DNA of 64,000 nucleotides from an uncultured Gammaproteobacteria bacterium. Lineage in GTDB: Bacteria; Patescibacteriota; Microgenomatia; Daviesbacterales; UBA10151. The notes under the pieces are model-generated. The model ran no database searches, was not told the DNA's origin, and saw only the letters and a list, made by a program, of their open reading frames with translations. Shown here one piece after another: positions 1 to 64,000 of the stretch. Each line of letters begins with the position of its first letter. Positions within the stretch are counted from its first letter, which is position 1. A program made the position numbers and the translations under genes. The stretch covers positions 8,734 through 72,733 of the forward strand of contig CAZYPW010000007.1 of assembly GCA_964649615.1 (NCBI GenBank), given 5' to 3'.

Positions 1-1708
1 TGATGCCAATCGTGCCTTGATGGGAACTCAGATGCAATGCCAGGCAGTCCCACTGCTTCTTCCTCAATCTCCAATTGTGGGAACTGGTATGGAAAGAATT
101 GTCGCTGATAATATGGGCAGGGTAGTTAGGGCGCCTGAAGATGGAACTGTCACGTATGTTGATGGCAAAAAGTTGGTTCTGAAAGGTAAAAAAGATGAAT
201 ACAAATATGAGATCAGAAAATTTGTCCATTCTCCTCAGGGAACTTGTTATTCTCAAAAACCTATTGTTAATTTAGGTCAAAAGGTCTCCAGAGGAGATCT
301 TTTAATTGATGGAGCAGCCACAGATAAAGGAGATTTGGCACTGGGTACTAATTTATTGATTGCTTATATGAGTTTTGAAGGTTTGGGTTATGAAGATGCT
401 ATTGTGATTTCGGATAGGCTGGTTAAAGATGATGCCCTAACTTCAATTCATATTGAAGAGTATGAAATTGATGTGGTGGAAACCAAATTAGGCCCTGAGG
501 AGCTGACACGGGATATCCCTAATGTATCTGAAGATGCTTTAGCTAATTTAGATGAGGCGGGTTTAATCAGGATTGGAGCAGAGGTTGGGCCAAGTGATAT
601 CTTGGTTGGTAAAGTTCAACCAAAAGGAGAAACAGAGCTAACAGCTGAAGAAAGATTACTTAGAGCAATATTTGGAGAAAAAGCCAAAGAAGTAAGAGAC
701 ACCTCTTTGAGAATTCCCCATGGAGAAAGAGGAACGGTGATTGGAATCCAAATTCTCTCCAGAGATAAAGGAGATGAATTAGACACCGGCACTTTAATGA
801 GAATTAAAGTCAAAGTAGCCCAGATGAGAAAAGTGACTGAAGGAGATAAGTTGGCAGGCAGGCATGGCAACAAAGGAGTAATTTCCAAAATTGTGCCAAT
901 TGCTGATATGCCTCATTTAGAAGATGGAACACCGGTTGATATTGTCATCTCTCCCCTCTCTGTTTTATCCCGTATGAATTTAGGTCAGCTTTTAGAAACC
1001 CATTGGGGTTTTGCAGCCTCAAAATTAGGCTATAAAGTAGCAGCTCCTGTTTTTGAAAAGATTCCTGAAGATAAATTAATAGAAGAATTGAAAAAAGCAG
1101 GATTGTCTGTTGATGGTAAAGTCAGGCTGATTGATGGCAGGTCTGGCCAGGCTTTTGATAGATCAATTGTGGTGGGCAGAAACTATATTCTAAAACTAAT
1201 CCATATGGTGGAGGAAAAGATTCATGCCCGCTCCACTGGCCCTTATTCTTTGGTGACTCAACAGCCTTTGGGTGGAAAAGCTCAAATGGGAGGACAAAGA
1301 TTAGGAGAGATGGAAGTTTGGGCACTGGAAGCATATGGAGCAGCCCATATTTTACAGGAAATGTTAACTATCAAATCTGATGATGTGGTAGGGAGAGCTA
1401 AGGCCTTTGAGGCAATAGTCAAAGGGATTGATATCCCACAGGCCTTGATTCCAGAATCCTTTAAGGTTTTAGTTAAAGAATTACAAGCATTGGGCCTATC
1501 AGTGGATACAATAGGGGCAAAAATTATTCAAGCTCCTGAGGTTGAAGAAAAGCCGTCAATTGTAGAAGAAGTTGCAGAGTTAGAACAGGCTTTAGAGGCT
1601 AAAGTTTCTGCATCTGAGGAAGAGTTAAGTTTGCAGTCAAGCCCCTTTGAAGTAGTTGACCCCGATAAAATTGGGGTTGGTGTAGAGAAAGAAAAGGAGG
1701 CAGAATGA
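1..1708 (+). CDS. rpoB: DNA-directed RNA polymerase beta subunit, C-terminal part (gene starts upstream of window)
   Basis: Frame open from the window edge. Conserved RpoB C-terminal blocks ([61 protein letters not shown]). Acidic C-terminal tail. Stop overlaps the rpoC start (ATGA). Confidence 0.92.
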
Positions 1709-4700
1709 ATGATCTAATAGATTTTGAAAGCTTGAAGTTAACAGCGGCCTCGCCTGAACAAGTCAGAAGCTGGTCTTTTGGTGAAGTAACCAAGCCAGAA
1801 ACTATTAATTATAGAACGCTAAAGGCTGAAAAAGATGGACTTTTTTCTGAAAATATCTTTGGCCCCACCAAGGATTATGAATGTTATTGTGGAAAATACA
1901 AAAGAATTAGGTATAGAGGAGTGATTTGTGATAAATGTGGAGTGGAAGTAACCCAAAGCAAGGTTAGGCGCGAGAGAATGGGCCATATTAATTTAGCCTC
2001 CCCTGTTGCCCATATCTGGTTTGTCAAAGGTGCCCCTTCAAAATTATCATTACTTTTGGAGATCTCCCCTAAAAATTTGGAGGCTGTTATTTATTTTGCC
2101 TCATATTTGGTGATCAATGTTGATCCTGCTGGAAAGGCTGCTGCTTTAGAAAAACTAGAAAAAGATTTAGTGAAAAAGCAGGATGAACAAAAGCAAGCTT
2201 TGGAAAAAAATATTAAAGGATTAGAAGATATCCTCAAAAAAGACCTATCTGAACTTAAGAAAAAAATTGATAAAGAAAAATTTGAGTTAGAAGCTCAAGA
2301 AGTGGAGCTTAAAAACAGGTCAGAAAAACAAAAATTAAGAGATAATTTAGTAGTAGAACAAGGTACTCTGGAGAGTATCTATCAAGCTGTAGCCAGCTTG
2401 GTTAAGTCTGTGGCAGTGTCTAAGCTTTTATCTGAAGAAGAATATTTTAAGCTTGATGAATATGGAGTTTCTGAGTTTATTACTGTGAGTATGGGAGCAG
2501 AGGCACTTCTCGAAATTTTACAAAAATTAGATTTAGATAAATTATCAGCTTCCCTGCGGGAGGAAGTCAGAAAATCCACTGGCCAAAAACATATCAAAGC
2601 TACCAAGCGCTTGCGGATTATTGAGGGCATGAGGGGTGCCAGTGTTAGGCCTGAGTGGTTGATCATGAAGATTTTACCTATTTTACCTCCGGATCTGCGC
2701 CCTATGGTCCAGCTGCCTGGAGGCAGGTTTGCCACCTCAGATTTAAATGATTTATACAGAAGAGTGATTAATAGGAATAACCGTTTAAATAGGCTGATTA
2801 ATCTTGGGGCGCCAGAAATAATTTTAAGAAATGAAAAAAGAATGCTTCAGGAAGCAGTCGATTCTTTAATTGATGCCACCTCCAGAACCTCCAGAAGAGC
2901 AGGCCCTCAAGCTGCGCATAATTTAAGGTCACTTTCTGATATGTTAAGGGGTAAACAAGGCAGGTTTAGGCAAAATTTGTTAGGCAAAAGAGTGGATTAT
3001 TCTGGCAGGTCAGTGATTGTGGTGGGCCCAAAACTAAAATTAGACCAAGTTGGCTTGCCAAAAGAGATGGCTTTGGAGATGTTTAAACCCTTTGTGCTGC
3101 GTGAGATGATAGGAAGGGGAATGTCTGCCAATGTTAAGGGAGCCAAAAATGTGCTGGAAGCCCGCCCTAATGAAGTCTGGGATATTTTAGAGGAGATTAT
3201 CACAGGCCACCCTATTTTAATCAATCGTGCTCCCACCTTGCATAGATTAGGCATCCAGGCCTTTTTCCCAGTCTTGGTTGATGGAAATGCTATTAAAATT
3301 CACCCTTGTATTTGTGCAGGATTTAATGCTGACTTTGATGGAGACCAGATGGCAATTCATGTGCCATTATCTGATAAAGCTCAAGAAGAGGCTAAAGCTT
3401 TGATGACGGCTAAAGAAAATATCTTTGGCCCAGCCCATGCCCAACCAATTACTGTGCCAAATAGAGAAATGGCCTTAGGTTGTTATTACCTAACCCAGAT
3501 TGAGGAAAGCAGTAATGATGAATTGAAATTATTTACCTCTGAAGAAGATGCGATCAGAGCTTATCAGATAGGTAAGCTTGCATTAAAACAAAAAATTAAA
3601 GTTAGAGTTTTAAAGGAGATAGTTGAAACTTCAGTAGGAAGAGTATTTTTCAATAAAGTTTTGCCTGAAAGCATGAGATTTTTTAACCAAACAGTTAAAG
3701 GTATCACCATTAGGGATTTGATCTTGAAGGCTACTGAAACAATGACTAAACAAGAAGTGGTTGATTTGATAGATAATATTAAAACTGTTGGTTTTTGGGC
3801 TGTCACCAATGCTGGTATTTCCATTGGGATATTTGATGCCAAGATTGTCCCTAATAAACAAGAATATTTACAAAGAGCTGAGGTTGAAATTGAGAAAGTA
3901 GAAGCGAATTTAGCCAAAGGGTTAATTACCCTCACTGAAAAATCCCAACTTTCTCAAATGGTTTGGATTCAAACTACTGAAGAGTTAGCTAATGCTACCT
4001 GGGACTTTTTAGGCATGGATAATCCAATCAGGATGATGGTTGAGGCTGGAGCCCGGGGATCCCGTGATCAAGCCAAACAGCTATCAGCCATGAGAGGTTT
4101 ATCTACAGATCCAACAGGAAAGATTGTGGAGCTGCCTACTAAATCTAACTATAGGCAGGGTTTATCTGTATTTGAATACTTTACATCCGCCCGTGGCGCT
4201 AGAAAAGGGGTAGCTGATAAAGCGTTAAAAACTGCTGATGCAGGGTATCTGACTAGAAGACTCGTGGATGTAGCCCATGATGTGATTATTAGAATGGACG
4301 ATTGTGGTACTGATAAGGGATTGGAATATGATCTTTCTAAAGTAAGTTTCCCAGTAGCCAGAGAAAAAGTTTTAGGCAGGATGCTTGTTCAGAATGTCAC
4401 AGAAGAGGGAAGCAGAAAAGTGCTCTTTAAGACAGGCATAATTTTGGCAGAAGAGGAGATTAATGTTTTGCTTAAGTTTTCTGTAAAAACTTTGGTAGCC
4501 CGCTCCCCCTTAACTTGTGAATCAAGATATGGAATTTGTGCTGCTTGTTATGGATTAGATTTAACTACCAGGCAGATTGTTAAAATTGGTACTCCTGTTG
4601 GGGTGGTAGCAGCCCAAGCTATTGGTGAACCAGGAACTCAGTTAACTATGAGAACTTTCCATACTGGAGGAATTGTGGGACTAGATATTACCCAAGGGCT

Positions 4701-5397
4701 GCCTAGGGTAGAAGAGTTATTTGAAGCCAGAACCCCCAAGATTACAGCTCCAGTCTCTGAGATTGCTGGAAAAGTATCTATTGTAGAAAATGAAGATGGC
4801 GGAACCAAGGTTAGAGTCAGAACTACCCAAAAACCTCATGAAGAAAGGGAATATATTATTCCAGCCTCTGCCCAAATCTTGGTTGAAGAAGGGCAGTTAA
4901 TCTCTGCTGGAGCAGTCTTGGCCTCAGGCCATATTGATGTTAAAGAGCTCCTTCGGGTTCAAGGTTTAAGAGATGCCCAAAGATATATTGTGGATGAAGT
5001 AAGAAGCGTTTATGAATCTCAGGGTGTGCCTATTAATGAAAAACATTTTGAAACAATTGTGAGAAAGATGTCTGATAAAGTTAGAGTTGAATCACAGGGG
5101 GACACTAATTTATTGCCAGGTGAGATTATTGATAAACTCAAGTTTGAGGAAGAAAACAAGAGGGTTTTAGCAGGTGGCGGTGAACCATCAACAGCAGAGG
5201 TAGTTATTTTAGGCATCACCAGAGCCTCCCTGCAAACTGAAAGCTTCCTATCTGCTGCATCTTTTCAGGAAACTACCACTATTTTGTCTGATGCAGCTGT
5301 TTCTGGCAAAGTAGATAAGTTGTTAGGCCTAAAAGAGAATGTTATAATAGGGCGCTTGATACCGACAAGCGAAGAAAGGGCAAGAATAGAAGGGTAA
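1705..5397 (+). CDS. rpoC: DNA-directed RNA polymerase beta' subunit
   Basis: 1230 aa. Zn-finger [23 protein letters not shown], catalytic NADFDGDQM, trigger-loop/bridge-helix regions, C-terminal GRLIPT motif. Confidence 0.95.
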
Positions 5398-5410
5398 ACC
5401 CTTGTCAAAA

Positions 5411-5431
5411 ACTCTCCACTGGAGACTTTTT
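5411..5431 (+). terminator. hairpin (TCTCCA-C-TGGAGA) followed by TTTTT, 14 nt after the rpoC stop; part of repeated element copy A
   Basis: Inverted repeat plus T-run read directly from the sequence. Confidence 0.4.
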
Positions 5432-5496
5432 GCAAGCGATCTCCCTCGTTCAAATAATTTTTTAAAGATTATAAATTATTTGAACTTCAGTCCGAT

Positions 5497-5976
5497 ATGC
5501 CAACTATTAATCAACTAATCAGGCACGGCAGACAAAAAATCGTTAAAAAAGTCAAAGCAACAGCGCTAAGGCGCTCATTTAATGCCAAAGATAGAAAATA
5601 TACTCAATTTTATAATCCTCAAAAAAGAGGAGTAGTTTTACTGGTTAAAACCATGACTCCCAAAAAACCAAATTCAGCTTTGAGAAAAGTAGCTAGAGTG
5701 AGACTTTCTAATAGAACTGAGGTCACAGCTTATATTCAGGGTGAAGGCCATTCTTTAGCAGAACATGGCATTGTGATGGTTCGTGGCGGTAGAGTTAAAG
5801 ATCTGCCAGGTGTGAAATACCATCTTGTTCGTGGCAAGTTTGATCTTGCTGGAGTTGAAGGCAGAAAACAAGCCAGGTCAATTTATGGCACCAAATCTGG
5901 CGGTGGACCAGCCCGCCCAGCAGCTAAACCTGCAACTGATCTTGCCCCAGCCGCTGAAGGAGCAGTACCAGTATGA
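5497..5976 (+). CDS. rpsL: 30S ribosomal protein S12, with ~25 aa Ala/Pro-rich C-terminal extension
   Basis: [13 protein letters not shown] start, [16 protein letters not shown] block, [10 protein letters not shown]. Stop overlaps the rpsG start. Confidence 0.95.
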
Positions 5977-6449
5977 GAAGCAAAAAAGCCCCTAAAAGAT
6001 TAATTCAGGAGGATCCTTTATATGGATCAAAGATGCTACAGAGGTTTATTAATAGATTAATGGTTGATGGTAAAAAATCTGTTGCCCAATCTTTAGTTTA
6101 TAAAGCTTTAGAAAATATTAAAGAAACCACTAAGCAAGAACCTTTAGGAGTTTTTGAAAGAGCTATCCAAAATATCTCTCCCAAAATGGAAGTAAGGCCC
6201 AGAAGGGTAGGAGGAGCTTCATATCAGGTTCCAGTTGAGGTGAGGGGAGATAGAAAAGAAGCCCTGGCTATAAGATGGCTTATTGCTGCAGCAAAAAATA
6301 GGCCTAATTCATCTTTTCACAGCTTTGATCTAAAATTAGCCCAAGAATTTATAGATGCAGCTAATAACCAAGGCTTAGCTATTAAGAAAAAAGAAGATAT
6401 GCAAAAAACAGCAGCTGCTAATAGGGCATTTTCTCACTTCAGATGGTAA
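5973..6449 (+). CDS. rpsG: 30S ribosomal protein S7
   Basis: 158 aa. S7 family blocks ([34 protein letters not shown]). Confidence 0.95.
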
Positions 6450-7348
6450 ATTCAGAAAGAAAAGCTGCTCTAATTACTGGTGCTGCAAGTGGAATGGGAT
6501 TTGAAACTGTAAAAAGATTCTCTAAGGATCCTAGATATAATCCCATTTATGCTCTAGATTTAGACCCTTCTGTACATACAATTTTTGAAGCTGCACAATA
6601 TCCTCAAGTAGTTGCTCTTCAAGTAGATATTAGAAAAGGAAATGAAATTGCTCAAGTGTTTGACAAAGTACTCAAAGAAACCAAAAATCTTGATGTGGTT
6701 GTGAATGCTGCAGGAATAATAATTGCTGGTGATGCACAGGGTCCAGAGGGTGAAAAGCAAATTGCCAATCTTAATGATACAAATTTCTTCGGACAGATGT
6801 ATGTAATGCAAAGAGCAGAAATTGCTATGGAAAGTAGAGAAGGCGGAGTTATTATAAATGTAACTTCTGCAAAAGATTATTTTCCAGATCCTTTCCGTTT
6901 TGAATATATGTTATCAAAAATCAGATTTGAAGAGATGAGTTTATATGATGGAGAAAGATTAAGAGAGGATGGAGTTAGGATTGTAGTTGTTAAACCAGGG
7001 AATACAAAAACTCATATAGATAGAAGAGATTGGACTCAAGGCTATAACGAGGGAGAAATGAAAGCAGTACAAGGATTTAATGACTGGTGGAGAAGAACTT
7101 TTGGCAATGATCCTAAAAATGTTGCAGAGGTTATATACAAAATTGCTGAAGGGGAAATTGATAACTCTGTAGTGCCAGTAGGTCTTGATGCTAAGCTGGG
7201 ATATCTTTTAGTAAAAATCCCATTTTGGAGAGCAATGTTTTTCCTAGGAGCAGCTGGAGTTTATGCAGGAATTATAAAGTTACAAAATTTGCGTGATCGT
7301 CTTCCTTTTAAAGGTTATAATTCAAGAGATGATAAAAATAATTTTTGA
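6443..7348 (+). CDS. short-chain dehydrogenase/reductase (SDR) family oxidoreductase
   Basis: N-terminal TGAASGMG Rossmann motif. NAAG. Catalytic S...YMLSK (YxxxK). Start overlaps the rpsG stop by 7 nt. Confidence 0.8.
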   Translation: MVNSERKAALITGAASGMGFETVKRFSKDPRYNPIYALDLDPSVHTIFEAAQYPQVVALQVDIRKGNEIAQVFDKVLKETKNLDVVVNAAGIIIAGDAQGPEGEKQIANLNDTNFFGQMYVMQRAEIAMESREGGVIINVTSAKDYFPDPFRFEYMLSKIRFEEMSLYDGERLREDGVRIVVVKPGNTKTHIDRRDWTQGYNEGEMKAVQGFNDWWRRTFGNDPKNVAEVIYKIAEGEIDNSVVPVGLDAKLGYLLVKIPFWRAMFFLGAAGVYAGIIKLQNLRDRLPFKGYNSRDDKNNF

Positions 7349-7863
7349 GACCCATTCAACTTCTATTGATAATGAGAAGCATCTTTCCTCTGGACATAAT
7401 GATGCAGAGTTGTCTTTTTTAGGTATAAAGCAGGCAAAAGAACTGGGTGAAAGATACCAGGATCAGGAATTTGATGCAATCTTTGTTTCTGATTTACAAA
7501 GATCATACAAAACAGCAGAGATTGCTTTTGGAGAAAAATTTCCCATAATTCGTGATAAAAGACTGCGGGAATGTGATTATGGAGATTTAACTGGACATCC
7601 ATCTAATGAGGTAGAGCTACTTAAAGTGGAACATATAACTGTGCCATTTCCAAATGGAGAATCCTATAAAGACTGTCTAAAAAGGATGAAGGGGTTTTTA
7701 GATGAATTAATACATTATATCACGGCCGTAGCATAAATGTATTAATAATTGGTCATAGAGCAACCCAGTATGGATTAGAACATTTAATCAATGGAGTTGA
7801 TCTAGAAACTTTAGTCACCACTCCCTTTAAATGGCAACCAGGCTGGGTTTATCAGGTGAGTTG
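7329..7863 (+). pseudogene. histidine phosphatase (phosphoglycerate mutase-like) family gene, frameshifted and degenerate
   Basis: Frame 1 (7329-7736) aligns to PGM branch-1 (FETHS in place of RHGES; FDAIFVSDLQRSYKTAEIA). It stops at 7736. The C-terminal His motif (HGRSINVLIIGHRATQ...) continues in the -1 frame to 7863. The Arg of RHG is lost. Confidence 0.55.
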
Positions 7864-7895
7864 ACTTTTAGGATCAAAAACATTAATATTTACAT

Positions 7896-7929
7896 CTAGC
7901 CTCCTGAATTTGAGGGGGCTTCTTTTTTT
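7896..7929 (+). terminator. intrinsic terminator (AGCCUCC-loop-GGGGGCU followed by UCUUUUUUU) ending the SDR/phosphatase insert
   Basis: 7-bp stem including one G-U pair, followed by a T-run. Confidence 0.5.
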
Positions 7930-7944
7930 ATGTAGGATATAAAT

Positions 7945-8178
7945 ATGGACAAGATGGATAATAAGTTACGTCAAGAAAAATTAAAGATGTGGAGAGAAAA
8001 CCTCAAGAAACTTGAGGATCAACTGGTGGCTGTTCAACATAAAAAAGGACTTGCTGCTCAAGAAGGGGATTTATCTGAAAATGCAGCCTATACTATGGCT
8101 ATTGAGGATGCAGAAACTTTTAGAGTGCAGATTGAACAGGTAAAGAAAATAATTCAAGAATTAGAAGGAGGAAAATAG
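7945..8178 (+). CDS. GreA/GreB N-terminal coiled-coil domain-only protein (77 aa)
   Basis: QEGDLSENAAY matches the Gre coiled-coil tip (HGDLKENAEY) including the two acidic tip residues. No FKBP-like C-terminal domain. Stop abuts the fusA start. Confidence 0.55.
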   Translation: MDKMDNKLRQEKLKMWRENLKKLEDQLVAVQHKKGLAAQEGDLSENAAYTMAIEDAETFRVQIEQVKKIIQELEGGK

Positions 8179-10320
8179 ATGGCTACACAGAAGACAAAAA
8201 GAGACTTTCCGCTTGATAGAATACGTAATATTGGAATCATAGCCCATATTGATGCTGGCAAAACAACCACCACCGAAAGAATCCTTTTTTATACAGGCAG
8301 AACTTATAAAATTGGTGATATTGATGAAGGAACCACAGTGACTGATTGGATGGAGCAGGAAAAAGAGAGAGGAATTACCATTGTTTCTGCAGCTATCACT
8401 ACTTTTTGGATAGTTAAATCTGGTGGGATGTTTAATGGGGAAGAAGTAAGGATTAATTTGATTGATACCCCAGGCCACGTTGATTTTACAGCAGAAGTAG
8501 AAAGATCCTTGAGGGTTTTAGATGGAGCAGTGATTGTATTAGATAGTGCCTCTGGTGTGCAATCCCAAACAGAAACTGTTTGGAGGCAGGCTATTAAGTA
8601 TAGTGTACCTTTGATTGCTTTTGCCAACAAAATGGATGTGTTGGGAGCAGATTTTGCTGCCACTATCCAATCTGCCAGAGATAGATTAGGGGCTAATGCT
8701 ATTGCTTACAACTTGCCCATAGGCAAAGAGAATGATTTTAAAGGAGTAGTTGATCTATTAACCCAAAAAGTTTTAGTTTGGGAAGGTGATGATACTGGAG
8801 CTAAGTTTAACGAGGGTGAAATTCCAGCTGATATGGTTGAGGAAGTTAAAGCAGCTAGAGAGAAATTAGTAGAAGAGATTGCGGGAACTGATGATACTTT
8901 GATGGAAAAATACTTAAATGGGCAGGAAATTTCTGTGGGTGAGTTGCAAAAAGCCTTAAGGCAGGCAGTGATTGCCAATAAAATTGTGCCTGTTTTTGCA
9001 GGATCATCTTTGCGAAATAAAGGTGTCCAACCCATGCTGGATGCAGTGGTCCAATATTTGCCCTCCCCCCAAGATATTGCTAAAGTGGATGGAACAAATC
9101 CTCAGACAGGAGAGACAGAAGAAAGAAAAGCAGATCCTACTGCACCACTTTCTGCTTTAGCTTTTAAAATTCAAGTTGATCCTCATGTGGGCAAGTTAAC
9201 TTATATTAGAGTTTATTCAGGCACCTTAAAAAGTGGAACATATGTTTATAATGCTACTAAGCAGATAAAAGAACGAATTGGCAGGCTGCTTTTGATGCAT
9301 GCCAATGATAGAGAAGAGATAGATGAAGCATATGCAGGAGAGATTGTAGCTGCAGTTGGGCTTAAAGATACAACCACAGGAGATACTTTGTGTGAGGATA
9401 ATGCTCCCATTATTTTAGAGTCTATTTCTTTCCCAGAACCTGTTATCTCTTTAGCAATCGAACCAAAAACTAAATCCGACCAGGAGAAGCTAGGTTATGC
9501 CTTGCAAAGGCTGTCTGAGGAAGACCCAACTTTTAGAGTCAAGTCTGACCATGAAACAGGCCAAACTATTATTGCTGGAATGGGTGAGCTGCAGCTAGAG
9601 GTTTTGGTAGATAGGATGAAAAGAGAGTTTAAGGTTGAAGCAAATGTGGGCCAGCCTCAAGTTGCTTATAAAGAAACTATTCAAAAATCAGCAGAAGGGG
9701 AAGGTAAATATATCAGGCAAACTGGAGGTAGGGGCCAGTATGGCCATTGTTTGCTTAGAATTGAACCTCTCCCCAGAGGAACAGGCAGAGAATTTGTCTC
9801 AGAAGTGGTGGGAGGTGCTATCCCCAGGGAGTTTATTTCTCCAATAGAAAAAGGAGTTATTGAAAAAGAAGATACAGGAATTCTGGCAGGTTATCCTGTA
9901 ACTGATATTAAAGTTACAGTTTATGATGGATCCTACCATGATGTTGATTCATCTGAGATTGCCTTTAAGATTGCTGCATCCTTAGGTTTATCTGAAGCTG
10001 CTAAAAGGGCAGATCTGATCCTGCTTGAGCCTATCATGAAGGTGGAAGTGACCACTCCTGAGGAGTTTTTAGGAGAAATTATTGGTGACCTGTCTTCTAA
10101 AAGAGCCCAAATTGTCTCTTCTGAGACCCAAAACAAAGCCAGAGTGGTTTTAGCTTATGTGCCTTTGGCTGAGATGCATGGATATGCCACTTCTTTAAGA
10201 AGCATGTCTCAAGGTAGAGCCACCTACTACATGGAAGCAGACCACTATGAACCAGTTCCAGCTAATATCACTGCTAAAATAGTAGAATCCTCAGGCTTTA
10301 CAGGCAGAGTTGAACATTAA
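8179..10320 (+). CDS. fusA: elongation factor G
   Basis: 713 aa. [16 protein letters not shown]-domain, DTPGHVDF, full EF-G domain order. Confidence 0.95.
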
Positions 10321-10562
10321 ATTGCTTTATGTTATAAAGTATAAATTATGCCAGTATATGAAGTAGAGCCGAGATTTAGAGTTTCATTATGTTCGCGGTC
10401 GAGAATATAATGTCATTGTTTGCAGCTAAGTATTTTAGAGAAAAAGCAAAAAGGAGAAAAAGATGAGCTTTGGTGAAATCACCAATGGAGTTGCACTAAT
10501 GTACATTGCTTTTTGGAAAAAAGACACTTCGCGTAAATCTTCAAAGAGATCTTAAATTCTCC

Positions 10563-10597
10563 TCTTGCATTATCAGGCAGTTTATTGTATATTTACT
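10563..10597 (+). promoter_or_regulatory. candidate sigma70-type promoter for tuf (TTGCAT-17-TATATT)
   Basis: Spacing and hexamers read directly. Lies about 45 nt upstream of the tuf ATG. Confidence 0.35.
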
Positions 10598-10639
10598 TCA
10601 TCCAGCTGGGATATAGCTGGTTTTTAAAGATTTAAAATT

Positions 10640-11824
10640 ATGGCAGATGTAAAAAAATTTGATAGATCAAAACCACACGTAAATGTAGGAACAATGGGCC
10701 ACGTTGACCATGGTAAAACCACTCTTACAGCAGCAATTACTAATGTTTTAGCTGCTAAAGGTTTGGCTGAAAAAAGATCAGTTGATCAAATTGATAACGC
10801 CCCTGAAGAAAAAGCCCGTGGCATCACCATTAACATTTCCCACCAAGAATATGAAACAGAAAAAAGGCACTATGCCCATATCGACATGCCTGGCCACGCA
10901 GATTATATTAAAAACATGATTACTGGAGCAGCTCAAACAGATGGCGCCATTTTAGTGGTTTCAGCTCCAGATGGTCCCATGCCTCAAACTAGAGAACATC
11001 TTTTGCTTGCTAAACAAGTAGGAGTTCCAGCCATTGTAGTTTTTCTTAATAAAGTAGATATGGTTGATGATCCAGAACTGCTTGATTTGGTGGAAGAAGA
11101 AGTTCGTGATTTACTTAAAAAATATGAATATGATCCACAATCTCCAATAATCAGAGGTTCTGCTAAAAAAGCGCTAGAAGGTGACGGCGAAGCTGTAAAA
11201 GCAGTTGAAGAGTTAATGAACAAAGTTGATGAGTGGATTCCTACTCCAGTTCGTGACAAAGATAAGCCATTTTTGATGGCAGTTGAAGATGTTTTCTCTA
11301 TTAAAGGCAGGGGAACAGTGGTGACAGGAAGAATTGAAAGAGGAGTTGTAAAGGTTAATGAAGAGATTGAGATTATTGGTATTAGGCCTACTAAAAAGTC
11401 AGTGGTAACTGGAATTGAGATGTTTCATAAATTATTAGATCAGGGAGAAGCTGGAGATAATGCAGGGATTCTCCTGCGAGGAGTGGAAAAAGATGATGTG
11501 GAAAGAGGACAAGTTTTAGCTAAACCTGGTTCTATCACCCCTCACAGTGAATTTGAAGCAGAAGTTTACATTTTATCTAAAGAAGAAGGTGGAAGGCATA
11601 CACCATTTTTTAAAGGCTACAGGCCACAGTTTTACATCAGAACTACTGATGTGACCGGTGAAGTACAACTTCCAGAAGGTGTGGAAATGGCCATGCCGGG
11701 AGATACGGTTAAAGTGACCGGCAAATTAATTACACCGGTGGCTATGGAAGAAGGTTTAAGGTTTGCTGTTCGTGAAGGCGGTAAAACTGTGGGAGCTGGA
11801 GTGATTACCAAAATAATAGCTTAA
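10640..11824 (+). CDS. tuf: elongation factor Tu
   Basis: 394 aa. [23 protein letters not shown]-terminal beta-barrel domains. Confidence 0.97.
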
Positions 11825-11993
11825 CTCAAATCTTAGATCTCAAATCGCAAATCTGAATCTAAAATCTAATACGCCCCTCCTTTGGAGGCAAAACTTTTGA
11901 GATTTAGCAATTAAACTTTAGTTTAATTGGGTGTATTGTTGTAGTTTTGAGTTTTGAGATATAATTAGCACATTGAAAGGGGAATAACAATTT

Positions 11994-12302
11994 ATGCCGA
12001 GAGGCCGTATTAGAGTAAAACTAAAAAGTTACGATCATCGGGTTTTAGATAAAACCTGTGAGTCCTTATTGGATACAGCTTTAAGAACCGGAGCTAAAAT
12101 TGTCGGTCCTATCCCCTTACCTACCAAAATTGAAAGAATGACCGTTTTAAGGTCTCCCCATACAGATAAAAATTCCAGAGAAGCTTTTGAAATTAGAACT
12201 CACAAAAGAGTTTTAGATATTGTAGAACCAACCCAAAAAACCATTGATTCCCTGATGCATCTGGAGATCCCTGCGGGTGTTGATATTGAAGTTAAGATGT
12301 AA
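11994..12302 (+). CDS. rpsJ: 30S ribosomal protein S10
   Basis: 102 aa. [15 protein letters not shown] ... [21 protein letters not shown]. Confidence 0.95.
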
Positions 12303-12499
12303 ACTACCCCTGACAATTGTCAGCTTGCATTCGAGCTCGAACTTATGTTAGAATTCTTTTACTGATGAGTTTATTATCAGGTTGATATTATAATTGTCAA
12401 TTTCAGTAGATCGTGCGTCGGAGATCGATACGACGATTGAAAGCGAGATACTGAGTGAGCGTCCCCTAAAAAGGCCTCACTCTTTTTTATGCTTTAAAT
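12303..12499 (+). promoter_or_regulatory. structured 197-nt spacer between rpsJ and rplC: two perfect 12-bp palindromes, a CGUCG/CGACG hairpin, and a terminator-like GAGUGAG...CUCACUC + U6 abutting the rplC start
   Basis: TGACAATTGTCA (from 12312), TTCGAGCTCGAA (from 12330), hairpin plus TTTTTT (12444-12487). GC-richer than its flanks. Confidence 0.3.
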
Positions 12500-13294
12500 A
12501 TGATTAACAGTTTACTTGGTATAAAGAAAAATATGACCTCAACTTATGACTCTCGCGGGAGAAGAGTTGGGGCCACTATTATCCAAATGGAGCCAAATCT
12601 AATTACCCAAACCAAAACTGCAGAAGGTAAAGATGGCTATAATGGGGTACAGCTTGGATTGGGAACAAAAAAAAGCGTCAGAAAACCTCAAATAGGACAC
12701 CTTAAAAAAGCGGGCATAGAAACAAAGGTTAGATGGTTTAGAGAAATTACCACAGAAAACATTGAAGATATAAAACCTGGACAAGAAGTAAACTTGAGCC
12801 AGGTTTTTTCAATTGGAGATGCAGTTAAAGTAACTGCTACCTCCAAAGGGAAGGGTTTTCAAGGTGGAATGAGGCGCCATGGCTTTCATGGAGGACCCAA
12901 AACTCATGGTCAATCAGATAGGCAAAGAGCTCCTGGAGCAATTGGTTCAGGCACTACCCCTGGAAGAGTCTTAAAAGGAAAAAAGATGGCAGGGCACATG
13001 GGTTCAGGTACTGTTTCTACCAAGAATTTAGAAGTGGTCAAAATTGATGGGCAAAATAATTTAATAGTTATCAAGGGTGCAGTTCCAGGCCCAAATGGAG
13101 GGTTGGTTTTAATCACAAACTTAGGCAGAATGAAAGGTTATACTCCTCCACCTGAGGAAAAACCATCTGAAGAGGAAGAAAGTGAACAGGCTACAGGCAA
13201 CAGTGGACAGTCAGAAAATACAGAAGAACCAAAAAATGAAACACCAGATCAGCCAGTTGAAGTGCCAACGACAGGAGAACAAAATGCCAGTTAA
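12500..13294 (+). CDS. rplC: 50S ribosomal protein L3, with ~50 aa acidic Pro/Glu-rich C-terminal tail
   Basis: MINSLLGIKKNMT...GKGFQGGMRRHGFHGGPKTHGQSDRQRAPGAIG. Confidence 0.9.
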   Translation: MINSLLGIKKNMTSTYDSRGRRVGATIIQMEPNLITQTKTAEGKDGYNGVQLGLGTKKSVRKPQIGHLKKAGIETKVRWFREITTENIEDIKPGQEVNLSQVFSIGDAVKVTATSKGKGFQGGMRRHGFHGGPKTHGQSDRQRAPGAIGSGTTPGRVLKGKKMAGHMGSGTVSTKNLEVVKIDGQNNLIVIKGAVPGPNGGLVLITNLGRMKGYTPPPEEKPSEEEESEQATGNSGQSENTEEPKNETPDQPVEVPTTGEQNAS

Positions 13295-14042
13295 GCAAAG
13301 CTTGCGACCTAAAGGTCTAAAAAAATCGTTAATAGTTAATCGTAAATCGTCTATCGTAAAAACAAATAAGGTTGAACGAAAAACGACAAACGAAAAACGA
13401 CAAACGAAATTATCAGTTCCTGCCTATTCATTAGCTGGAAGAGCTGCAGGAAATTTAACTTTGCCAAAAGATATTTTTGGGGTCAAGGTTAATAAAAAAC
13501 TTTTAGCTCAAGCAATGAGAGTTTATATGACTAATAAAAAGGTTATGACTGCCTCAACCAAAACTAGAGGAGAAGTAGTTGGTTCAACTGCTAAAATATA
13601 CGCCCAAAAAGGCACAGGTAGAGCAAGACATGGCAGTATAACTGCTCCAATTTTTGTGGGTGGGGGAGTGGTTTTTGGGCCAAAAATAAGAAAAGTAACC
13701 CTTAACTTACCACAAAAAATGAGAAAAGCTGCTTTAGTTTCTGCTTTATCTGATAAAGCAGCAAATAAAATAGTCTGGGGTGTATCAGGGTTAGAAAAAG
13801 CTACAGGTAAGACCAAGCAGTTAGCAAGTTTACTAAAAAAGATTGGCACCAAAAATGCTCTAATAGTAACTGCTGAAAAAAAGGACAATGTCATAAGAGC
13901 AGTTAGCAATATTCCCTCTGTTGATGTTCTATCAGCAAATCTTATTAATACCTTTGAGGTTTTAAGGCATGACGGTTTAATTTTAACTAAAGAAGCAGTT
14001 GATACTTTAAGCGGAAAGGGTAAAGCGGAAAGGGTAAAGTAA
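13284..14042 (+). CDS. rplD: 50S ribosomal protein L4, with ~40 aa basic N-terminal extension
   Basis: [27 protein letters not shown] core. Start chosen at the internal ATG 13284 (overlaps the rplC end by 11 nt) rather than the ORF-track start 13182. Confidence 0.85.
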
Positions 14043-14044
14043 TT

Positions 14045-14482
14045 ATGATAATTTTGAAAAGACCACTTATTACTGAAAAATCTATGGGTTTGGCCCAAAA
14101 AGGGTTTTATACTTTTGAGGTAGATAAAAATGCTACCAAACCACAAGTTGCTAAGATTGTAGCTGAAAAATTTAATGTTAAAGTTTTAAAAGTTAAAGTC
14201 ATTAATAAAAAAGGCCAAATAAAAAATCAAAGACAGATTAGGGGAACTTATAAAACTAAAGGATTTAAAAAAGCCATAGTCCAGCTTAAAAAGGGTGATA
14301 AAATTGCCATCTTTGAGACACCAAAAACCGAGAAAGAAGCAGTAGTTACTACAGTAGAGGGTGAATCAATCAAGATGAAGGAGAAAAAAGATTTATTAGG
14401 AAGAACAAAAGTTAGAGTTGAAAAAACAGGAGCTACAGGAGCTGCTCCCACTACTCAAAGAAAGGTGATTACCGGTAAGTAA
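14045..14482 (+). CDS. rplW: 50S ribosomal protein L23, with C-terminal extension
   Basis: [11 protein letters not shown]...[26 protein letters not shown]. Confidence 0.85.
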
Positions 14483-14483
14483 T

Positions 14484-15221
14484 ATGAATAAATTAAAAAC
14501 AATATTAAAGAAAAATTCTGGAAGGTCTCATGGGACAGTGTCTGTTAGGGGCCAGGGTGGAAGACAAAAAAGATATTATAGAGAAATAGATTTTAAAAGA
14601 GAAAAGCATGGGGTGGTGGGTGAAGTGAGCGGGCTTGAATATGATCCCAATAGGAATGTGGAAATTGCCAAGGTCAAATATTCTGATGGTGAATTTAGAT
14701 ATATCCTTGCTCCTTTGGGGCTTAAATTGGGAGATAAAATTGAATCTGGAGATAAGGTAGAAGCAAAGGTTGGTAATGCCCTAAAGCTTAAAAATATTAC
14801 AGTTGGAGCACTTTTGCATAATGTGGAGATTACTCCAGGCAGAGGTGGTTTAATGGGCAGAAGTGCAGGTACTTTTATCCAACTTTTGGCAAAAGAGGCT
14901 GGATTTGCCCATTTGAAGCTACCATCAGGGGAGATTAGAATGGTCAGTCTAGAATCCATGGCCACAGTAGGGCCTTTGGGTAATGAAGATGTTAAGCAAA
15001 AGGTGATAGGTAAAGCTGGAAGAAGTAGGCATATGGGAATTAAACCAACTGTTCGGGGTGTAGCCCAAGATCCCCATTCTCATCCTCATGGCGGTGGTGA
15101 GGGCAGATCAGGTGTTGGTAGAAAGAAACCAATGACTAAATATGGCAGGCCAGCAGTTGGTAAAACCAGAAATAAGAAAAAGTGGACTAGTAAATATATT
15201 ATTCAAAGGAGGAAACCATAG
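14484..15221 (+). CDS. rplB: 50S ribosomal protein L2
   Basis: GRSHGTVSVRGQGGRQKR, HSHPHGGGEGRS, PAVGKTRNKKK. Confidence 0.92.
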   Translation: MNKLKTILKKNSGRSHGTVSVRGQGGRQKRYYREIDFKREKHGVVGEVSGLEYDPNRNVEIAKVKYSDGEFRYILAPLGLKLGDKIESGDKVEAKVGNALKLKNITVGALLHNVEITPGRGGLMGRSAGTFIQLLAKEAGFAHLKLPSGEIRMVSLESMATVGPLGNEDVKQKVIGKAGRSRHMGIKPTVRGVAQDPHSHPHGGGEGRSGVGRKKPMTKYGRPAVGKTRNKKKWTSKYIIQRRKP

Positions 15222-15505
15222 TGAGCAGATCAACCAAAAAGGGGCCCTATATTGATGAGAAATTAATGAAAAAGGTGCAAGCCCAAAAGGCTGCTGGAGG
15301 CAAAACTGCCATTAAAACTTGGGCCAGAAGGTGTAGTATCCCACCTGAATTTGTGGGACATACCTTTTTGGTACATCAGGGCAAAAACTTTGTGACAGTT
15401 TATATATCTGAATCTATGGTTGGGCACAAGCTGGGGGAATTTGCTCCTACCAGGATATTTAGAAGCCATGGAACTGTGACCAAGAGAACACTGGAGAAAA
15501 CATAA
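15221..15505 (+). CDS. rpsS: 30S ribosomal protein S19 (GTG start)
   Basis: SRSTKKGPYIDEKLMKKV, HQGKNFVTVYISESMVGHKLGEFAPTR. Confidence 0.92.
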   Translation: MSRSTKKGPYIDEKLMKKVQAQKAAGGKTAIKTWARRCSIPPEFVGHTFLVHQGKNFVTVYISESMVGHKLGEFAPTRIFRSHGTVTKRTLEKT

Positions 15506-15927
15506 TGGAAGCAATACATATACAAAAATATATCCATACTTCACCTCGAAAATTGAGGCTGATGGCAGATATGGTTAGGAATATCAGTCCAGCAAAAGCG
15601 CTAGATTTATTGGTATTTACTCCCAAAGCTGCCTCAGATGATTTATTAAAAGCTATCAAAACAGCTTTAGGCAATGCTAAACAAGCAGGTTTAGACCAGT
15701 CGCAGTTGAATTTTAAAAAGATTGAAATCAATGAAAGCATGAAAATGAGAAGATTTAGAGCAGGTACTAGGGGTAGGGCTAAGCCATACAGAAAAAAGAT
15801 GGCCCATATTAAAATCATCCTTACAGATGATTTAAAACTCAAAACTCCCGTCAAAGACGAGGCTCGCCAAAGGCGGCAAAAGTCAAAAGTCAAAACTGAA
15901 AAACAAAAGAAAGAGGAGGCAAAGTAA
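15505..15927 (+). CDS. rplV: 50S ribosomal protein L22, with Lys-rich C-terminal tail
   Basis: TSPRKLRLMADMVRNISPAKALDLLVFTPKAAS. Confidence 0.9.
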   Translation: MEAIHIQKYIHTSPRKLRLMADMVRNISPAKALDLLVFTPKAASDDLLKAIKTALGNAKQAGLDQSQLNFKKIEINESMKMRRFRAGTRGRAKPYRKKMAHIKIILTDDLKLKTPVKDEARQRRQKSKVKTEKQKKEEAK

Positions 15928-16569
15928 ATGGGCCAGAAGATTCATCCAGTGGGATTTAGAATGGGAATTGGGACTAATTGGCAATCACGTTGGTTTGCTG
16001 ATTCCAAAAAATACAGGGAGTATGTGGCTTCTGATCTAAGCATTAGAGAACTGCTGTTGAAAAAATTGCGGCCCGCAGGAATATCTTCTGTGGAGATTGA
16101 AAGATCTACTAATAAAATTAAAATTTTGTTGTTTGTATCTAGACCAGGAGTGCTAATTGGCAGAGGAGGTAGTGGTTTAACTGAGATTAAAAAATTCTTA
16201 ATGCAAAACTTAAAAATTAAAAGTGATAATGCTTTAGAAATAGTCCCAATGGAAGTTAAATCAGCAGATTTATCTGCTTATTTAGTGGCCCAAAATGTGG
16301 CAGAACAATTAATCAAAAGATTGCCTGCACAAAGGGTGATGAACCAGTCAATAGAAAGAGTGATGAGAGTTGGTGCTAAGGGAGTTAGAATTGTTCTTTC
16401 TGGAAGAATTGGTGGAGCAGAGATTGCCAGAAGAGAATGGAAAGCATCAGGGACTATGCCACTACATACTTTGCGAGCAGATATTGATTTTTCTGTTTAC
16501 CCTGCTTTAACAAAATCTGGATTTGTGGGAGTAAAAGTATGGATTAACAAAGGGGAGGTAGATATTTAA
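15928..16569 (+). CDS. rpsC: 30S ribosomal protein S3
   Basis: MGQKIHPVGFRMGIGTNWQSRWFA, KH domain GRGGSGLTEIK. Confidence 0.95.
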   Translation: MGQKIHPVGFRMGIGTNWQSRWFADSKKYREYVASDLSIRELLLKKLRPAGISSVEIERSTNKIKILLFVSRPGVLIGRGGSGLTEIKKFLMQNLKIKSDNALEIVPMEVKSADLSAYLVAQNVAEQLIKRLPAQRVMNQSIERVMRVGAKGVRIVLSGRIGGAEIARREWKASGTMPLHTLRADIDFSVYPALTKSGFVGVKVWINKGEVDI

Positions 16570-16570
16570 T

Positions 16571-16981
16571 ATGGCACTTTTGCAACCAAAAAGAACAAAG
16601 CATAGAAAAGCCTTCAAAGGTAAAAGAGGAGGTATTGCTACCAGAAATAACGAGTTATCTTTTGGTACCTTTGGCATTAAAGCTATGGAAGCTGGATTTA
16701 TTTCTGCCAGGCAAATTGAAGCAGCCAGAAGAGCTATGGCCCACTATACTCAGCGGGGCGGGCGTATTTGGATCAGGGCATATCCTGATAAACCTATTAC
16801 CAAACACCCAGCTGAGAGTAGAATGGGTTCTGGTAAAGGTGACGTGGAAGGATATGTGGCAGTTGTTAAGCCTGGCCAAGTTCTTTTTGAAATGGGAGCA
16901 ATTGCTAAAAATATAGCTGAGGAGGCTTTGAGGTTGGCTTCACATAAACTGCCAGTCAACACTAAATTTGTAGAAAAATAG
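16571..16981 (+). CDS. rplP: 50S ribosomal protein L16
   Basis: LQPKRTKHRKAFKGKRGG ... YTQRGGRIWIRAYPDKPITKHPAESRMGSGKG. Confidence 0.95.
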   Translation: MALLQPKRTKHRKAFKGKRGGIATRNNELSFGTFGIKAMEAGFISARQIEAARRAMAHYTQRGGRIWIRAYPDKPITKHPAESRMGSGKGDVEGYVAVVKPGQVLFEMGAIAKNIAEEALRLASHKLPVNTKFVEK

Positions 16982-16985
16982 GATT

Positions 16986-17216
16986 ATGAAAAAGAAAGAC
17001 TTAGTACAAATTAAAGGATTAGATATTAGGGAGTTAAATACCAAGGCAAAGGCTTTACAAAAAGAGATAGCCGATTTAGTAATGGATAAAAATATGGATA
17101 AATTAAAAGATTTAAAAACTATTAGCAAAAAGAGAAAAGATCTTGCTCAAATTCTAACTGTTTTAAGACAAAAGGAATTATTAAATCAATTAGAAGTTAA
17201 AAAGGAGGCAAAATGA
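16986..17216 (+). CDS. rpmC: 50S ribosomal protein L29
   Basis: 76 aa helical protein in the canonical position between L16 and S17 (LNTKAKALQKEIADL). Confidence 0.85.
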   Translation: MKKKDLVQIKGLDIRELNTKAKALQKEIADLVMDKNMDKLKDLKTISKKRKDLAQILTVLRQKELLNQLEVKKEAK

Positions 17217-17635
17217 TAGCTAGGGTGGTATCTACAAAATCAAAGAATACAGCAGTGGTAATTATTGAAAGACAAAAAATTCATCCTTTATACAAAAAGG
17301 CTTTTGCTAGGTCCAAAAAATATCTGGTAGATGACCAAATTGGTGTAAAAATAGGCGACTTAGTCAGCATTGAAAAGTGCAGGCCTATTTCCAAGAAGAA
17401 ACATTGGAAGATCATTCAAATAGTAGGCCAAAACTTGGAAGAGGTCACAAAGGCACAACTTAAAGAGAGTGCTGAAAAGGTAATCTCAGAAGTAATGCCA
17501 GAAGAAAAAGAACAGCCATCAGTTGTCAGTCCATCTGATAAACAGAAAATAAGAAAACCAAAATCTGAAAAGAGGAACTACTCTGTAGAGCGAAAACAGA
17601 AAACTGATAACAGAAAAAATAAGGAGACAAAATAG
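17213..17635 (+). CDS. rpsQ: 30S ribosomal protein S17, with ~55 aa Lys-rich C-terminal tail
   Basis: VVSTKSKNTAVVIIERQKIHPLYKK...VSIEKCRPISKKKHWKI. Confidence 0.87.
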   Translation: MIARVVSTKSKNTAVVIIERQKIHPLYKKAFARSKKYLVDDQIGVKIGDLVSIEKCRPISKKKHWKIIQIVGQNLEEVTKAQLKESAEKVISEVMPEEKEQPSVVSPSDKQKIRKPKSEKRNYSVERKQKTDNRKNKETK

Positions 17636-18003
17636 TGGTACAACATCGTAGTAGATTAACTGTTGCAGATAATAGTGGAGCAAAAGCGCTGCAAGTAATC
17701 CAACCGCTTGGTGGATCTGGTAAAAGGAAAGCCAGCTTAGGGCAAATGGTAATTGGAGTTGTGAAAGGTGCAGATCCAAATGGCCAAGTTAAAGATCATG
17801 AGGTAGTTAGGATTGTGATTGTCAGATGCAAAAAGGAAGTCAGGCGCGATGATGGCTCTTATATTAAATTTGATGATAATGCAGGAGTTTTAATTGATGC
17901 TGATGGAAACTTGCGAGCCACCAGGATTTTTGGGCCAATTGCCAGAGAAGTTAGGGATGCTGGATTTAGCAAAATAATATCACTAGCCCAGGAGGTATGG
18001 TAA
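17635..18003 (+). CDS. rplN: 50S ribosomal protein L14 (GTG start)
   Basis: VQHRSRLTVADNSGAKALQVIQ ... FGPIAREVR. Confidence 0.95.
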   Translation: MVQHRSRLTVADNSGAKALQVIQPLGGSGKRKASLGQMVIGVVKGADPNGQVKDHEVVRIVIVRCKKEVRRDDGSYIKFDDNAGVLIDADGNLRATRIFGPIAREVRDAGFSKIISLAQEVW

Positions 18004-18326
18004 TGAAAATAAAAAAGGGAGATAAAGTAAAAATATTATTAGGTAAAGATAGTGGTAAAGAGGGCACAGTTGAATATGTGATAGTAAAGTCTAAAAAAGT
18101 ATTTGTTAGTGGAGCAAATTTATACAAAAGACATGTTAGAAAGATGCAAGGAGTTGAAGGGGGGATTATAGATTTACCAAAACCAATGGATGTTTCAAAT
18201 GTTAGCCTGGTCTGCCCAAATTGTAAAAAAGTGGCAAAGATTGGTTTTAAAATGGAAAAAGGTTTAAAGGCCAGAATCTGCAGAAAATGTAAAAAAGAAA
18301 TAGGAGGTAAAAAAGAAATATTATGA
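18003..18326 (+). CDS. rplX: 50S ribosomal protein L24 (KOW) with C-terminal CxxC-x17-CxxC zinc-ribbon extension
   Basis: KIKKGDKVKILLGKDSGKEGTV KOW motif. CPNCKK...CRKCKK. Start taken at ATG 18003 (better RBS spacing than 17997). Confidence 0.85.
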   Translation: MKIKKGDKVKILLGKDSGKEGTVEYVIVKSKKVFVSGANLYKRHVRKMQGVEGGIIDLPKPMDVSNVSLVCPNCKKVAKIGFKMEKGLKARICRKCKKEIGGKKEIL

Positions 18327-18862
18327 ACAGACTAAAACAAAAATATATAGATGAGGTGCAAACCAAATTGCAACAAGAGCTAGATTTAAAAAATAAACTG
18401 GCAGTACCTAAAGTGGAAAAAGTAGTTATCAGCATGGGACTAGGTGAGGCAAAAGATAATAGTGGAATTTTAGATAAGGTCAAGGTATATTTATCTGCTC
18501 TAGCTGGGCAGCAAGCAGTGGTAACTTTAGCTAAAAAGTCTATTTCCACATTCAAATTAGCAAAGGGCCAGCCAATTGGTATGATGGTGACTTTAAGAGG
18601 AGATAAGATGTATTCTTTTTTAGATAAGTTTATCAATATTGTTCTGCCAAAAGTGAGAGATTTTAAGGGAATAAATGCTAAATCTTTTGATAGTAAAGGA
18701 AATTTAAATATTGGTTTAAGAGAACAGATTATTTTTCCAGAGGTAGATTATAGAACAGTTGATAAAACAAGAGGTTTGGCAATTACTATTACTACTACTG
18801 CCAGAAATCGTGAACAAGGGAAAAAGTTACTTGAGGCACTGAGGATGCCTTTTAAAAGTTAA
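18323..18862 (+). CDS. rplE: 50S ribosomal protein L5
   Basis: [10 protein letters not shown]...[10 protein letters not shown]...[24 protein letters not shown]. Confidence 0.95.
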
Positions 18863-18863
18863 T

Positions 18864-19043
18864 ATGGCCAAAGTTAGTAATATTGTAAAGAAAAAATTTA
18901 AATATGAAGTTCAAAAGAGAAGCCGTTGTTTGCGATGTGGCAGATCGCGGGGGTTTTTGCGGAAATTTGGCCTTTGTAGATTATGTTTTAGGCAATTAGC
19001 ACACGGAGGATTACTTCCTGGTGTTAAGAAAGCGAGTTGGTAA
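18864..19043 (+). CDS. rpsZ: 30S ribosomal protein S14 type Z (zinc-binding, 59 aa)
   Basis: [38 protein letters not shown]. Below the ORF-track length cut-off; found by translating the L5-S8 gap. Confidence 0.85.
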
Positions 19044-19046
19044 GGT

Positions 19047-19424
19047 ATGAATGATTATATAGCAGATACATTAATCAGAATAAAAAATGGTTACAGGGTA
19101 GGCAAAGAATCTGTTGATTTAAGATACTCTAAATTAATATTAAATTTGGTCAAACTTTTGGAAAAAGAGGGATATGTTGGAAAAGTGGATGGTAAAGAAA
19201 AGGGTATCAGGGTTGAACTTAAATATAATGGTAGATTACCTGCTTTAACAGAAGTGAAAAGAGTTTCCAGGCCATCACTTAGGGTATATAAAGGTGTAAA
19301 AGATTTACCAAGAGTCTTAAATGGGTTGGGGATTGCTGTGGTCTCAACTCCACAGGGATTGATGACAGATAAAGAGGCTCGAAAATTAAATGCAGGAGGA
19401 GAAGTGCTAGCACTTATTTGGTAA
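19047..19424 (+). CDS. rpsH: 30S ribosomal protein S8
   Basis: DYIADTLIRIKNG ... GIAVVSTPQGLMTDKEARKLNAGGEVL. Confidence 0.95.
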   Translation: MNDYIADTLIRIKNGYRVGKESVDLRYSKLILNLVKLLEKEGYVGKVDGKEKGIRVELKYNGRLPALTEVKRVSRPSLRVYKGVKDLPRVLNGLGIAVVSTPQGLMTDKEARKLNAGGEVLALIW

Positions 19425-19429
19425 AAACT

Positions 19430-19996
19430 ATGAGTAGAATTGGAGAAGCACCTATTTTAATAGCGCCTTTAGTAACTGTTCAAAAAGAAAGGAAGACAGT
19501 TGTAGTGAATGGCCCTAAAGGCAGTTTAAAAATGGAGATTGATCCCCAAATTAATGTGGAAATTGAAGGTGGGGAAATTTTAGTAAAAAGAAAGCTAGAG
19601 GAAAAAAGAATAAAAGCCATGCATGGATTAACAAGAAATTTAATTGCCAACATGATTACTGGAGTTACTGCTGGATGGACTAAGAATTTAGAGTTGGTAG
19701 GTGTAGGTTTTAGGGCAGCGGGAAGTGGGAGTAAGTTAACCTTAAACGTAGGTTTTTCTCATCCAGTTGAAATTGAAGCGCCCGAGGGTATTAGTTTTGA
19801 AGTTTTGGATAATATCAAAATAAGAGTTTGTGGAATAGATAAACAGCTGGTGGGCCAAGTTGCAGCTAATATTAAAAAAGTAAGGCCACCTGATGTTTAT
19901 AAAGGAAAAGGGATTAGATACCAAGGAGAATATATCAGAAAGAAATTAGGCAAGAGTGGAAAGGTAGGTGCAACAGGGGCCGCAGGAGCTAAATAA
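19430..19996 (+). CDS. rplF: 50S ribosomal protein L6
   Basis: MSRIGEAPI start. Two L6 alpha/beta repeats. Confidence 0.9.
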
Positions 19997-19997
19997 T

Positions 19998-20330
19998 ATG
20001 AAAAAGATTATAAGAGTTAGGAAACATAAAAGAGTTAGGAAACATCTTTTTGGTACAACTAAAATACCAAGGTTGGCTGTTTTTAGATCAATCCAGCATA
20101 TCTATGCTCAAATTATAGATGATCAAACAGGTAAAACTTTAATGTCAGCATCTGATTTGAAAGAAACTGGCAAGAAAAATGAAAGAGCCTACAAAGTAGG
20201 AGAAAAATTGGCTAAAAACGCTTTAAAGAGTAAAATTACCACTGTGGTATTTGATAGAGGTGGATTTCTCTATCATGGCAGAGTAAGTGCTTTAGCCAAG
20301 GGTGCCAGAGAAGGAGGATTAAAGTTTTAA
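19998..20330 (+). CDS. rplR: 50S ribosomal protein L18
   Basis: [19 protein letters not shown]...[28 protein letters not shown]. Confidence 0.9.
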
Positions 20331-20331
20331 C

Positions 20332-20838
20332 ATGCAAAATAATTTTGACAATAGGGAAGGTAGGAGAAGACCACAATTTAGAAATCAAAATAACAGACCT
20401 CCAGAAGATAGTGAATATTTTGAAAGAGTGGTCCAAGTTAATAGAGTCTCAAAGAAGACAAAAGGTGGAGATAAGAGATCTTTGTCTGTTTTAGTGGTGG
20501 TGGGAGATAAAAAAGGAAAAGTGGGAGTTGGTTTAGGAAAAGCAACTGAGGTTCAATCAGCAGTTAGAAAAGCCACAGTTTATGCAAAGAAGCATATGAT
20601 TTTAGTACCTTTAAAAGGTAGAACTATACCACATCAAATTTTAATTAAGATTGGAGCAGCCCAAGTTTTATTAAAGCCTGCTCCAGTTGGAACAGGAGTC
20701 AGGGCTGGAGGAGCAGTTAGGGTGGTAATTGAGGCAGCAGGAATTCATGATATCACAGCCAAGATTTTAGGTACAGAAAACAAAGCTTCTAATGTTTACG
20801 CTACACTGGAGGCTTTGGGAAGATTAAAAAAGATATGA
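20332..20838 (+). CDS. rpsE: 30S ribosomal protein S5
   Basis: [39 protein letters not shown]. Followed directly by rplO with no rpmD (L30) between them. Confidence 0.95.
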
Positions 20839-21266
20839 AACTTTCTAATTTATTAAAAGTAACAACTAAAAGTAAAAAAAGAGTAGGCAGGGGATTAGGT
20901 TCTGGCAAAGGTAAGACTGCAGGACGTGGTACAAAGGGCCAAAAAGCTAGAGGTAAGATTCCTGTTGGTTTTGTAGGCAGCCTGCCACTTTATAAAAAAT
21001 TACCCTTAAGGAGGGGTTTAGGCAATCCAAAGATGTCTATTAAAAAAAAGATTGTTAAATTAACTGCTTTAGAGGTTTTTGCTGCCAAAACTGTGGTGGA
21101 TTTAGAACAACTGATTAAATCAAAAATCCTAACCCAAAAAGAGGCAAAATTTGGAGTAAAGATTTTAGGAGGCCAGTTAAGTAAGACTTTAACTATTAAA
21201 TTAGCTGTCTCCAAAAGTGTTCAAAAAAGTATTGAAAAATTAGGTGGAAAGGTAGAGAATGGCTAA
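20835..21266 (+). CDS. rplO: 50S ribosomal protein L15
   Basis: [25 protein letters not shown]. Confidence 0.92.
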
Positions 21267-22557
21267 TATTCTCTCTCCGATTATTTCTGCCTTTAAGATT
21301 CCAGAACTCAGGCGTAAAATTATTATCACTACCTCTATTATTATAATTTTTAGGATAGTTTCCCATATTCCAGTTTCAGGAATTGATCTTGTTGCACTGC
21401 AGAACATTTTTGCCTCCAATCAATTATTAGGGCTATTGGATATTTTTTCAGGAGGAACTTTAGTTAATTTTTCAGTAATCTCTTTGGGTTTAAACCCTTA
21501 TATTAATGCATCAATTATTATGCAGCTTTTAATGATGATTGTGCCCTCCCTTGAGGCTTTATCAAAAGAGGGAGAAATGGGCAGGCAAATGATAAATCAA
21601 TATACCAGGTATATGAGTGTACCACTGGCTGTACTGCAGGCAATTGGGATGTTTTTCCTTTTGAAAAATCAGGGTTTGCTTTTTGATGTTACTCCCATTG
21701 CGATTGCAGCCATTATTATAGGGATGACTGCCGGAACAATTTTCTTAATGTGGTTGGGAGAGTTGATTACAGAGTATGGTATTGGCAATGGAATTTCCCT
21801 GTTAATTTTTGCAGGTATTGTAGCCAGATTGCCTGTTGTTTTAACTCAAACTGTTTCAGTTGTAGATCAAGCTCAAATCTTAAATATGTTAATTTTTACT
21901 GCTCTTAGTTTGTTAGTTATTACTGGGGTGGTTTTTGTTAATGAAGGTAGAAGACAGATACCTGTTAAATATGCCAGAAGGTATGTGGGAGATAAAAATA
22001 CCACAGGCAAAGGGGCGGAAACATATCTTCCCCTAAGAGTTAATCAAGCAGGAGTGATACCAATTATTTTTGCTGTATCACTTGTATTAATTCCTTCTTT
22101 TGCAGGCAATTTTCTATCTTCAGTTAATCATCCGCAGCTTTCAGCTATAGGCAGATTTTTAGTACAAAACTTTGACCCAAATGGAATTTTTTATAATTTA
22201 GTTTATTTTCTATTAGTGGTAGGATTTACTTACTTTTATACAGCAGTTATTTTTAATCCTACTAAAATAGCTGATGAAATCAAAAAATATGGAGGATTTA
22301 TACCTGGAATCAGGCCCGGGACTCAAACAGCTGGTTTTTTAAACTTTGTCATGGTTAGAATTACTTTAGCAGGAGCCTTATTCTTAGGCCTTATTGCCAT
22401 TTTACCTTCAATAGCATCACAAGTGACTGGGATTCAGACTTTAATTTTAGGAGGAACAGGAATTTTGATTGTGGTATCAGTTATTATGGATACTGCCAAA
22501 CAATTTGAGTCTAAATTAATTGAGCGAAGTTATGATGTATTTGCAAGAAGGAAATGA
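21259..22557 (+). CDS. secY: preprotein translocase subunit SecY
   Basis: 432 aa, 10 TM segments, SecY signature blocks ([22 protein letters not shown]). Confidence 0.95.
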
Positions 22558-23084
22558 TGAAAATTGTACTTTTTGGCCCACAAGGTTCAGGAAAATCTAC
22601 TCAAGGCAAGGAGTTAGCGCAACATTTGAATATTCCTTATTTGAGTACTGGTGATATTTTTAGAAATTTGCCTGAAGATAGTGAAGAGGGAAAAAGAATA
22701 AAACAGATTTTAGCTGAGGGAAAATTAGTAGATGATCAAACCACAGTTGAAATAGTCAAAAATAAATTATCAGAACAAAAGTTTAAAGATGATTTTATCT
22801 TGGATGGATACCCAAGAACTTTGGAGCAACTAAATAGCTTTGACCCACAATTTGACAAAGTGGTTTATCTTAAGGTGCCCAAAGAAGAGTTGATACAAAG
22901 GTTGCTACAAAGGGGTAGGGCAGATGATACTCTTGAGATAATTAATACCAGACTTGACCATTATTTTAATCAAACAGAGCCGCTTTTAGATCATTTTAGG
23001 CAACAAGGGATTTTAGAAGAAATTGATGGCCTAGGCAGTATTGAGAAGATCCAGGATAATCTCAAAAGTAGTTTTGCAAAATGA
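22554..23084 (+). CDS. adk: adenylate kinase (short-lid form)
   Basis: [11 protein letters not shown]-loop, [16 protein letters not shown]. Confidence 0.9.
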
Positions 23085-23839
23085 GTAAGATAAGAAACTC
23101 TTACGAATTAAAGCTAATGAGAGAAAGCGGAAAGATCGCTGCTATAGCTTTAAAAAGGGCAATTGATGCTGTTAAGGTAGGGGTTTCAGAATTGGAGATA
23201 GATGAGATTGCCCAAAGGCAAATTTATAAATTAGGAGGGGATTTATCATACAAAAGCGTACCAGGCTATAAATTTGCCACTTGTATCACTGTGAATGACC
23301 AAGTTGTTCATGGGATACCAACAGATAGAAAATTTGTTGAGGGTGATTTTATCTCTGTTGATTTAGCAGTGAATTTTAAGGGTTGGCATACAGATTGTGC
23401 TTGGTCAAAACTATTAGGCCAAGATGCAGAGAAAGAAAGGTTTCTAGAAGCAGGAGAGAGAGCTTTATGGAAAGGGATTGAGCAAGCAGTTGATGGCAAT
23501 AGAATTGGAGATATATCTTTTGCAATTCAGAGCACAGTTGAGGGGGCAGGTTACAGCGTAGTTAGAAGTTTAGTTGGGCATGGAGTAGGGCAGAATCTGC
23601 ACGAGGAACCTGAGATTCCAGGCTATGGCAAAAAGGGGACAGGTTCAATTTTAAAGTCAGGCATGACTTTGGCTATTGAGGTAATTTATACTAAAAGCAG
23701 CTCAGATGTTATTTTGGATAAAGATGGGTGGACTTATAATTCAGCTGACGCCTCTTGGGGGGCAGTTTATGAGATGAGTGTGGTTGTAGGAAGAGAGAAA
23801 GCTGAAGTTTTAACTAGCATACAATCCTATGGGTTGTAA
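23081..23839 (+). CDS. map: methionine aminopeptidase type I
   Basis: Pita-bread fold motifs (VHGIP, HTDCAWS, VGHGVGQNLHEEP). Confidence 0.9.
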   Translation: MSKIRNSYELKLMRESGKIAAIALKRAIDAVKVGVSELEIDEIAQRQIYKLGGDLSYKSVPGYKFATCITVNDQVVHGIPTDRKFVEGDFISVDLAVNFKGWHTDCAWSKLLGQDAEKERFLEAGERALWKGIEQAVDGNRIGDISFAIQSTVEGAGYSVVRSLVGHGVGQNLHEEPEIPGYGKKGTGSILKSGMTLAIEVIYTKSSSDVILDKDGWTYNSADASWGAVYEMSVVVGREKAEVLTSIQSYGL

Positions 23840-23883
23840 ATTGAAGCTAGATTTGTTAAGATAATTTGCTTGGACTGATACTT

Positions 23884-24126
23884 ATGGCAAAAGATGTTCT
23901 TGAGGTTGAAGGTAAAGTAGTTGAGGTTTTACCAAACACCTTATTTAGAGTTAGTATTGAAAGATGTGATGATTTGCCTGAGCTTTTGGGCAGAGTAATT
24001 TTATGCCATATATCAGGTAAGATGAGGATGCACTATATTAGGCTCTTGGAAGGAGATAGAGTTAGGATTGAAATGAGCCCAAAATATGACTTGGACAAAG
24101 GAAGGATAACGTTTAGACTCAAATAG
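23884..24126 (+). CDS. infA: translation initiation factor IF-1
   Basis: [22 protein letters not shown] ... ISGKMRM...[19 protein letters not shown]1-like fold. Start taken at the internal ATG. Confidence 0.85.
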
Positions 24127-24195
24127 CGATGAGTTATTAGTTGGTAGTTCGTAGAAAAAATCTATGAACTATAAACTATAAACTATGAACTAATT

Positions 24196-24312
24196 ATGAA
24201 AGTATTAGCCAGTATTAAAAAAAGATGTAAATTTTGCAAAGTGGTTAAAAGAGAGGGTATTTTGTATATAATATGCCCACGTGAAGTAAGGCACAAACAA
24301 AGGCAGGGATAA
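24196..24312 (+). CDS. rpmJ: 50S ribosomal protein L36 (38 aa)
   Basis: [38 protein letters not shown]. Below the ORF-track cut-off; translated manually. Confidence 0.88.
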
Positions 24313-24315
24313 TTT

Positions 24316-24735
24316 ATGGCAAGAATAGCTGGTGTTGATTTACCGGAAAATAAAAGAGTTGATATTGGTTTAACCTATATATATGGTATAGGCCGTTCAA
24401 ATGTGATTTCAGCCATTAAAGTTGCTAATGTTGATGCTGGAAAGAGAATAAAGGATTTAACAGATGATGAGATAGGAAGGTTACAAAAGGCAATTGAAAA
24501 AATTAAAGTTGAAGGAGATTTAAGGCAAGAGGTTGAGCAAAATATCAGAAGGTTAGAAGACATTGGTAGTTATAGGGGGCTGCGGCATAGAAAAAATTTA
24601 CCCTCCCGCGGCCAAAGGACACGTTCAAATGCCAGAACAAAAAGAGGCAAGAGGAAGACAATTGGGGCAATGAAAAAAGAAGACCAAACAAAGGTAACTA
24701 CCGGAAAGGAAGCAAGCAGTGATACAAAAAGGTAG
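24316..24735 (+). CDS. rpsM: 30S ribosomal protein S13
   Basis: [26 protein letters not shown]. Confidence 0.95.
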
Positions 24736-25111
24736 GCAGATTAAAATTCAAAAAGAAGACAGAAAAATCACTCAAGGTAGGGTGTATGTGACTGCTACTT
24801 TTAACAATACTATAGTTACTCTAACAGATAGTGCGGGAAATACTCTAGCTTGGGGTTCTTCCGGCGCTTCAGGTTTTAAGGGTGCAAGAAGAGCTACACC
24901 TTTTGCTGCCATTTCTGCTATGGAGCAGGTGGCCCAAAAAGCTAAAGCTTTAGGAATGGCTACTTGTGAAATTTTTATTAAAGGGCCAGGCAGCGGGCGT
25001 GATGCAACCATTAAAGCTTTAAGGGGAGCCGGTATCAATATCACTATGATTGCAGATATTACCCCTATTCCTCACAATGGCCCAAGAGCTAAGAAAAGGA
25101 GAAGAGTCTAA
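24719..25111 (+). CDS. rpsK: 30S ribosomal protein S11
   Basis: [14 protein letters not shown]...[19 protein letters not shown]. Confidence 0.95.
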
Positions 25112-25714
25112 ATGGGAAGGTATACTGGTCCAAAAAGGAGATTATCAAGGAGAGAAGGCTTGCCACTTTTTGCAAAAGATGTTAAATCTTTAGAGAGAAA
25201 AGGAATAATACCTCCAGGCCAACATGGGTTAAAAAGTAGAAGAAGAATTTCAGAATATGGTATCCAGCTTCGGGAGAAACAAAAGGCAAAAAGATTTTAT
25301 GGTTTGATGGAGAGGCAATTTAAAAAATATGTAGATTTAGCATCTAAAGTTAAAGGTTCAACAGGGTTGGCGCTACTACATTTTTTGGAGAGTAGGTTGG
25401 ATAATATAGTATATAGGTTAGGTTTCGCGTCAAGTAGGGCAGGTGCAAGGCAAATAGTCTCGCACGGACACATTTTGGTAGATGGTAAGAAAGTTAATAT
25501 CCCCTCATATCAGATGAAAATTGGACAAACACTTGCAATCTCTTCCAAATTATTGGATAATACACAGGTTAAAAAGAGTTTGGATAATCAAGAAACCTTG
25601 CCAGAGTGGCTGGAAAGAAAAGCTACAGTAGGCAAGGTTTTAAGAATGCCAGAGCGTTCTGAGATGGAACAAGCTATTGATGAACAATTAATTGTAGAGT
25701 ATTATTCAAGGTAA
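25112..25714 (+). CDS. rpsD: 30S ribosomal protein S4
   Basis: [15 protein letters not shown] ... S4 domain [15 protein letters not shown]. Confidence 0.95.
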
Positions 25715-25718
25715 AAAA

Positions 25719-26627
25719 ATGGTATTTAAAGTTAAAGTAGAAAAAGAAGCAGAAAATTTTGCCCAGTTGGCAATTGAGCCTTTAGAGGCAGGATTTGGCC
25801 ATACCTTGGGAAATAGCTTAAGAAGAATATTACTTACTTCTTTAGAAGGAGGAGCAATTATAAGTGTAAAAATTGATGGTGTGGCTCATCAATTTTCCAC
25901 CATAGATGGGGTACTGGAGGATATGATAGAAATCATTCTTAATATTAAAAAGATCAGAGTAAGAGTGCATTCTGATAAAGAAGCTAAGTTATCAATTAAA
26001 GCATCGGGCAAAAAAGAGATCAAAGCAGGAGATTTTGAGGTGGAGGGAGATGTAGAAATTGCTAACCCAAAGCAGCATATTGCCACTTTAACAGACAGCA
26101 AGTCTAAGTTAAATATGGAATTGACTGTTTCCAAAGGTAGGGGTTACTCTTTGGCAGAAGAAAGAAAAATGAGTGAAATTGGAGTTATTTCAATTGATGC
26201 ACTTTTTACTCCAGTTGCAGCAGTTAACTATACTGTTGAACCAACTAGGGTAGGAAGAAGCACAGATTTTGATAAATTAAATTTAGAGATTACCACTGAT
26301 GGAACTGTTACTCCTCAGGAGGCTTTGAATGAGGCTGCAAAAATCCTTTCTGAAACATTTAAAAGAATATATGAGCCAGTGGTGGAACAGGAAGCCGAAG
26401 AAACTGAGCCTAAAATTTCTGAGGAAGTTTTAAAGATGACTGTTGAGGAATTGGATCTTCCTGTCAGAATCACTAATGCCCTAAGGGCCATTGAAATAAA
26501 TGTTATTGAAGAACTAATCGCTGTGCCAAGGCAGCAGCTTCTTAAAGCCAAAAACTTGGGCACAAAATCCTTAAGCTTAATTTCTGAGAAGCTGACGGAG
26601 AGGGGGTTGTCTTTGAGTGAGACATAG
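25719..26627 (+). CDS. rpoA: DNA-directed RNA polymerase alpha subunit
   Basis: 302 aa. NTD GFGHTLGNSLRRILL, CTD LDLPVRITNALRA. Confidence 0.92.
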   Translation: MVFKVKVEKEAENFAQLAIEPLEAGFGHTLGNSLRRILLTSLEGGAIISVKIDGVAHQFSTIDGVLEDMIEIILNIKKIRVRVHSDKEAKLSIKASGKKEIKAGDFEVEGDVEIANPKQHIATLTDSKSKLNMELTVSKGRGYSLAEERKMSEIGVISIDALFTPVAAVNYTVEPTRVGRSTDFDKLNLEITTDGTVTPQEALNEAAKILSETFKRIYEPVVEQEAEETEPKISEEVLKMTVEELDLPVRITNALRAIEINVIEELIAVPRQQLLKAKNLGTKSLSLISEKLTERGLSLSET

Positions 26628-27165
26628 GGTATATGGCAAAAAACTTGGGTTACACAAAGATCAACGGGATGTACTATTCAAAAGTTTAGTGTACCATCTT
26701 TTCTCCTACGGGACTATCCAAACATCAGAAACAAAAGCCAAAGCCATTAAGGGTTTGGTAGATAAGATCATCAATTTAGCCAAAAGCAAAAATTCACGAA
26801 GATTGGTTCAAAGCTATTTTAATAATAAGCTGCTTGAGGAGAGGTTAACAAAAGAACTTTTACCAAAATTGCAAAGTAGAAGATCTGGTTATACCTCACT
26901 GGTAAGATTAGGTAAAAGGTTAGGGGATAATAGTATGATGGTCAGAATGAGTTTGATTGGAGTTGGAGAGTTAAGACCAGTTAAGAAGCAGTTATCAGTT
27001 CTCAGTGGTCAGTTGTCAGATAGAGGTTCATCAGTTGCCAGTAAACCAGATAAACAGAAAACTGGAAAACTAAATTCCGAAAACAGAAAACCGAAAACTG
27101 ATAACAGGGGAAAAGCAGCCTCTTCAAAGACTAAGACAATAGCTAAAAGGAGGACATCTAAGTGA
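26617..27165 (+). CDS. rplQ: 50S ribosomal protein L17 (GTG start), with ~65 aa basic C-terminal tail
   Basis: RHRVYGKKLG...RRSGYTSLVRLGKRLGD. Confidence 0.9.
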   Translation: MRHRVYGKKLGLHKDQRDVLFKSLVYHLFSYGTIQTSETKAKAIKGLVDKIINLAKSKNSRRLVQSYFNNKLLEERLTKELLPKLQSRRSGYTSLVRLGKRLGDNSMMVRMSLIGVGELRPVKKQLSVLSGQLSDRGSSVASKPDKQKTGKLNSENRKPKTDNRGKAASSKTKTIAKRRTSK

Positions 27166-27581
27166 GTACAAATGCTTTATCATCAAAAGATATTAAAAGG
27201 CAGTGGCATTTGATTGATGCCAAGGATAAAATATTGGGAAGGCTGGCAACAGAGGTGGCAACAATTTTAATGGGTAAGAATAAACCCCAGTATGTTAGCT
27301 ATCTTGATAGCGGTGATTATGTAGTAGTTAAAAATGCAGCATATATAAAAGTTACAGGCAAAAAACTGCACAAAAAAAAATATATAAGGCACTCAGGCTA
27401 TCCTGGCGGGTTGAAAACTGAAACGCTGGATAAGTTATTAGCTAAAAAGCCAGAGAGAGTAATTGAGCACGCAGTTTCAGGCATGCTGCCAAATACTAAA
27501 TTAGGAAAACAAATGATTAAAAAATTAAAAATATTTGCAGAAGAGAAGCATTCCTATCAAAAACAATTAGGAGAGAGTTAA
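27162..27581 (+). CDS. rplM: 50S ribosomal protein L13 (GTG start)
   Basis: KRQWHLIDAKDKILGRLATEVA. Confidence 0.9.
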   Translation: MSTNALSSKDIKRQWHLIDAKDKILGRLATEVATILMGKNKPQYVSYLDSGDYVVVKNAAYIKVTGKKLHKKKYIRHSGYPGGLKTETLDKLLAKKPERVIEHAVSGMLPNTKLGKQMIKKLKIFAEEKHSYQKQLGES

Positions 27582-27582
27582 T

Positions 27583-27999
27583 ATGGAAGAAAGTAATGAA
27601 AAGAAAGCCTCTAAAACAGTTACTTCAGTAGGTAGAAGAAAAGAGGCAATTTCAAGGGTTAGATTGATAGAAGGTAATGGCCAGGTAGTTGTAAATGGTA
27701 AACCAATATCGCAGTATTTTACTGGAGCTATTTTCCAAAAACTCTATAGCAAACCTTTGGAGTTAACTAAAACTATTGGTAAATATTCTGTTTCTGTAAA
27801 AGTTGAAGGAGGAGGAAAGGTCTCTCAACTTGGAGCAGTGATTCACGGAATTTCTAGGGCTCTTTCAAAACAAAATCCCGATTTTAGAACTTTACTAAAA
27901 AGAGAAGGATTATTAACAAGGGATGCAAGAGTTAAAGAGAGAAGAAAATTTGGCCATGCAGGAAAAGCCAGAGCGAAGAAGCAGTCACCAAAGAGATAG
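27583..27999 (+). CDS. rpsI: 30S ribosomal protein S9
   Basis: C-terminal ...RDARVKERRKFGHAGKARAKKQSPKR. Confidence 0.92.
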   Translation: MEESNEKKASKTVTSVGRRKEAISRVRLIEGNGQVVVNGKPISQYFTGAIFQKLYSKPLELTKTIGKYSVSVKVEGGGKVSQLGAVIHGISRALSKQNPDFRTLLKREGLLTRDARVKERRKFGHAGKARAKKQSPKR

Positions 28000-28022
28000 T
28001 TTGTGTTAGAATATTTATTTAA

Positions 28023-29432
28023 ATGAGTAATGTTCCTCCAGAGAAGATTTTTAAAAGCTATGATATCAGAGGCGTATACCCTGAAGAAATAAATGAAGAA
28101 TTTGCTATTCCTATCACCAGAGCAATTTATAAACTAATACTAGATCAATTAAATTCTGTGGGTCCTTTAACTGTAGCTGTGGGGCGTGATATGAGACTAT
28201 CCTCCCCTGCCCTATTTGAAAATGTTACTAAAACATTAATTAAGTTAGGTGCTAAAGTAATAGATTTAGGAATTGTTTCTACCCCCACCTTTTATTATGC
28301 AGTTTTTAAAGGGGGGTTAGATGGAGGTGTACAGATTACTGCTTCCCATAATCCCAAAGAATATAACGGCATAAAAATAGTTAGAAAATCTCCTACAGGT
28401 TTAGTCAAGATTGGTAAATCTACTGGCATGGATGATATTAAGAAAATGGCAATTGAAGGAATAGATCTACCAAAAGTAGATGGTGGATCTATTACCAAAA
28501 AGATGGGAGTAGTTGTGGAGGAAGTAGAAAATGCTTTAAGGATTGCCGGAAACCCAATCTTAAATTCCTATAAAGTTGTGGCTGATGCTGCTAATGCTTT
28601 GGGGGCTTTATATATTGAGGAGTTATTTAAACATATCCCCGGTGAATTAATAAAGATGAATTTTGAACTGGATGGAACTTTTCCTGCACATCAGGCAGAT
28701 CCTTTGCAAAAAGAAACTTTAGTTGATTTGCAAAAAAGAGTAGTTAAAGAGGGTGCTGATTTAGGGTTGGCTCCGGATGGGGACGGAGATAGACTATTTT
28801 TTATTGATGAAAAAGGTCAAATTGTACAGCCATCTTTTATTACAGCACTTGTGGCCAGAGAACTTTTGAAAAAACATAAAGGCGAAACAATTTTAGCAGA
28901 GATCCGTTATATCTTAACTCCTAAAAGGATTGTAGAAGAATTGGGGGGAACATTTGTTATTACCAAGGTAGGCCATGCTTTTATTACAGAACAACTTCAT
29001 AAAACTAAAGGAATATTTGCAGGTGAATCATCAGGACATTATTTCTTTAGGGAAACAGGCAATGCTGAGTCTCAACTGCCAGTTATTTTGACAGTTTTAA
29101 AAGTTATGACAGAGGAAGGTAAAAAATTATCAGAAATAGTAGAAGATTTAAGGAGATCTCATGAGTCAGGGGAGTTTAATTTTAGAGTGAAAAACACCCC
29201 GGAGGTTTTAGCAGCTATAAAAAAAGAGTTCTCTGATGGGCAAATAGATGAATTAGATGGAGTGGCCATCTCATATACAGATTGGAGACTGTCTTTAAGA
29301 TCTTCTAATACAGAACCATTACTAAGGTTAAATGTAGAAGCTGATGTTGGTACCTCTCTGGAGGATAAAAAACAAAAAGTAATAGATTTAATTAAAAAGC
29401 ATGCCATCTTAGAAGATGGTAGTGGTCATTAG
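28023..29432 (+). CDS. phosphoglucomutase/phosphomannomutase family phosphohexomutase
   Basis: Active-site TASHNPKEYNGIK, metal loop APDGDGDR, sugar-binding GESSGHYFF. Confidence 0.82.
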   Translation: MSNVPPEKIFKSYDIRGVYPEEINEEFAIPITRAIYKLILDQLNSVGPLTVAVGRDMRLSSPALFENVTKTLIKLGAKVIDLGIVSTPTFYYAVFKGGLDGGVQITASHNPKEYNGIKIVRKSPTGLVKIGKSTGMDDIKKMAIEGIDLPKVDGGSITKKMGVVVEEVENALRIAGNPILNSYKVVADAANALGALYIEELFKHIPGELIKMNFELDGTFPAHQADPLQKETLVDLQKRVVKEGADLGLAPDGDGDRLFFIDEKGQIVQPSFITALVARELLKKHKGETILAEIRYILTPKRIVEELGGTFVITKVGHAFITEQLHKTKGIFAGESSGHYFFRETGNAESQLPVILTVLKVMTEEGKKLSEIVEDLRRSHESGEFNFRVKNTPEVLAAIKKEFSDGQIDELDGVAISYTDWRLSLRSSNTEPLLRLNVEADVGTSLEDKKQKVIDLIKKHAILEDGSGH

Positions 29433-29471
29433 GTACTTGTAAAAAATATTTAAATATGATTTAATATTTTT

Positions 29472-29603
29472 GCATCAAGAGTTCATGTACCATACGGTAC
29501 GTGACGGCAACCGGAAAGAACGGTGCCAAATCCTTAGAGAGGAAGATGCGTCCTGAGAAAAGTCGAAGGAAAACTTTAAGCCTCTCGAGTGAGAGGTTTT
29601 TTT
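29472..29603 (+). promoter_or_regulatory. S-box (SAM-I clan) riboswitch with intrinsic terminator, upstream of metK
   Basis: P1 GCAUC/GAUGC, J1/2 AAGAG, P3/J3-4 GGCAACC-GGAAAGAAC-GGUGCCAAAUCC. P2 is a plain GUACC-AUA-CGGUAC hairpin with no kink-turn block. P4 is minimal. Terminator CCUCUCGAGUGAGAGG+U7 at 29581-29603. The aptamer GAGAGG can alternatively pair with the terminator 5' arm. Confidence 0.65.
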
Positions 29604-29708
29604 AATCGGACTGAAGTAAAAAACAATTATAATTTTCTTAAATTGTTTTTTGCAAGGGAGATCGCTTGCAAAAATTGCGAATAAGCAATTTTTGACAAGG
29701 GAAAAAAC

Positions 29709-30824
29709 ATGATTAAGACTAATGGTATAACAACATTTACATCAGAATCAGTTTGTGCTGGCCATCCGGATAAAATCTGCGACCAGATTTCTGATGCTAT
29801 TTTAGATGCGGTTTTATCCCAAGATCCTCAAGGCAGAACAGCCATCGAATGTTTGGCTGGAAACAACAGACTGATTATTGCAGGAGAGGTAGGGGCAAAA
29901 GCGAAAGTAGATTTTAAAAAAATTGCCAGAGACCAAATTAAAAGGTTGGGTTACACTGATCCTAAATTTAACTTTTCAGATAAATCCCCTATTGAAGTTT
30001 TTGTCCATGAGCAATCTCCGGAAATTGCAGTGGGAGTAAAGAAAAAAGGTGCAGGTGATCAGGGTATGATGTTTGGATATGCCTGCAGGGAAACAACTGC
30101 TTTAATGCCGCTGCCTATTATGATGGCACACTCTTTGACCAAAAGAATGGATACTGTCAGGGAAGAAAATATTGTCAAATACTTAAGGCCGGATGGAAAG
30201 TCTCAGGTGACTATAGAATATAGAAATGGTAAACCAGATAAAGTATTGCAGGTTGTGATAGCGGTGCCCCATAAAGAAACTGTTAACTTAGATGAAGTGA
30301 GAGAAGATGTCTATAATTTTATAGTTGTGCCGGTTTTGGAAATGTATGGATATAAAATTAAGAAAAAGGATTTAATTGTTAATGGTACAGGAATCTGGCA
30401 CAATGGCGGGCCGGCATCTGATTGCGGTTTAACTGGTAGGAAAATTGTAGTTGATACATATGGAGGATATGCCAGAGTGGGTGGTGGAGCATTTTCCGGG
30501 AAAGAACCGTCAAAAGTGGATAGGGGCGGAGCATATGCTGCCAGATTTTTGGCTAAAAATATTGTGGCAGAGGGTTTAGCAGAAAAAGCAGAAGTGAGAC
30601 TGGCATATTTTATCGGGGCTAAAAAACCCACTATGGAAGATGTGGAAACTTTTGGCACTAACAAAAAGAGCCATAAAGTAATAATCTCTTTTATGAATAA
30701 GATTTTAGATACATCTGTTTCAGGAATTTTGCAGGGATTGGATTTACAAAGACCAATTTATTTACCAACTGCTGCATATGGTCACTTTGGCCGTGAAGAA
30801 TTCCCCTGGGAAAGAATAGTTTAA
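29709..30824 (+). CDS. metK: S-adenosylmethionine synthetase
   Basis: FTSESVCAGHPDKICDQISDAILDA, GAGDQGMMFGYA, GGGAFSGKEPSKVDRGGAY. Confidence 0.95.
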   Translation: MIKTNGITTFTSESVCAGHPDKICDQISDAILDAVLSQDPQGRTAIECLAGNNRLIIAGEVGAKAKVDFKKIARDQIKRLGYTDPKFNFSDKSPIEVFVHEQSPEIAVGVKKKGAGDQGMMFGYACRETTALMPLPIMMAHSLTKRMDTVREENIVKYLRPDGKSQVTIEYRNGKPDKVLQVVIAVPHKETVNLDEVREDVYNFIVVPVLEMYGYKIKKKDLIVNGTGIWHNGGPASDCGLTGRKIVVDTYGGYARVGGGAFSGKEPSKVDRGGAYAARFLAKNIVAEGLAEKAEVRLAYFIGAKKPTMEDVETFGTNKKSHKVIISFMNKILDTSVSGILQGLDLQRPIYLPTAAYGHFGREEFPWERIV

Positions 30825-30888
30825 TTCTTCTGTCATTGCGAGCCCCGAAGGGGCGTGGCAATCTTTATTTTGCTATAATTTCATTTAC

Positions 30889-31458
30889 ATGAGTAATTTT
30901 AAAGACTTTTATCATTATAAAGGCGCTGAGTTAACACCTTCTGAAAAGGTGGAAAGAAAAGTTATAGAAATTTTGCTTAACTCACAACTTCCTGATAGCC
31001 AAAGAGAAAGTTCTATTGTCTGGGAAATAAAACACTCTTCAGGTTGTGTACAAATTGCCAGAGTTTTAGCTCAAAAAAGAAACCTCGATGCTGATATTGC
31101 TGCAACAGCATCACTACTTCATGATATCTATGTAATTGTGGAAGGAAAATATAAAGATCATGCAAAACTCGGTGCACCGATAGCTGAAAAAATTCTGAGA
31201 GAAATAGGTGGATTTTCAGATGGGGAAATAAAAACAATAACTGATGCGGTCGCACACCATAGTGAAAAAGAAGTGTATACGGATAATCCTTATATAGAAA
31301 TAGTTAAAGATGTTGATGTGTTTGACTGCTCATTTTATAAAAATGCTGAAGGGTATTACAGATTACATAAAAGTGGAGAAATTGTTAGAGAGTATGAGAA
31401 TAGAATTAAAAAGGTGAGAGAAGAATTCAATCTGCCTCCTGACCCAATTTTCAGATGA
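30889..31458 (+). CDS. HD-domain phosphohydrolase (YqeK-like)
   Basis: H...LLHDI...H...D metal-binding pattern, ~190 aa. Confidence 0.65.
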   Translation: MSNFKDFYHYKGAELTPSEKVERKVIEILLNSQLPDSQRESSIVWEIKHSSGCVQIARVLAQKRNLDADIAATASLLHDIYVIVEGKYKDHAKLGAPIAEKILREIGGFSDGEIKTITDAVAHHSEKEVYTDNPYIEIVKDVDVFDCSFYKNAEGYYRLHKSGEIVREYENRIKKVREEFNLPPDPIFR

Positions 31459-32897
31459 ATAGTATACCAGATCCAATTTTTAAAAAAGATTTAGATAAAA
31501 TTTCCTGGAAAAAAATTTATGATAGGGAATATGGAGTACAGTATTCTGAAGCAGCTGTATCTCTTTTGGCTTTTGCGAGTTATCATTTTCCTAAAACTTC
31601 CGTTGCACAAGTTATTATCCCCGGAGAAGGTAACAACACCTCATTTTATATTGATGATGTTTCTTGGCTAGAACTGGTAGAAGGTCTTAATAAGAAATAT
31701 ACTGTTAATGTAAAGCAATTAGAGAAATACGAGAGACAATTTTTATTTGATGGAAAAAATTATTTAAAAATTACTAAAAAAGTATCTAAACTCAATTTAA
31801 AAAAATTAACTAACAAACAACTACTTTCCCTATTTTTAGATCACCAGGACAAGAGGAATAAATACTCAGTGTTTGCTTGGTCTGCTTTTATTTTAAATAA
31901 CTATGTAGCAGACAGAGCAGTATCGATTTTAGAGCCTTACATTAAAAAGCATAATTTAGTAAATCAAAAACAGAGAATTATTGACGCTTTGTTTACACCT
32001 GAAAAACATGCGGCAGTATTACAATTACAACAAGAAGTAGAAAAACATAATGGAAAATTAACAAATAAACAGTTCGATACATTGTATGAGAAATTTAACT
32101 GGCTTTCTTGTTTAGATATTCAAAATAAACCCTGGAGTAAAGAGGAATTTAGACAACACATAAAATCATTTACTAAATCAGATAAAACAAACAAAATATC
32201 ATTTAGAGAAATTGTTAAAAAGTTAAAACCCTCAAAGAAAGATTTAGAATATCTCCAAATGGCAAAAAGGTTTGTTTATATAAAGGATGCAAGAGATGAC
32301 TTTAGGCGAGAAAGCGTATTTTATTCAATCAATTTATGGAAAGAAATAGGAAGAAGGATGGGAATTTCAGCAGAAGATACGAGCTATTTACAAGATTCGG
32401 AAATAATAGCCTTTTTGAAAGACAAGAATAATACTGATTTAGACAAAATTTCTCGATCGAGAAAAAATGGTTTTGTAATATATATTGGTTCCAATAAAAA
32501 AGTAATTTGTTCACAAGGAGACCATATACTTGCTGCTCTTAAGTTATTTAAATTAGACTTTGAGGAAGAGAAAACACAAGAGATAAAAGGAAGAGTTGCA
32601 TCAAAAGGGTTGGCGAAAGGTAATGTAGCAATTGTTAAAGGTGTAAAGGATTTGGATAAAGTAAAAATGGGAGATATCTTAATTGCTGTTACTACTCATC
32701 CGGATTATGTTTCGGCTATGAGGAAGGCTGTGGCAATTGTGACGGATGAAGGTGGAATTACATCTCATGCTGCGATAGTTTCCAGAGAATTTGGAATTCC
32801 TTGTATTGTTGGAACAAAACTTGCAACAAAAGTTTTAAGGGATGGAGATATGGTAGAAGTTGATGCTAACAGTGGGGTTGTAAAGAAACTAAATTAA
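31455..32897 (+). CDS. two-domain protein: unknown ~380 aa N-terminal region plus C-terminal PEP-utilising-enzyme swivelling phosphohistidine domain
   Basis: C-terminus GDILIAVTTHPDYVSAMRKAVAIVTDEGGITSHAAIVSREFGIPCIVGT (GGxTSHAAI catalytic His motif). Stop overlaps the next start (TAATG). Confidence 0.65.
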   Translation: MNSIPDPIFKKDLDKISWKKIYDREYGVQYSEAAVSLLAFASYHFPKTSVAQVIIPGEGNNTSFYIDDVSWLELVEGLNKKYTVNVKQLEKYERQFLFDGKNYLKITKKVSKLNLKKLTNKQLLSLFLDHQDKRNKYSVFAWSAFILNNYVADRAVSILEPYIKKHNLVNQKQRIIDALFTPEKHAAVLQLQQEVEKHNGKLTNKQFDTLYEKFNWLSCLDIQNKPWSKEEFRQHIKSFTKSDKTNKISFREIVKKLKPSKKDLEYLQMAKRFVYIKDARDDFRRESVFYSINLWKEIGRRMGISAEDTSYLQDSEIIAFLKDKNNTDLDKISRSRKNGFVIYIGSNKKVICSQGDHILAALKLFKLDFEEEKTQEIKGRVASKGLAKGNVAIVKGVKDLDKVKMGDILIAVTTHPDYVSAMRKAVAIVTDEGGITSHAAIVSREFGIPCIVGTKLATKVLRDGDMVEVDANSGVVKKLN

Positions 32898-33634
32898 TGT
32901 ATATTAAACTTTTTAATGAAATTTCCAAAAATGATGTAAAGGAGGTAGGTGGTAAGGGTGCATCTTTGGGGGAAATGACTAATGCTGGTATCCCAGTCCC
33001 TCCTGGATTTGTAATTACCACAGAAGCTAATGGTGTAATTCATGAAGAAGAAATATTAAAAGCCTTTGATACGCTAAATACTGAAAGAGTTTCTGTTAGG
33101 TCATCAGCAATCGCTGAAGATTCTTTAAGAGCTTCCTGGGCAGGGCAGTTAGAAACTTATTTAAATGTTACAAGAGAAAATCTAATTGAAAGTATTAAAA
33201 AGTGCCGGGAATCAGTAAAATCAGAAAGGGCAAAAACATATGCCAAGGAATATAGGTTATCAGATGATCAACTGGCTATGGCAGTAGTTATACAAAAAAT
33301 GGTCGATGCTAAAGCAGCTGGAGTTATGTTTACTGCTAATCCTGTAACTTCTGATAAAGAAGAAATAATGATTGAATCAGTTTTGGGATTAGGAGAGAAA
33401 CTTGTACAGGGATCAGTTACTCCGGATAACTTTATTGTTGATAAGGGAAGTGTAGATATAAAAAGTAAAGATTTACAAGGAGAGCAAACCATAGCTGATG
33501 AGGTAGTTAAGAAATTAGTAGAACTGGGAAAAAAGATAGAAAAGCACTGGGGAAGCCCACAAGATATAGAGTGGGCAATTGATACAGATAATATGATTTG
33601 GATCCTTCAATCAAGACCGATTACCAATTTGTAA
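32897..33634 (+). CDS. stand-alone PPDK_N-type ATP/nucleotide-binding domain protein (pyruvate phosphate dikinase / PEP synthase / rifampin phosphotransferase N-domain family)
   Basis: VGGKGASLGEM, VRSSAIAEDSLRASWAGQLETYLNV, AVVIQKMVDAKAAGVMFTANPVT, QDIEWAID...ILQSRPIT. Confidence 0.75.
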   Translation: MYIKLFNEISKNDVKEVGGKGASLGEMTNAGIPVPPGFVITTEANGVIHEEEILKAFDTLNTERVSVRSSAIAEDSLRASWAGQLETYLNVTRENLIESIKKCRESVKSERAKTYAKEYRLSDDQLAMAVVIQKMVDAKAAGVMFTANPVTSDKEEIMIESVLGLGEKLVQGSVTPDNFIVDKGSVDIKSKDLQGEQTIADEVVKKLVELGKKIEKHWGSPQDIEWAIDTDNMIWILQSRPITNL

Positions 33635-33670
33635 ACGATAGATTTTTTTAAGTTTTGGTATACTTCAGTC

Positions 33671-34477
33671 ATGAATAAACCAATTATTACTTTAACTTCT
33701 GATTTTGGAGTACAGAGTCAAGGAGTTGGAAATATGGAAGGGGTAATTGCCCAAATTGCCCCGGATGCCCGGATTATCCATCTAATGCATGGTTTACCCA
33801 GTTTTGATATCAGAGCTGGGGCACGCACCATGGAAGTTATCCAATTTATGCCTGTCGGTTTTCATGTATGTGTAGTTGATCCAGGAGTTGGTACATCCCG
33901 CAAGCCGATAATAATTCAGGTTAAAAGGGGAGATTATTTTATTGGTCCAGATAATGGAGTTTTTATATCTGCAGTTAATATTCTAGGAGGTCCCAAAAAA
34001 GTAGTAGAAATTACCAATCCTAAATTTATGATCCAGCCAGTTTCACCTATTTTTCATGGTAGACATATTTTTGTCCCGGCTGCAGCATATCTTGCTAAAG
34101 GTATCCAGATTGAAGAGTTTGGTTCAAAATTATCCTTTGATCAATTAGCCCCTGCTCCATATACAGAAGCTGTTTTAAGCAAGGGTGTGATAAATGCTGA
34201 AGTAATTAATATCAATAAATTCGGCTCGCTCAACCTTAATATTCTTCATAGTGTTTGGGATCAATTGAATCTTATGCTTGGACAAGTTGTAACAATTACC
34301 TTCAATCATAAAACAATGAAAATGCCTTTTGTAGAAACTTTTGGTCAGGTTAAGCCAGGCGAAGCTTTAGTTTTAAAAGATGATTATGGCAGGGTAGAAG
34401 TGGCCATTAATTTAGGAGATTTTGCCAAAAAATATCAGATTAAAATCGGTGATAAATTTAAATTTAGCAAACTTTAA
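33671..34477 (+). CDS. SAM hydroxide adenosyltransferase / DUF62 (fluorinase-chlorinase-like SAM hydrolase) family protein
   Basis: ITLTSDFG, VVDPGVGTSRK, PDNG, IFHGRHIF, ETFG...GEALVL. Strong match to COG1912-type proteins. Confidence 0.85.
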   Translation: MNKPIITLTSDFGVQSQGVGNMEGVIAQIAPDARIIHLMHGLPSFDIRAGARTMEVIQFMPVGFHVCVVDPGVGTSRKPIIIQVKRGDYFIGPDNGVFISAVNILGGPKKVVEITNPKFMIQPVSPIFHGRHIFVPAAAYLAKGIQIEEFGSKLSFDQLAPAPYTEAVLSKGVINAEVININKFGSLNLNILHSVWDQLNLMLGQVVTITFNHKTMKMPFVETFGQVKPGEALVLKDDYGRVEVAINLGDFAKKYQIKIGDKFKFSKL

Positions 34478-34496
34478 TTAAAAGCCAAACCTAAAA

Positions 34497-34766
34497 TTAT
34501 TTAATCTCAAATTCTGAAAAGTTTTTAAGGGGATCTTTTCTTATTTCTACTTCTTCGACTTTGGCCAAAGTAGGGCTTTTGTGGCACCATGCCAAGAATT
34601 TATTTAAATTTTCCTTTTCCCCTTCAGCTTCTATATAAACAGACCCATCCTTTTCATTTCTGGCAAAACCTTTAATAGATAATTTATCTGCTTGGTCTTT
34701 GGCAGATACTCTAAAAAATACTCCCTGAACTAACCCTGTGACTTTAATATTTAAATGTTTTTTCAT
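34497..34766 (-). CDS. acyP: acylphosphatase
   Basis: VTGLVQGVFFRVSAKDQADKLSIKGFARNEKDGSVYIEAEGE. Confidence 0.85.
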   Translation of the reverse strand: MKKHLNIKVTGLVQGVFFRVSAKDQADKLSIKGFARNEKDGSVYIEAEGEKENLNKFLAWCHKSPTLAKVEEVEIRKDPLKNFSEFEIK

Positions 34767-35554
34767 GTAAAATCCAAAACTAAAGGAAGATGATCAGAAA
34801 CCTCTTCTTCTAAAACCTTAAAATCTTTCAAATTGATATCTGAAGAGATAAAAGCATAATCTGCAAATTTTTGGAAATTTGGGGTTTTAGCATAAGGGCT
34901 TAAGTCACTTCTAGTTCTTGGGATATTATATTCTTTAATTAAATTTCTTAAATTCTCCTCAAATAGATTAATACACCTTGTATTGGGTAAGAGATTAAAG
35001 TCTCCAACAATTATCTTTGATCCAGTTTTAGAATTCATAATTTCTAATACTTTTTTGGTCTCCTTAAATCTATTTGGAGAATCAAGTTTATTAAAAGGAT
35101 ATGCAGTACCATGAAAGTTAAAAACCGAGAATTCTCTACCATCTACACTAAAACTAATATATTGAAGTGGAGTGGCCAGATTAGAAAAATCTGGCTTTAA
35201 AGCTCTAAAAGAATGATCCTGATATATAAAATAATCCTGATGGGAAGTTATTTTAATAGAATCTTTAACAAAAATAGCAGAACCATACTTTAGATCAAAT
35301 TTTACTTTGTGAGGCTTTATATCAGTATCAAATCCTTCTAAAGTTGGAAAGTAAAATACCCTAAATTTTGGTAAAATAATTCTTATTTCCTCAAGTAGAT
35401 TGGTCTGAATACTTTTCTGCAATTTTTTATCAGATTTTGTGGAATATATTTCTTGAAAACAGAAGATATCAGTATCTTTTGACTGATGTTTGATAAACTG
35501 GATTAGTGGTCTATACATTTTCCCACCCCAAGTATTTAGCGAAATAAGCTTCAT
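34763..35554 (-). CDS. endonuclease/exonuclease/phosphatase (EEP) family protein, tandem paralog 1
   Basis: MKLISLNTWGG...DIFCFQEI...GDFN...SDHLPLVLDF. Confidence 0.75.
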   Translation of the reverse strand: MKLISLNTWGGKMYRPLIQFIKHQSKDTDIFCFQEIYSTKSDKKLQKSIQTNLLEEIRIILPKFRVFYFPTLEGFDTDIKPHKVKFDLKYGSAIFVKDSIKITSHQDYFIYQDHSFRALKPDFSNLATPLQYISFSVDGREFSVFNFHGTAYPFNKLDSPNRFKETKKVLEIMNSKTGSKIIVGDFNLLPNTRCINLFEENLRNLIKEYNIPRTRSDLSPYAKTPNFQKFADYAFISSDINLKDFKVLEEEVSDHLPLVLDFT

Positions 35555-35558
35555 AATT

Positions 35559-36338
35559 TTATGAAAACTCCAGAATCATGGGTAGATGATCAGATATCTC
35601 AATATCTGGAACCTGAAATTCTAAAACTTTTACATTAGGGGATACTAAAGTGTAATCTGCAAATTTGTCACCCCAGGTATAAAGCTTACTTCTGGTAGTA
35701 GGAATTTTATTTTCCTTAATTAAATTTATTAAATCTCGTTCTAAAATTTTTAGACTCTTGGTATTTATATTTAAATTAAAATCTCCACATAATATTTTTG
35801 CTTCCTCTTTATATTGAGCCAAAAAGTTAACAACTTTTTCAGACTGGCTAATTCTTGATGAATGATCTACCTTTTTCCCTTTTCTCCATACTCCATGTAA
35901 GTTACAAACGATGAACTTTTTATTTTGGTGGGCGAATGTTATATATTGCATATTTCTTGGTAGGGTATTTAAATCTTTGGGATTAAAACTATCTTTGGTA
36001 CGAAATACAAAAAAATCCCGGTATGAAGTAACTGGTAATTTTTTATTGATAAATATAGCTAACCCCCAGGAAAGATTAAAATTTATAAAATTAGGTTGAA
36101 AACTACCAGCTATGTAATTATCTACACAGGATGCAAAGTATCCTCGGTATTCAGGTAAGATTTTACAAAACTCCTCATACAGATTTAATCTAAAGCCTGC
36201 ACTTTCAGTAATATTAGAAGTTGTTTTAAACACTTCTTGCAGACAAAAAATATCAGTATCTTGTGAGTATTTCTTTATGAAATCCATTAAGGGTTGATAC
36301 ATTCTTCCTCCCCAGGTATTTAGCGCAATAAGCTTCAT
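35559..36338 (-). CDS. endonuclease/exonuclease/phosphatase (EEP) family protein, tandem paralog 2
   Basis: MKLIALNTWGGRMYQPLMDFIKKYSQDTDIFCLQEV...GDFN...SDHLPMILEF. Start set at the internal Met aligned to paralog 1. The ORF-track N-terminal extension is the reverse translation of the tRNA below. Confidence 0.7.
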   Translation of the reverse strand: MKLIALNTWGGRMYQPLMDFIKKYSQDTDIFCLQEVFKTTSNITESAGFRLNLYEEFCKILPEYRGYFASCVDNYIAGSFQPNFINFNLSWGLAIFINKKLPVTSYRDFFVFRTKDSFNPKDLNTLPRNMQYITFAHQNKKFIVCNLHGVWRKGKKVDHSSRISQSEKVVNFLAQYKEEAKILCGDFNLNINTKSLKILERDLINLIKENKIPTTRSKLYTWGDKFADYTLVSPNVKVLEFQVPDIEISDHLPMILEFS

Positions 36339-36379
36339 ACATAGAATTATACTCGAGTAGGTGGTAAAATTTAAGACTA

Positions 36380-36451
36380 CGGAGTGTAGTTCATCGGTAG
36401 AACGCTCGGCTGGGGGTCGAGAAGTAGGAGGTCCAATTCCTCTCACTCCGA
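36380..36451 (+). tRNA. tRNA-Pro (anticodon GGG)
   Basis: Hand-folded cloverleaf. 7-bp acceptor with C1:G72 and A73 (bacterial tRNA-Pro identity elements). U8, D-arm GUUC/GAAC with G18G19. Anticodon loop C-U33-GGG-G37-G. T-stem GGAGG/CCUCU. T-loop UCCAAUU (C at position 55). No encoded CCA. Confidence 0.7.
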
Positions 36452-36545
36452 CTTTTGTTATGTATATCCATGTATCCATACATAAATACACTAAGTAATT
36501 TTTGGGGTATTGACACCTTTGGGATATATTTGGTAATTTTAATTT

Positions 36546-38969
36546 ATGGCACAAACTTCAAATAACAACGAAGCTAAAAAAGCTGCAATTTCTGCTGCTA
36601 TGGCCCAGATTCAAAAAACTTACGGGACTGGTTCTATTATGAGGCTTGGTGAAAGAGCGGAAAAAATGACCACCCAGGTGATCTCCACAGGTTCTATTGC
36701 TTTGGATTTGGCGCTGGGAGTGGGAGGTCTTCCCAAAGGCAGGATTATTGAGGTTTATGGGCCTGAGGCGGGAGGAAAATGTGTTTCAACAGATACTATT
36801 GTTTTTACAGAACATGGAATGTTACCTATTGGTGTTTTCGGTGATTTATTTAAACCAGGCTTTCAAAAAAAGAATTTAAGCATATATTCTGAAGGTGGAA
36901 CTGCTACAACAAGCCACTTCTATAATAGTGGTTTTAAAAAAACTATTAAGATAAAAACTGCGTATGGTTATGAATTAGAGGCAACGCCTAATCATAGAAT
37001 TAGAATTATAGATAAAAAAGGTGACTACGTTTTTAGACGTTTAGATAAGTTGAAAGAAGGTGATCGGGTCGCTATACAGAGAGGCCAGGGGTATTTTGGT
37101 CAAGGTGTAAATTTATCTAATTTCAGATATATATTATCAAGGTACAATAACGGAAAGGAGTATGATGCTCCTTTAACAATTGATTCTCAGTTAGCGAAGT
37201 TAATGGGATATTTAGTTGGTGATGGCACATGTACATTAACAGGTTTGAGTAAAAATACTATTAGCATAACTATTGCCGATGACGAAGTAGCAGCAGATTT
37301 TATAGAAGTTTGTCTAAATATATTTGGTGAAGAACCAAAGGTGACTTTAGATAAACGTAGTAAAAATACTAAACAGTTTCGTATCCATAACGCCAAAGCT
37401 CGTTCATTTTTAGCCTATTGCGGTTTAGATTATAACTCCGCCGCAGATAAGCATATTCCTTACTCAATTATGCAGTCACCAAAACCGGTTGTAACCTCTT
37501 TTTTATCAGCTATATTTGAAACAGATGGGTGTTTCGTAACTAATACTATCGAATACTGTTCCAAATCAAAGGTTCTGGTTAGACAGATCCAGACTGTGCT
37601 ATTAAATTTTGGGATTATATCTAGGTTAAAAACTAGGATAGTAAGCGATAAGGAATACTTTTATCTTTACATTGATGGGCGTAACGATTTAGAGATATTT
37701 GCTCAAAATATTGGTTTTATTTCAATTAGAAAACAAAATAAATTACTGTCTTATACAGAAAAAAAAGTTAGTCAATATCAAAGTAATTGTGATACTTTAC
37801 CTATAAATAGAAAGATCCAGCAGTTAATGATAGATTATCGTAAAGGTGTAGGTACTACTACCAGAGAACACTGGGATGTAGTGTATGACTATCTACCTCA
37901 AACATCAGGATTTTCTATGCTGACATATCCACGCCTTAATAAAATATTAAAGACGTTTATTTCGGCTCAAACATTGGCAATTTACCAACACCTAAAGGAA
38001 ATATACTCAAAAAATATCTTTTATGACAGAATTGTCCGTATCTCTCCCTCTAAGTCAGTGGTAGTAGATTTTACTGTACCTTCTACAGCCTCCTTTTTTG
38101 GTAATGGATTTATTAATCATAATACTAGCATTTGCTTACATGTTATTGCAGAGGCTCAAAAAAAGGGTGGGGTGGCAGCTTTTATAGATGCAGAGCATGC
38201 GCTAGACCCACAAAGGGCCCAAAAAATTGGGGTGAACTTAGATGATCTTTTAATTTCCCAGCCTGATACAGGGGAGCAGGCCTTAGAAATTGCGGAGAGC
38301 CTCATACGCTCCGGGGGGATTGATGTTTTAGTGATAGATTCTGTAGCGGCATTGGTTCCCAGAGCTGAACTGGAAGGTGAGATGGGTGATGCGGTTATGG
38401 GGATGCAAGCCCGTTTAATGTCGCAAGCATTACGTAAGCTGACAGGAGCTGTTTCTAATACAAACACAATCATTATTTTTACAAATCAGCTGCGTCAAAA
38501 AATTGGGGTAATGTTTGGAAATCCGGAAACAACAACAGGGGGATTAGCTCTTAAGTTTTATTCATCAATAAGACTGGACGTCAGGAAAATTGAGAATATA
38601 AAGTCTGGTGATATGGTGGTGGGCTCAAGGCATAGAGTTAAAGTGGTTAAAAACAAAGTGGCTCCCCCATTTAGAATTGCAGAATTTGATATGGATGAAA
38701 ATGGAATTATTCATGAAGGAGAGATTTTGGATGTTGGTATAGAATTGGGGATTTTAACCAAGTCCGGAGCATTTTTAAAATGGGGAGAGAATATGTTAGG
38801 ACAAGGTAGAACTGCAGCTATAGATTATTTAAAGGCTAATAAAAAAGAAGCGGAAAAATTAGAGAAAGAAATAAGGGAAGCTTGGGGCAAACAAAAGGAA
38901 GGCAAAGAGAAAATAGTAGTAGGACCGCAAGAAGAAGAGGGCGCAGGAACCGTAGAAGAAGCCGTATAA
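36546..38969 (+). CDS. recA: recombinase RecA precursor containing a 448-aa intein (mature extein about 359 aa)
   Basis: Extein [30 protein letters not shown] | intein | [29 protein letters not shown]... L2 loop and C-terminal domain intact. Confidence 0.92.
36780..38123 (+). mobile_element. intein with LAGLIDADG homing-endonuclease domain inserted in the RecA Walker A P-loop
   Basis: Starts with Cys after GGK. Block B TPNHRI. LAGLIDADG-like motifs [10 protein letters not shown] and [12 protein letters not shown]. Ends ...NGFINHN followed by +1 Thr. In-frame with the extein. Confidence 0.85.
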
Positions 38970-38978
38970 TATTCTTTA

Positions 38979-39686
38979 ATGCCCAAAGTTACTTTATTAG
39001 AACCACAAAAGTCGTCCAAAGGACGATCTGCCTATGGCGGAAAAAACCCACACAGATTTAATATTTTTTTAGATGGTACTTTTGCTTTCGGAGCGGATGA
39101 GGATTTAGTTATTGAGCATCGGTTAGTGGTGGGAAAAATACTTGACACATCCGATGTGAAAAAACTGTTATTTGAGGTAGAAGTTGGTAAGCTGATGGAA
39201 CGAATGTATCGGTTATGGAATATTAGACCTAGATCAGAGAAAGAAATAAGAGATTATTTAAAAAGTTTATCTTTTAAAAGAAAAATTAAGGATCAAGAAG
39301 ACATTTCTGATGCAGCAGTTGAGCTTTTAATAAATAAATTAAAACAAAAGGGGTTATTAAATGATGAACAATTTGCTAATGTCTGGGTGGAAGCAAGAAG
39401 AAAAAGCAAGAAAAAGGGCAAGATTGCCCTAAAGATGGAACTTATTCAAAAGGGGATTAATAGAGATATTATAAATGAGGCAATTAAACAGTCTTCTGAA
39501 GAAGAACAACTATTAGCTGAGAGGGCTTTAGAGAAAAAAATAAAGGTTTGGGAAAAATTGCCTTACTTGGAATTTAAGAAAAAAGGCATGGAGTTTTTAT
39601 TAAGGCGTGGATTTGAATATGATGTAATCAAAAGTACAATTGAAAAAATCTTACAAAAGAGATACAATAGCAGAGAAGAAGAATGA
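38979..39686 (+). CDS. recX: RecA regulator RecX
   Basis: Immediately downstream of recA. N-terminal RFNIFLDGTFAFGADEDLVIEHRLVVGK resembles Firmicutes RecX. Repeated three-helix motifs with KGLLNDEQFA. Confidence 0.75.
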   Translation: MPKVTLLEPQKSSKGRSAYGGKNPHRFNIFLDGTFAFGADEDLVIEHRLVVGKILDTSDVKKLLFEVEVGKLMERMYRLWNIRPRSEKEIRDYLKSLSFKRKIKDQEDISDAAVELLINKLKQKGLLNDEQFANVWVEARRKSKKKGKIALKMELIQKGINRDIINEAIKQSSEEEQLLAERALEKKIKVWEKLPYLEFKKKGMEFLLRRGFEYDVIKSTIEKILQKRYNSREEE

Positions 39687-39767
39687 GTAAAGTTATGATG
39701 AAATTCTTATCATTTTTAACTCCTCGATACTCTAAGTAATTAGAGTAATTTTTGATTCTTCTAAAAT

Positions 39768-41138
39768 ATGCAACGTTCATTTGGGCCAATTAAATCTGAT
39801 CAGCCTTCTGTTCCATCAACTGGGGGGGACCTGCCTGCTGGCAGGCAGGATTTTTCACAAAAAGAAGCAGAACTGGCAAAACGCGAAGGCATTTTGGAAG
39901 AAAGAGAAAGGCAAATCTCAGAGAAAAATAAGACTCTGGATGATAAATTAGATCAAGTCGAAAAAGCTAGATTAGATCTCATAGAAAAGTTAGAAAAATC
40001 CTCCAAGATATCCTCAGATGAGGCAAAGAAAATTATTTTAGAACAAGTTGAGAAAGATTTAGCAACTGAAGTATCCAAAAAAATAAAAGAAGCAGAAGAA
40101 GAAATAAAACTCTCAGCTGATGAAAAAGCTAAAGAGATTTTAGCTGAAGCAATGCAGCATGGCTTTACTGATGTAATTTCAGAGTTTACTACTTCACGTA
40201 TTAATTTATCAGATGAAGAAGTAAAAGGTAGAATCATTGGCAAAGAAGGAAGAAATATTAGGACATTTGAACAAGCAACAGGGGTGGATGTAATCATGGA
40301 TGATGAAATCCCTAATAGTCTAATTATTTCTTCTTTTGATTCTGTCAGGAGGGAAATTGCCAAAGTTGCCTTAGAGCGGCTTATTGCGGATGGAAGAATT
40401 CAACCCCAAAGGATAGAAGAAATTGTTCAAAAAACGACTGAAGAATTTGAAAAAATTATGCTGCAAGCAGGCGAGAAACTTTGCAGCGATGGAGGAGTAT
40501 ATAATTTACCTGCTGATTTGGTGAAGCTTTTAGGCCGTTTTAAATATAGATTTTCTTTTGGCCAAAATTTAATACAGCATACTTTAGAAGAGTTAAGAAT
40601 TGGGGTAGCTTTGGCCAAGGAGATTGGGGCGGATGTTAATATAGTAAGATTGGGTTGTTTACTGCATGATATTGGGAAAGTGGTTACAGAAGGAGATGAA
40701 GGCACACATGTTGATAAAGGGGTTGCTGTTGCCAAGAAATTCCAGATGCCAGAGAAAGTGGTTAATTGTATTGCAGAACATCATGAAGATAAGCCTTTCT
40801 CTTCCATAGAATCTGTATTGGTATATATAGCTGATGCTATTTCTGGTGGTAGGCCTGGAGCCAGGCATGAGAATGTAGAAGATTACATCAAAAGAATGGT
40901 AGACTTGGAAAATATAGCCACCTCTTTTGAGGGTGTAGAAAAGTGCTTTGCAGTCCAAGCAGGAAGAGAAGTTAGAGTAATTGTGATGCCAGATAGAATT
41001 TCAGATGAGCAGTTGCCAAAGTTAGTGCATGATATTGCCCAGAGGATCTCTAAAGAAGTGATGGTTCCAGGTGCAGTTAAAATTACAGCTATAAGAGAGA
41101 CAAGAGTAACTGAGACAACTATGACCACTCCACAATAG
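39768..41138 (+). CDS. rny: ribonuclease Y
   Basis: Coiled-coil N-terminal region, KH domain (IIGKEGRNIRTFEQATGVD), HD domain (LLHDIGK). No N-terminal TM helix; an in-frame stop lies 3 nt upstream of the ATG. Confidence 0.85.
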   Translation: MQRSFGPIKSDQPSVPSTGGDLPAGRQDFSQKEAELAKREGILEERERQISEKNKTLDDKLDQVEKARLDLIEKLEKSSKISSDEAKKIILEQVEKDLATEVSKKIKEAEEEIKLSADEKAKEILAEAMQHGFTDVISEFTTSRINLSDEEVKGRIIGKEGRNIRTFEQATGVDVIMDDEIPNSLIISSFDSVRREIAKVALERLIADGRIQPQRIEEIVQKTTEEFEKIMLQAGEKLCSDGGVYNLPADLVKLLGRFKYRFSFGQNLIQHTLEELRIGVALAKEIGADVNIVRLGCLLHDIGKVVTEGDEGTHVDKGVAVAKKFQMPEKVVNCIAEHHEDKPFSSIESVLVYIADAISGGRPGARHENVEDYIKRMVDLENIATSFEGVEKCFAVQAGREVRVIVMPDRISDEQLPKLVHDIAQRISKEVMVPGAVKITAIRETRVTETTMTTPQ

Positions 41139-41139
41139 G

Positions 41140-42225
41140 ATGTTCAAAAAGGCTATTATCTACCCAACTTTAGTTTTTTTAGCTTGGCGTCTGATAATTT
41201 TTTTGTTTCAAATTTTTATTCAACCTCATTATCTAATTACTGCTGATTCTCTAACTTTAGAACAAAGATTATTCACTTCCTGGACTATTTACTGGGATGC
41301 TGGTCATTATCTAACTATTGCTACTTCTGGTTACCAATTTCCCCAACAAGCTTTTTTCCCGCTATGGCCATTATTAATTAAATTAGCAACACTGATGGGA
41401 TTTTCTTCTCAATGGGCAAGTTATCTGCTAACTCTGATATTAAGTTTTTGTAATTTTGTTCTACTTTATCTGTTGGCAGTTAAATTGGTCGGTAAGACAA
41501 AGGCACTTTGGGCAATAATTATTTTTAGTTGTTACCCTGCGACTGTTTTTTTGCATGCAGGATATAGTGAGAATTTATTTCTATTTTTCACGCTGTTTTC
41601 TTTTTTTCTTTTGGAAAATAAAAGATATTGGCTTTCAGCTATTGTGGGCGGGTTAAGTACTGCCACTAGAATGGTTGGTATTGCTACATCTTTATCCTTT
41701 TGGTTTATTAAGATATTTTTTGGCAAAAGATTATTAATGAGTTTTATGGGAATATCTGGCCTTTTATTATATATGGTATACCTCTATTTTAATTATGGAG
41801 ATTTTTGGTTTTTTATCAAAGGACAGCAAGCTTGGTGCGAAGCAGCTGGTCGTTGCCAGTTCACATTTCCTTTAGTGCCCCTTCTTTCATATGCACACTT
41901 GATGTTAATTGGTTGGGTTAAACCAAGTTTATCTCATTTATTTATAGACTGGATAAGTGCTGTAATTTTTCTGGCTTTTTTACCTATGGTTTGGAATAGC
42001 TTACCAAAGCACTATTTTATTTACTCTTTAGTAACATTAATAATGCCGCTTTTATCAGGGACCACTATTTCAATGACTAGGATGACCTTGATTGTCTTTC
42101 CATTTTTTTTAGTTTTACCACACTTTTTAAAAAGAAAGTGGTTGATGTTTGTTGTGTCGCTTATGTTGTTGTTACTGGAGTTAAGATTTGTAGCTCTTTT
42201 CACTGGCCGAATTTGGGTAGCTTAA
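41140..42225 (+). CDS. GT-C fold integral membrane glycosyltransferase (PIG-V/GT76-like mannosyltransferase family)
   Basis: About 9 TM segments. WDAGHYLTIATSGY...AFFPLWP matches the Mannosyl_trans2-type motif. Confidence 0.45.
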   Translation: MFKKAIIYPTLVFLAWRLIIFLFQIFIQPHYLITADSLTLEQRLFTSWTIYWDAGHYLTIATSGYQFPQQAFFPLWPLLIKLATLMGFSSQWASYLLTLILSFCNFVLLYLLAVKLVGKTKALWAIIIFSCYPATVFLHAGYSENLFLFFTLFSFFLLENKRYWLSAIVGGLSTATRMVGIATSLSFWFIKIFFGKRLLMSFMGISGLLLYMVYLYFNYGDFWFFIKGQQAWCEAAGRCQFTFPLVPLLSYAHLMLIGWVKPSLSHLFIDWISAVIFLAFLPMVWNSLPKHYFIYSLVTLIMPLLSGTTISMTRMTLIVFPFFLVLPHFLKRKWLMFVVSLMLLLLELRFVALFTGRIWVA

Positions 42226-42283
42226 AAATACATTTTTGAAAAAGGGTCTTTACAAAGACCTAATCTTCTGATAATTTAGGACC

Positions 42284-42556
42284 ATGACAAAAAACGAGCT
42301 TATTGATAAGGTTGCTAAGAAAGCAAATCTTACCAAGTCTGCCTCCTCAGATGCAGTAAATCAGACCTTTGGATTAATAAGAGATTCTTTAGTCAGAGGA
42401 GAAAAAGTAATCATTACGGGTTTTGGAACTTTTTTAATTAGATCTAGGGCAGCTCGCCGGGGTAGAAATCCTCAAACTGGTGAGACGATTCAGATCCCTT
42501 CTAAAAAGCTTCCCTCCTTTACTGCGGGTAAAACTATCAAACGCCTAATTAAATAA
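42284..42556 (+). CDS. hup: DNA-binding protein HU
   Basis: MTKNELIDKVA...ITGFGTF...RNPQTGETIQIP. Confidence 0.92.
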   Translation: MTKNELIDKVAKKANLTKSASSDAVNQTFGLIRDSLVRGEKVIITGFGTFLIRSRAARRGRNPQTGETIQIPSKKLPSFTAGKTIKRLIK

Positions 42557-42583
42557 TTGTATTAACTAAGATATAATCCTCTT

Positions 42584-43558
42584 GTGAGCATAATCTCTGT
42601 TAGAAATCTGAAAAAATATTATACTGTACATCAGAAAGAACCTGGGCTTTGGGGATCTATTAAATCCTTATTTTCTAGAAAGTATTATGATGTGAAAGCT
42701 GTTGATGATATCTCCTTTGATATTAAAGAAGGAGAATTAATTGGGTTCATTGGTCCTAATGGTGCTGGGAAAACTACTACTTTAAAAGTATTATCTGGAT
42801 TGCTTTACCCCACATTAGGTGAAGTGAAAGTTTTAGGGTTTGAACCGTTTAAAAGACAACCACAATTTCAAAAACAGTTTTCTCTGGTAATGGGTCAGAA
42901 AAATCAGCTCTGGTGGGACTTACCTGCTATGGAAAGTTTTCTTTTAAATAAAGAAATTTATGACCTCTCAGAAAAAAAGTTTAAAAAAACTTTAGATGAA
43001 TTATCTGAATTATTAGATGTCAAAGATATTTTAAAAATACAGGTTAGGAAATTATCCTTAGGACAAAGAATGAAGTGTGAGCTAATTGCAGCCTTACTGC
43101 ACTCTCCAAAGGTTTTATTTTTGGATGAGCCAACAATAGGTTTGGATGTAGTGGCTCAAAAAGCTATGCGTGATTTTATTAAAGAATATAATCAAAAATT
43201 TAATGCCGCCATCATTTTAACTTCCCATTACATGGGAGATGTAAAAGAACTTTGTAAAAGAGTAATCATTATCAATGAAGGAAAGATTTTATATGATGGC
43301 CTTTTGGAAAAAATTGTTAATAAGTTTGCTCCTTTTAAAGTAATTAGGGTGGATTTTGAAAAAGAGGTTGGCATTAAAAAATTAACTGGTTTAGGAGAGG
43401 TTGAGGAATTGGATGGTAGCCATGCTAAGATTAGAATTAAGAAAAATCAAGTATCAGAGAAGGCAAGTGAGCTTTTATCTCAGTTCAAAGTAGCTGATTT
43501 AACAATAGAAGATCCGGCCATAGAGGATATTATTAGGGATATTTTCAACAAAGCCTGA
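42584..43558 (+). CDS. ABC transporter ATP-binding protein (GTG start)
   Basis: Walker A GPNGAGKTTTLK, signature LSLGQRMK, Walker B LFLDEPTIGLD. Confidence 0.85.
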   Translation: MSIISVRNLKKYYTVHQKEPGLWGSIKSLFSRKYYDVKAVDDISFDIKEGELIGFIGPNGAGKTTTLKVLSGLLYPTLGEVKVLGFEPFKRQPQFQKQFSLVMGQKNQLWWDLPAMESFLLNKEIYDLSEKKFKKTLDELSELLDVKDILKIQVRKLSLGQRMKCELIAALLHSPKVLFLDEPTIGLDVVAQKAMRDFIKEYNQKFNAAIILTSHYMGDVKELCKRVIIINEGKILYDGLLEKIVNKFAPFKVIRVDFEKEVGIKKLTGLGEVEELDGSHAKIRIKKNQVSEKASELLSQFKVADLTIEDPAIEDIIRDIFNKA

Positions 43559-43586
43559 TTCTTGACTGCTCTGCCCCTTTATATTA

Positions 43587-43886
43587 ATGTATGGATACAT
43601 GTCGAAACCTTTAAAGGAAAAAAATATTCAAATTCCAGGTGATATTTTAAGAAAGTTGCTTACCCCCTCTGAAATTAGGATGTTAAAGAATCGCTTCCTG
43701 ATTCTTAATTTCCTAAAGGAAGGGTTATCTATTAGATCAATTGCAGAAAAGGTTAGAGTAGGAACAGATACAGTAGTAAGGACTATCAGGTTAATTGAAG
43801 AAGCAGGTTTAAGAAATAGAGGAAATTCTAAAACAAGAAAGATCAAATCGTCTATCCCTTGGATCTTTGGAAAAATAAATGAGTGA
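43587..43886 (+). CDS. TrpR/YerC-like small helix-turn-helix protein
   Basis: LLTPSEIRMLKNRFLILNFLKEGLSIRSIAEKVRVGTDTVVR. Embedded between the ABC ATPase and permease genes. Confidence 0.45.
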   Translation: MYGYMSKPLKEKNIQIPGDILRKLLTPSEIRMLKNRFLILNFLKEGLSIRSIAEKVRVGTDTVVRTIRLIEEAGLRNRGNSKTRKIKSSIPWIFGKINE

Positions 43887-44673
43887 TACTTTAGCAGTTT
43901 TTAAAATTGCCTGGCAGCAGCAATTAGTTTATAGGCTTAATTTTGTTCTTTGGAGAATGAGAACTATTCTACAATTTCTATTGGTTTATTTTATTTGGTG
44001 GACCATATTTCAATCTAATCATGAACTATTCGGATATAATGAATCATCTATTTTAACTTATATTTTGTTAGTTGTTTTGATAAGAGCATTAGTTTTGTCC
44101 TCTAGAGCAAATGATGTAATGAATAAAATAAATGATGGAAGCATCGCAAACTTTCTTCTTAAACCGATTAGTTTTATAAAATATTATTTTGCCCAAGATG
44201 TTGCAGATAAGCTAGCAAACAGTATGTTTATGATTTTTGAGTTGGGCTTAATAATAATTATTTTTAAACCTCAAATTATTATTCAAGAAAATATACTTAA
44301 TATTTTCTTGTTTATATCAGCCTTCTTACTGGGAACAATCCTGTGGTTTTGTATGAATATGATTATCGGTTTAATGGCATTTTGGGTGGAAAATTCCTGG
44401 GGACCATTTTTTCTGATAATGATTTTTATGGAAGGTTTAGGAGGTGGCTTATTCCCTATAGACATTCTGCCAAAATATTTTTTTAATTTTCTAATGCTAA
44501 CTCCATTCCCCTACATAATATATTTTCCTGCCAAGGTATATCTAGGTGGTTTTCAAAGTAATGATCTATTAATCTATTTTTCAATTTTAATCTTATGGAC
44601 TGTTACTCTTTGGATATTAATGAATAGGATATTAAAAATGGGACTTAAACATTACACATCTGGGGGTAATTGA
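43879..44673 (+). CDS. ABC-2 family transporter permease
   Basis: 6 predicted TM helices, directly follows the ABC ATPase. Confidence 0.6.
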   Translation: MSDTLAVFKIAWQQQLVYRLNFVLWRMRTILQFLLVYFIWWTIFQSNHELFGYNESSILTYILLVVLIRALVLSSRANDVMNKINDGSIANFLLKPISFIKYYFAQDVADKLANSMFMIFELGLIIIIFKPQIIIQENILNIFLFISAFLLGTILWFCMNMIIGLMAFWVENSWGPFFLIMIFMEGLGGGLFPIDILPKYFFNFLMLTPFPYIIYFPAKVYLGGFQSNDLLIYFSILILWTVTLWILMNRILKMGLKHYTSGGN

Positions 44674-44674
44674 T

Positions 44675-45460
44675 ATGTTAAAAAAGTATTTAAAAATTTG
44701 GTGGATTTATGCAATAAATTCTTTTCAAAGCCAATTTGCAGTCAGATGGGCTCTTTTGGTATTCCTAATAGGTAAAATCTTAAGATTTAGCTTATTTACC
44801 CTTTTTATAATTATACTTTTACAAAAGACAAATGTTTTAGCTGGATATACGCTAAATCAAACCATGCTCTTTTTTCTTTCTTTTAATCTAGTAGATATTT
44901 TAACTCAACTTGTTTTTAGAGAAGTTTATAGATTTAGATCACAGATAGTTTTTGGAAATTTTGATTTCTCTTTAAGCAAACCAATAAATCCTTTATTCAA
45001 ATCACTTTTTGGCGGACCAGATATTTTAGATTTTTTTACCCTGATTCCTCTTATATTTGCCATTTTTTATTTTATTAGTCAAATGGGCATGATGGATTTA
45101 TTCTCAATTATGCTATATCTTTTACTAATTATTGTTGCCTTTGTGATCTCTCTTTCCTTTCATATTTTAGTTTTATCTTTGGCAATTCTGACAACAGAGA
45201 TAGACCATACAATCATGTTATATAGGGATATAGCAGCTATGGGTAGGATGCCGATTGATATTTACAAAGAACCAATTAGGGGATTACTAACTTTTGTTAT
45301 TCCAGTTGGAATAATGATGTCTTATCCCACCAAAGCCTTACTGGGTGTTCTATCCCCTGTTTTTATAATTTATGCTTTTATATTTGCAGTATCTTTTTTA
45401 CTCTTATCTTTAAAAGTATGGAACTATGCTTTAAAAAAGTATTCTTCAGCCAGCAGTTGA
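44675..45460 (+). CDS. ABC-2 family transporter permease (second subunit)
   Basis: Polytopic membrane protein, translationally coupled to the preceding permease. Confidence 0.6.
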   Translation: MLKKYLKIWWIYAINSFQSQFAVRWALLVFLIGKILRFSLFTLFIIILLQKTNVLAGYTLNQTMLFFLSFNLVDILTQLVFREVYRFRSQIVFGNFDFSLSKPINPLFKSLFGGPDILDFFTLIPLIFAIFYFISQMGMMDLFSIMLYLLLIIVAFVISLSFHILVLSLAILTTEIDHTIMLYRDIAAMGRMPIDIYKEPIRGLLTFVIPVGIMMSYPTKALLGVLSPVFIIYAFIFAVSFLLLSLKVWNYALKKYSSASS

Positions 45461-45464
45461 GCTT

Positions 45465-46688
45465 TTAAAAAGGATTTTTGGTTAAGTTAGTATAAAAAAA
45501 TAGCATCATAAAATCTTTTGGTAAATGAATTGCAATCAAAAAAGGATAGATCAGAGCAAAACCCAAGCTAAGGATGATAATAAACAAAAATATTTTCCAT
45601 TTATCTTTAGGATAGATAATTTCTTTACTTATTTGATGTCCTAAAGCTAAACATAAAAAAGGAATTGAAGCAGAAAAATGGTATAGAAACATTATCCGGG
45701 GAGAGGCCAGCCAGGGTAACCAAAAAGCAAAAAATCCCAAACTTAAGATAAACAAATTTACTGATTTTTTACGTATGGTCTCCCAGAGGGTCAGCAGAAT
45801 AGAAACAAAGCCTAACCAGAGCAAGATTGGGTTTCCTGATGAGAAAATATTAGCGATCAAATTATTTTGGTAATCAACGAAGTACCAAACAGGATATAAA
45901 TTAAAAGGCCATGACCAGGCAGGGGAAGCATAATCATGGGCAGCTTTAAGGTTGGTATGATACCACCACATCTGTTTGTGCAAATCTATGAATTGATTAA
46001 AGTTGTGGCCTAAGATAAAAAATGGGCCATAGGTTAAAAAATAAATTAAAGTAGGAATAATGATTAGTATAATTAACTGTTTGAAGAGCCTTCTCTGCAT
46101 GAGAAGTGGCATATAAATAATGTAGGTATATAAAGCTGCCCATTTGCTTGATAGTGATAGACCAAGCATTATAGCTGATAAAAGAAATTTTTTGTTTAAG
46201 AAAAAATACAGGCTTAAAAGCATAAAAGTAATATAATAAATATCATTCATTCCAATTCTGGATTGAACAAAATTTAAGCCATCAATTGAGAAAGCAAAAG
46301 CAGCAATTAAAGAGGCAACTTCACTTTTCAGCAATTTTTTTCCTAAAAGATATACCAAATATACAGAGAATATTCCTAATGCAGTTCCCGGTAATCTCCA
46401 AGCCCAGCCTTCTTGAGAATTTAGCAGCAGCATAGAGACTGCCATGATTTCTTTAGCCAATGGGGGATGTGTCCACTCATAGGCAACTCCTGGAGGTGGA
46501 GTAGTCCACCACTCCCAGGCTTCGATATTTCCTTTTAAAAATTCCTGTGCCGTAAATGCATGATAAACTTCATCAAAAACAAATTTATTAGGAAAATCTA
46601 ATCTGGTAACTCTTAATAAAGTTGTAAAAAATAGGATTAATATTAAAAGGTGCTTAGGTTTTTTAAGTATTCTAATTATCCTTAGCAT
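45465..46688 (-). CDS. GT-C membrane glycosyltransferase, PMT/GT39-like (phospholipid-carrier-dependent)
   Basis: N-terminal loop RLDFPNKFVFDEVYHAFTAQEF (DE..H motif) followed by multiple TM helices. Confidence 0.6.
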   Translation of the reverse strand: MLRIIRILKKPKHLLILILFFTTLLRVTRLDFPNKFVFDEVYHAFTAQEFLKGNIEAWEWWTTPPPGVAYEWTHPPLAKEIMAVSMLLLNSQEGWAWRLPGTALGIFSVYLVYLLGKKLLKSEVASLIAAFAFSIDGLNFVQSRIGMNDIYYITFMLLSLYFFLNKKFLLSAIMLGLSLSSKWAALYTYIIYMPLLMQRRLFKQLIILIIIPTLIYFLTYGPFFILGHNFNQFIDLHKQMWWYHTNLKAAHDYASPAWSWPFNLYPVWYFVDYQNNLIANIFSSGNPILLWLGFVSILLTLWETIRKKSVNLFILSLGFFAFWLPWLASPRIMFLYHFSASIPFLCLALGHQISKEIIYPKDKWKIFLFIIILSLGFALIYPFLIAIHLPKDFMMLFFYTNLTKNPF

Positions 46689-47880
46689 ATTTTAGATAAT
46701 AAATATAGAAAAACATAAATCCAAGGAAAACGATTAATGACATATATGAAAATAGATTGGAAGAAAGTAAATTATTAAACGGTAAATTGGTTATTCCTAC
46801 ACTATTATTGTAATAAGAGTAAGGTAAATATAGATTTAATAAAAACACTAATGAAAAAAATATATAAAAGCCTATTAAAACTTTAGATTTTAATGTCATA
46901 GCTGATAGTAATAAAAATGGAAAGAAATATGAAAAATATCGTTCATGCATTCTAGTAAGAAACATAAAAAATGCTAGCATAGAAATAGAGATTGTAAGAT
47001 ATAAAATATTACCTTTTATTTTGTTCAGGCTAAAAATTATAATTAGAAAAATTGATGTTAGCAGGAATCCCCAAGTTAACATTGGAATACCTAAAAATAA
47101 ATTTGCGTCATTTTGCCAATTACCGATAATACCCCAAAAATTTAAAGCGTTACAGGAAGTGCAATTAAATAATTTAGTAGAGCCATAATTTACATAATAT
47201 ATTCCATAAAGAGGATTGCTTGGAAAGAATGGTAAGTAGACTATAAGTGTGATTAATATAAATGCTAAAAGTGAGTATCCCCATTGTATTGGTTTAAAAT
47301 ACTTAATAAAATAAAAAATTAAAAATGGTGCCAATTCTAACGATTGGGGTTTGACAATCCAGGCGACAGAGAAAAGGATTGAACCTACAATAGGAGATTT
47401 TTTAATAAATATAGAATAAATACTTAAGAGCAAAAAAAAGATTGCCACACCATCATATTGACCCCAGATTGCAGAATTAAAAGAGAGTCCTGGATTAAAA
47501 ATGTATAATGCTGTAGCAATATAAGCTAATCTTTCATTTAGTTCTTTTCTTACTATTTTATAAATTATAAATCCTGTTGATATATCAGCTAAATTAGCAG
47601 CAAGTTTTAGTAAGAGATCTAGATTGATGGTAAAAGGCAAACTTGAAAGGATTGAATTTTTAATTAGCCCAATAAACCAAAAGAAATAAAGTATTCCAAG
47701 TGGATTATTAGTAAATATATCAGGAGAATAAAAATTAGCAGGACCACCACTCGCTAATCTTGCAGTCCAAAATCTAAAAGCACTTTGATCAGCCTCAAAA
47801 GCTGGAAGAAAGGATAATAATAATCTTATAATTAATCCAATGATCAAAATCCAATATATAATAGCAATATTTTTATTCAT
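46672..47880 (-). CDS. GT-C fold membrane glycosyltransferase (DUF2029/PMT_2-like)
   Basis: About 11 TM segments, FEADQSAFRFW loop motif, YDGVAIFF. Confidence 0.5.
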   Translation of the reverse strand: MNKNIAIIYWILIIGLIIRLLLSFLPAFEADQSAFRFWTARLASGGPANFYSPDIFTNNPLGILYFFWFIGLIKNSILSSLPFTINLDLLLKLAANLADISTGFIIYKIVRKELNERLAYIATALYIFNPGLSFNSAIWGQYDGVAIFFLLLSIYSIFIKKSPIVGSILFSVAWIVKPQSLELAPFLIFYFIKYFKPIQWGYSLLAFILITLIVYLPFFPSNPLYGIYYVNYGSTKLFNCTSCNALNFWGIIGNWQNDANLFLGIPMLTWGFLLTSIFLIIIFSLNKIKGNILYLTISISMLAFFMFLTRMHERYFSYFFPFLLLSAMTLKSKVLIGFYIFFSLVFLLNLYLPYSYYNNSVGITNLPFNNLLSSNLFSYMSLIVFLGFMFFYIYYLKYAKDN

Positions 47881-49024
47881 CCTGACATTCTTAGTATACT
47901 TGATTTCTCATAGAGGAGAAGGTGCTCACTGGAACCACTACATCTACCTTGCCGGTGCTTTTTTACAAGGACATCTGTATGTGCCAAATATCCTCACGGA
48001 ATTAATACCCTGGGGTAATAACTATTATGTAGTTTATCCTCCCATGCCAGCAATATTATTGATGCCTTTTGTTTTTATATTTGGTACTGATTTTCATCAG
48101 CCAATATTATCAATAGCACTGGGAGCAATTAATGCCGTATTAGCCTACTTAGTCTTGTTAAAATTTTTTAAGGATACTAAACTTTCTTTATGGATAAGTA
48201 TTTTATATGCATTTGGAACAATACAGTGGTATCATGCTGAGGTAGGTTCTTCCTGGTATATTGCACATATAGTTGCTTTATTTTTTTTGTGGCTAAGTCT
48301 GTTAGAACTCGTAACAAAGCAAAGACTCTTTCTGATAGGCCTATTTATTGGAGGAGCATATCTGGCCCGACTCCCAACTATTTTAGCAGTTATATTTGTT
48401 TTAATTTTTCTGAAAGAAGAATTCTTAGTTGGAAAAAGAATTAAGCAGATTAATATTAAGAATCTTTTTCTTTTCATTTTGGGATTATTGCCAGCACTTG
48501 TTATTAATGGTATGTATAATTTTTTACGTTTTGGCAAATTCTATGATTATGGTTATACTCTTTATCTAAACTCACAATCTTTAGCTATTAAAGAATTAAT
48601 TTTCCCATATGGCTTTTTTAGTATTTACTATATTCCTGATAGGATAAAAGACATTTTTTATTCGTTCCCCACTTTTACTGCTCAGCCCCCATTTGTTATT
48701 CCTTCCTTATATGCGATGGCTCTATATATTGTCACCCCGGCCTTTTTTTTAATCCTATTTGCTTCTTTTAAAAATAGATTAGTTTATTCTTCGCTGGTTT
48801 CAATTTTAATTATGTCTATTCCTATTCTAGTGAAAGGCGGTAATGGTTTTACTCAATTTGGTTTTCGCTATAGTTTAGATTTTCTCCCCTTTTTATTAAT
48901 ACTGACTGCGAGTGGATTAGAAAACAGATTTAATATCTACTCTAAATTGTTGATAGTTTTAAGTATTTTAATAAATCTTTGGGGAGTTCTAATGATTAGC
49001 TTTTTAAATATTTGGGTAATTTAA
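47840..49024 (+). CDS. GT-C fold membrane glycosyltransferase (ArnT/PMT_2-like); start uncertain
   Basis: Polytopic. YVVYPPMPAILLMPF loop. The ORF-track start overlaps the divergent neighbour by 40 nt. Confidence 0.45.
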   Translation: MIKIQYIIAIFLFILTFLVYLISHRGEGAHWNHYIYLAGAFLQGHLYVPNILTELIPWGNNYYVVYPPMPAILLMPFVFIFGTDFHQPILSIALGAINAVLAYLVLLKFFKDTKLSLWISILYAFGTIQWYHAEVGSSWYIAHIVALFFLWLSLLELVTKQRLFLIGLFIGGAYLARLPTILAVIFVLIFLKEEFLVGKRIKQINIKNLFLFILGLLPALVINGMYNFLRFGKFYDYGYTLYLNSQSLAIKELIFPYGFFSIYYIPDRIKDIFYSFPTFTAQPPFVIPSLYAMALYIVTPAFFLILFASFKNRLVYSSLVSILIMSIPILVKGGNGFTQFGFRYSLDFLPFLLILTASGLENRFNIYSKLLIVLSILINLWGVLMISFLNIWVI

Positions 49025-49984
49025 ATGAAAAAAGCACTTGTTATTTTAGGGCCAACTTCAACAGGTAAGACTGATGTAGCTTTGAATTTAGCCAAAAAAT
49101 TTAATGGAGAACTAATATCTTGTGATTCAAGACAAGTCTATAAGAATTTAGATATTGGCACAGGAAAACTGCCCACCAAAAAAGTAGATATTGAGAAGCA
49201 TGACAAATTTTGGGTTTTAGATGGGGTCAAAATCTGGATGTATGATGTAATAAGCCCAAAAAAACAATACACAATTTTTAATTATCTAACTGATGCCCAA
49301 AAAATCATTGATGAGATTTATCAAAAGGGAAAGCTACCTATTATAGTAGGAGGTAGCGGATTATATCTTAAAGCTTTACTTAAGGGACTGGCAAATTTAG
49401 AAATCCCAGTAGATAGAAAACTGCGTAAAGAATTAGAAAGTTTAACATTAGAACAATTACAAGGTAAACTGAAAGTCCTCTCTTTAGCTAAATGGAAATT
49501 ATTGAATCGATCAGACCAGCAAAATTCAAGAAGGTTAATCAGGGCAATAGAATTAATTATGTTGTCTCCCTTTAAGAAAAAAAACACCTTTTCTAAAGGG
49601 TTAGCTGCTAAGTATCACGTTCTAAAAATTGGTTTAACTGCATCAAAGGAATATCTTTATAAGCGGGTTGATCAAAGAGTCATTTTAAGGATAAAGGCAG
49701 GAATGATTGAAGAAGCAAAGCAGTTACAAAAAAATGGTTTAAGTTTAAAAAGGATGAGAAAACTTGGGTTGGAGTATGGTGTATTAGCCGATTATTTAGA
49801 AGGAAATATTACAACTGTCAAGGAACTGGAAACCACCTTGCAAAATAAAATCCATAAGTATGTTAGAAGGCAGCAAACCTGGTATAAAAAAGAAACGGGG
49901 GTAATTTGGTTTAATATTACTGAGGCAGAAACTTTGGATAAATTGGAAAAAAGAGTTTATAGATGGTATCATGAGCTAAAGTGA
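49025..49984 (+). CDS. miaA: tRNA dimethylallyltransferase
   Basis: ILGPTSTGKTDVALNLAKKFNGELISCDSRQVYKNLDIGTGK. Confidence 0.9.
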   Translation: MKKALVILGPTSTGKTDVALNLAKKFNGELISCDSRQVYKNLDIGTGKLPTKKVDIEKHDKFWVLDGVKIWMYDVISPKKQYTIFNYLTDAQKIIDEIYQKGKLPIIVGGSGLYLKALLKGLANLEIPVDRKLRKELESLTLEQLQGKLKVLSLAKWKLLNRSDQQNSRRLIRAIELIMLSPFKKKNTFSKGLAAKYHVLKIGLTASKEYLYKRVDQRVILRIKAGMIEEAKQLQKNGLSLKRMRKLGLEYGVLADYLEGNITTVKELETTLQNKIHKYVRRQQTWYKKETGVIWFNITEAETLDKLEKRVYRWYHELK

Positions 49985-50949
49985 CCCAAAAAATTGATAT
50001 CTCACATAAAACAGTTATCTTCATAGCCATTTTTTTGGTTAGTTTGTGGTTAACATATCTTGTTAAGGATCTTTTAATAATTATTTTTGTGGCAATTATT
50101 TTAATGTCTGCGCTGCACCCCTTAGTAAATTTTTTTACAAAATTTAAAATATATAAAGGATTGGCAATTGGTTTAACTTATATAATCATAATTACTGCCA
50201 TAACAGGCATGGTTTTAGCAATCTCTAAACCTCTAATTGAAGAGAGTAATAAGCTAGCTTCTACTTTTCCAGCAACTGCAAGCCAACTCTTACAAATTTT
50301 AAATATTGATAGGTCAATTGTCCAATCTGAGGTTGGTTCTTTATCCAGAAATCTTTTCTCCTTAACTCTGGCTGTTTTTGATAACTTATTAACAATTATC
50401 TTTTTACTGGTGATTACTTTTTATTTGCTTTTAGAAAAAGACAGTTTAGAAAAAAGAATTGCCTCTTTTTTTGTTAAAAGAGAAGAAAAAACAAGAAAGT
50501 TACTGGTACAGATAGAGGACAAATTAGGAGCTTGGTTAAGAGGCCAGTTATTCTTAAGCCTAATTATTGGGCTTCTTTCCTATATTGGATTGTTAGTTTT
50601 AAATATACCTTATGCCCTGCCTCTATCTTTACTGGCAGCAGTTTTTGAGATTATTCCAGTGATTGGCCCTATTGTTTCAGCCATCCCGGCAGTACTTATT
50701 GCTTTAACCATCTCTCCTATTTTGGCTCTTGGAGTGGTAGCTATGTATTTTATAATTCAACAATTGGAAAATCATTTAATTGTGCCCCAAGTTATGCAAA
50801 GAGCAGTTGGTTTAAATCCTCTGGTGGTAATTTTAGCTATTGCTATAGGCAGCAGAATTTTAGGATTTGCAGGAGCACTTCTGGCAGTGCCTTTGGCAGT
50901 TGTTTTACAGATTGTTGTTGCTGAAATTATCTCCGAGAAGAAATTGTAA
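49981..50949 (+). CDS. AI-2E family transporter (UPF0118/PerM-like)
   Basis: 8 TM. EIIPVIGPIVSAIPAVLIAL signature region. Confidence 0.8.
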   Translation: MTQKIDISHKTVIFIAIFLVSLWLTYLVKDLLIIIFVAIILMSALHPLVNFFTKFKIYKGLAIGLTYIIIITAITGMVLAISKPLIEESNKLASTFPATASQLLQILNIDRSIVQSEVGSLSRNLFSLTLAVFDNLLTIIFLLVITFYLLLEKDSLEKRIASFFVKREEKTRKLLVQIEDKLGAWLRGQLFLSLIIGLLSYIGLLVLNIPYALPLSLLAAVFEIIPVIGPIVSAIPAVLIALTISPILALGVVAMYFIIQQLENHLIVPQVMQRAVGLNPLVVILAIAIGSRILGFAGALLAVPLAVVLQIVVAEIISEKKL

Positions 50950-50952
50950 ATT

Positions 50953-51328
50953 GGTGCCTAGGAAGCGAGTAAGCCAGATTCTGTTTTAGATGATATTTAT
51001 CTTCAGTGTGATTATTAGTCACTCTGATCCGCCTTATGGCGAGATGCTCCTTACTTTGATTATCAAGCGAGCAGCTTAATCAATTCTAGGATTGCAGCAG
51101 GGAGGATTGCCCTTCGACTCGCTTCGCTCACTCAGGGTTATAACCCTGAGTATTTGAAACTAATCGAAAACCCGTTAGCTTGGTCGTTTCATTCGGCGCA
51201 ACCCGATTCGTCACTGTTGCTCTAAACTTTGTCTTACGACCATCCGCCTTTCGGCGGACACCTTGCTCTATGCTGTCTGGACTTTCCTCTCCGCCAAAGG
51301 CGGAGTAATCATCCTTCTTCCTAGGCTT
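50953..51328 (-). ncRNA. rnpB: RNase P RNA (bacterial type A)
   Basis: The reverse complement carries a 10-bp P1 (GCCUAGGAAG/CUUCCUAGGC), P3 hairpin CUCCGCCUUUGGCGGAG, P4 5' strand GAGGAAAGUCCAGAC, CAUAGAGCAAGGUG, and P4 3' strand ACAGAAUCUGGCUUA. Confidence 0.85.
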
Positions 51329-51362
51329 ATATATTTTACTATATAATAAGTTTAAATTCAAA

Positions 51363-52067
51363 ATGCTGTCCAAAATTCATTCAGCTGCTAATATTGGTTT
51401 AGATGCTACTCTAATCACTGCGGAAGTTGATGTATCTGCTATGGGCCTGCCCGCATTTATAATTGTTGGTTTGGCAGATAGAGCTGTTGAGGAGAGTAAA
51501 GAGAGAGTTAAACTTGCTATAAAAAATAGTGGAGTTGAATTTCCTGACCACAAGATTACAGTAAATTTGGCACCTGCAGATTTGCCAAAAGAAGGACCAA
51601 TATTTGATTTACCAATTGCTTTAGGGATACTTGCTTCATCAGGTCAAATTCTAAGCAATCAAAATTTCAATTTGAAAGAAACCTTAGTAATAGGAGAATT
51701 ATCTTTGGATGGGACACTAAGATATACCCGTGGAATTTTACCAATTAGTTTATTTGCCCAATCTTATGGTTTTAAAAACATTATCGTCCCTTTTGAAAAT
51801 GCCCAAGAGGCAGCTTGTGTGGAAGGATTACAAGTTTTTGCTTTCCACTCTTTACAACAAATAATCAAAGTGTTGTTAGGGCAGGAACCAATAAATCCCA
51901 TTAAAAAAGAAAGCCTAAATTTAGAAGAGGATTTAATATTTGATTATGATTTTTCTCAAATTAAAGGTCAAGAACAAGCCAAGAGAGCTCTGGAAATTGC
52001 TGCTACAGGTGGCCACAATATTTTACTAATGTGGACACAATACCAACAATTGAGTTCAAAATTGTAA
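51363..52067 (+). pseudogene. comM: comM/yifB (Mg-chelatase-like competence protein) 5' fragment, truncated at the start of the AAA+ domain
   Basis: Lon-like N-domain (GLPAFIIVGLADRAVEESKERVKLAIKNSG, KITVNLAPADLPKEGPIFDLPIALGILA) and ...GQEQAKRALEIAATGGHNILLM. It then diverges before the expected GPPGSGKT Walker A. Confidence 0.7.
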
Positions 52068-52301
52068 AAATGTTGCCTAAAGTTGTCAATCAACATAAGA
52101 TAATCTGGCCTACAATATAATGGACAGACTCAAATATGGCATATTGCTAAGATTCGGTTTGCTTCTGATTATTATAGGAATAGCCTTGGGTGGATTAAAA
52201 GGAATTGAATATATGTTCCAATGGATTATCAGACATATATTCTAAATTCTCCTTAAAAATGGCACTTGTAAATTAAAATATCCAGAAGTATAGTTGGGTT
52301 A

Positions 52302-52535
52302 ATGAAGAAGCTAACAGGATTTCTATTCGCAGCTATACTATTTATCTCCTTAGCTCTGATAAGTGTTCCAGAAGCAGAAGCATACCAAAGAGTAAGAGGT
52401 TACACCCGAAGCAATGGCACTTATGTTCAGCCTTACTACCGCAGTTATTCAAACAGTACAAGATGGGACAACTTCTCAACTAGAGGTAACTACAACCCCT
52501 TTACTGGTAGCCGTGGTTATAGAAGCCCTTGGTGA
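52302..52535 (+). CDS. small secreted Tyr/Arg/Gly-rich protein (signal peptide)
   Basis: N-terminal hydrophobic signal ...SVPEAEA. Low-complexity mature part. Confidence 0.4.
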   Translation: MKKLTGFLFAAILFISLALISVPEAEAYQRVRGYTRSNGTYVQPYYRSYSNSTRWDNFSTRGNYNPFTGSRGYRSPW

Positions 52536-52554
52536 AGATATGTTCATGTTACAT

Positions 52555-52869
52555 TTACCTTTCAGTAGTTTCACAAACTAAAATAGTCATTCCATCTTTA
52601 ATCTTACAATTCTTCCCACATTCATAATCGTAACCTTCACCACTGGGGTTGTATCTATCAACCATAGAGTCAACCCAGTCTCTACATTCATCAATTGATT
52701 TGTAAATGGGACTCTTAATATCTCTGGTTAAATCTCCAGCATTTGGGTAGTAGAAACCTTGCCATGTATCCGCCTGTCTGAAGAAGAACCACCAAATTAG
52801 TCCTATTATTACTATGACTCCGAAAATTGATCCCTCATGATTTCTTTTCTCCTCTGGAAGGTCATCCAT
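52555..52869 (-). CDS. single-pass membrane protein with Cys-containing extracytoplasmic domain
   Basis: TM helix IFGVIVIIGLIWWFFF. Confidence 0.35.
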   Translation of the reverse strand: MDDLPEEKRNHEGSIFGVIVIIGLIWWFFFRQADTWQGFYYPNAGDLTRDIKSPIYKSIDECRDWVDSMVDRYNPSGEGYDYECGKNCKIKDGMTILVCETTER

Positions 52870-52878
52870 TACTTCCAG

Positions 52879-53283
52879 TTATAGCCATTGTGCTACTCCT
52901 CCATGATGACTGCATGTCCCCCTCCTGCTTTGACTGTAGCTGTAAGTTCCATCCCTACATTTGGCAGTTGCACCAGCAGGAACATTATTTGCAGGACAGG
53001 GTCTAGCTACCTCTTGACCAAAACTATTGATATAGGTACCACAACCAGCATCAATTACCGGAGGTTTAACCTTTGGGGTTGGGCTTACTACTGGTTTAGC
53101 TGTGGGATTTGGAGTAGGTGTAGGGGTTATGGTTGGAGTTGGAGTATTTGTCGGATTTGGTACTGCTTCTATTTGAGTACCAGCAACTTGGGGATTTGAA
53201 GAACTAAAAATTCCACCTAATACAACTAACCCAATTACTATTCCAACACCAATTAAAATCTTATTCTTCATTTTTCTTACCAA
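52879..53283 (-). CDS. membrane-anchored DUF3761-domain protein with Pro/Thr-rich linker
   Basis: TM, PTxTP repeats, C-terminal CRDGTYSYSQSRRGTCSHHGGVAQWL (DUF3761 signature). Confidence 0.55.
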   Translation of the reverse strand: MVRKMKNKILIGVGIVIGLVVLGGIFSSSNPQVAGTQIEAVPNPTNTPTPTITPTPTPNPTAKPVVSPTPKVKPPVIDAGCGTYINSFGQEVARPCPANNVPAGATAKCRDGTYSYSQSRRGTCSHHGGVAQWL

Positions 53284-53500
53284 AATTATACACCTGGTAG
53301 ATTACTCCACCAAGTGGAGGATTGAATTTTCACTTGATAAGAGGTATTAGTAAGCTACTACGAAAATACTAATTTTATCTATAAGCATTATTGTAGGTTT
53401 CTATAATCTATTTGGTTTAACCCCTAGTGTCTTTGCTCAACAGGGATGTTGTTCATGGCATGGTGGCATCAGTTATTGCGACTACAGTACTGGAAGATAT

Positions 53501-54508
53501 GTGTGTAATGATGGTGAATATAGTCCAACATGTACTTGTAGTGGGTATCAGCCACCTCCTACATGTCCTCTATTTTCCTCTTATGACAGCCTTTCTAGTT
53601 CTTGTAAGTGCAATTATGGTTATGTATCGGATGGTGGTAGATGTATTTCAGAAGATCAATACTGTCAAGACCGCTATGGTTGGAACTCTAGGTATAATAC
53701 TTTAACTGATAATTGTGAATGTTCATATGGTAATGTAGTTGATCCATCTACAAATAGGTGTATCAGTGGCAATCAATATTGTTGGAATAAGTATGGTTAC
53801 AACTCCTCATACCAAAGTTGGGATAAAAGTTGTGCATGTAGTTATGGATATGTATTTAACAGATCAGGTACACAATGTGTATCAAGAGATGCTGCCTGTG
53901 AAGATCAATTTGGATTTGGAAGTGAGTATAGCTCTTTAGAGGATGGCTGTATATGTCAATCTGGCTACAAATTTGAAGGTTCAGAATGTGTATTAGATGT
54001 CCAAACTCCTATATTTGTCCCCCGAAATCCACCACCTTCATTGCCCTCTCCATCGCCTACCTTACCGCCAGTACAAGTACCAAAGACTACACCTCAACCT
54101 ACACCTAAGCCTCAAGTTGCAACTTCTACTCCTTCACCTAAAGCTATCCCACAGTTAAAACCTCCTTACCAACTTGATAGTTCCCTATGGCCAGAGTCCA
54201 TTGAGCAGATTAAAATTCTGCAAACTGCATTAGCCACAGATAAGGATATCTATCCCGAAGGAATTATAAGTGGTAATTATGGTTCTCTAACACAAGCAGC
54301 AGTTAAAAGATTTCAAAGAAAGCATGAATTAGGGGAAACTGGTAGCGTAGATAGCAGTACGATTACCAAGTTTAATGAGGTATTTGGAGAAAAGCCAACT
54401 CCATCAATTTCTAGTAATCAAGAGAATACTGAGCCTAAAAACTGGCAGAGAAAAGTTGTGGATGGTATTTGGAATGTTATTACAGGTGTTTGGAAAGCTA
54501 TCTTTTAA
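53501..54508 (+). CDS. secreted cysteine-rich repeat protein with C-terminal peptidoglycan-binding (PGBD) domain; true start upstream and non-canonical
   Basis: At least 5 repeats of about 37 aa (C.C.YGYV....C.S.DQYC..YG.NS.Y......C). PT-rich linker. LQTALATD...GNYGSLTQAAVKRFQRKHEL PGBD. The frame is open from 53372 and encodes a signal-like FLSISIIVGF...VFAQQ followed by a DUF3761-like CCSWHGGISYC, with no ATG/GTG/TTG in that stretch. Confidence 0.5.
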   Translation: MCNDGEYSPTCTCSGYQPPPTCPLFSSYDSLSSSCKCNYGYVSDGGRCISEDQYCQDRYGWNSRYNTLTDNCECSYGNVVDPSTNRCISGNQYCWNKYGYNSSYQSWDKSCACSYGYVFNRSGTQCVSRDAACEDQFGFGSEYSSLEDGCICQSGYKFEGSECVLDVQTPIFVPRNPPPSLPSPSPTLPPVQVPKTTPQPTPKPQVATSTPSPKAIPQLKPPYQLDSSLWPESIEQIKILQTALATDKDIYPEGIISGNYGSLTQAAVKRFQRKHELGETGSVDSSTITKFNEVFGEKPTPSISSNQENTEPKNWQRKVVDGIWNVITGVWKAIF

Positions 54509-54524
54509 TGGAAAGGGGGTGAAT

Positions 54525-54887
54525 ATGAATACAACTACAAAATGGATATTTGCAGTTATTGCAGCAGCAGTTATAGGAGGTGGTACAGTAGCATTATTAG
54601 GGAATAGATCATCAACACCTACACCTACTGCTCAACCATCGGGTGTTCAACAGCCAACAGTTACACCTCAAGCATCAGAACCTTCTCAACCCAGCTCAAC
54701 TCCAACACCTACAAAGGTAGGTAATTGTCTGATTAAAGGTAACATTAGTTCTAGTGGTGAGAAGATTTACCACATGCCAGGACAACAGTATTATGACAGG
54801 ACTAAGATTGATTTAAGTGCTGGGGAAAGGATGTTCTGTACAGAGGATGAAGCAGTTGCTGCTGGCTGGCGTAAATCAAAGGTATAG
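54525..54887 (+). CDS. small secreted protein with PT-linker and conserved C-terminal YHxPGxxYY...F..EAxAAGWR domain
   Basis: RBS AAGGGGG, N-terminal TM/signal, TPTPT linker, KIYHMPGQQYYDRTK...FCTEDEAVAAGWRKSK. Confidence 0.45.
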   Translation: MNTTTKWIFAVIAAAVIGGGTVALLGNRSSTPTPTAQPSGVQQPTVTPQASEPSQPSSTPTPTKVGNCLIKGNISSSGEKIYHMPGQQYYDRTKIDLSAGERMFCTEDEAVAAGWRKSKV

Positions 54888-54890
54888 AAA

Positions 54891-55499
54891 ATGAGATTAA
54901 GAAAGCTAGGTAACATACCCACCTTAATAGTTTTAGTGGCGGTTATATCAGCATTGGCTATGTTGATACTACCACAATCTCCATATAGGATTTTTAATCG
55001 TTATCAAGTTGAACAGCAGCTTAAAAGATTGCAGATAGAGTTGGATGAAACCAGTAAGAAGTTAGAGCAAGCTACATCTAGTGCAACCCCAGTTTTTACC
55101 AAAGAATTTGTCAAAGTAACTAAAGTTATTGATGGAGATACAATAGAGATAGAGGGAGGGTATCATGTCAGGTATATTGGTATTGATACCCCAGAAACAG
55201 TACACCCAAGCAAACCTGTCCAATGTTTTGGTAAAGAAGCTAGTAATAAGAATAAGGAGCTAGTAGAAGGTAAGATAGTTAGATTAGAAAAAGATATAAC
55301 AGAGATTGATCGTTACGGGAGATTGTTACGCTATATTTGGATAGATGATACTTTAGTTAATGAAGTTCTAGTAAAAGAGGGATATGCTAATTCTTATACA
55401 TACCCACCTGATGTAAAGTATCAGGATAGGTTTATCAAAGCCGAAAGAGAAGCAAGGGAAAGTAAAAAGGGATTATGGGCTAGTTGCCCTGTCTCTTAG
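54891..55499 (+). CDS. membrane-anchored thermonuclease (staphylococcal nuclease, SNase-like)
   Basis: VIDGDTIEI...RYIGIDTPE...YGRLLRYIW...KKGLWA. Confidence 0.85.
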
Positions 55500-55503
55500 T
55501 AAC

Positions 55504-55833
55504 ATGGATAAAAATACAGTATTTGTTGTTGGTTTCTGGGTAGTTTTAATAGGAGGGATAATTTGGTGGAATCTTGCTAGCAGTGATTCATCAAAGACAA
55601 AGTCAGTAAAGCAGTACAATACCCCAACCTACGATCTTAATGTTGATGATTCTTATGAGAGATATGATGATCCAGAAACAGAAAGGTCATTCTCATCAGG
55701 AGATTATGACTGTTCAGACTTCTCTACACAAGATGAAGCACAAGAGTTCTTTGAAGATGAGGGTGGCCCAGATGATGACCCTCATAATTTAGATAGAGAT
55801 GGAGATGGGATAGCTTGTGAAACATTACCATGA
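55504..55833 (+). CDS. membrane-anchored Excalibur calcium-binding domain protein
   Basis: C-terminal [38 protein letters not shown]. Confidence 0.75.
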
Positions 55834-56360
55834 ATGAGAAACTAGCCTTGCTTTTAACTTCAGTACGATCCCATATTACTCTTACAAATATGCTTTTAGT
55901 CACAATTCTAGTGTTAGTCTTTTCTGGATTCTATATTTCAGCTCCTCAATTTAAGAATTTCATTGATAACATTGGTTATTCAACTAAAGCCGAAAGGGTT
56001 GGTACAGCTACTTTCATCTGTACTTATGGGAAGTTAACTAAAGAGGAATATGAAAGTAGAATAGATGAGCTTAATAAGCAAATAGAAGCTGAAAAATTAA
56101 AAGATAAATTACTTAATATGGATTTAATTACATTGAAGGTTGATCTTGAGTCACTACAGAGAGAAAGCTATTTAACTACTAAGAAGGAAGATATTGATGT
56201 AATTAGAACTAGGAAGTTCAGGTTTGGATTCACAACTTATGACTCCTACGGATATGCAGGAGAAATACCAAAGGATGGTATGGATCACAAATGTAAATGC
56301 GAAAAGACTGGAATAGGTGGTCTGTGTGAATGGAAACCTATCAATAAAGTAGATAATTAA
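55830..56360 (+). CDS. hypothetical membrane-anchored coiled-coil protein
   Basis: N-terminal TM, central coiled coil. No recognised domain. Confidence 0.3.
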
Positions 56361-56878
56361 TGATATCTGTAGATAGCCACATTCTTAATCATACTACCTT
56401 CAAAATCTTTTGAAATTGAGATGATAATATCTTCAATCTCACTATAATCCAATGAATTATGTTGCTTATTACCTAACAGTCTATCTGATAAATGTTCAAA
56501 TATGGATTTCTTAATTTTAGGTAACTTAATACTTCCAATGGCAACTGACTTTGCTTCATATAATTCGGCTAGGATAAAAGCATTCCTCAAGGATTGATGG
56601 AGGCCAATATAATTAGTTCCAACATCTTGTATATGGTCATAAATTGGCATGAAGATAATATTTTTAGTCTGAAGGTTATATCCTTTGACTATAGCTGTAT
56701 TGCCAATTTCACAGTAGCCAATAGCAGAGAGTTCTCTAACTAAATCTTGCCCACCTCTATCTAAAACCTTCCCGACTATACCCTCCTTCTTATAAGTTAA
56801 ATCTGAATCACAAGGTATGATAATAATGTCACCAGTAAAATCACCTATACTGTCTGTGCATATTTGGATATTCATCAA
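56357..56878 (-). CDS. hypothetical protein, possibly macro-domain-like
   Basis: Weak pattern GDIIIIPCDSDL...GIVGKVLDRGGQDL...GNTAIVKGYNL..KNIIFMPI resembling macro domain blocks. Confidence 0.3.
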   Translation of the reverse strand: MMNIQICTDSIGDFTGDIIIIPCDSDLTYKKEGIVGKVLDRGGQDLVRELSAIGYCEIGNTAIVKGYNLQTKNIIFMPIYDHIQDVGTNYIGLHQSLRNAFILAELYEAKSVAIGSIKLPKIKKSIFEHLSDRLLGNKQHNSLDYSEIEDIIISISKDFEGSMIKNVAIYRYH

Positions 56879-56903
56879 TAGTTATAATTTTTAGAACAAG
56901 AGC

Positions 56904-57392
56904 TTACTTGAATAGCTTCTGAGTAGGACACAATTGTTCTACACAGGAATAATAGAATTGATCTTTATCTTTTGAAATTAAATAATCCCAATTCTCATTT
57001 CTTTTTATCTGTCTGATACCCTCGTAATTACATTTAGGGTCTCTACCTTCTGTAAGATTTCTGTGTAAGCTCCCTGCGAAGTCAGTATTATCACTATATC
57101 CATAAGTTTGTTTGCAGTAAGCATCATCCCTCTGAAATAAAGCTTGCCAATTCTGCTTTGATTCTAAATCATCATGCCTTGACCAAAAGACACAGCCAGC
57201 AATACCTGAGTGGTTAGGATAGGTGGGATATTCTTTTTCAATACATTGTTGCTGATTGAATGTAAAGAAATCCTTATTGAGTTGGAAACCGAGAAGTCTT
57301 AGGATAACTATCCATAGTAGAATGAATAGACTTAGTCCAAATAGAGAATAGACAGTAACTCTTAATACTTTTCCTCTAAAAAACTTATTCAT
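56904..57392 (-). CDS. hypothetical membrane-anchored Cys-containing protein
   Basis: N-terminal TM. No recognised domain. Confidence 0.3.
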   Translation of the reverse strand: MNKFFRGKVLRVTVYSLFGLSLFILLWIVILRLLGFQLNKDFFTFNQQQCIEKEYPTYPNHSGIAGCVFWSRHDDLESKQNWQALFQRDDAYCKQTYGYSDNTDFAGSLHRNLTEGRDPKCNYEGIRQIKRNENWDYLISKDKDQFYYSCVEQLCPTQKLFK

Positions 57393-57435
57393 AATTATAT
57401 TATCTCATTGAAAGTAGTATACATGGAATACTGAA

Positions 57436-57999
57436 TTAGTTTAGGAATCCTTCAATTTTAGATTCAGATGGAAATTGTATTATGCTTAATTTCCCAGTCC
57501 CAAAGGCAATCTTGAGTGAATACTTACGCCCAGTTATATCTTGATAAGTTATCTTAATAGGGATATTATGATTTGCAAACTCTGGGTCAAGGTAAGCTGA
57601 TAGATCCCAGTTCTGCATAAGTTCGTTATTTAAGTAGGTCTCATATATTAAGTCTTTTTCCTCATCCTTTACTAGGATATTAGGATCACTCATACTCAAT
57701 ACATATTTGTAAGTTTTATCTATCTTCTTTCCTTTAATGCGTAGGTAAAAGTTTTCAATTTCAATGTTAAGAGCTGCACCATAGCCAATGTTTCTTATTC
57801 TAAAGACTCTATGTACTCGTCTTTGAGTATCTGTTATTTTCCTTCTGTAAATAACAGGTAGAGGCATCAAGCTTTGCTTAGTTTGCTTGATAGAAGTTCT
57901 CCATATTCCCAAAGTAAAGTATGCATATATTCCAGCCACAATAGCTGTAATTAACAAGAGAGCAGCAGATGCTATAGATGTGAGTTCAATTATTGTCAT
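57436..57999 (-). CDS. hypothetical membrane-anchored protein
   Basis: N-terminal TM. No recognised domain. Confidence 0.3.
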   Translation of the reverse strand: MTIIELTSIASAALLLITAIVAGIYAYFTLGIWRTSIKQTKQSLMPLPVIYRRKITDTQRRVHRVFRIRNIGYGAALNIEIENFYLRIKGKKIDKTYKYVLSMSDPNILVKDEEKDLIYETYLNNELMQNWDLSAYLDPEFANHNIPIKITYQDITGRKYSLKIAFGTGKLSIIQFPSESKIEGFLN

Positions 58000-58412
58000 C
58001 TTATTATTGAATTTGCAGATATTTTAACATTTTAAGTATTAAAACTAATTATCTTGATTTAGAGAGCTAAATTGATATCTTCTTGAAAAGGAAAGCAAAT
58101 GTCTTTCCCTATTGATTCAGTGAGGCTGACTGCTAAACTTAAAACATAACCTAAATATAGATTAGATTGATATATCAATGAAAATGGAACAGTTAAGAAA
58201 AAGAAATTCTAGGAAATCATTAGTTCCTCTTACTCAAATAGAAATTATCAGAAATATCAATAAATCTACACAGAACTCATATAAGTACTTTGGTTTACTC
58301 AATTGGAAAGGAAATTGAATGACAGGTCAAACTACATTAGAAATCTCTTGCAATCTAGGTGAACCTAGCAAAGTATGTTTCTGCAAAATTGCAGACGATG
58401 AAAAGATGAATT

Positions 58413-59072
58413 ATGAAGCCTAAAGAGCAAATATCTCTATTTACATTTTTCCAACCAGAAGAAAAGAAAGAAGAAAAGGCTCATGTAACTAAAAATGGCT
58501 ATGACTTTAGTGAAGTGACCAGTGCTTTGCAGAAGGCAATCAGAGCCTCCGACGAGGAAGCTGCCATTTTTTGGGCATATGAATTATCTGAAAGTAATGC
58601 TTGGCATTATCTTCTTAAAAGATTGTGCGTAATAGCTTCAGAGGATTGTGCTGATCCACAGGCTGGATTGATAGCTGAATCAACCTACATGGCTTGTACG
58701 ATCATGTGGGGTAAAGCCCAAGCTACGAAATCATATTATCAGGTTGATATGAACATGGTGGGAAAAGTAATTCTATATTTGTGCCGAACCCCTAAAAATC
58801 GGATAGTTGATATTTCTACAACTCTAATTTATGAGAAAAGGAAAGCTGGATGGAGATTGGAAGTTCCCGAAATCGCAGTTGACAGTCATACTTCTAAGGG
58901 AAAGAAACTCATTAAAGAGGAAGGGATTGATCCTAATAGGCAGTTTTATGCACAGGGAGCACAGGTTAAAAACAGGGTCAGGATTGATAAAGACCAATAC
59001 TACTGGGATAAGTTGATGGAAATTTATGGCTTGGATGATTTGGTTGGTAAAGAAACAGAGGAAATGAAGTGA
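58413..59072 (+). CDS. stand-alone RarA/MgsA C-terminal (MgsA_C) domain-like protein
   Basis: YDFSEVTSALQKAIRASDEEAAIFWAYELSESNAWHYLLKRLCVIASEDCADPQAGLIAEST parallels the RarA HYDxISAFxKSxRGSDxDAAlYWlaRM...ASEDIGlADP block. No AAA+ ATPase domain. Confidence 0.55.
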   Translation: MKPKEQISLFTFFQPEEKKEEKAHVTKNGYDFSEVTSALQKAIRASDEEAAIFWAYELSESNAWHYLLKRLCVIASEDCADPQAGLIAESTYMACTIMWGKAQATKSYYQVDMNMVGKVILYLCRTPKNRIVDISTTLIYEKRKAGWRLEVPEIAVDSHTSKGKKLIKEEGIDPNRQFYAQGAQVKNRVRIDKDQYYWDKLMEIYGLDDLVGKETEEMK

Positions 59073-59282
59073 AAATATGTACAGGCACAGAATTTACTAA
59101 GCAGTTCTATGCGGTATCAGCACAGCAATCTGCAAGAAAAGGATTTCCGCATAGGATAAAGATAATATCTGTAGCTAATGAGTAGACAGGTTCATTTAGC
59201 TTGAATATGTGGTGTATTAAATCTATGCAACAGGTACTTGAAGGAAGGAAATAGCCTTTTTTACCCTTGCAGTACAGGAAAT

Positions 59283-59489
59283 TTAAGAAAGGAGTTCGGC
59301 AGCAGTGCAACCAAATACCTTTGCAATTCTGTTCAATGTCTTAATTGTAGGATTCTTTCTCCTAGCATTCTCAATTTCTATTACAGTCTTTGGGTCAACA
59401 TTTGCCAACCCTGCAAGTTCTTCCTGTGTTAGGCCTTTTTCTTTCCTTAACCTTCTGATTTTATCACCTAGTTTCTTTAGGCTCGCCAT
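59283..59489 (-). CDS. XRE-family (Cro/CI-type) helix-turn-helix transcriptional regulator
   Basis: LGDKIRRLRKEKGLTQEELAGLANVDPKTVIEIENARRKNPTIKTLNRIAKVFGCTAAELL. Start set at the internal Met. Confidence 0.75.
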   Translation of the reverse strand: MASLKKLGDKIRRLRKEKGLTQEELAGLANVDPKTVIEIENARRKNPTIKTLNRIAKVFGCTAAELLS

Positions 59490-59592
59490 TGACAGAATTA
59501 TGGAATATATGCCAGACTTATGACAGGAAATATATTCCAGATTTACGCATGAATTTGAAGCTAAAAGGTAATTTACAAGATTGGAGGATAAT

Positions 59593-59919
59593 ATGAAGCT
59601 AAGAAATAACATACTGGTAATCGGCTCTGTAGTTTTAATTGCTATTGCAGTTGCTTATTACTTCTTAATTTATCTCCCTAAACAACAGGAATTGAGGCTA
59701 CTCCAGGAGGAAACTACTCTTAGGAAACAGACTTATGAGCTTTGCCTAAAAGAAGTTAATAATCTAATTGATGAAAGTGTAAATACTTTAGGTAGAATGT
59801 TTGCAGCTGGCGAAATTACTAAACAGGTGATGGAGGATAGAGTTATGATTCTTCTCTCAAAAAAAGATGAAGTTATTACTAATTGTGTTGAAAAGAGAAT
59901 TCAAGAGTATAGGAAGTGA
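59593..59919 (+). CDS. hypothetical single-pass membrane protein, divergent from the XRE regulator
   Basis: RBS GGAGGA 7 nt upstream. TM helix. Confidence 0.3.
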   Translation: MKLRNNILVIGSVVLIAIAVAYYFLIYLPKQQELRLLQEETTLRKQTYELCLKEVNNLIDESVNTLGRMFAAGEITKQVMEDRVMILLSKKDEVITNCVEKRIQEYRK

Positions 59920-60185
59920 GGAATGCCGGATGGAAACAATTCTTTTTAGGGGGTGAGAATTTAATGAAAAACATAATTTGGGGTATTTTAGTTTTACTGC
60001 TTCTAATTGTTCTATTTAATCAGTTAATTAGACTCGGTGATGTTTCAATTAAGGAGAAAGAGGTTGAGAAACAGCTTGCAGAATCCCGCTCCAACTATAT
60101 CCAGCTTTTAGATAAGTATTGCAAAGGTAAAGATTGTAAGATTGAGAATGGTGCATTGGTTTGTAAACTCTTAGAAGAAAAATGA
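59916..60185 (+). CDS. hypothetical small membrane protein
   Basis: TM helix. Likely start at the internal MKNIIWG. Confidence 0.25.
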   Translation: MRNAGWKQFFLGGENLMKNIIWGILVLLLLIVLFNQLIRLGDVSIKEKEVEKQLAESRSNYIQLLDKYCKGKDCKIENGALVCKLLEEK

Positions 60186-60186
60186 A

Positions 60187-60774
60187 ATGAAGGCTAAAGT
60201 AAAGTATCTACTCTTAATCATTGGACTTATAATTACAGTTCTAGTTGTTAAAAAGTTGTACTTAGTCTTATCTGTACAGAACCCACCCAATATATCATTT
60301 GAAAGCCCAAAGGCTGTTCAGTTGGAGTTAAAGTATCCTTATGAAGTGAAGGATTTAACTGATAAGGAAAAAGGGGGAGTTTTACAACTTGTTAGAACAT
60401 TTGAAACTCTGCAATATGAAAGGAAGGCAAAAGAAGTATTAGCTCTGTTTACCCTAGCTGCTCTTAAAGATGAAAAAGATCAACTGGATTTTCTGGAAGG
60501 AAAAGATATCAATTCAAGCCCAAGACTTTACAGCACAGCTGAATTTAATTGTTCCTTAAATTGGTACATGGTAAGAAGCATTGAAAAAGATAATGCAGGC
60601 ATATCTGTTACTTTGAAAGAGTTGAGGACATATTACAACAATGAAACAGCAGACTACATAGCTAAGATTGATGATTTTACCCTAGCTTTATCCCTGAAAA
60701 AAGATAATGGATATCAAGTAGAAGGATACAAGCAGGAATCTCCTGGAAAATACAGTGGCTTTGATTGTCTTTGA
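60187..60774 (+). CDS. hypothetical membrane-anchored protein
   Basis: N-terminal TM, translationally coupled to the upstream ORF. Confidence 0.3.
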   Translation: MKAKVKYLLLIIGLIITVLVVKKLYLVLSVQNPPNISFESPKAVQLELKYPYEVKDLTDKEKGGVLQLVRTFETLQYERKAKEVLALFTLAALKDEKDQLDFLEGKDINSSPRLYSTAEFNCSLNWYMVRSIEKDNAGISVTLKELRTYYNNETADYIAKIDDFTLALSLKKDNGYQVEGYKQESPGKYSGFDCL

Positions 60775-60902
60775 ACCACCCACCCCACCCGCTGAATGAA
60801 ATGCTGCTAGAGGAAGCTGTATGCTACTCCTTTCTTCTAAATATGCTTCATTAAAGCTATTTTCATATCTGCAAAAAATTTCATTTACCTAATAAGGTTT
60901 AA

Positions 60903-61706
60903 TTGGTAAAATTAGGCCATATGGATATGAAAATGGAAGATGAAAAAGTTAGAGGAACATATATCTCTAAAGTTCGTAATCTATCAGGTTCAACAATAGA
61001 ATCTCTACATAAAATAGTTTCTGAAGTTTTGAAAGAAAAGGAACTTAATAGAAATGGGATGATTCAACTTCCTAATACCCATGAAAACCAAACAATTTTA
61101 GCATACATAGAGGATGAATTTAGTATTAAGCCTTATTTAAGTAATAGACCTTGGTTCAAAACAGATACATGTCAATTAGATTTTTACCCAGAAGAAATTA
61201 ACAATCTGGTAGTGTTAGATAAAATTCTGGCAATAAAATTAGGATTGGCACAAAAGTTAAAACTTATGGAGAGATTAAATTTCATACAAAACTTAAAACA
61301 GTTTCAGAAGAAACATGGAAAAAGAGATGACGAAGAAAAGTCGTTTTGTAAATTTGAAAATGATTCTTTCTTTATGAAACTTAATGATGGGTCGGATGGT
61401 TCTATAAATTTTACAGTTAAAAGAGGCAATGAAGATATGGTGACTCTATTCGCAGTATTCTTTGATCATTGGAAATCTTTTGGAGAAAAAGATAATGGTT
61501 GGATAGTAGTCAAGATGAGCAAGGATGAGATTAAAAAAAGATTTGCAGAAAAAGGTAAAAAAGATATCTCAGATAATTGGATAAAAGATACCGTAAGCAA
61601 TATAAGGAATATAAAAATAGGGCCATCTAAACTGAATGGTTATTTATCATTTGATTACTATGATCGTAAAGCTAATGTATACCCATTTAGGATAAAGAAA
61701 GTTTAG
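60903..61706 (+). CDS. hypothetical protein
   Basis: Long ORF, no recognised domain. Confidence 0.3.
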   Translation: MVKLGHMDMKMEDEKVRGTYISKVRNLSGSTIESLHKIVSEVLKEKELNRNGMIQLPNTHENQTILAYIEDEFSIKPYLSNRPWFKTDTCQLDFYPEEINNLVVLDKILAIKLGLAQKLKLMERLNFIQNLKQFQKKHGKRDDEEKSFCKFENDSFFMKLNDGSDGSINFTVKRGNEDMVTLFAVFFDHWKSFGEKDNGWIVVKMSKDEIKKRFAEKGKKDISDNWIKDTVSNIRNIKIGPSKLNGYLSFDYYDRKANVYPFRIKKV

Positions 61707-61989
61707 ATAAGCTCCAATATCCAATTTTATGATGTCCTTCTTACGCCCAGCGTAAAATAAAAAGACTTACTTTACGCACAAATTGCCTATATTGACAGAA
61801 TTTCAGCGTACCAGCATGGTCAAACCATGCAATCTAAATCTAAAGATTTTCAAGTTGTATATCAATTTGATCCAGTTGCTATTCCTAACTGGCAAGAGAG
61901 GCTAGCTTCCGCATTTGAAATTCTGTTCAAGAAAATTGATGAGCTTGAAGATAGAGGATTGAGAGGATTAAAAGGAAAAGGAGAGGATT

Positions 61990-62253
61990 ATGGAGAATAC
62001 ACAACACCCTAGTACAGCAATCCGAGACCTGAATATTGCAGCATTTCTCATGGCGTCTGGCCAAGTTAAGTTAGTTAATGTTGAACGCCATCCTGATAAT
62101 ACTACCTACTTTCACTTTGAACCTAAAGAAATTGCCGAGGGTCTAGTAACAGCATATTGGGCAGAGGACGCACCACCAATCCAGCCCAAGAAACTCTTAG
62201 GAAGTCTGCGTGATTTAAAGGATATTCTGTTCTCGGGAGGTAAAAATGATTAA
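61990..62253 (+). CDS. hypothetical small protein
   Basis: Overlaps the start of the downstream P-loop gene. Confidence 0.25.
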   Translation: MENTQHPSTAIRDLNIAAFLMASGQVKLVNVERHPDNTTYFHFEPKEIAEGLVTAYWAEDAPPIQPKKLLGSLRDLKDILFSGGKND

Positions 62254-63616
62254 AGAAAACCCCCAACTAGGAAATACTAAAGAAGTAGGTTTCAAAGCCG
62301 CAGATAGCGAGACGAAAATTCCAGATAGTAGCCAGCAATTGATTCCCTCAAACCTTTCTTATGAGGAAATAGAAGCTAAAGTTAAGAATTTCTTACCAGG
62401 TTCACAAACAGCCTTAAAACTTATATTAGCAGTGGCAGTTTCTAGTCAATATCAAAACTCAGTCATGCTTTGGCTCCTATTAGTAGGAGTTCCTTCATCT
62501 GGAAAAACTGAATTAGTCCGTCTTACAAAGGATGTAGCAGAGATTACTTACTATTTAGATAATTTAACCCAAAATGCTTTCATATCAGGAGAGAGACCAA
62601 CTAGAAATGAAAGAGTACATGATTTACTGCCTTTGCTAGATAAAAAATGTCTAATTATCAAAGACTGGACAGCAATCTTTTCTCTTGACGAAAAGATGAC
62701 CAAAAAACTACTTGGAGATTTAGTAGGAATTTATGATAAAGAGTTCACAAAATTTAGTTCTAGAAGAGGTAATATTAGCTATTCTAGTGCCTTTTCTCAA
62801 CTTGGTTGTATTACCCCAGCCACTCTGAATAGACATACCAACTATATGAATATGGTTGGTCCCCGATTCCTGTGTTATACAATCCCTCAACCAAACCTTG
62901 GCGATGAAAATGAAAGTTACGATTTGATATTTTCAAGCCATGATAGATCAGCCACTGAAAAAGAAGCGAGACTGTATGTATCTGCTTACCTTAATGAATT
63001 ATCAAAGCGAACCCCTAATATAAAACCACTTACAAAAGAAATTCAAAATTTCCTTAAAACTGCTGCTAAATTAATGTCTAATTGTCGGGGAATAGTACTT
63101 CTGCAAGCAGCTACTTTTAAGAATGAAGATGGTGAGGAAGTTAAGTATTATGAGGTATTAGATGTCCAAATAGAAGAGCCTTGGAGAGCAATACAACAGT
63201 TGATTTCTTTAGCAAAATATTTAGCCTTTGTAGTAGGTAAGGATGAAGTCGGAGTGGAGGAATTAGAGATAGTTAAAGAGGTAGTAATCTCCTCAATGCC
63301 TGCTGATCGCTCTCAAGCATTAAGAGTAGTAATTGCAAAAGAAGGAGAGATTACCGCTAAAGAGCTTTCAGAATTTTCAGATAAGTCAACTAGAACTTCC
63401 CGAAGACTGCTAGATGAATTGGATGCTTTGAAGGTATTGGAGAAAATTAAAGGTGTAGGCACGATAGCCAATGATTACAAGATTAATGAGCAATTTAAGG
63501 AGTTCCTAATATTAGACCCTACGGAATTTCTGTCCCACAAGGTAGTTAGTAGGACAGAAAGTGGAGAGGGCATACAGGTTATGAAGGAGGATTCAAATGA
63601 ACCCCTCCCATATTGA
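62246..63616 (+). CDS. P-loop NTPase, putative replication/primase-helicase-like protein with C-terminal winged-helix-like region
   Basis: Walker A LLLVGVPSSGKTEL. Downstream acidic Walker B-like LIIKDW. Confidence 0.45.
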   Translation: MIKENPQLGNTKEVGFKAADSETKIPDSSQQLIPSNLSYEEIEAKVKNFLPGSQTALKLILAVAVSSQYQNSVMLWLLLVGVPSSGKTELVRLTKDVAEITYYLDNLTQNAFISGERPTRNERVHDLLPLLDKKCLIIKDWTAIFSLDEKMTKKLLGDLVGIYDKEFTKFSSRRGNISYSSAFSQLGCITPATLNRHTNYMNMVGPRFLCYTIPQPNLGDENESYDLIFSSHDRSATEKEARLYVSAYLNELSKRTPNIKPLTKEIQNFLKTAAKLMSNCRGIVLLQAATFKNEDGEEVKYYEVLDVQIEEPWRAIQQLISLAKYLAFVVGKDEVGVEELEIVKEVVISSMPADRSQALRVVIAKEGEITAKELSEFSDKSTRTSRRLLDELDALKVLEKIKGVGTIANDYKINEQFKEFLILDPTEFLSHKVVSRTESGEGIQVMKEDSNEPLPY

Positions 63617-63830
63617 AAGGATAAAAGAGTTGTTCAAAAAACTAAAGTTGGGTTATGACTGGTGTCAGAGAAATCAGCATAACCAAACTGGAATAGAAGA
63701 ACTATACAAAAGGACTGAACAGATATTTCAAGAGCTTGAGAGTTTAGGTGTATCTCGGACATTTTCTGAGGCTCTGTTTGTGTTTGGGGCTTTTAGTAAT
63801 CATGAAGTTTTACATGGACAGAAACATTAA
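63597..63830 (+). CDS. hypothetical small protein
   Basis: Overlaps the preceding gene's end. Confidence 0.25.
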   Translation: MNPSHIERIKELFKKLKLGYDWCQRNQHNQTGIEELYKRTEQIFQELESLGVSRTFSEALFVFGAFSNHEVLHGQKH

Positions 63831-63914
63831 ATTTGACAACAGTGTTCAGCATGCTACGCTATAAATAAACCTAATTATGGAGATTAAAATGAAAAACAGA
63901 AAGATGAAGAACAA

Positions 63915-64000
63915 ATGAGAATTTGCCTATATTGCAGGGTTTCAACAGAGAAGCAGAAAGATGAAAAGACTATTGATTCCCAGATTGAGGAATTAGAAAA
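63915..64000 (+). CDS. serine recombinase (resolvase/large serine integrase family), N-terminal fragment; continues beyond window
   Basis: MRICLYCRVSTEKQKDEKTIDSQIEELE matches the catalytic YxRVSTxxQ ... SxxxQ motif at the recombinase N-terminus. Confidence 0.65.
   Translation, partial: MRICLYCRVSTEKQKDEKTIDSQIEELE

Follow-up and report, generated by a model that had tools for sequence, protein, structure and literature searches.

The window, which is the whole 64-kb stretch of DNA that was analysed, carries on its forward strand a recA gene that encodes an intein within its ATP-binding motif. The gene is preceded by a tRNA-Pro gene and two divergent EEP-family genes, and is followed by recX and the gene encoding RNase Y. 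The features of the locus are:

36380..36452, + strand: tRNA-Pro(GGG), 94 nt upstream of the recA start
36546..38969, + strand: recA precursor ORF, 807 aa plus stop, 89.4 kDa (TIGR02012 recA, 4.9e-142, in two stretches split by the intein)
36546..36779, + strand: N-extein, 78 aa, whose last residues are the Walker A residues GPEAGGK; aligned to E. coli RecA up to GPESSGK
36780..38123, + strand: intein, 448 aa, 51.0 kDa, pI 9.3, consisting of a Hint splicing domain with a nested LAGLIDADG endonuclease
38124..38966, + strand: C-extein, 281 aa, whose first residue is the +1 Thr (the Walker A Thr, nt 38124-38126)
38979..39686, + strand: recX, downstream of recA (Pfam RecX_HTH1/2/3)
39768..41138: RNase Y gene (rny), after recX

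Across its 807 codons the recA frame contains no stops and no frameshifts. After translation, GPEAGGK occupies precursor residues 72-78 and is directly followed by Cys1 (residue 79), while the terminal HN falls on residues 525-526. The intein thus corresponds to residues 79-526; it ends in …FINHN and is followed by TSICLH. Its junctions (arrows mark insertion or splice points) read GPEAGGK↓C…HN↓T and lie between the Lys and the Thr of the RecA Walker A motif. An original prediction, made from the sequence, had placed a 448-aa intein at 36780-38123 at exactly this position, and translation confirms it to the base, with the junctions at precursor residues 78/79 and 526.

With the 448 aa removed, the flanks form a contiguous RecA, as the original prediction had anticipated. 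The joined extein (359 aa, 38.4 kDa) matches Pfam RecA as a single stretch over residues 14-268 (7.5e-129), plus RecA_C, and in a HMMER alignment to the solved E. coli RecA both halves meet exactly at GPESSGK↓T. The precursor scores 473 bits against the TIGR02012 RecA equivalog (cut-off 325). The insert alone matches Pfam Intein_splicing (1.4e-14), LAGLIDADG_3 (4.4e-19) and TIGR01445 intein_Nterm (1.1e-8). The intein, LAGLIDADG and RecA profile scores are all far beyond chance.

In a database search with the joined extein, the 120 best matches share 83-94% identity with it, and those that are named belong to Candidatus Daviesbacteria, Microgenomates or Patescibacteria. The gene order recA-recX-rny also occurs at two other loci (L002 and L003), and EEP-recA-recX occurs at a third (L001). 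Based on the recX and rny neighbours and the names of the nearest RecA proteins, we interpret the gene as the housekeeping recA of a Daviesbacteria-like bacterium of the candidate phyla radiation (CPR). The host is thus probably a Candidatus Daviesbacteria-like member of the Microgenomates, a taxonomy taken from the nearest RecA names. Public assemblies yielded no exact match to the 807-aa precursor. L001 is labelled 'uncultured Gammaproteobacteria', which we doubt and consider a probable case of mis-binning, because its RecA is 86% identical to that of the window and the EEP-recA-recX synteny is common to both. An HMM of the intein family, run over the whole window, identified no second intein and no free LAGLIDADG gene. 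We also considered an RNA intron and rejected it, since the only Rfam matches are the upstream tRNA-Pro and, away from the locus, an RNase P RNA, with no intron among them.

The intein was aligned with homologues from 15 other proteins, and invariance was scored in a 14-sequence alignment. The splicing blocks are located as follows:

36780..36782, + strand: block A nucleophile Cys1, invariant in 14/14 aligned inteins
36984..36995, + strand: block B, TPNH (T69, H72); T69 invariant, H72 at least 90% conserved
38061..38108, + strand: block F, VVDFTV…FFGNG, intein residues 428-443, with D430; D430, F439, N442 and G443 invariant
38118..38123, + strand: block G, terminal His447-Asn448, invariant

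In the 14-sequence alignment C1, T69, D249, D430, H447 and N448 do not vary, and conservation is at least 90% for H72, D148 and G149. The block set of a class 1 intein is therefore complete (C1, T69-x-x-H72, D430 plus the GNG region, H447-N448 and Thr+1), and every splicing element that had been claimed (Cys1, TxxH, HN and the +1 Thr) is present and conserved on the family alignment. A Hint fold is recognised by Foldseek in an AlphaFold2 model, and Intein_splicing and TIGR01445 both score above their cut-offs. The splicing domain of the model resembles the Mxe GyrA intein, with an rmsd of 1.8-1.9 Å (Foldseek).

From what is known of P-loop NTPases, a 51-kDa insert that separates the Walker A Lys from the Thr precludes normal ATP binding by RecA. 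The exteins are nevertheless 94% identical to an intein-less Daviesbacteria RecA, and relative to the intein-bearing L001 they show a dN of 0.10 and a dS of 2.4 (ratio ~0.04). This strong constraint argues that RecA must function and, an unspliced RecA being useless, that the intein splices. We thus anticipate that splicing is autocatalytic.

The remainder of the intein encodes a putative homing endonuclease and an adjoining helical module:

37170..37769, + strand: LAGLIDADG endonuclease core, ~intein residues 131-330, with approximate bounds (LAGLIDADG_3 over 238-312, model secondary structure and Foldseek)
37197..37226, + strand: LAGLIDADG motif 1, intein residues 141-149; candidate catalytic D148 at nt 37221-37223
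37500..37529, + strand: LAGLIDADG motif 2, intein residues 241-250; candidate catalytic D249 at nt 37524-37526
37770..38009, + strand: helical module between the endonuclease core and block F, ~intein residues 331-410

The AlphaFold2 model of the intein, built on the family alignment, has a mean pLDDT of 91.6 and a pTM of 0.91, and its alpha/beta secondary-structure pattern is in keeping with a LAGLIDADG core. In a Foldseek search of the PDB the best match is the TliVMA intein (7QSS; E 5.9e-29, TM 0.72/0.75), followed by PI-PfuI, PI-TkoII and PI-SceI. I-DmoI, I-Tsp061I and I-WcaI match the endonuclease part of the model, with TM scores to target of 0.58-0.73. This part has the pseudo-dimeric alpha-beta-beta-alpha-beta-beta-alpha fold and also aligns to PI-PfuI and TliVMA. 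Both of the LAGLIDADG motifs in the original prediction are present, and their helices each end in an acidic residue (D148 and D249). We judged the intactness of the endonuclease on these two Asp, which are retained in all RecA copies aligned over the motifs (9/9).

Between the window and L001 the endonuclease core has 62% amino-acid identity at saturated synonymous sites, which suggests that it is under selection; dS being saturated between the available intein copies, constraint on the core was judged from retained identity alone. The helical module forms four helices in the model (343-356, 362-371, 383-392 and 400-411) and has a dN/dS of ~0.07 relative to L001, with dS near saturation. A reasonable guess from the model is that this module makes extra DNA-binding contacts.

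The best 120 RecA matches are all ~351-390 aa long and thus intein-less. Related inteins occur at the same RecA site in nine proteins, several of them from named CPR phyla (Daviesbacteria, Taylorbacteria), and at locus L001. The intein of L001 is 64% identical to that of the window (extein 86%) and that of protein P0002 is 59% identical (extein 85%). Six more distant full-length RecAs (P0003-P0007 and P0009) have inteins that are 50-54% identical. The remaining two inteins, in P0001 (63%, BLASTP) and the Taylorbacteria protein P0008 (50%), lie in proteins deposited without N-exteins. GenBank already holds similar proteins, annotated as 'recombinase RecA'. Empty-site alleles match the joined junction of the window at 71/90 nt (L002) and 66/90 nt (L004), with a conserved core GG(A/T)GGAAAA↓ACTA. 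Around the insertion point the empty recA site of L002 or L004 reads …GGACCGGAAGCAGGAGGAAAA↓ACTACCCTGTGTTTGCATGTT….

This patchy distribution suits a mobile element. Among nine intein/extein pairs compared, the intein of the Daviesbacteria trio diverges ~2.8 times faster than the extein, whereas in the P0004/P0006 pair intein and extein are equally similar (71.0% and 71.6% identity), which hints at a more recent intein transfer. The distance comparison is only suggestive and is compatible with homing or loss alike. Since intein and extein similarities broadly co-cluster, vertical inheritance combined with precise losses, and not ongoing homing, could account for much of the distribution. Our reading is that of a homing intein with an apparently intact endonuclease that has probably been resident in the lineage for some time. 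The original prediction of a probably active homing endonuclease is plausible given the conserved Asp, the constrained endonuclease domain and the patchy distribution; we put the chance that the enzyme is active in homing at present at only somewhat better than even.

We therefore favour, with a probability of roughly 0.85, a housekeeping recA that carries a full-length class 1 intein at the P-loop site known as insertion point c, an intein that splices, homes and belongs to a P-loop clade. Translation would yield an 89-kDa precursor that is presumably inactive, as its ATP site is split. Self-excision of the Hint domain would then begin with an N-S acyl shift at Cys1, proceed through trans-esterification onto the +1 Thr and Asn448 cyclisation, and end with an O-N shift, leaving a free intein of 51 kDa and a 38.4-kDa RecA whose GPEAGGKT is intact. 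The case for splicing is built on the complete set of conserved blocks and the strong purifying selection on the exteins. The free two-motif LAGLIDADG endonuclease could cut intein-less recA at the P-loop sequence, and the element would be copied in by double-strand-break repair. Homing is postulated because the catalytic Asp are intact, the endonuclease domain is constrained and the distribution is patchy. The element would be part of a large intein clade that prefers P-loops, at GK↓T/S, across a wide range of unrelated ATPases.

It is possible, but in our view rather doubtful, that the intein splices while its endonuclease is no longer active in homing, being either inactive or kept for a maturase-like or structural role. 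Its persistence would then be explained by the need for a base-exact deletion to remove it from an essential motif. Such a history would fit the broad co-clustering of intein and extein groupings and the restriction of known intein-bearing alleles within the Daviesbacteria-like group to three (the window, L001 and P0002). It would also fit a composition that is fully host-like, with an intein GC3 of 0.237 within the host gene range of 0.22-0.33 and no sign of recent foreign arrival, and a scan of IMG/VR viral contigs that found no close phage-borne relative of the intein. However, both catalytic Asp are kept in all nine RecA copies aligned over the motifs, and the endonuclease core retains 62% identity where dS is saturated. 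With the 120 closest RecAs intein-less, purely vertical descent needs many independent precise losses, and the near-equal intein and extein identities of P0004/P0006, set against the ratio of ~2.8 in the trio, suggest a more recent transfer.

Conditional splicing has been proposed for the Pyrococcus horikoshii RadA and mycobacterial DnaB inteins. The intein could accordingly be both selfish and a switch, with temperature, redox state or metal ions gating splicing so that RecA is controlled post-translationally. It shares its P-loop position with the P. horikoshii RadA intein, whose splicing is regulated by the extein (PMC4513877), it contains seven Cys (Cys1 included), and selective retention has been argued for P-loop inteins (PMC4760082). 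We nonetheless regard a switch as unlikely, as no sequence feature points specifically to regulation, there is no specific similarity to the P. horikoshii RadA intein (E 0.04-0.1), and the intein is dispensable, given that most close relatives are without it. The view of the locus as a non-working gene, whether a recA that is disrupted or decaying or a chimera from metagenome assembly, is already effectively refuted. The sequence is probably from a metagenome-assembled genome, and the deposited gene calls of P0001 and P0008 begin within the intein, but the 807-codon frame is unbroken and the recA-recX synteny is conserved. Moreover, at least eight contigs from independent assemblies show the same architecture with full junctions, and the exteins are 94% identical to functional-looking RecAs and have a dN/dS of ~0.04.

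An exhaustive HMMER search of 1.84 billion representative proteins recovered 7651 relatives, 542 of them at E ≤ 1e-30. Among 168 full-length intein copies in the best matches, insertion is at GK↓T/S in 79/168 and at K↓T/S in 28/168. Outside RecA, the nearest inteins (36-39% identical) interrupt RuvB, a Clp-type AAA protein and DnaX at GK↓T; a terminase and an SNF2 helicase also host inteins at GK↓T. Three further RecAs have inteins at the same site that are only ~30% identical. A P-loop intein hot-spot across ATPases was described by Novikova et al. 2016, MBE (PMC4760082); conceptually the intein of the window is the same, and it adds CPR examples. We consider it unlikely that one intein lineage has jumped fairly recently between the P-loops of RecA, RuvB, the Clp-type protein and DnaX, or that the intein serves as a post-translational RecA gate in a streamlined bacterium.

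Five RecA/RadA insertion points were catalogued by Topilina et al. 2015, NAR (PMC4513877). One of these, insertion point c, is the P-loop, designated c1 in archaeal RadA and c2 in bacterial RecA, and invasions of this site were treated as independent. For c2, inteins at residues 65-486 are listed in E. coli, Enterobacter and Salmonella; sites a and b are those of the mycobacterial RecA inteins (PMC4513877). The original prediction was right that the insertion position is that of archaeal RadA inteins, which use the same point c, and that mycobacterial RecA inteins sit elsewhere. A search for the nearest intein and its site class likewise supports class c, but the implied novelty of this class for a bacterial RecA does not stand, as c2 had already been described (PMC4513877) and we recovered an intein with the coordinates 65-486. 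This intein is found in the RecA of Escherichia phage Cyrano, with the junction GPPSAGK↓C…SHN↓T. By tblastn, the intein of the window has matches in 245 plasmid records, mostly from Escherichia, Klebsiella and Enterobacter, as well as in phages; among the plasmids listed, most are ~108-114 kb and typed non-mobilizable. In the literature searched for inteins in CPR/Patescibacteria we found no description of RecA inteins.

The element is a real, well-formed intein and a further example of an already described kind. It changes no concept, since P-loop insertion, independent RecA/RadA invasions and patchy distribution were all described earlier. It does add an apparently intact P-loop intein in the housekeeping RecA of a CPR bacterium, and it clarifies the record, in that the published 'E. 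coli RecA' P-loop intein has its matches, among the records found, in RecA-like genes of phages and plasmids. It is also a candidate source of a new LAGLIDADG specificity aimed at a very conserved DNA site, and a candidate Thr+1 splicing domain for protein engineering.

Among known systems, TliVMA (7QSS), PI-PfuI (1DQ3) and PI-TkoII (2CW7) are the best PDB matches in both structure and sequence (phmmer 5.8e-15 for 7QSS) and share the Hint plus double-LAGLIDADG architecture. They differ in sequence (15-21% identity) and in their hosts, which are a V-ATPase A subunit, a ribonucleotide reductase and a DNA polymerase. PI-MtuI (site a, also a LAGLIDADG intein) and the M. leprae type (site b) interrupt the same host protein family at residues ~252 and 205-211, at the monomer-monomer interface, and have no specific similarity to the intein of the window (E > 0.2). 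The archaeal RadA c1 inteins, such as that of P. horikoshii (PDB 4E2T/2LQM), occupy the homologous position in the orthologous recombinase with Thr at +1, but the P. horikoshii element is a mini-intein that lacks an endonuclease, with no significant similarity to the intein described here (E 0.04-0.1).

The enterobacterial c2 inteins share the Lys↓Thr insertion point, a full-length LAGLIDADG endonuclease, Cys1 and Thr+1. The Cyrano c2 intein (422 aa, as against 448 aa) is homologous to that of the window over its whole length (E 2e-42), with an identity of 26.8%. In the records found, the c2 host gene is a divergent RecA-like gene on phages and plasmids, 35% identical to the window extein, whereas the window host is a chromosomal housekeeping recA beside recX in a CPR bacterium. 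With 26.8% identity to c2 and no significant similarity to the c1 mini-intein, the intein groups with neither published lineage, and based on these comparisons we assign it to the same site class as c2 but to a separate intein lineage.

The closest relatives of the intein outside RecA are 36-39% identical to it and lie at the P-loop GK|T of RuvB (database proteins P0010, P0011 and P0024), of a Clp-type ATPase (P0036, AAA_2/ClpB_D2-small) and of DnaX (P0034). PolA hosts one of these relatives. In this family-A DNA polymerase (P0032) the intein junction is RRIAK|C…HN|T, a K|T junction that is not within any P-loop.

GC content is approximately 0.43-0.46 in the exteins (the RecA flanks) compared with approximately 0.29-0.35 in the intein (36780..38123). 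This drop is no indication of foreign origin, because the GC3 of the intein (0.237) is equal to the genome background and it is the exteins that are the GC-rich outlier, being conserved sequence rich in Gly/Ala.

The record of L001 (CAYSNN010000002.1), a locus with a RecA intein at the identical site, is titled 'uncultured Gammaproteobacteria bacterium'. The taxonomic label of this MAG looks wrong, given that the RecA it encodes and the Daviesbacteria-like RecA of the window share 86% identity and that the local gene order is common to both. As in the window, an EEP-family gene is encoded upstream of recA in L001. The features of this region in the window are:

34763..35554, minus strand: tandem EEP-family paralogue
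35559..36554, minus strand: long ORF, EEP-family gene region
36380..36452, plus strand: tRNA-Pro(GGG)

The first 70-odd codons of the long ORF overlap the tRNA on the opposite strand. This N-terminal stretch is spurious, and the true start of the EEP-family gene is probably MKLIALNTWGG, at about nt 36335.

Gene starts also bear on two RecA relatives annotated by NCBI as 'recombinase RecA', P0001 (Daviesbacteria) and P0008 (Taylorbacteria). In both, the deposited start is a Met within the intein, and the protein records therefore lack the N-extein and, with it, the N-terminal half of the Walker A motif. The probable cause is an artefact of annotation or a frameshift upstream.

Elsewhere, the window encodes:

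31455..32897, plus strand: 480-aa ORF with a PEP-utilizers mobile domain at its end
32897..33634, plus strand: 245-aa ORF matching the PPDK_N ATP-binding domain
50954..51324, minus strand: bacterial class A RNase P RNA (Rfam RF00010, 108.5 bits)

The stop of the 480-aa ORF overlaps the start of the 245-aa ORF. The two domains are in separate genes, and their order is opposite to that in PEP synthase and PPDK.

A tblastn search with the intein of the window hit the enterobacterial intein at c2, the bacterial RecA P-loop insertion point, with near-identical matches in 245 plasmid records, mainly from Escherichia, Klebsiella and Enterobacter. Among the matches listed (H16-H30), the majority of plasmids are ~108-114 kb in size and typed as non-mobilizable. 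On many of these, the intein region has no annotation, or none beyond 'LAGLIDADG family homing endonuclease'. Topilina 2015 (PMC4513877) gives residues 65-486 for the c2 intein of 'E. coli RecA', and the RecA-like gene of Escherichia phage Cyrano (L005, OV696614.1, CDS 55065-57404) holds an intein at these same coordinates.

Follow-up and report, generated by a model that had tools for sequence, protein, structure and literature searches.

In Wolbachia, prophages of the sr1WO group (WORiC, WOVitA2 and WOCauB2) enter a gene of the Mg-chelatase family by means of a serine recombinase, and the recombinase gene is terminal in these prophages, where it adjoins a fragment of the chelatase gene (PMC5062602, PMC9203015, PMC5447182). 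In the papers that describe them, the target is named 'chlI' or 'magnesium chelatase-related'. These WO prophages are complete tailed phages, 40–65 kb in length, that carry modules for head, tail and eukaryotic association. We take their target gene to be the orthologue of comM/yifB, an equation made in the present analysis. Homologues of the Mg-chelatase/ATP-dependent protease are reported as the target of 12.4% of the predicted site-specific large serine recombinases (LSRs) surveyed by Durrant et al. 2022, where LSRs of many clusters hit this gene family and competence genes are enriched among LSR targets (PMC10083194).

Competence genes are interrupted in other bacteria too. In Acinetobacter baumannii, disruption of comM by AbaR/Tn6022-type islands lowers transformation, an effect believed to keep the island from being cured (PMC11441513, PMC12378983). 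The cargo of these islands is antibiotic resistance. They are Tn7-like transposons, which move by transposition with a target-site duplication and involve no serine-recombinase attP or attB. In Listeria, the phages A118 and phi10403S use a serine integrase to insert into the coding sequence of comK, and their precise excision can restore the gene. The likeness of the Listeria case to the locus described below is also backed by comK entries (PMC12378983).

Here, the window is the whole stretch of 64,000 nucleotides that was analysed. It represents the end of contig JACOXE010000004.1 of a Candidatus Daviesbacteria MAG, on which some further sequence follows beyond the window. This DNA probably holds a 13.46 kb integrative element (element 1), neither a complete phage nor conjugative, which was put into Daviesbacteria comM by its own LSR. 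Like the sr1WO prophages, element 1 combines an LSR that enters a gene of the Mg-chelatase family (a likeness at the level of the gene family), a terminal recombinase gene and a host with a reduced genome, but it is only 13.5 kb long and lacks structural genes. The WOVitA2 recombinase is also the best phage match to its LSR (30% identity along the full length, E 5e-67). The sequence-only reading had held that a serine-integrase element using comM was undescribed in reduced-genome lineages; the Wolbachia prophages, which do so in the Mg-chelatase gene, contradict it. Element 1 fits the pattern of Durrant et al. by its target gene family, while here two LSR families hold two sites of one gene copy. 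With the AbaR/Tn6022-type islands it shares the target gene and the consequence, but not the cargo. Compared with A118 and phi10403S, which are complete phages, the competence gene is a different one, and a second insertion bars restoration by a single excision.

The evidence for an insertion begins with the target gene. The 5′ fragment of comM (51363..52029, + strand) encodes residues 1–223, which comprise the Lon-like ChlI domain (Pfam E 6e-46) and the beginning of the AAA+ domain, with a match to Mg_chelatase limited to positions 1–28. When residues 1–223 of the intact ComM P0001 were compared by tblastn, they aligned with 51363–52028 of the window, and the homology ends at 52028, which corresponds to residue 223 of 510. 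The gene is unbroken through GGHNILL (codon 223, window 52029) and disrupted thereafter: its ORF (51363–52067) reads on into element DNA and ends ...GGHNILLM-WTQYQQLSSKL, with a stop at 52067. Two further pieces were recovered. The middle piece (98 aa, L002 9722–10018) resumes at KGPPGAGKT, where the last codons of the LSR gene overlap it, and the 3′ piece (184 aa, L114 28–582) was found on a separate contig of the assembly, JACOXE010000013.1, followed by DUF4446, DUF3048 and SecD, as beyond intact comM. The three pieces are collinear with the 510-aa orthologue P0001 and fit end to end with 0 residues missing or duplicated. Together, they display the ComM/YifB architecture of a Lon-like N-terminal domain, AAA+ Mg_chelatase and Mg_chelatase_C in about 510 aa. 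By separating the N-terminal domain from the Walker A motif and everything downstream, the insertion would make ComM null.

Relatives show the locus in its uninterrupted form. The order miaA, AI-2E permease, RNase P RNA, comM, DUF4446, DUF3048 and SecD is shared among them, and in the genomes with that order comM is intact and the 13.5 kb are absent; the element 1 stretch is missing from orthologous loci L005, L010, L011 and L013. In orthologous genomes that share this gene order, the uninterrupted comM reads NILLKGPPGAGKT, and intact ComM orthologues, up to 79% identical, read GGHNILLKGPPGAGKT in the same synteny. An empty-site allele of this strain was not found, and the closest intact ComM among the database proteins has only 79% identity.

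The part of element 1 in the window is 52030..64000, and the remaining ~1.5 kb follow on the same contig; the cores of attL and attR give a total length of 13,459 bp, with the end of the element at window-equivalent 65488. attL (52000..52055) consists of a host half ...CAGGTGGCCACAATATTT, the core TACTAA at 52024–52029 and an element half TGTGGACACAATACCAAC..., while at attR the 3′ end of the LSR gene overlaps ...CTACTAAAGGGTCCACCTGGTGCTGGTAAAACTATG, translated in the comM frame as KGPPGAGKTM. The sequence common to attL and attR is the 6-bp core TACTAA only. When the host halves are joined, they give CACAATATTTTACTAAAGGGTCCACCTGGTGCTGGTAAA, which encodes HNILLKGPPGAGK, the peptide that intact orthologues also have. 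Imperfect dyad symmetry is seen in both reconstructed sites, attB (score 15/24) and attP (11/24), in the same register and with the centre at the 5′ edge of the core. The dinucleotide at this common centre is TT in attL and CT in attR, so that either the crossover pair is the adjacent TA or a substitution occurred after integration. Both junctions were recovered at 100% identity in separately assembled Logan contigs from four runs, possibly the MAG's own or sibling read sets, and a Logan contig of run SRR12113430 provides an independent assembly of attL.

The recombinase lies at the attR junction. Its gene starts at 63915 (+ strand) with ATG, MRICLYCRVSTEKQ..., and the window holds the first 28 of its codons (63915..64000); it is the last gene of element 1 and ends at window-equivalent 65510, its final 7 codons being within comM DNA. 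The complete protein of 531 aa carries the Resolvase, Recombinase (PF07508) and Zn_ribbon_recom (PF13408) domains of Pfam, is full length and has the RVST nucleophile motif. Its catalytic domain matches the TP901-1 integrase (E 2e-14) and also the gamma-delta and Tn3 resolvases, and NCBIfam gives partial matches to CcrB, CcrC and XisF across residues 2–470. Relatives of this LSR occur at the identical comM position on metagenomic contigs, namely L054 (67% identity), L055 (52%) and L056/L057 (47%), all four of which meet comM at the codons that immediately precede GPPGAGKT, the Walker A motif. Their cargo differs from that of element 1 and includes Prim-Pol in addition to ParB, an N6 methylase and HsdS.

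The observation made from the letters alone is confirmed, and its interpretation is supported in part. The features named by the sequence-only reading are present, at or within ~10 bp of where it had placed them. Its integrative element with comM as attB for a large serine recombinase is supported, now with a length of 13,459 bp and the LSR at the junction; the recombinase that it saw begin at 63915 is complete past the window; the 3′ part of comM that it predicted beyond the recombinase was found there as GPPGAGKT...; and the comparison with related genomes that it had proposed gave the same gene order, intact comM and no 13.5 kb. Neither of the outcomes that it had named as contrary occurred (an intact comM elsewhere with no 3′ fragment beyond the recombinase, or the same gene order in relatives with no recombinase). 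It had rightly seen comM broken before the Walker A motif, but the junction is at 52029/52030 and not at 52039.

Integration would begin with synapsis of an LSR dimer on the circular element (attP = ...AAGTCCACAACCTACTACTAATGTGGACACAAT...) with a dimer on attB. Cleavage of both sites at a central dinucleotide within TACTAA would follow, then rotation of one half and religation of the ends. Excision would need a directionality factor, and no recombination directionality factor was identified in element 1.

About 300 bp downstream of element 1, a second LSR-type element breaks comM again, at RQPL|ED, an interruption that the earlier reading had overlooked. This second element is unrelated to element 1. 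Its ends were identified: its attP shows a near-perfect dyad around GA, and a 558-aa LSR adjoins an identical attR2 in L115. Because comM is interrupted twice, excising element 1 alone would not restore the gene; restoration would require the excision of both elements.

The state of the locus also bears on whether element 1 still moves. It might be a fixed and immobile remnant, a domesticated or decaying island that is permanent in comM. The element is identical in every assembly recovered, neither the empty site nor the excised circle was found, and its attP is absent from IMG/VR viral contigs. Its GC content (35.5%) shows no shift from the rest of the window (35.8%) and is thus indistinguishable from that of the host, and the second element in the same gene implies that comM has probably not been functional for a while. 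In addition, the possible mismatch of the central dinucleotide between attL and attR would, if real, block excision. Nevertheless, the LSR is full length with its three domains and nucleophile motif, all ORFs of the element are open, both att half-sites are well preserved, and close LSR relatives at the same site with other cargo indicate recent activity of the family. We regard a remnant as rather unlikely.

The gene content of element 1 falls into a cargo block and a rightward operon. Most of the proteins encoded in the cargo block (52120..57999) are small and have a hydrophobic stretch at the N-terminus; that they are membrane-anchored or secreted was read from the sequences and not by a prediction tool. 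Pfam identified a DUF3761 protein (52879–53283, − strand), a Cys-rich protein with PG_binding_1 (53501–54508), an SNase nuclease (54891–55499; E 1e-28, and E 8e-44 to the PHROGs nuclease family phrog_20876), an Excalibur protein (55504–55833) and a Macro-domain protein (56357–56878, − strand). The block also holds a 121-aa protein (54522–54887). Other ORFs in it have no assigned family. A 219-aa protein follows (58413..59072, + strand), with matches to MgsA_C (Pfam E 2e-8) and to the 'ATPase' family phrog_33349 (E 7e-15); its likeness is confined to the C-terminal domain of MgsA/RarA, without the AAA+ core, and its NCBIfam match to RarA is partial. Thus, Pfam bears out the SNase, Excalibur, Macro and XRE assignments made earlier, together with PG_binding_1 and the MgsA_C-like protein, while of the several DUF3761 proteins reported only one ORF matches that family. 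No complete defence system was found in the cargo by PADLOC.

An XRE-family HTH regulator of 68 aa (59283..59489, − strand; Pfam HTH_3 E 1e-15, with matches to PHROGs repressor and regulator families) is divergent from the rightward operon, across a gap of ~100 bp. According to the ORF lists, this operon comprises eight genes (59593..63830, + strand) and leads into the LSR gene; it contains small and membrane ORFs of unknown function, an unknown 267-aa protein, a DUF5659 protein, a helicase and a 77-aa ORF. The frequency of promoter-like and terminator-like sites is not above that in shuffled sequence, so that the gene layout is the only basis for proposing an operon and an XRE switch. The regulator probably represses the divergent operon, from the helicase to the LSR at its end, and derepression would lead to excision and episomal replication of the element. 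The earlier description of an XRE repressor with a lytic-side arrangement holds for the divergent regulator, but 'lytic-side' was overstated, as structural, lysis and packaging genes were not found.

Prim-Pol-MCM fusion helicases are found in bacterial prophages and integrated elements, for instance BcMCM of Bacillus cereus. The helicase of element 1 is an MCM-like AAA+ ATPase of 456 aa (62246..63616, + strand), with the Walker A motif GVPSSGKT and a C-terminal winged helix. Its AlphaFold2 model (pLDDT 90.4) has MCM2-7 and archaeal MCM as top Foldseek matches (E ~1e-8, TM 0.45–0.49), and the winged helix matches ArsR/SmtB-type chains. Among 3640 homologues, many carry an N-terminal fusion to Prim-Pol+PriCT_1, Toprim or AEP. 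The protein thus resembles the Prim-Pol-MCM fusions in its predicted fold, its winged helix and its close relatives with Prim-Pol/PriCT_1 or Toprim, but differs from them in having no primase domain. It is also the 'P-loop replication-like protein' of the sequence-only reading. The helicase and the next ORF, of 77 aa, are kept together in L117 (69% and 65% identity). We propose this ATPase as the element's putative replicative helicase. A primase was not found in element 1, either as a separate gene or as a domain of the helicase, and autonomous replication is therefore uncertain.

Searches with Pfam and PHROGs found no capsid, terminase, tail or lysis enzyme among the 20+ ORFs, more than half of which are without annotation, and the sole 'endolysin' matches fall on the PG_binding_1 domain alone. 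Likewise, relaxase, coupling protein and T4SS genes were not detected with Pfam and NCBIfam. A phage satellite or phage-inducible chromosomal island (PICI), with its own LSR and MCM-like helicase and dependent on a Daviesbacteria helper phage for capsids and transfer, would have such a content. Its size would suit 13.5 kb, and the integrase, the divergent XRE, a helicase of a usually primase-fused family and the lack of structural genes would be in keeping with it, as would the several cargo proteins that match PHROG families occurring in phages. However, the element showed no recognisable gene for a small terminase, for capsid remodelling or for another form of helper interference; its integrase lies at the end of a long operon, unlike that of classical PICIs, which stands beside the regulator; no helper phage is known; and no relative was found among IMG/VR viral contigs. 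On balance, a satellite seems quite unlikely. Finally, that no insertion took place, and that the DNA is ancestral core sequence beside a decayed comM pseudogene or a chimera of MAG assembly, is scarcely credible: a compositional anomaly is indeed absent and the source is a metagenome-assembled genome, but orthologous Daviesbacteria loci with the same flanking genes have an uninterrupted comM, the three comM pieces fit end to end, the junctions recur in separate assemblies, and a full LSR stands exactly at the junction.

An integrative element placed in comM by its own LSR is an insertion of a common kind, which is found here in a new host group, the candidate-phyla-radiation (CPR) bacteria, and with a second LSR-type element ~300 bp further on. 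According to the intragenomic-conflict model, element 1 would be protected by the loss of ComM from replacement by an empty allele (PMC4774983, PMC11441513). A broader reading, which we consider improbable as a whole, is that comM of Daviesbacteria, and perhaps of CPR bacteria at large, is a multi-site landing pad with stacked LSR elements, where the split gene is stable and selected and not incidental damage. If this were true, each element would silence the recombination step of transformation while DNA uptake, a presumed requirement of these bacteria for nucleotide scavenging, would be kept, and cargo for the handling of extracellular DNA, such as the membrane-anchored SNase, the Excalibur protein and related proteins, would benefit the episymbiotic host.

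The comM gene of this genome is interrupted, as the sequence-only reading had proposed, by an integrative element that carries a serine recombinase; both the observation and the core of its interpretation proved to be correct. The 5′ piece of the gene, ORF 51363-52067, encodes the Lon-like domain at the N-terminus of ComM/YifB (Pfam ChlI, E 6e-46); of the AAA+ domain (Pfam Mg_chelatase), it retains no more than the initial 28 positions. After ...GGHNILLM this ORF passes into unrelated sequence and then a stop codon, and the match to an intact 510-aa ComM orthologue ceases at residue 223, which corresponds to window position 52028. At the other edge, the ORF that starts at 63915 begins MRICLYCRVSTEKQ and runs out of the window. 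Its contig (JACOXE010000004.1, assembly GCA_016176385.1) extends approximately 2.2 kb further, where the gene is completed as a 531-aa large serine recombinase (LSR1) with Resolvase, Recombinase and Zn_ribbon_recom domains, the catalytic domain of which matches that of the TP901-1 integrase (E 2e-14). The C-terminal codons of LSR1 (...PTTKGSTWCW*) lie on the DNA ...CTACTAAAGGGTCCACCTGGTGCTGGTAAAACTATGCTG..., which reads LLLKGPPGAGKTML in the comM frame. In other words, the 3′ continuation of comM that had been predicted is found right after the recombinase and begins exactly at the Walker A motif.

An orthologous locus (JACOXI010000003.1) has the same neighbours, with miaA and an AI-2E permease before comM and DUF4446, DUF3048 and SecD after it, and its comM is an uninterrupted 509-aa gene. 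No further copy of comM was found within the 64-kb window, nor an intact allele of this strain's comM in the protein database, where the best match is 79% identical. Logan contigs that were assembled separately, from four runs, contain both junctions of the insert, called element 1 here, at 100% identity; these runs may be the read sets of the MAG itself. The start positions of C-terminal ComM fragments in the protein database show peaks at residues 223/233 and 327, but these peaks are not taken as an estimate of frequency, since they are confounded by the start choice of gene callers and by contig ends.

The att sites of the 13,459-bp element 1 can be described at base level. The only sequence common to attL (...GGCCACAATATTTTACTAA|TGTGGACACAAT...) and attR (...GTCCACAACCTACTACTAA|AGGGTCCACCTGG...) is the core TACTAA, at window 52024-52029 and window-equivalent 65483-65488, respectively. 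Rejoining of the host halves gives HNILLKGPPGAGK; in five intact Daviesbacteria orthologues the protein reads GG(A)HN(I/V)LLKGPPGAGKT, with codons of the AATATTTTACT type, as in attL. The reconstructed host site (attB) and element site (attP) show imperfect dyad symmetry, with 15/24 and 11/24 matches, respectively, and their best centre falls in one common register, on the dinucleotide that spans the 5′ edge of TACTAA. Because this dinucleotide is TT in attL and CT in attR, either the crossover took place at the adjacent TA or one base was substituted after integration. On the left side, the arms of attP and attB resemble each other (G[T/G]CCACAA ... ACTAA). When translated in the frame of comM, the element-side arm of attP gives V(H/Y)N(L/I)L(L/M)x (L002 9680-9700, on the contig sequence that extends past the window, with equivalents in L054-L056, metagenomic contigs that carry relatives of LSR1 at comM). 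It thereby mimics the host GHNILLK codons of attB, which puts the two left half-sites in the same register. A crossover at the upstream CCACAA, which is also shared, was considered and rejected, since the orthologues have AATATTTTACT-type codons like those of attL and all four elements encode valine where ComM has an invariant glycine.

In all four elements, the ORF of the LSR1 family crosses the crossover into comM DNA (L002 9655-9720 and the LSR 3′ ends of L054, L055 and L056), so integration alters the C-terminal tail of the recombinase. For LSR1, the tail has 7 aa (KGSTWCW) in the integrated state versus a predicted 30 aa in the excised state, in which the protein would have 554 aa. An integration-dependent switch was discarded as an explanation of this overlap: the four relatives have tails of 0-26 aa with no relationship to one another, and the overlap thus probably reflects no more than attP being packed tightly into the gene's end.

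The same comM is interrupted a second time. The piece that follows LSR1 has only 98 aa and ends ...LRQPLD-NS*, where orthologues have RQP(L/M/V)EDHKV, and contig JACOXE010000004.1 ends exactly at this RQPLD break. The last 184 aa of comM (MEDHKVTISRA... to the C-terminus) lie on another contig of the same assembly, JACOXE010000013.1, where they begin 27 nt from the contig end; DUF4446, DUF3048 and SecD come next, just as they do after an intact comM. The second site, RQPL|ED, lies approximately 300 bp downstream of element 1. Its left junction is ...CCCCTA-GA-CAACAGCTAGTTATAGTCGATAG... (L002 10008-10943) and its right junction ...CTATCGACTATAACTAACCAATG-GA-AGACCAT... (positions 1-40 of L114, the sequence that carries the comM 3′ piece), with a GA crossover common to both; in assembly GCA_016176385.1, the contig of this insert (element 2) would be expected to start or end with CTAGTTATAGTCGATAG / CTATCGACTATAACTA. 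By our own count, the element-side arms form a dyad that is perfect over the outer 16 bp and matches at 19/23 positions overall, which is a serine-integrase attP signature. These inverted ends are also the exact points at which the NCBI contigs break. The left end also occurs in another Daviesbacteria genome, with comM likewise truncated at RQPLD (L008 10985-12354). A third Daviesbacteria assembly has an identical right end, placed 90 nt downstream of an LSR of 558 aa (L115 1350-3130) that shares only 23% identity with LSR1. Element 2 is inferred to be another LSR element, unrelated to the first. The first gene of element 2 codes for a protein of 160 aa that contains an HEYSH motif and of which a copy with 99% identity (P0121) is recorded on a 75,125-bp NCBI contig; a homologue in a further contig lies with a 2-hydroxyacid dehydrogenase and large unknown ORFs, and comM is absent nearby. 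With these results, element 1 and its att sites are defined, as is the division of comM into three pieces.

Approximately 23 ORFs lie downstream of the comM 5′ piece within the window, and roughly 12 ORFs are without annotation. Of the annotations made by the sequence-only reading, SNase (E 1e-28), Excalibur, macro and XRE were recovered by Pfam, while its DUF3761 "proteins" were reduced to a single one; a Cys-rich protein with PG_binding_1 and an MgsA_C-like protein were further Pfam matches. The left half of element 1 encodes chiefly small proteins with N-terminal hydrophobic segments, which in our reading may be membrane-anchored or secreted. For instance, directly upstream of the SNase gene, a 121-aa protein with such a segment (54522-54887, +) carries the C-terminal motif CxIKGNIS...GEKIYH...FC..E.EA..AGWR and has phrog_21287 ("membrane associated protein", E 1e-10) as a PHROGs match; it may resemble the domain that NCBI names "sunset". 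The right half opens with the divergent XRE regulator gene (59283-59489, −), followed by a rightward string of genes (59593-63830, +) that leads into the LSR as the final gene.

Within this string, a 456-aa P-loop protein (62246-63616, +) has 3640 homologues, many with N-terminal Prim-Pol and PriCT_1, Toprim or AEP domains. The family is fused to at least three primase types (Prim-Pol/PriCT_1, Toprim and AEP-TOTE), and no Pfam model covers its ATPase part. The predicted structure (pLDDT 90.4) has MCM AAA+ and winged-helix modules as its top matches (E ~1e-8, TM 0.45-0.49), and its fold is also similar to BchI, from the same AAA+ clade as ComM, the product of the interrupted gene. The helicase and the next ORF (77 aa, 63597-63830), a candidate directionality factor, are conserved as a pair in another contig, and no primase partner was found within element 1.

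The description that fits element 1 best is that of a small integrative element equipped with modules of its own for integration, regulation and (partial) replication. Searches of it with Pfam, PHROGs and NCBIfam found no capsid, terminase, portal, tail, holin, catalytic endolysin, relaxase or type IV secretion genes, and PADLOC found no defence system, only isolated domain matches (SNc, HTH). Its GC content equals that of the host, and a promoter and terminator scan was uninformative, with counts equal to the shuffled expectation (44 versus 43.2 and 6 versus 7.4). There are two live alternatives to the description as a small integrative element, namely a phage satellite and a remnant that has become immobilised.

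A metagenome scan found relatives of LSR1 with 67, 52 and 47% identity, every one of which adjoins comM at the same codons (VYNLLMKGPPGAGKT, VHNLLLEGPPGAGKT and VHNILMIGPPGAGKT in the comM frame). The elements around these LSRs carry unrelated cargo: one has Prim-Pol, another has ParB, an N6 methylase and HsdS. Among IMG/VR viral contigs, no LSR relatives were found, nor the reconstructed attP of element 1 or the attP dyad of element 2. The top matches of LSR1 among deposited phages are recombinases of Wolbachia phage WO; that of WOVitA2 is 30% identical over its full length (E 5e-67). No Wolbachia chelatase fragment was found in the phage collection, in which the WO records either are rearranged or extend no further than the stop codon of the recombinase.

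Other positions in comM were also observed beside LSRs. In two metagenomic contigs with LSR1 relatives (L056 ~11700-11800; L057 ~3020-3100), the comM segment that follows the LSR is broken once more past ...PHHTISEAGMV, at about residue 290, and the divergence of the two contigs there suggests a further insertion site or a variant junction. In Saprospiraceae (L040, L041 and L042), the comM match extends no further than about residues 355-368, and an LSR homologue lies on the opposite strand, a few hundred bases away; likewise, an Acetoanaerobium phage record (PP197248.1 15622-17710) has a comM fragment (residues 197-358) beside an LSR. These arrangements point to another possible LSR landing site in other phyla, at about residues 355-368.

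Elsewhere in the window, the structured-looking non-coding stretch before comM is explained by a class-A RNase P RNA directly upstream (50954-51324, −; 108.5 bits versus a gathering score of 100). The sole tRNA of the 64 kb, tRNA-Pro(GGG) (36380-36452, +), is unrelated to the insertion. The lowest GC content (0.28-0.32) is found at 44000-49000, with membrane glycosyltransferase-like genes (PMT family in orthologous loci); as it is conserved in relatives, this stretch is probably core rather than foreign sequence.

Competence genes are enriched among LSR targets (PMC10083194), and the disruption of comM by diverse mobile elements, with a proposed block on transformation-mediated curing, has been reviewed (PMC12378983, PMC4774983, PMC11441513). 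The disabling of a competence gene by a mobile element is biology already well described. The claim of novelty for reduced-genome lineages could not be upheld: systems of this kind are well known, among others from a reduced-genome bacterium, which reduces the novelty to a new host group, the CPR, and to the fact that two LSR families occupy a single gene. A full-text literature search found no published LSR-borne integrative elements in CPR, which is weak evidence of their absence.

An LSR-borne integrative element is, then, documented in a CPR genome with base-level att sites, and homology ties its recombinase to the Wolbachia phage WO enzymes. To our knowledge, few genetic tools exist for CPR bacteria, and LSR1 with its defined attB and attP, as well as the near-perfect attP of element 2 around GA, could be candidate integration tools for them. 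The widespread targeting of comM by serine integrases is extended to ultra-small bacteria.
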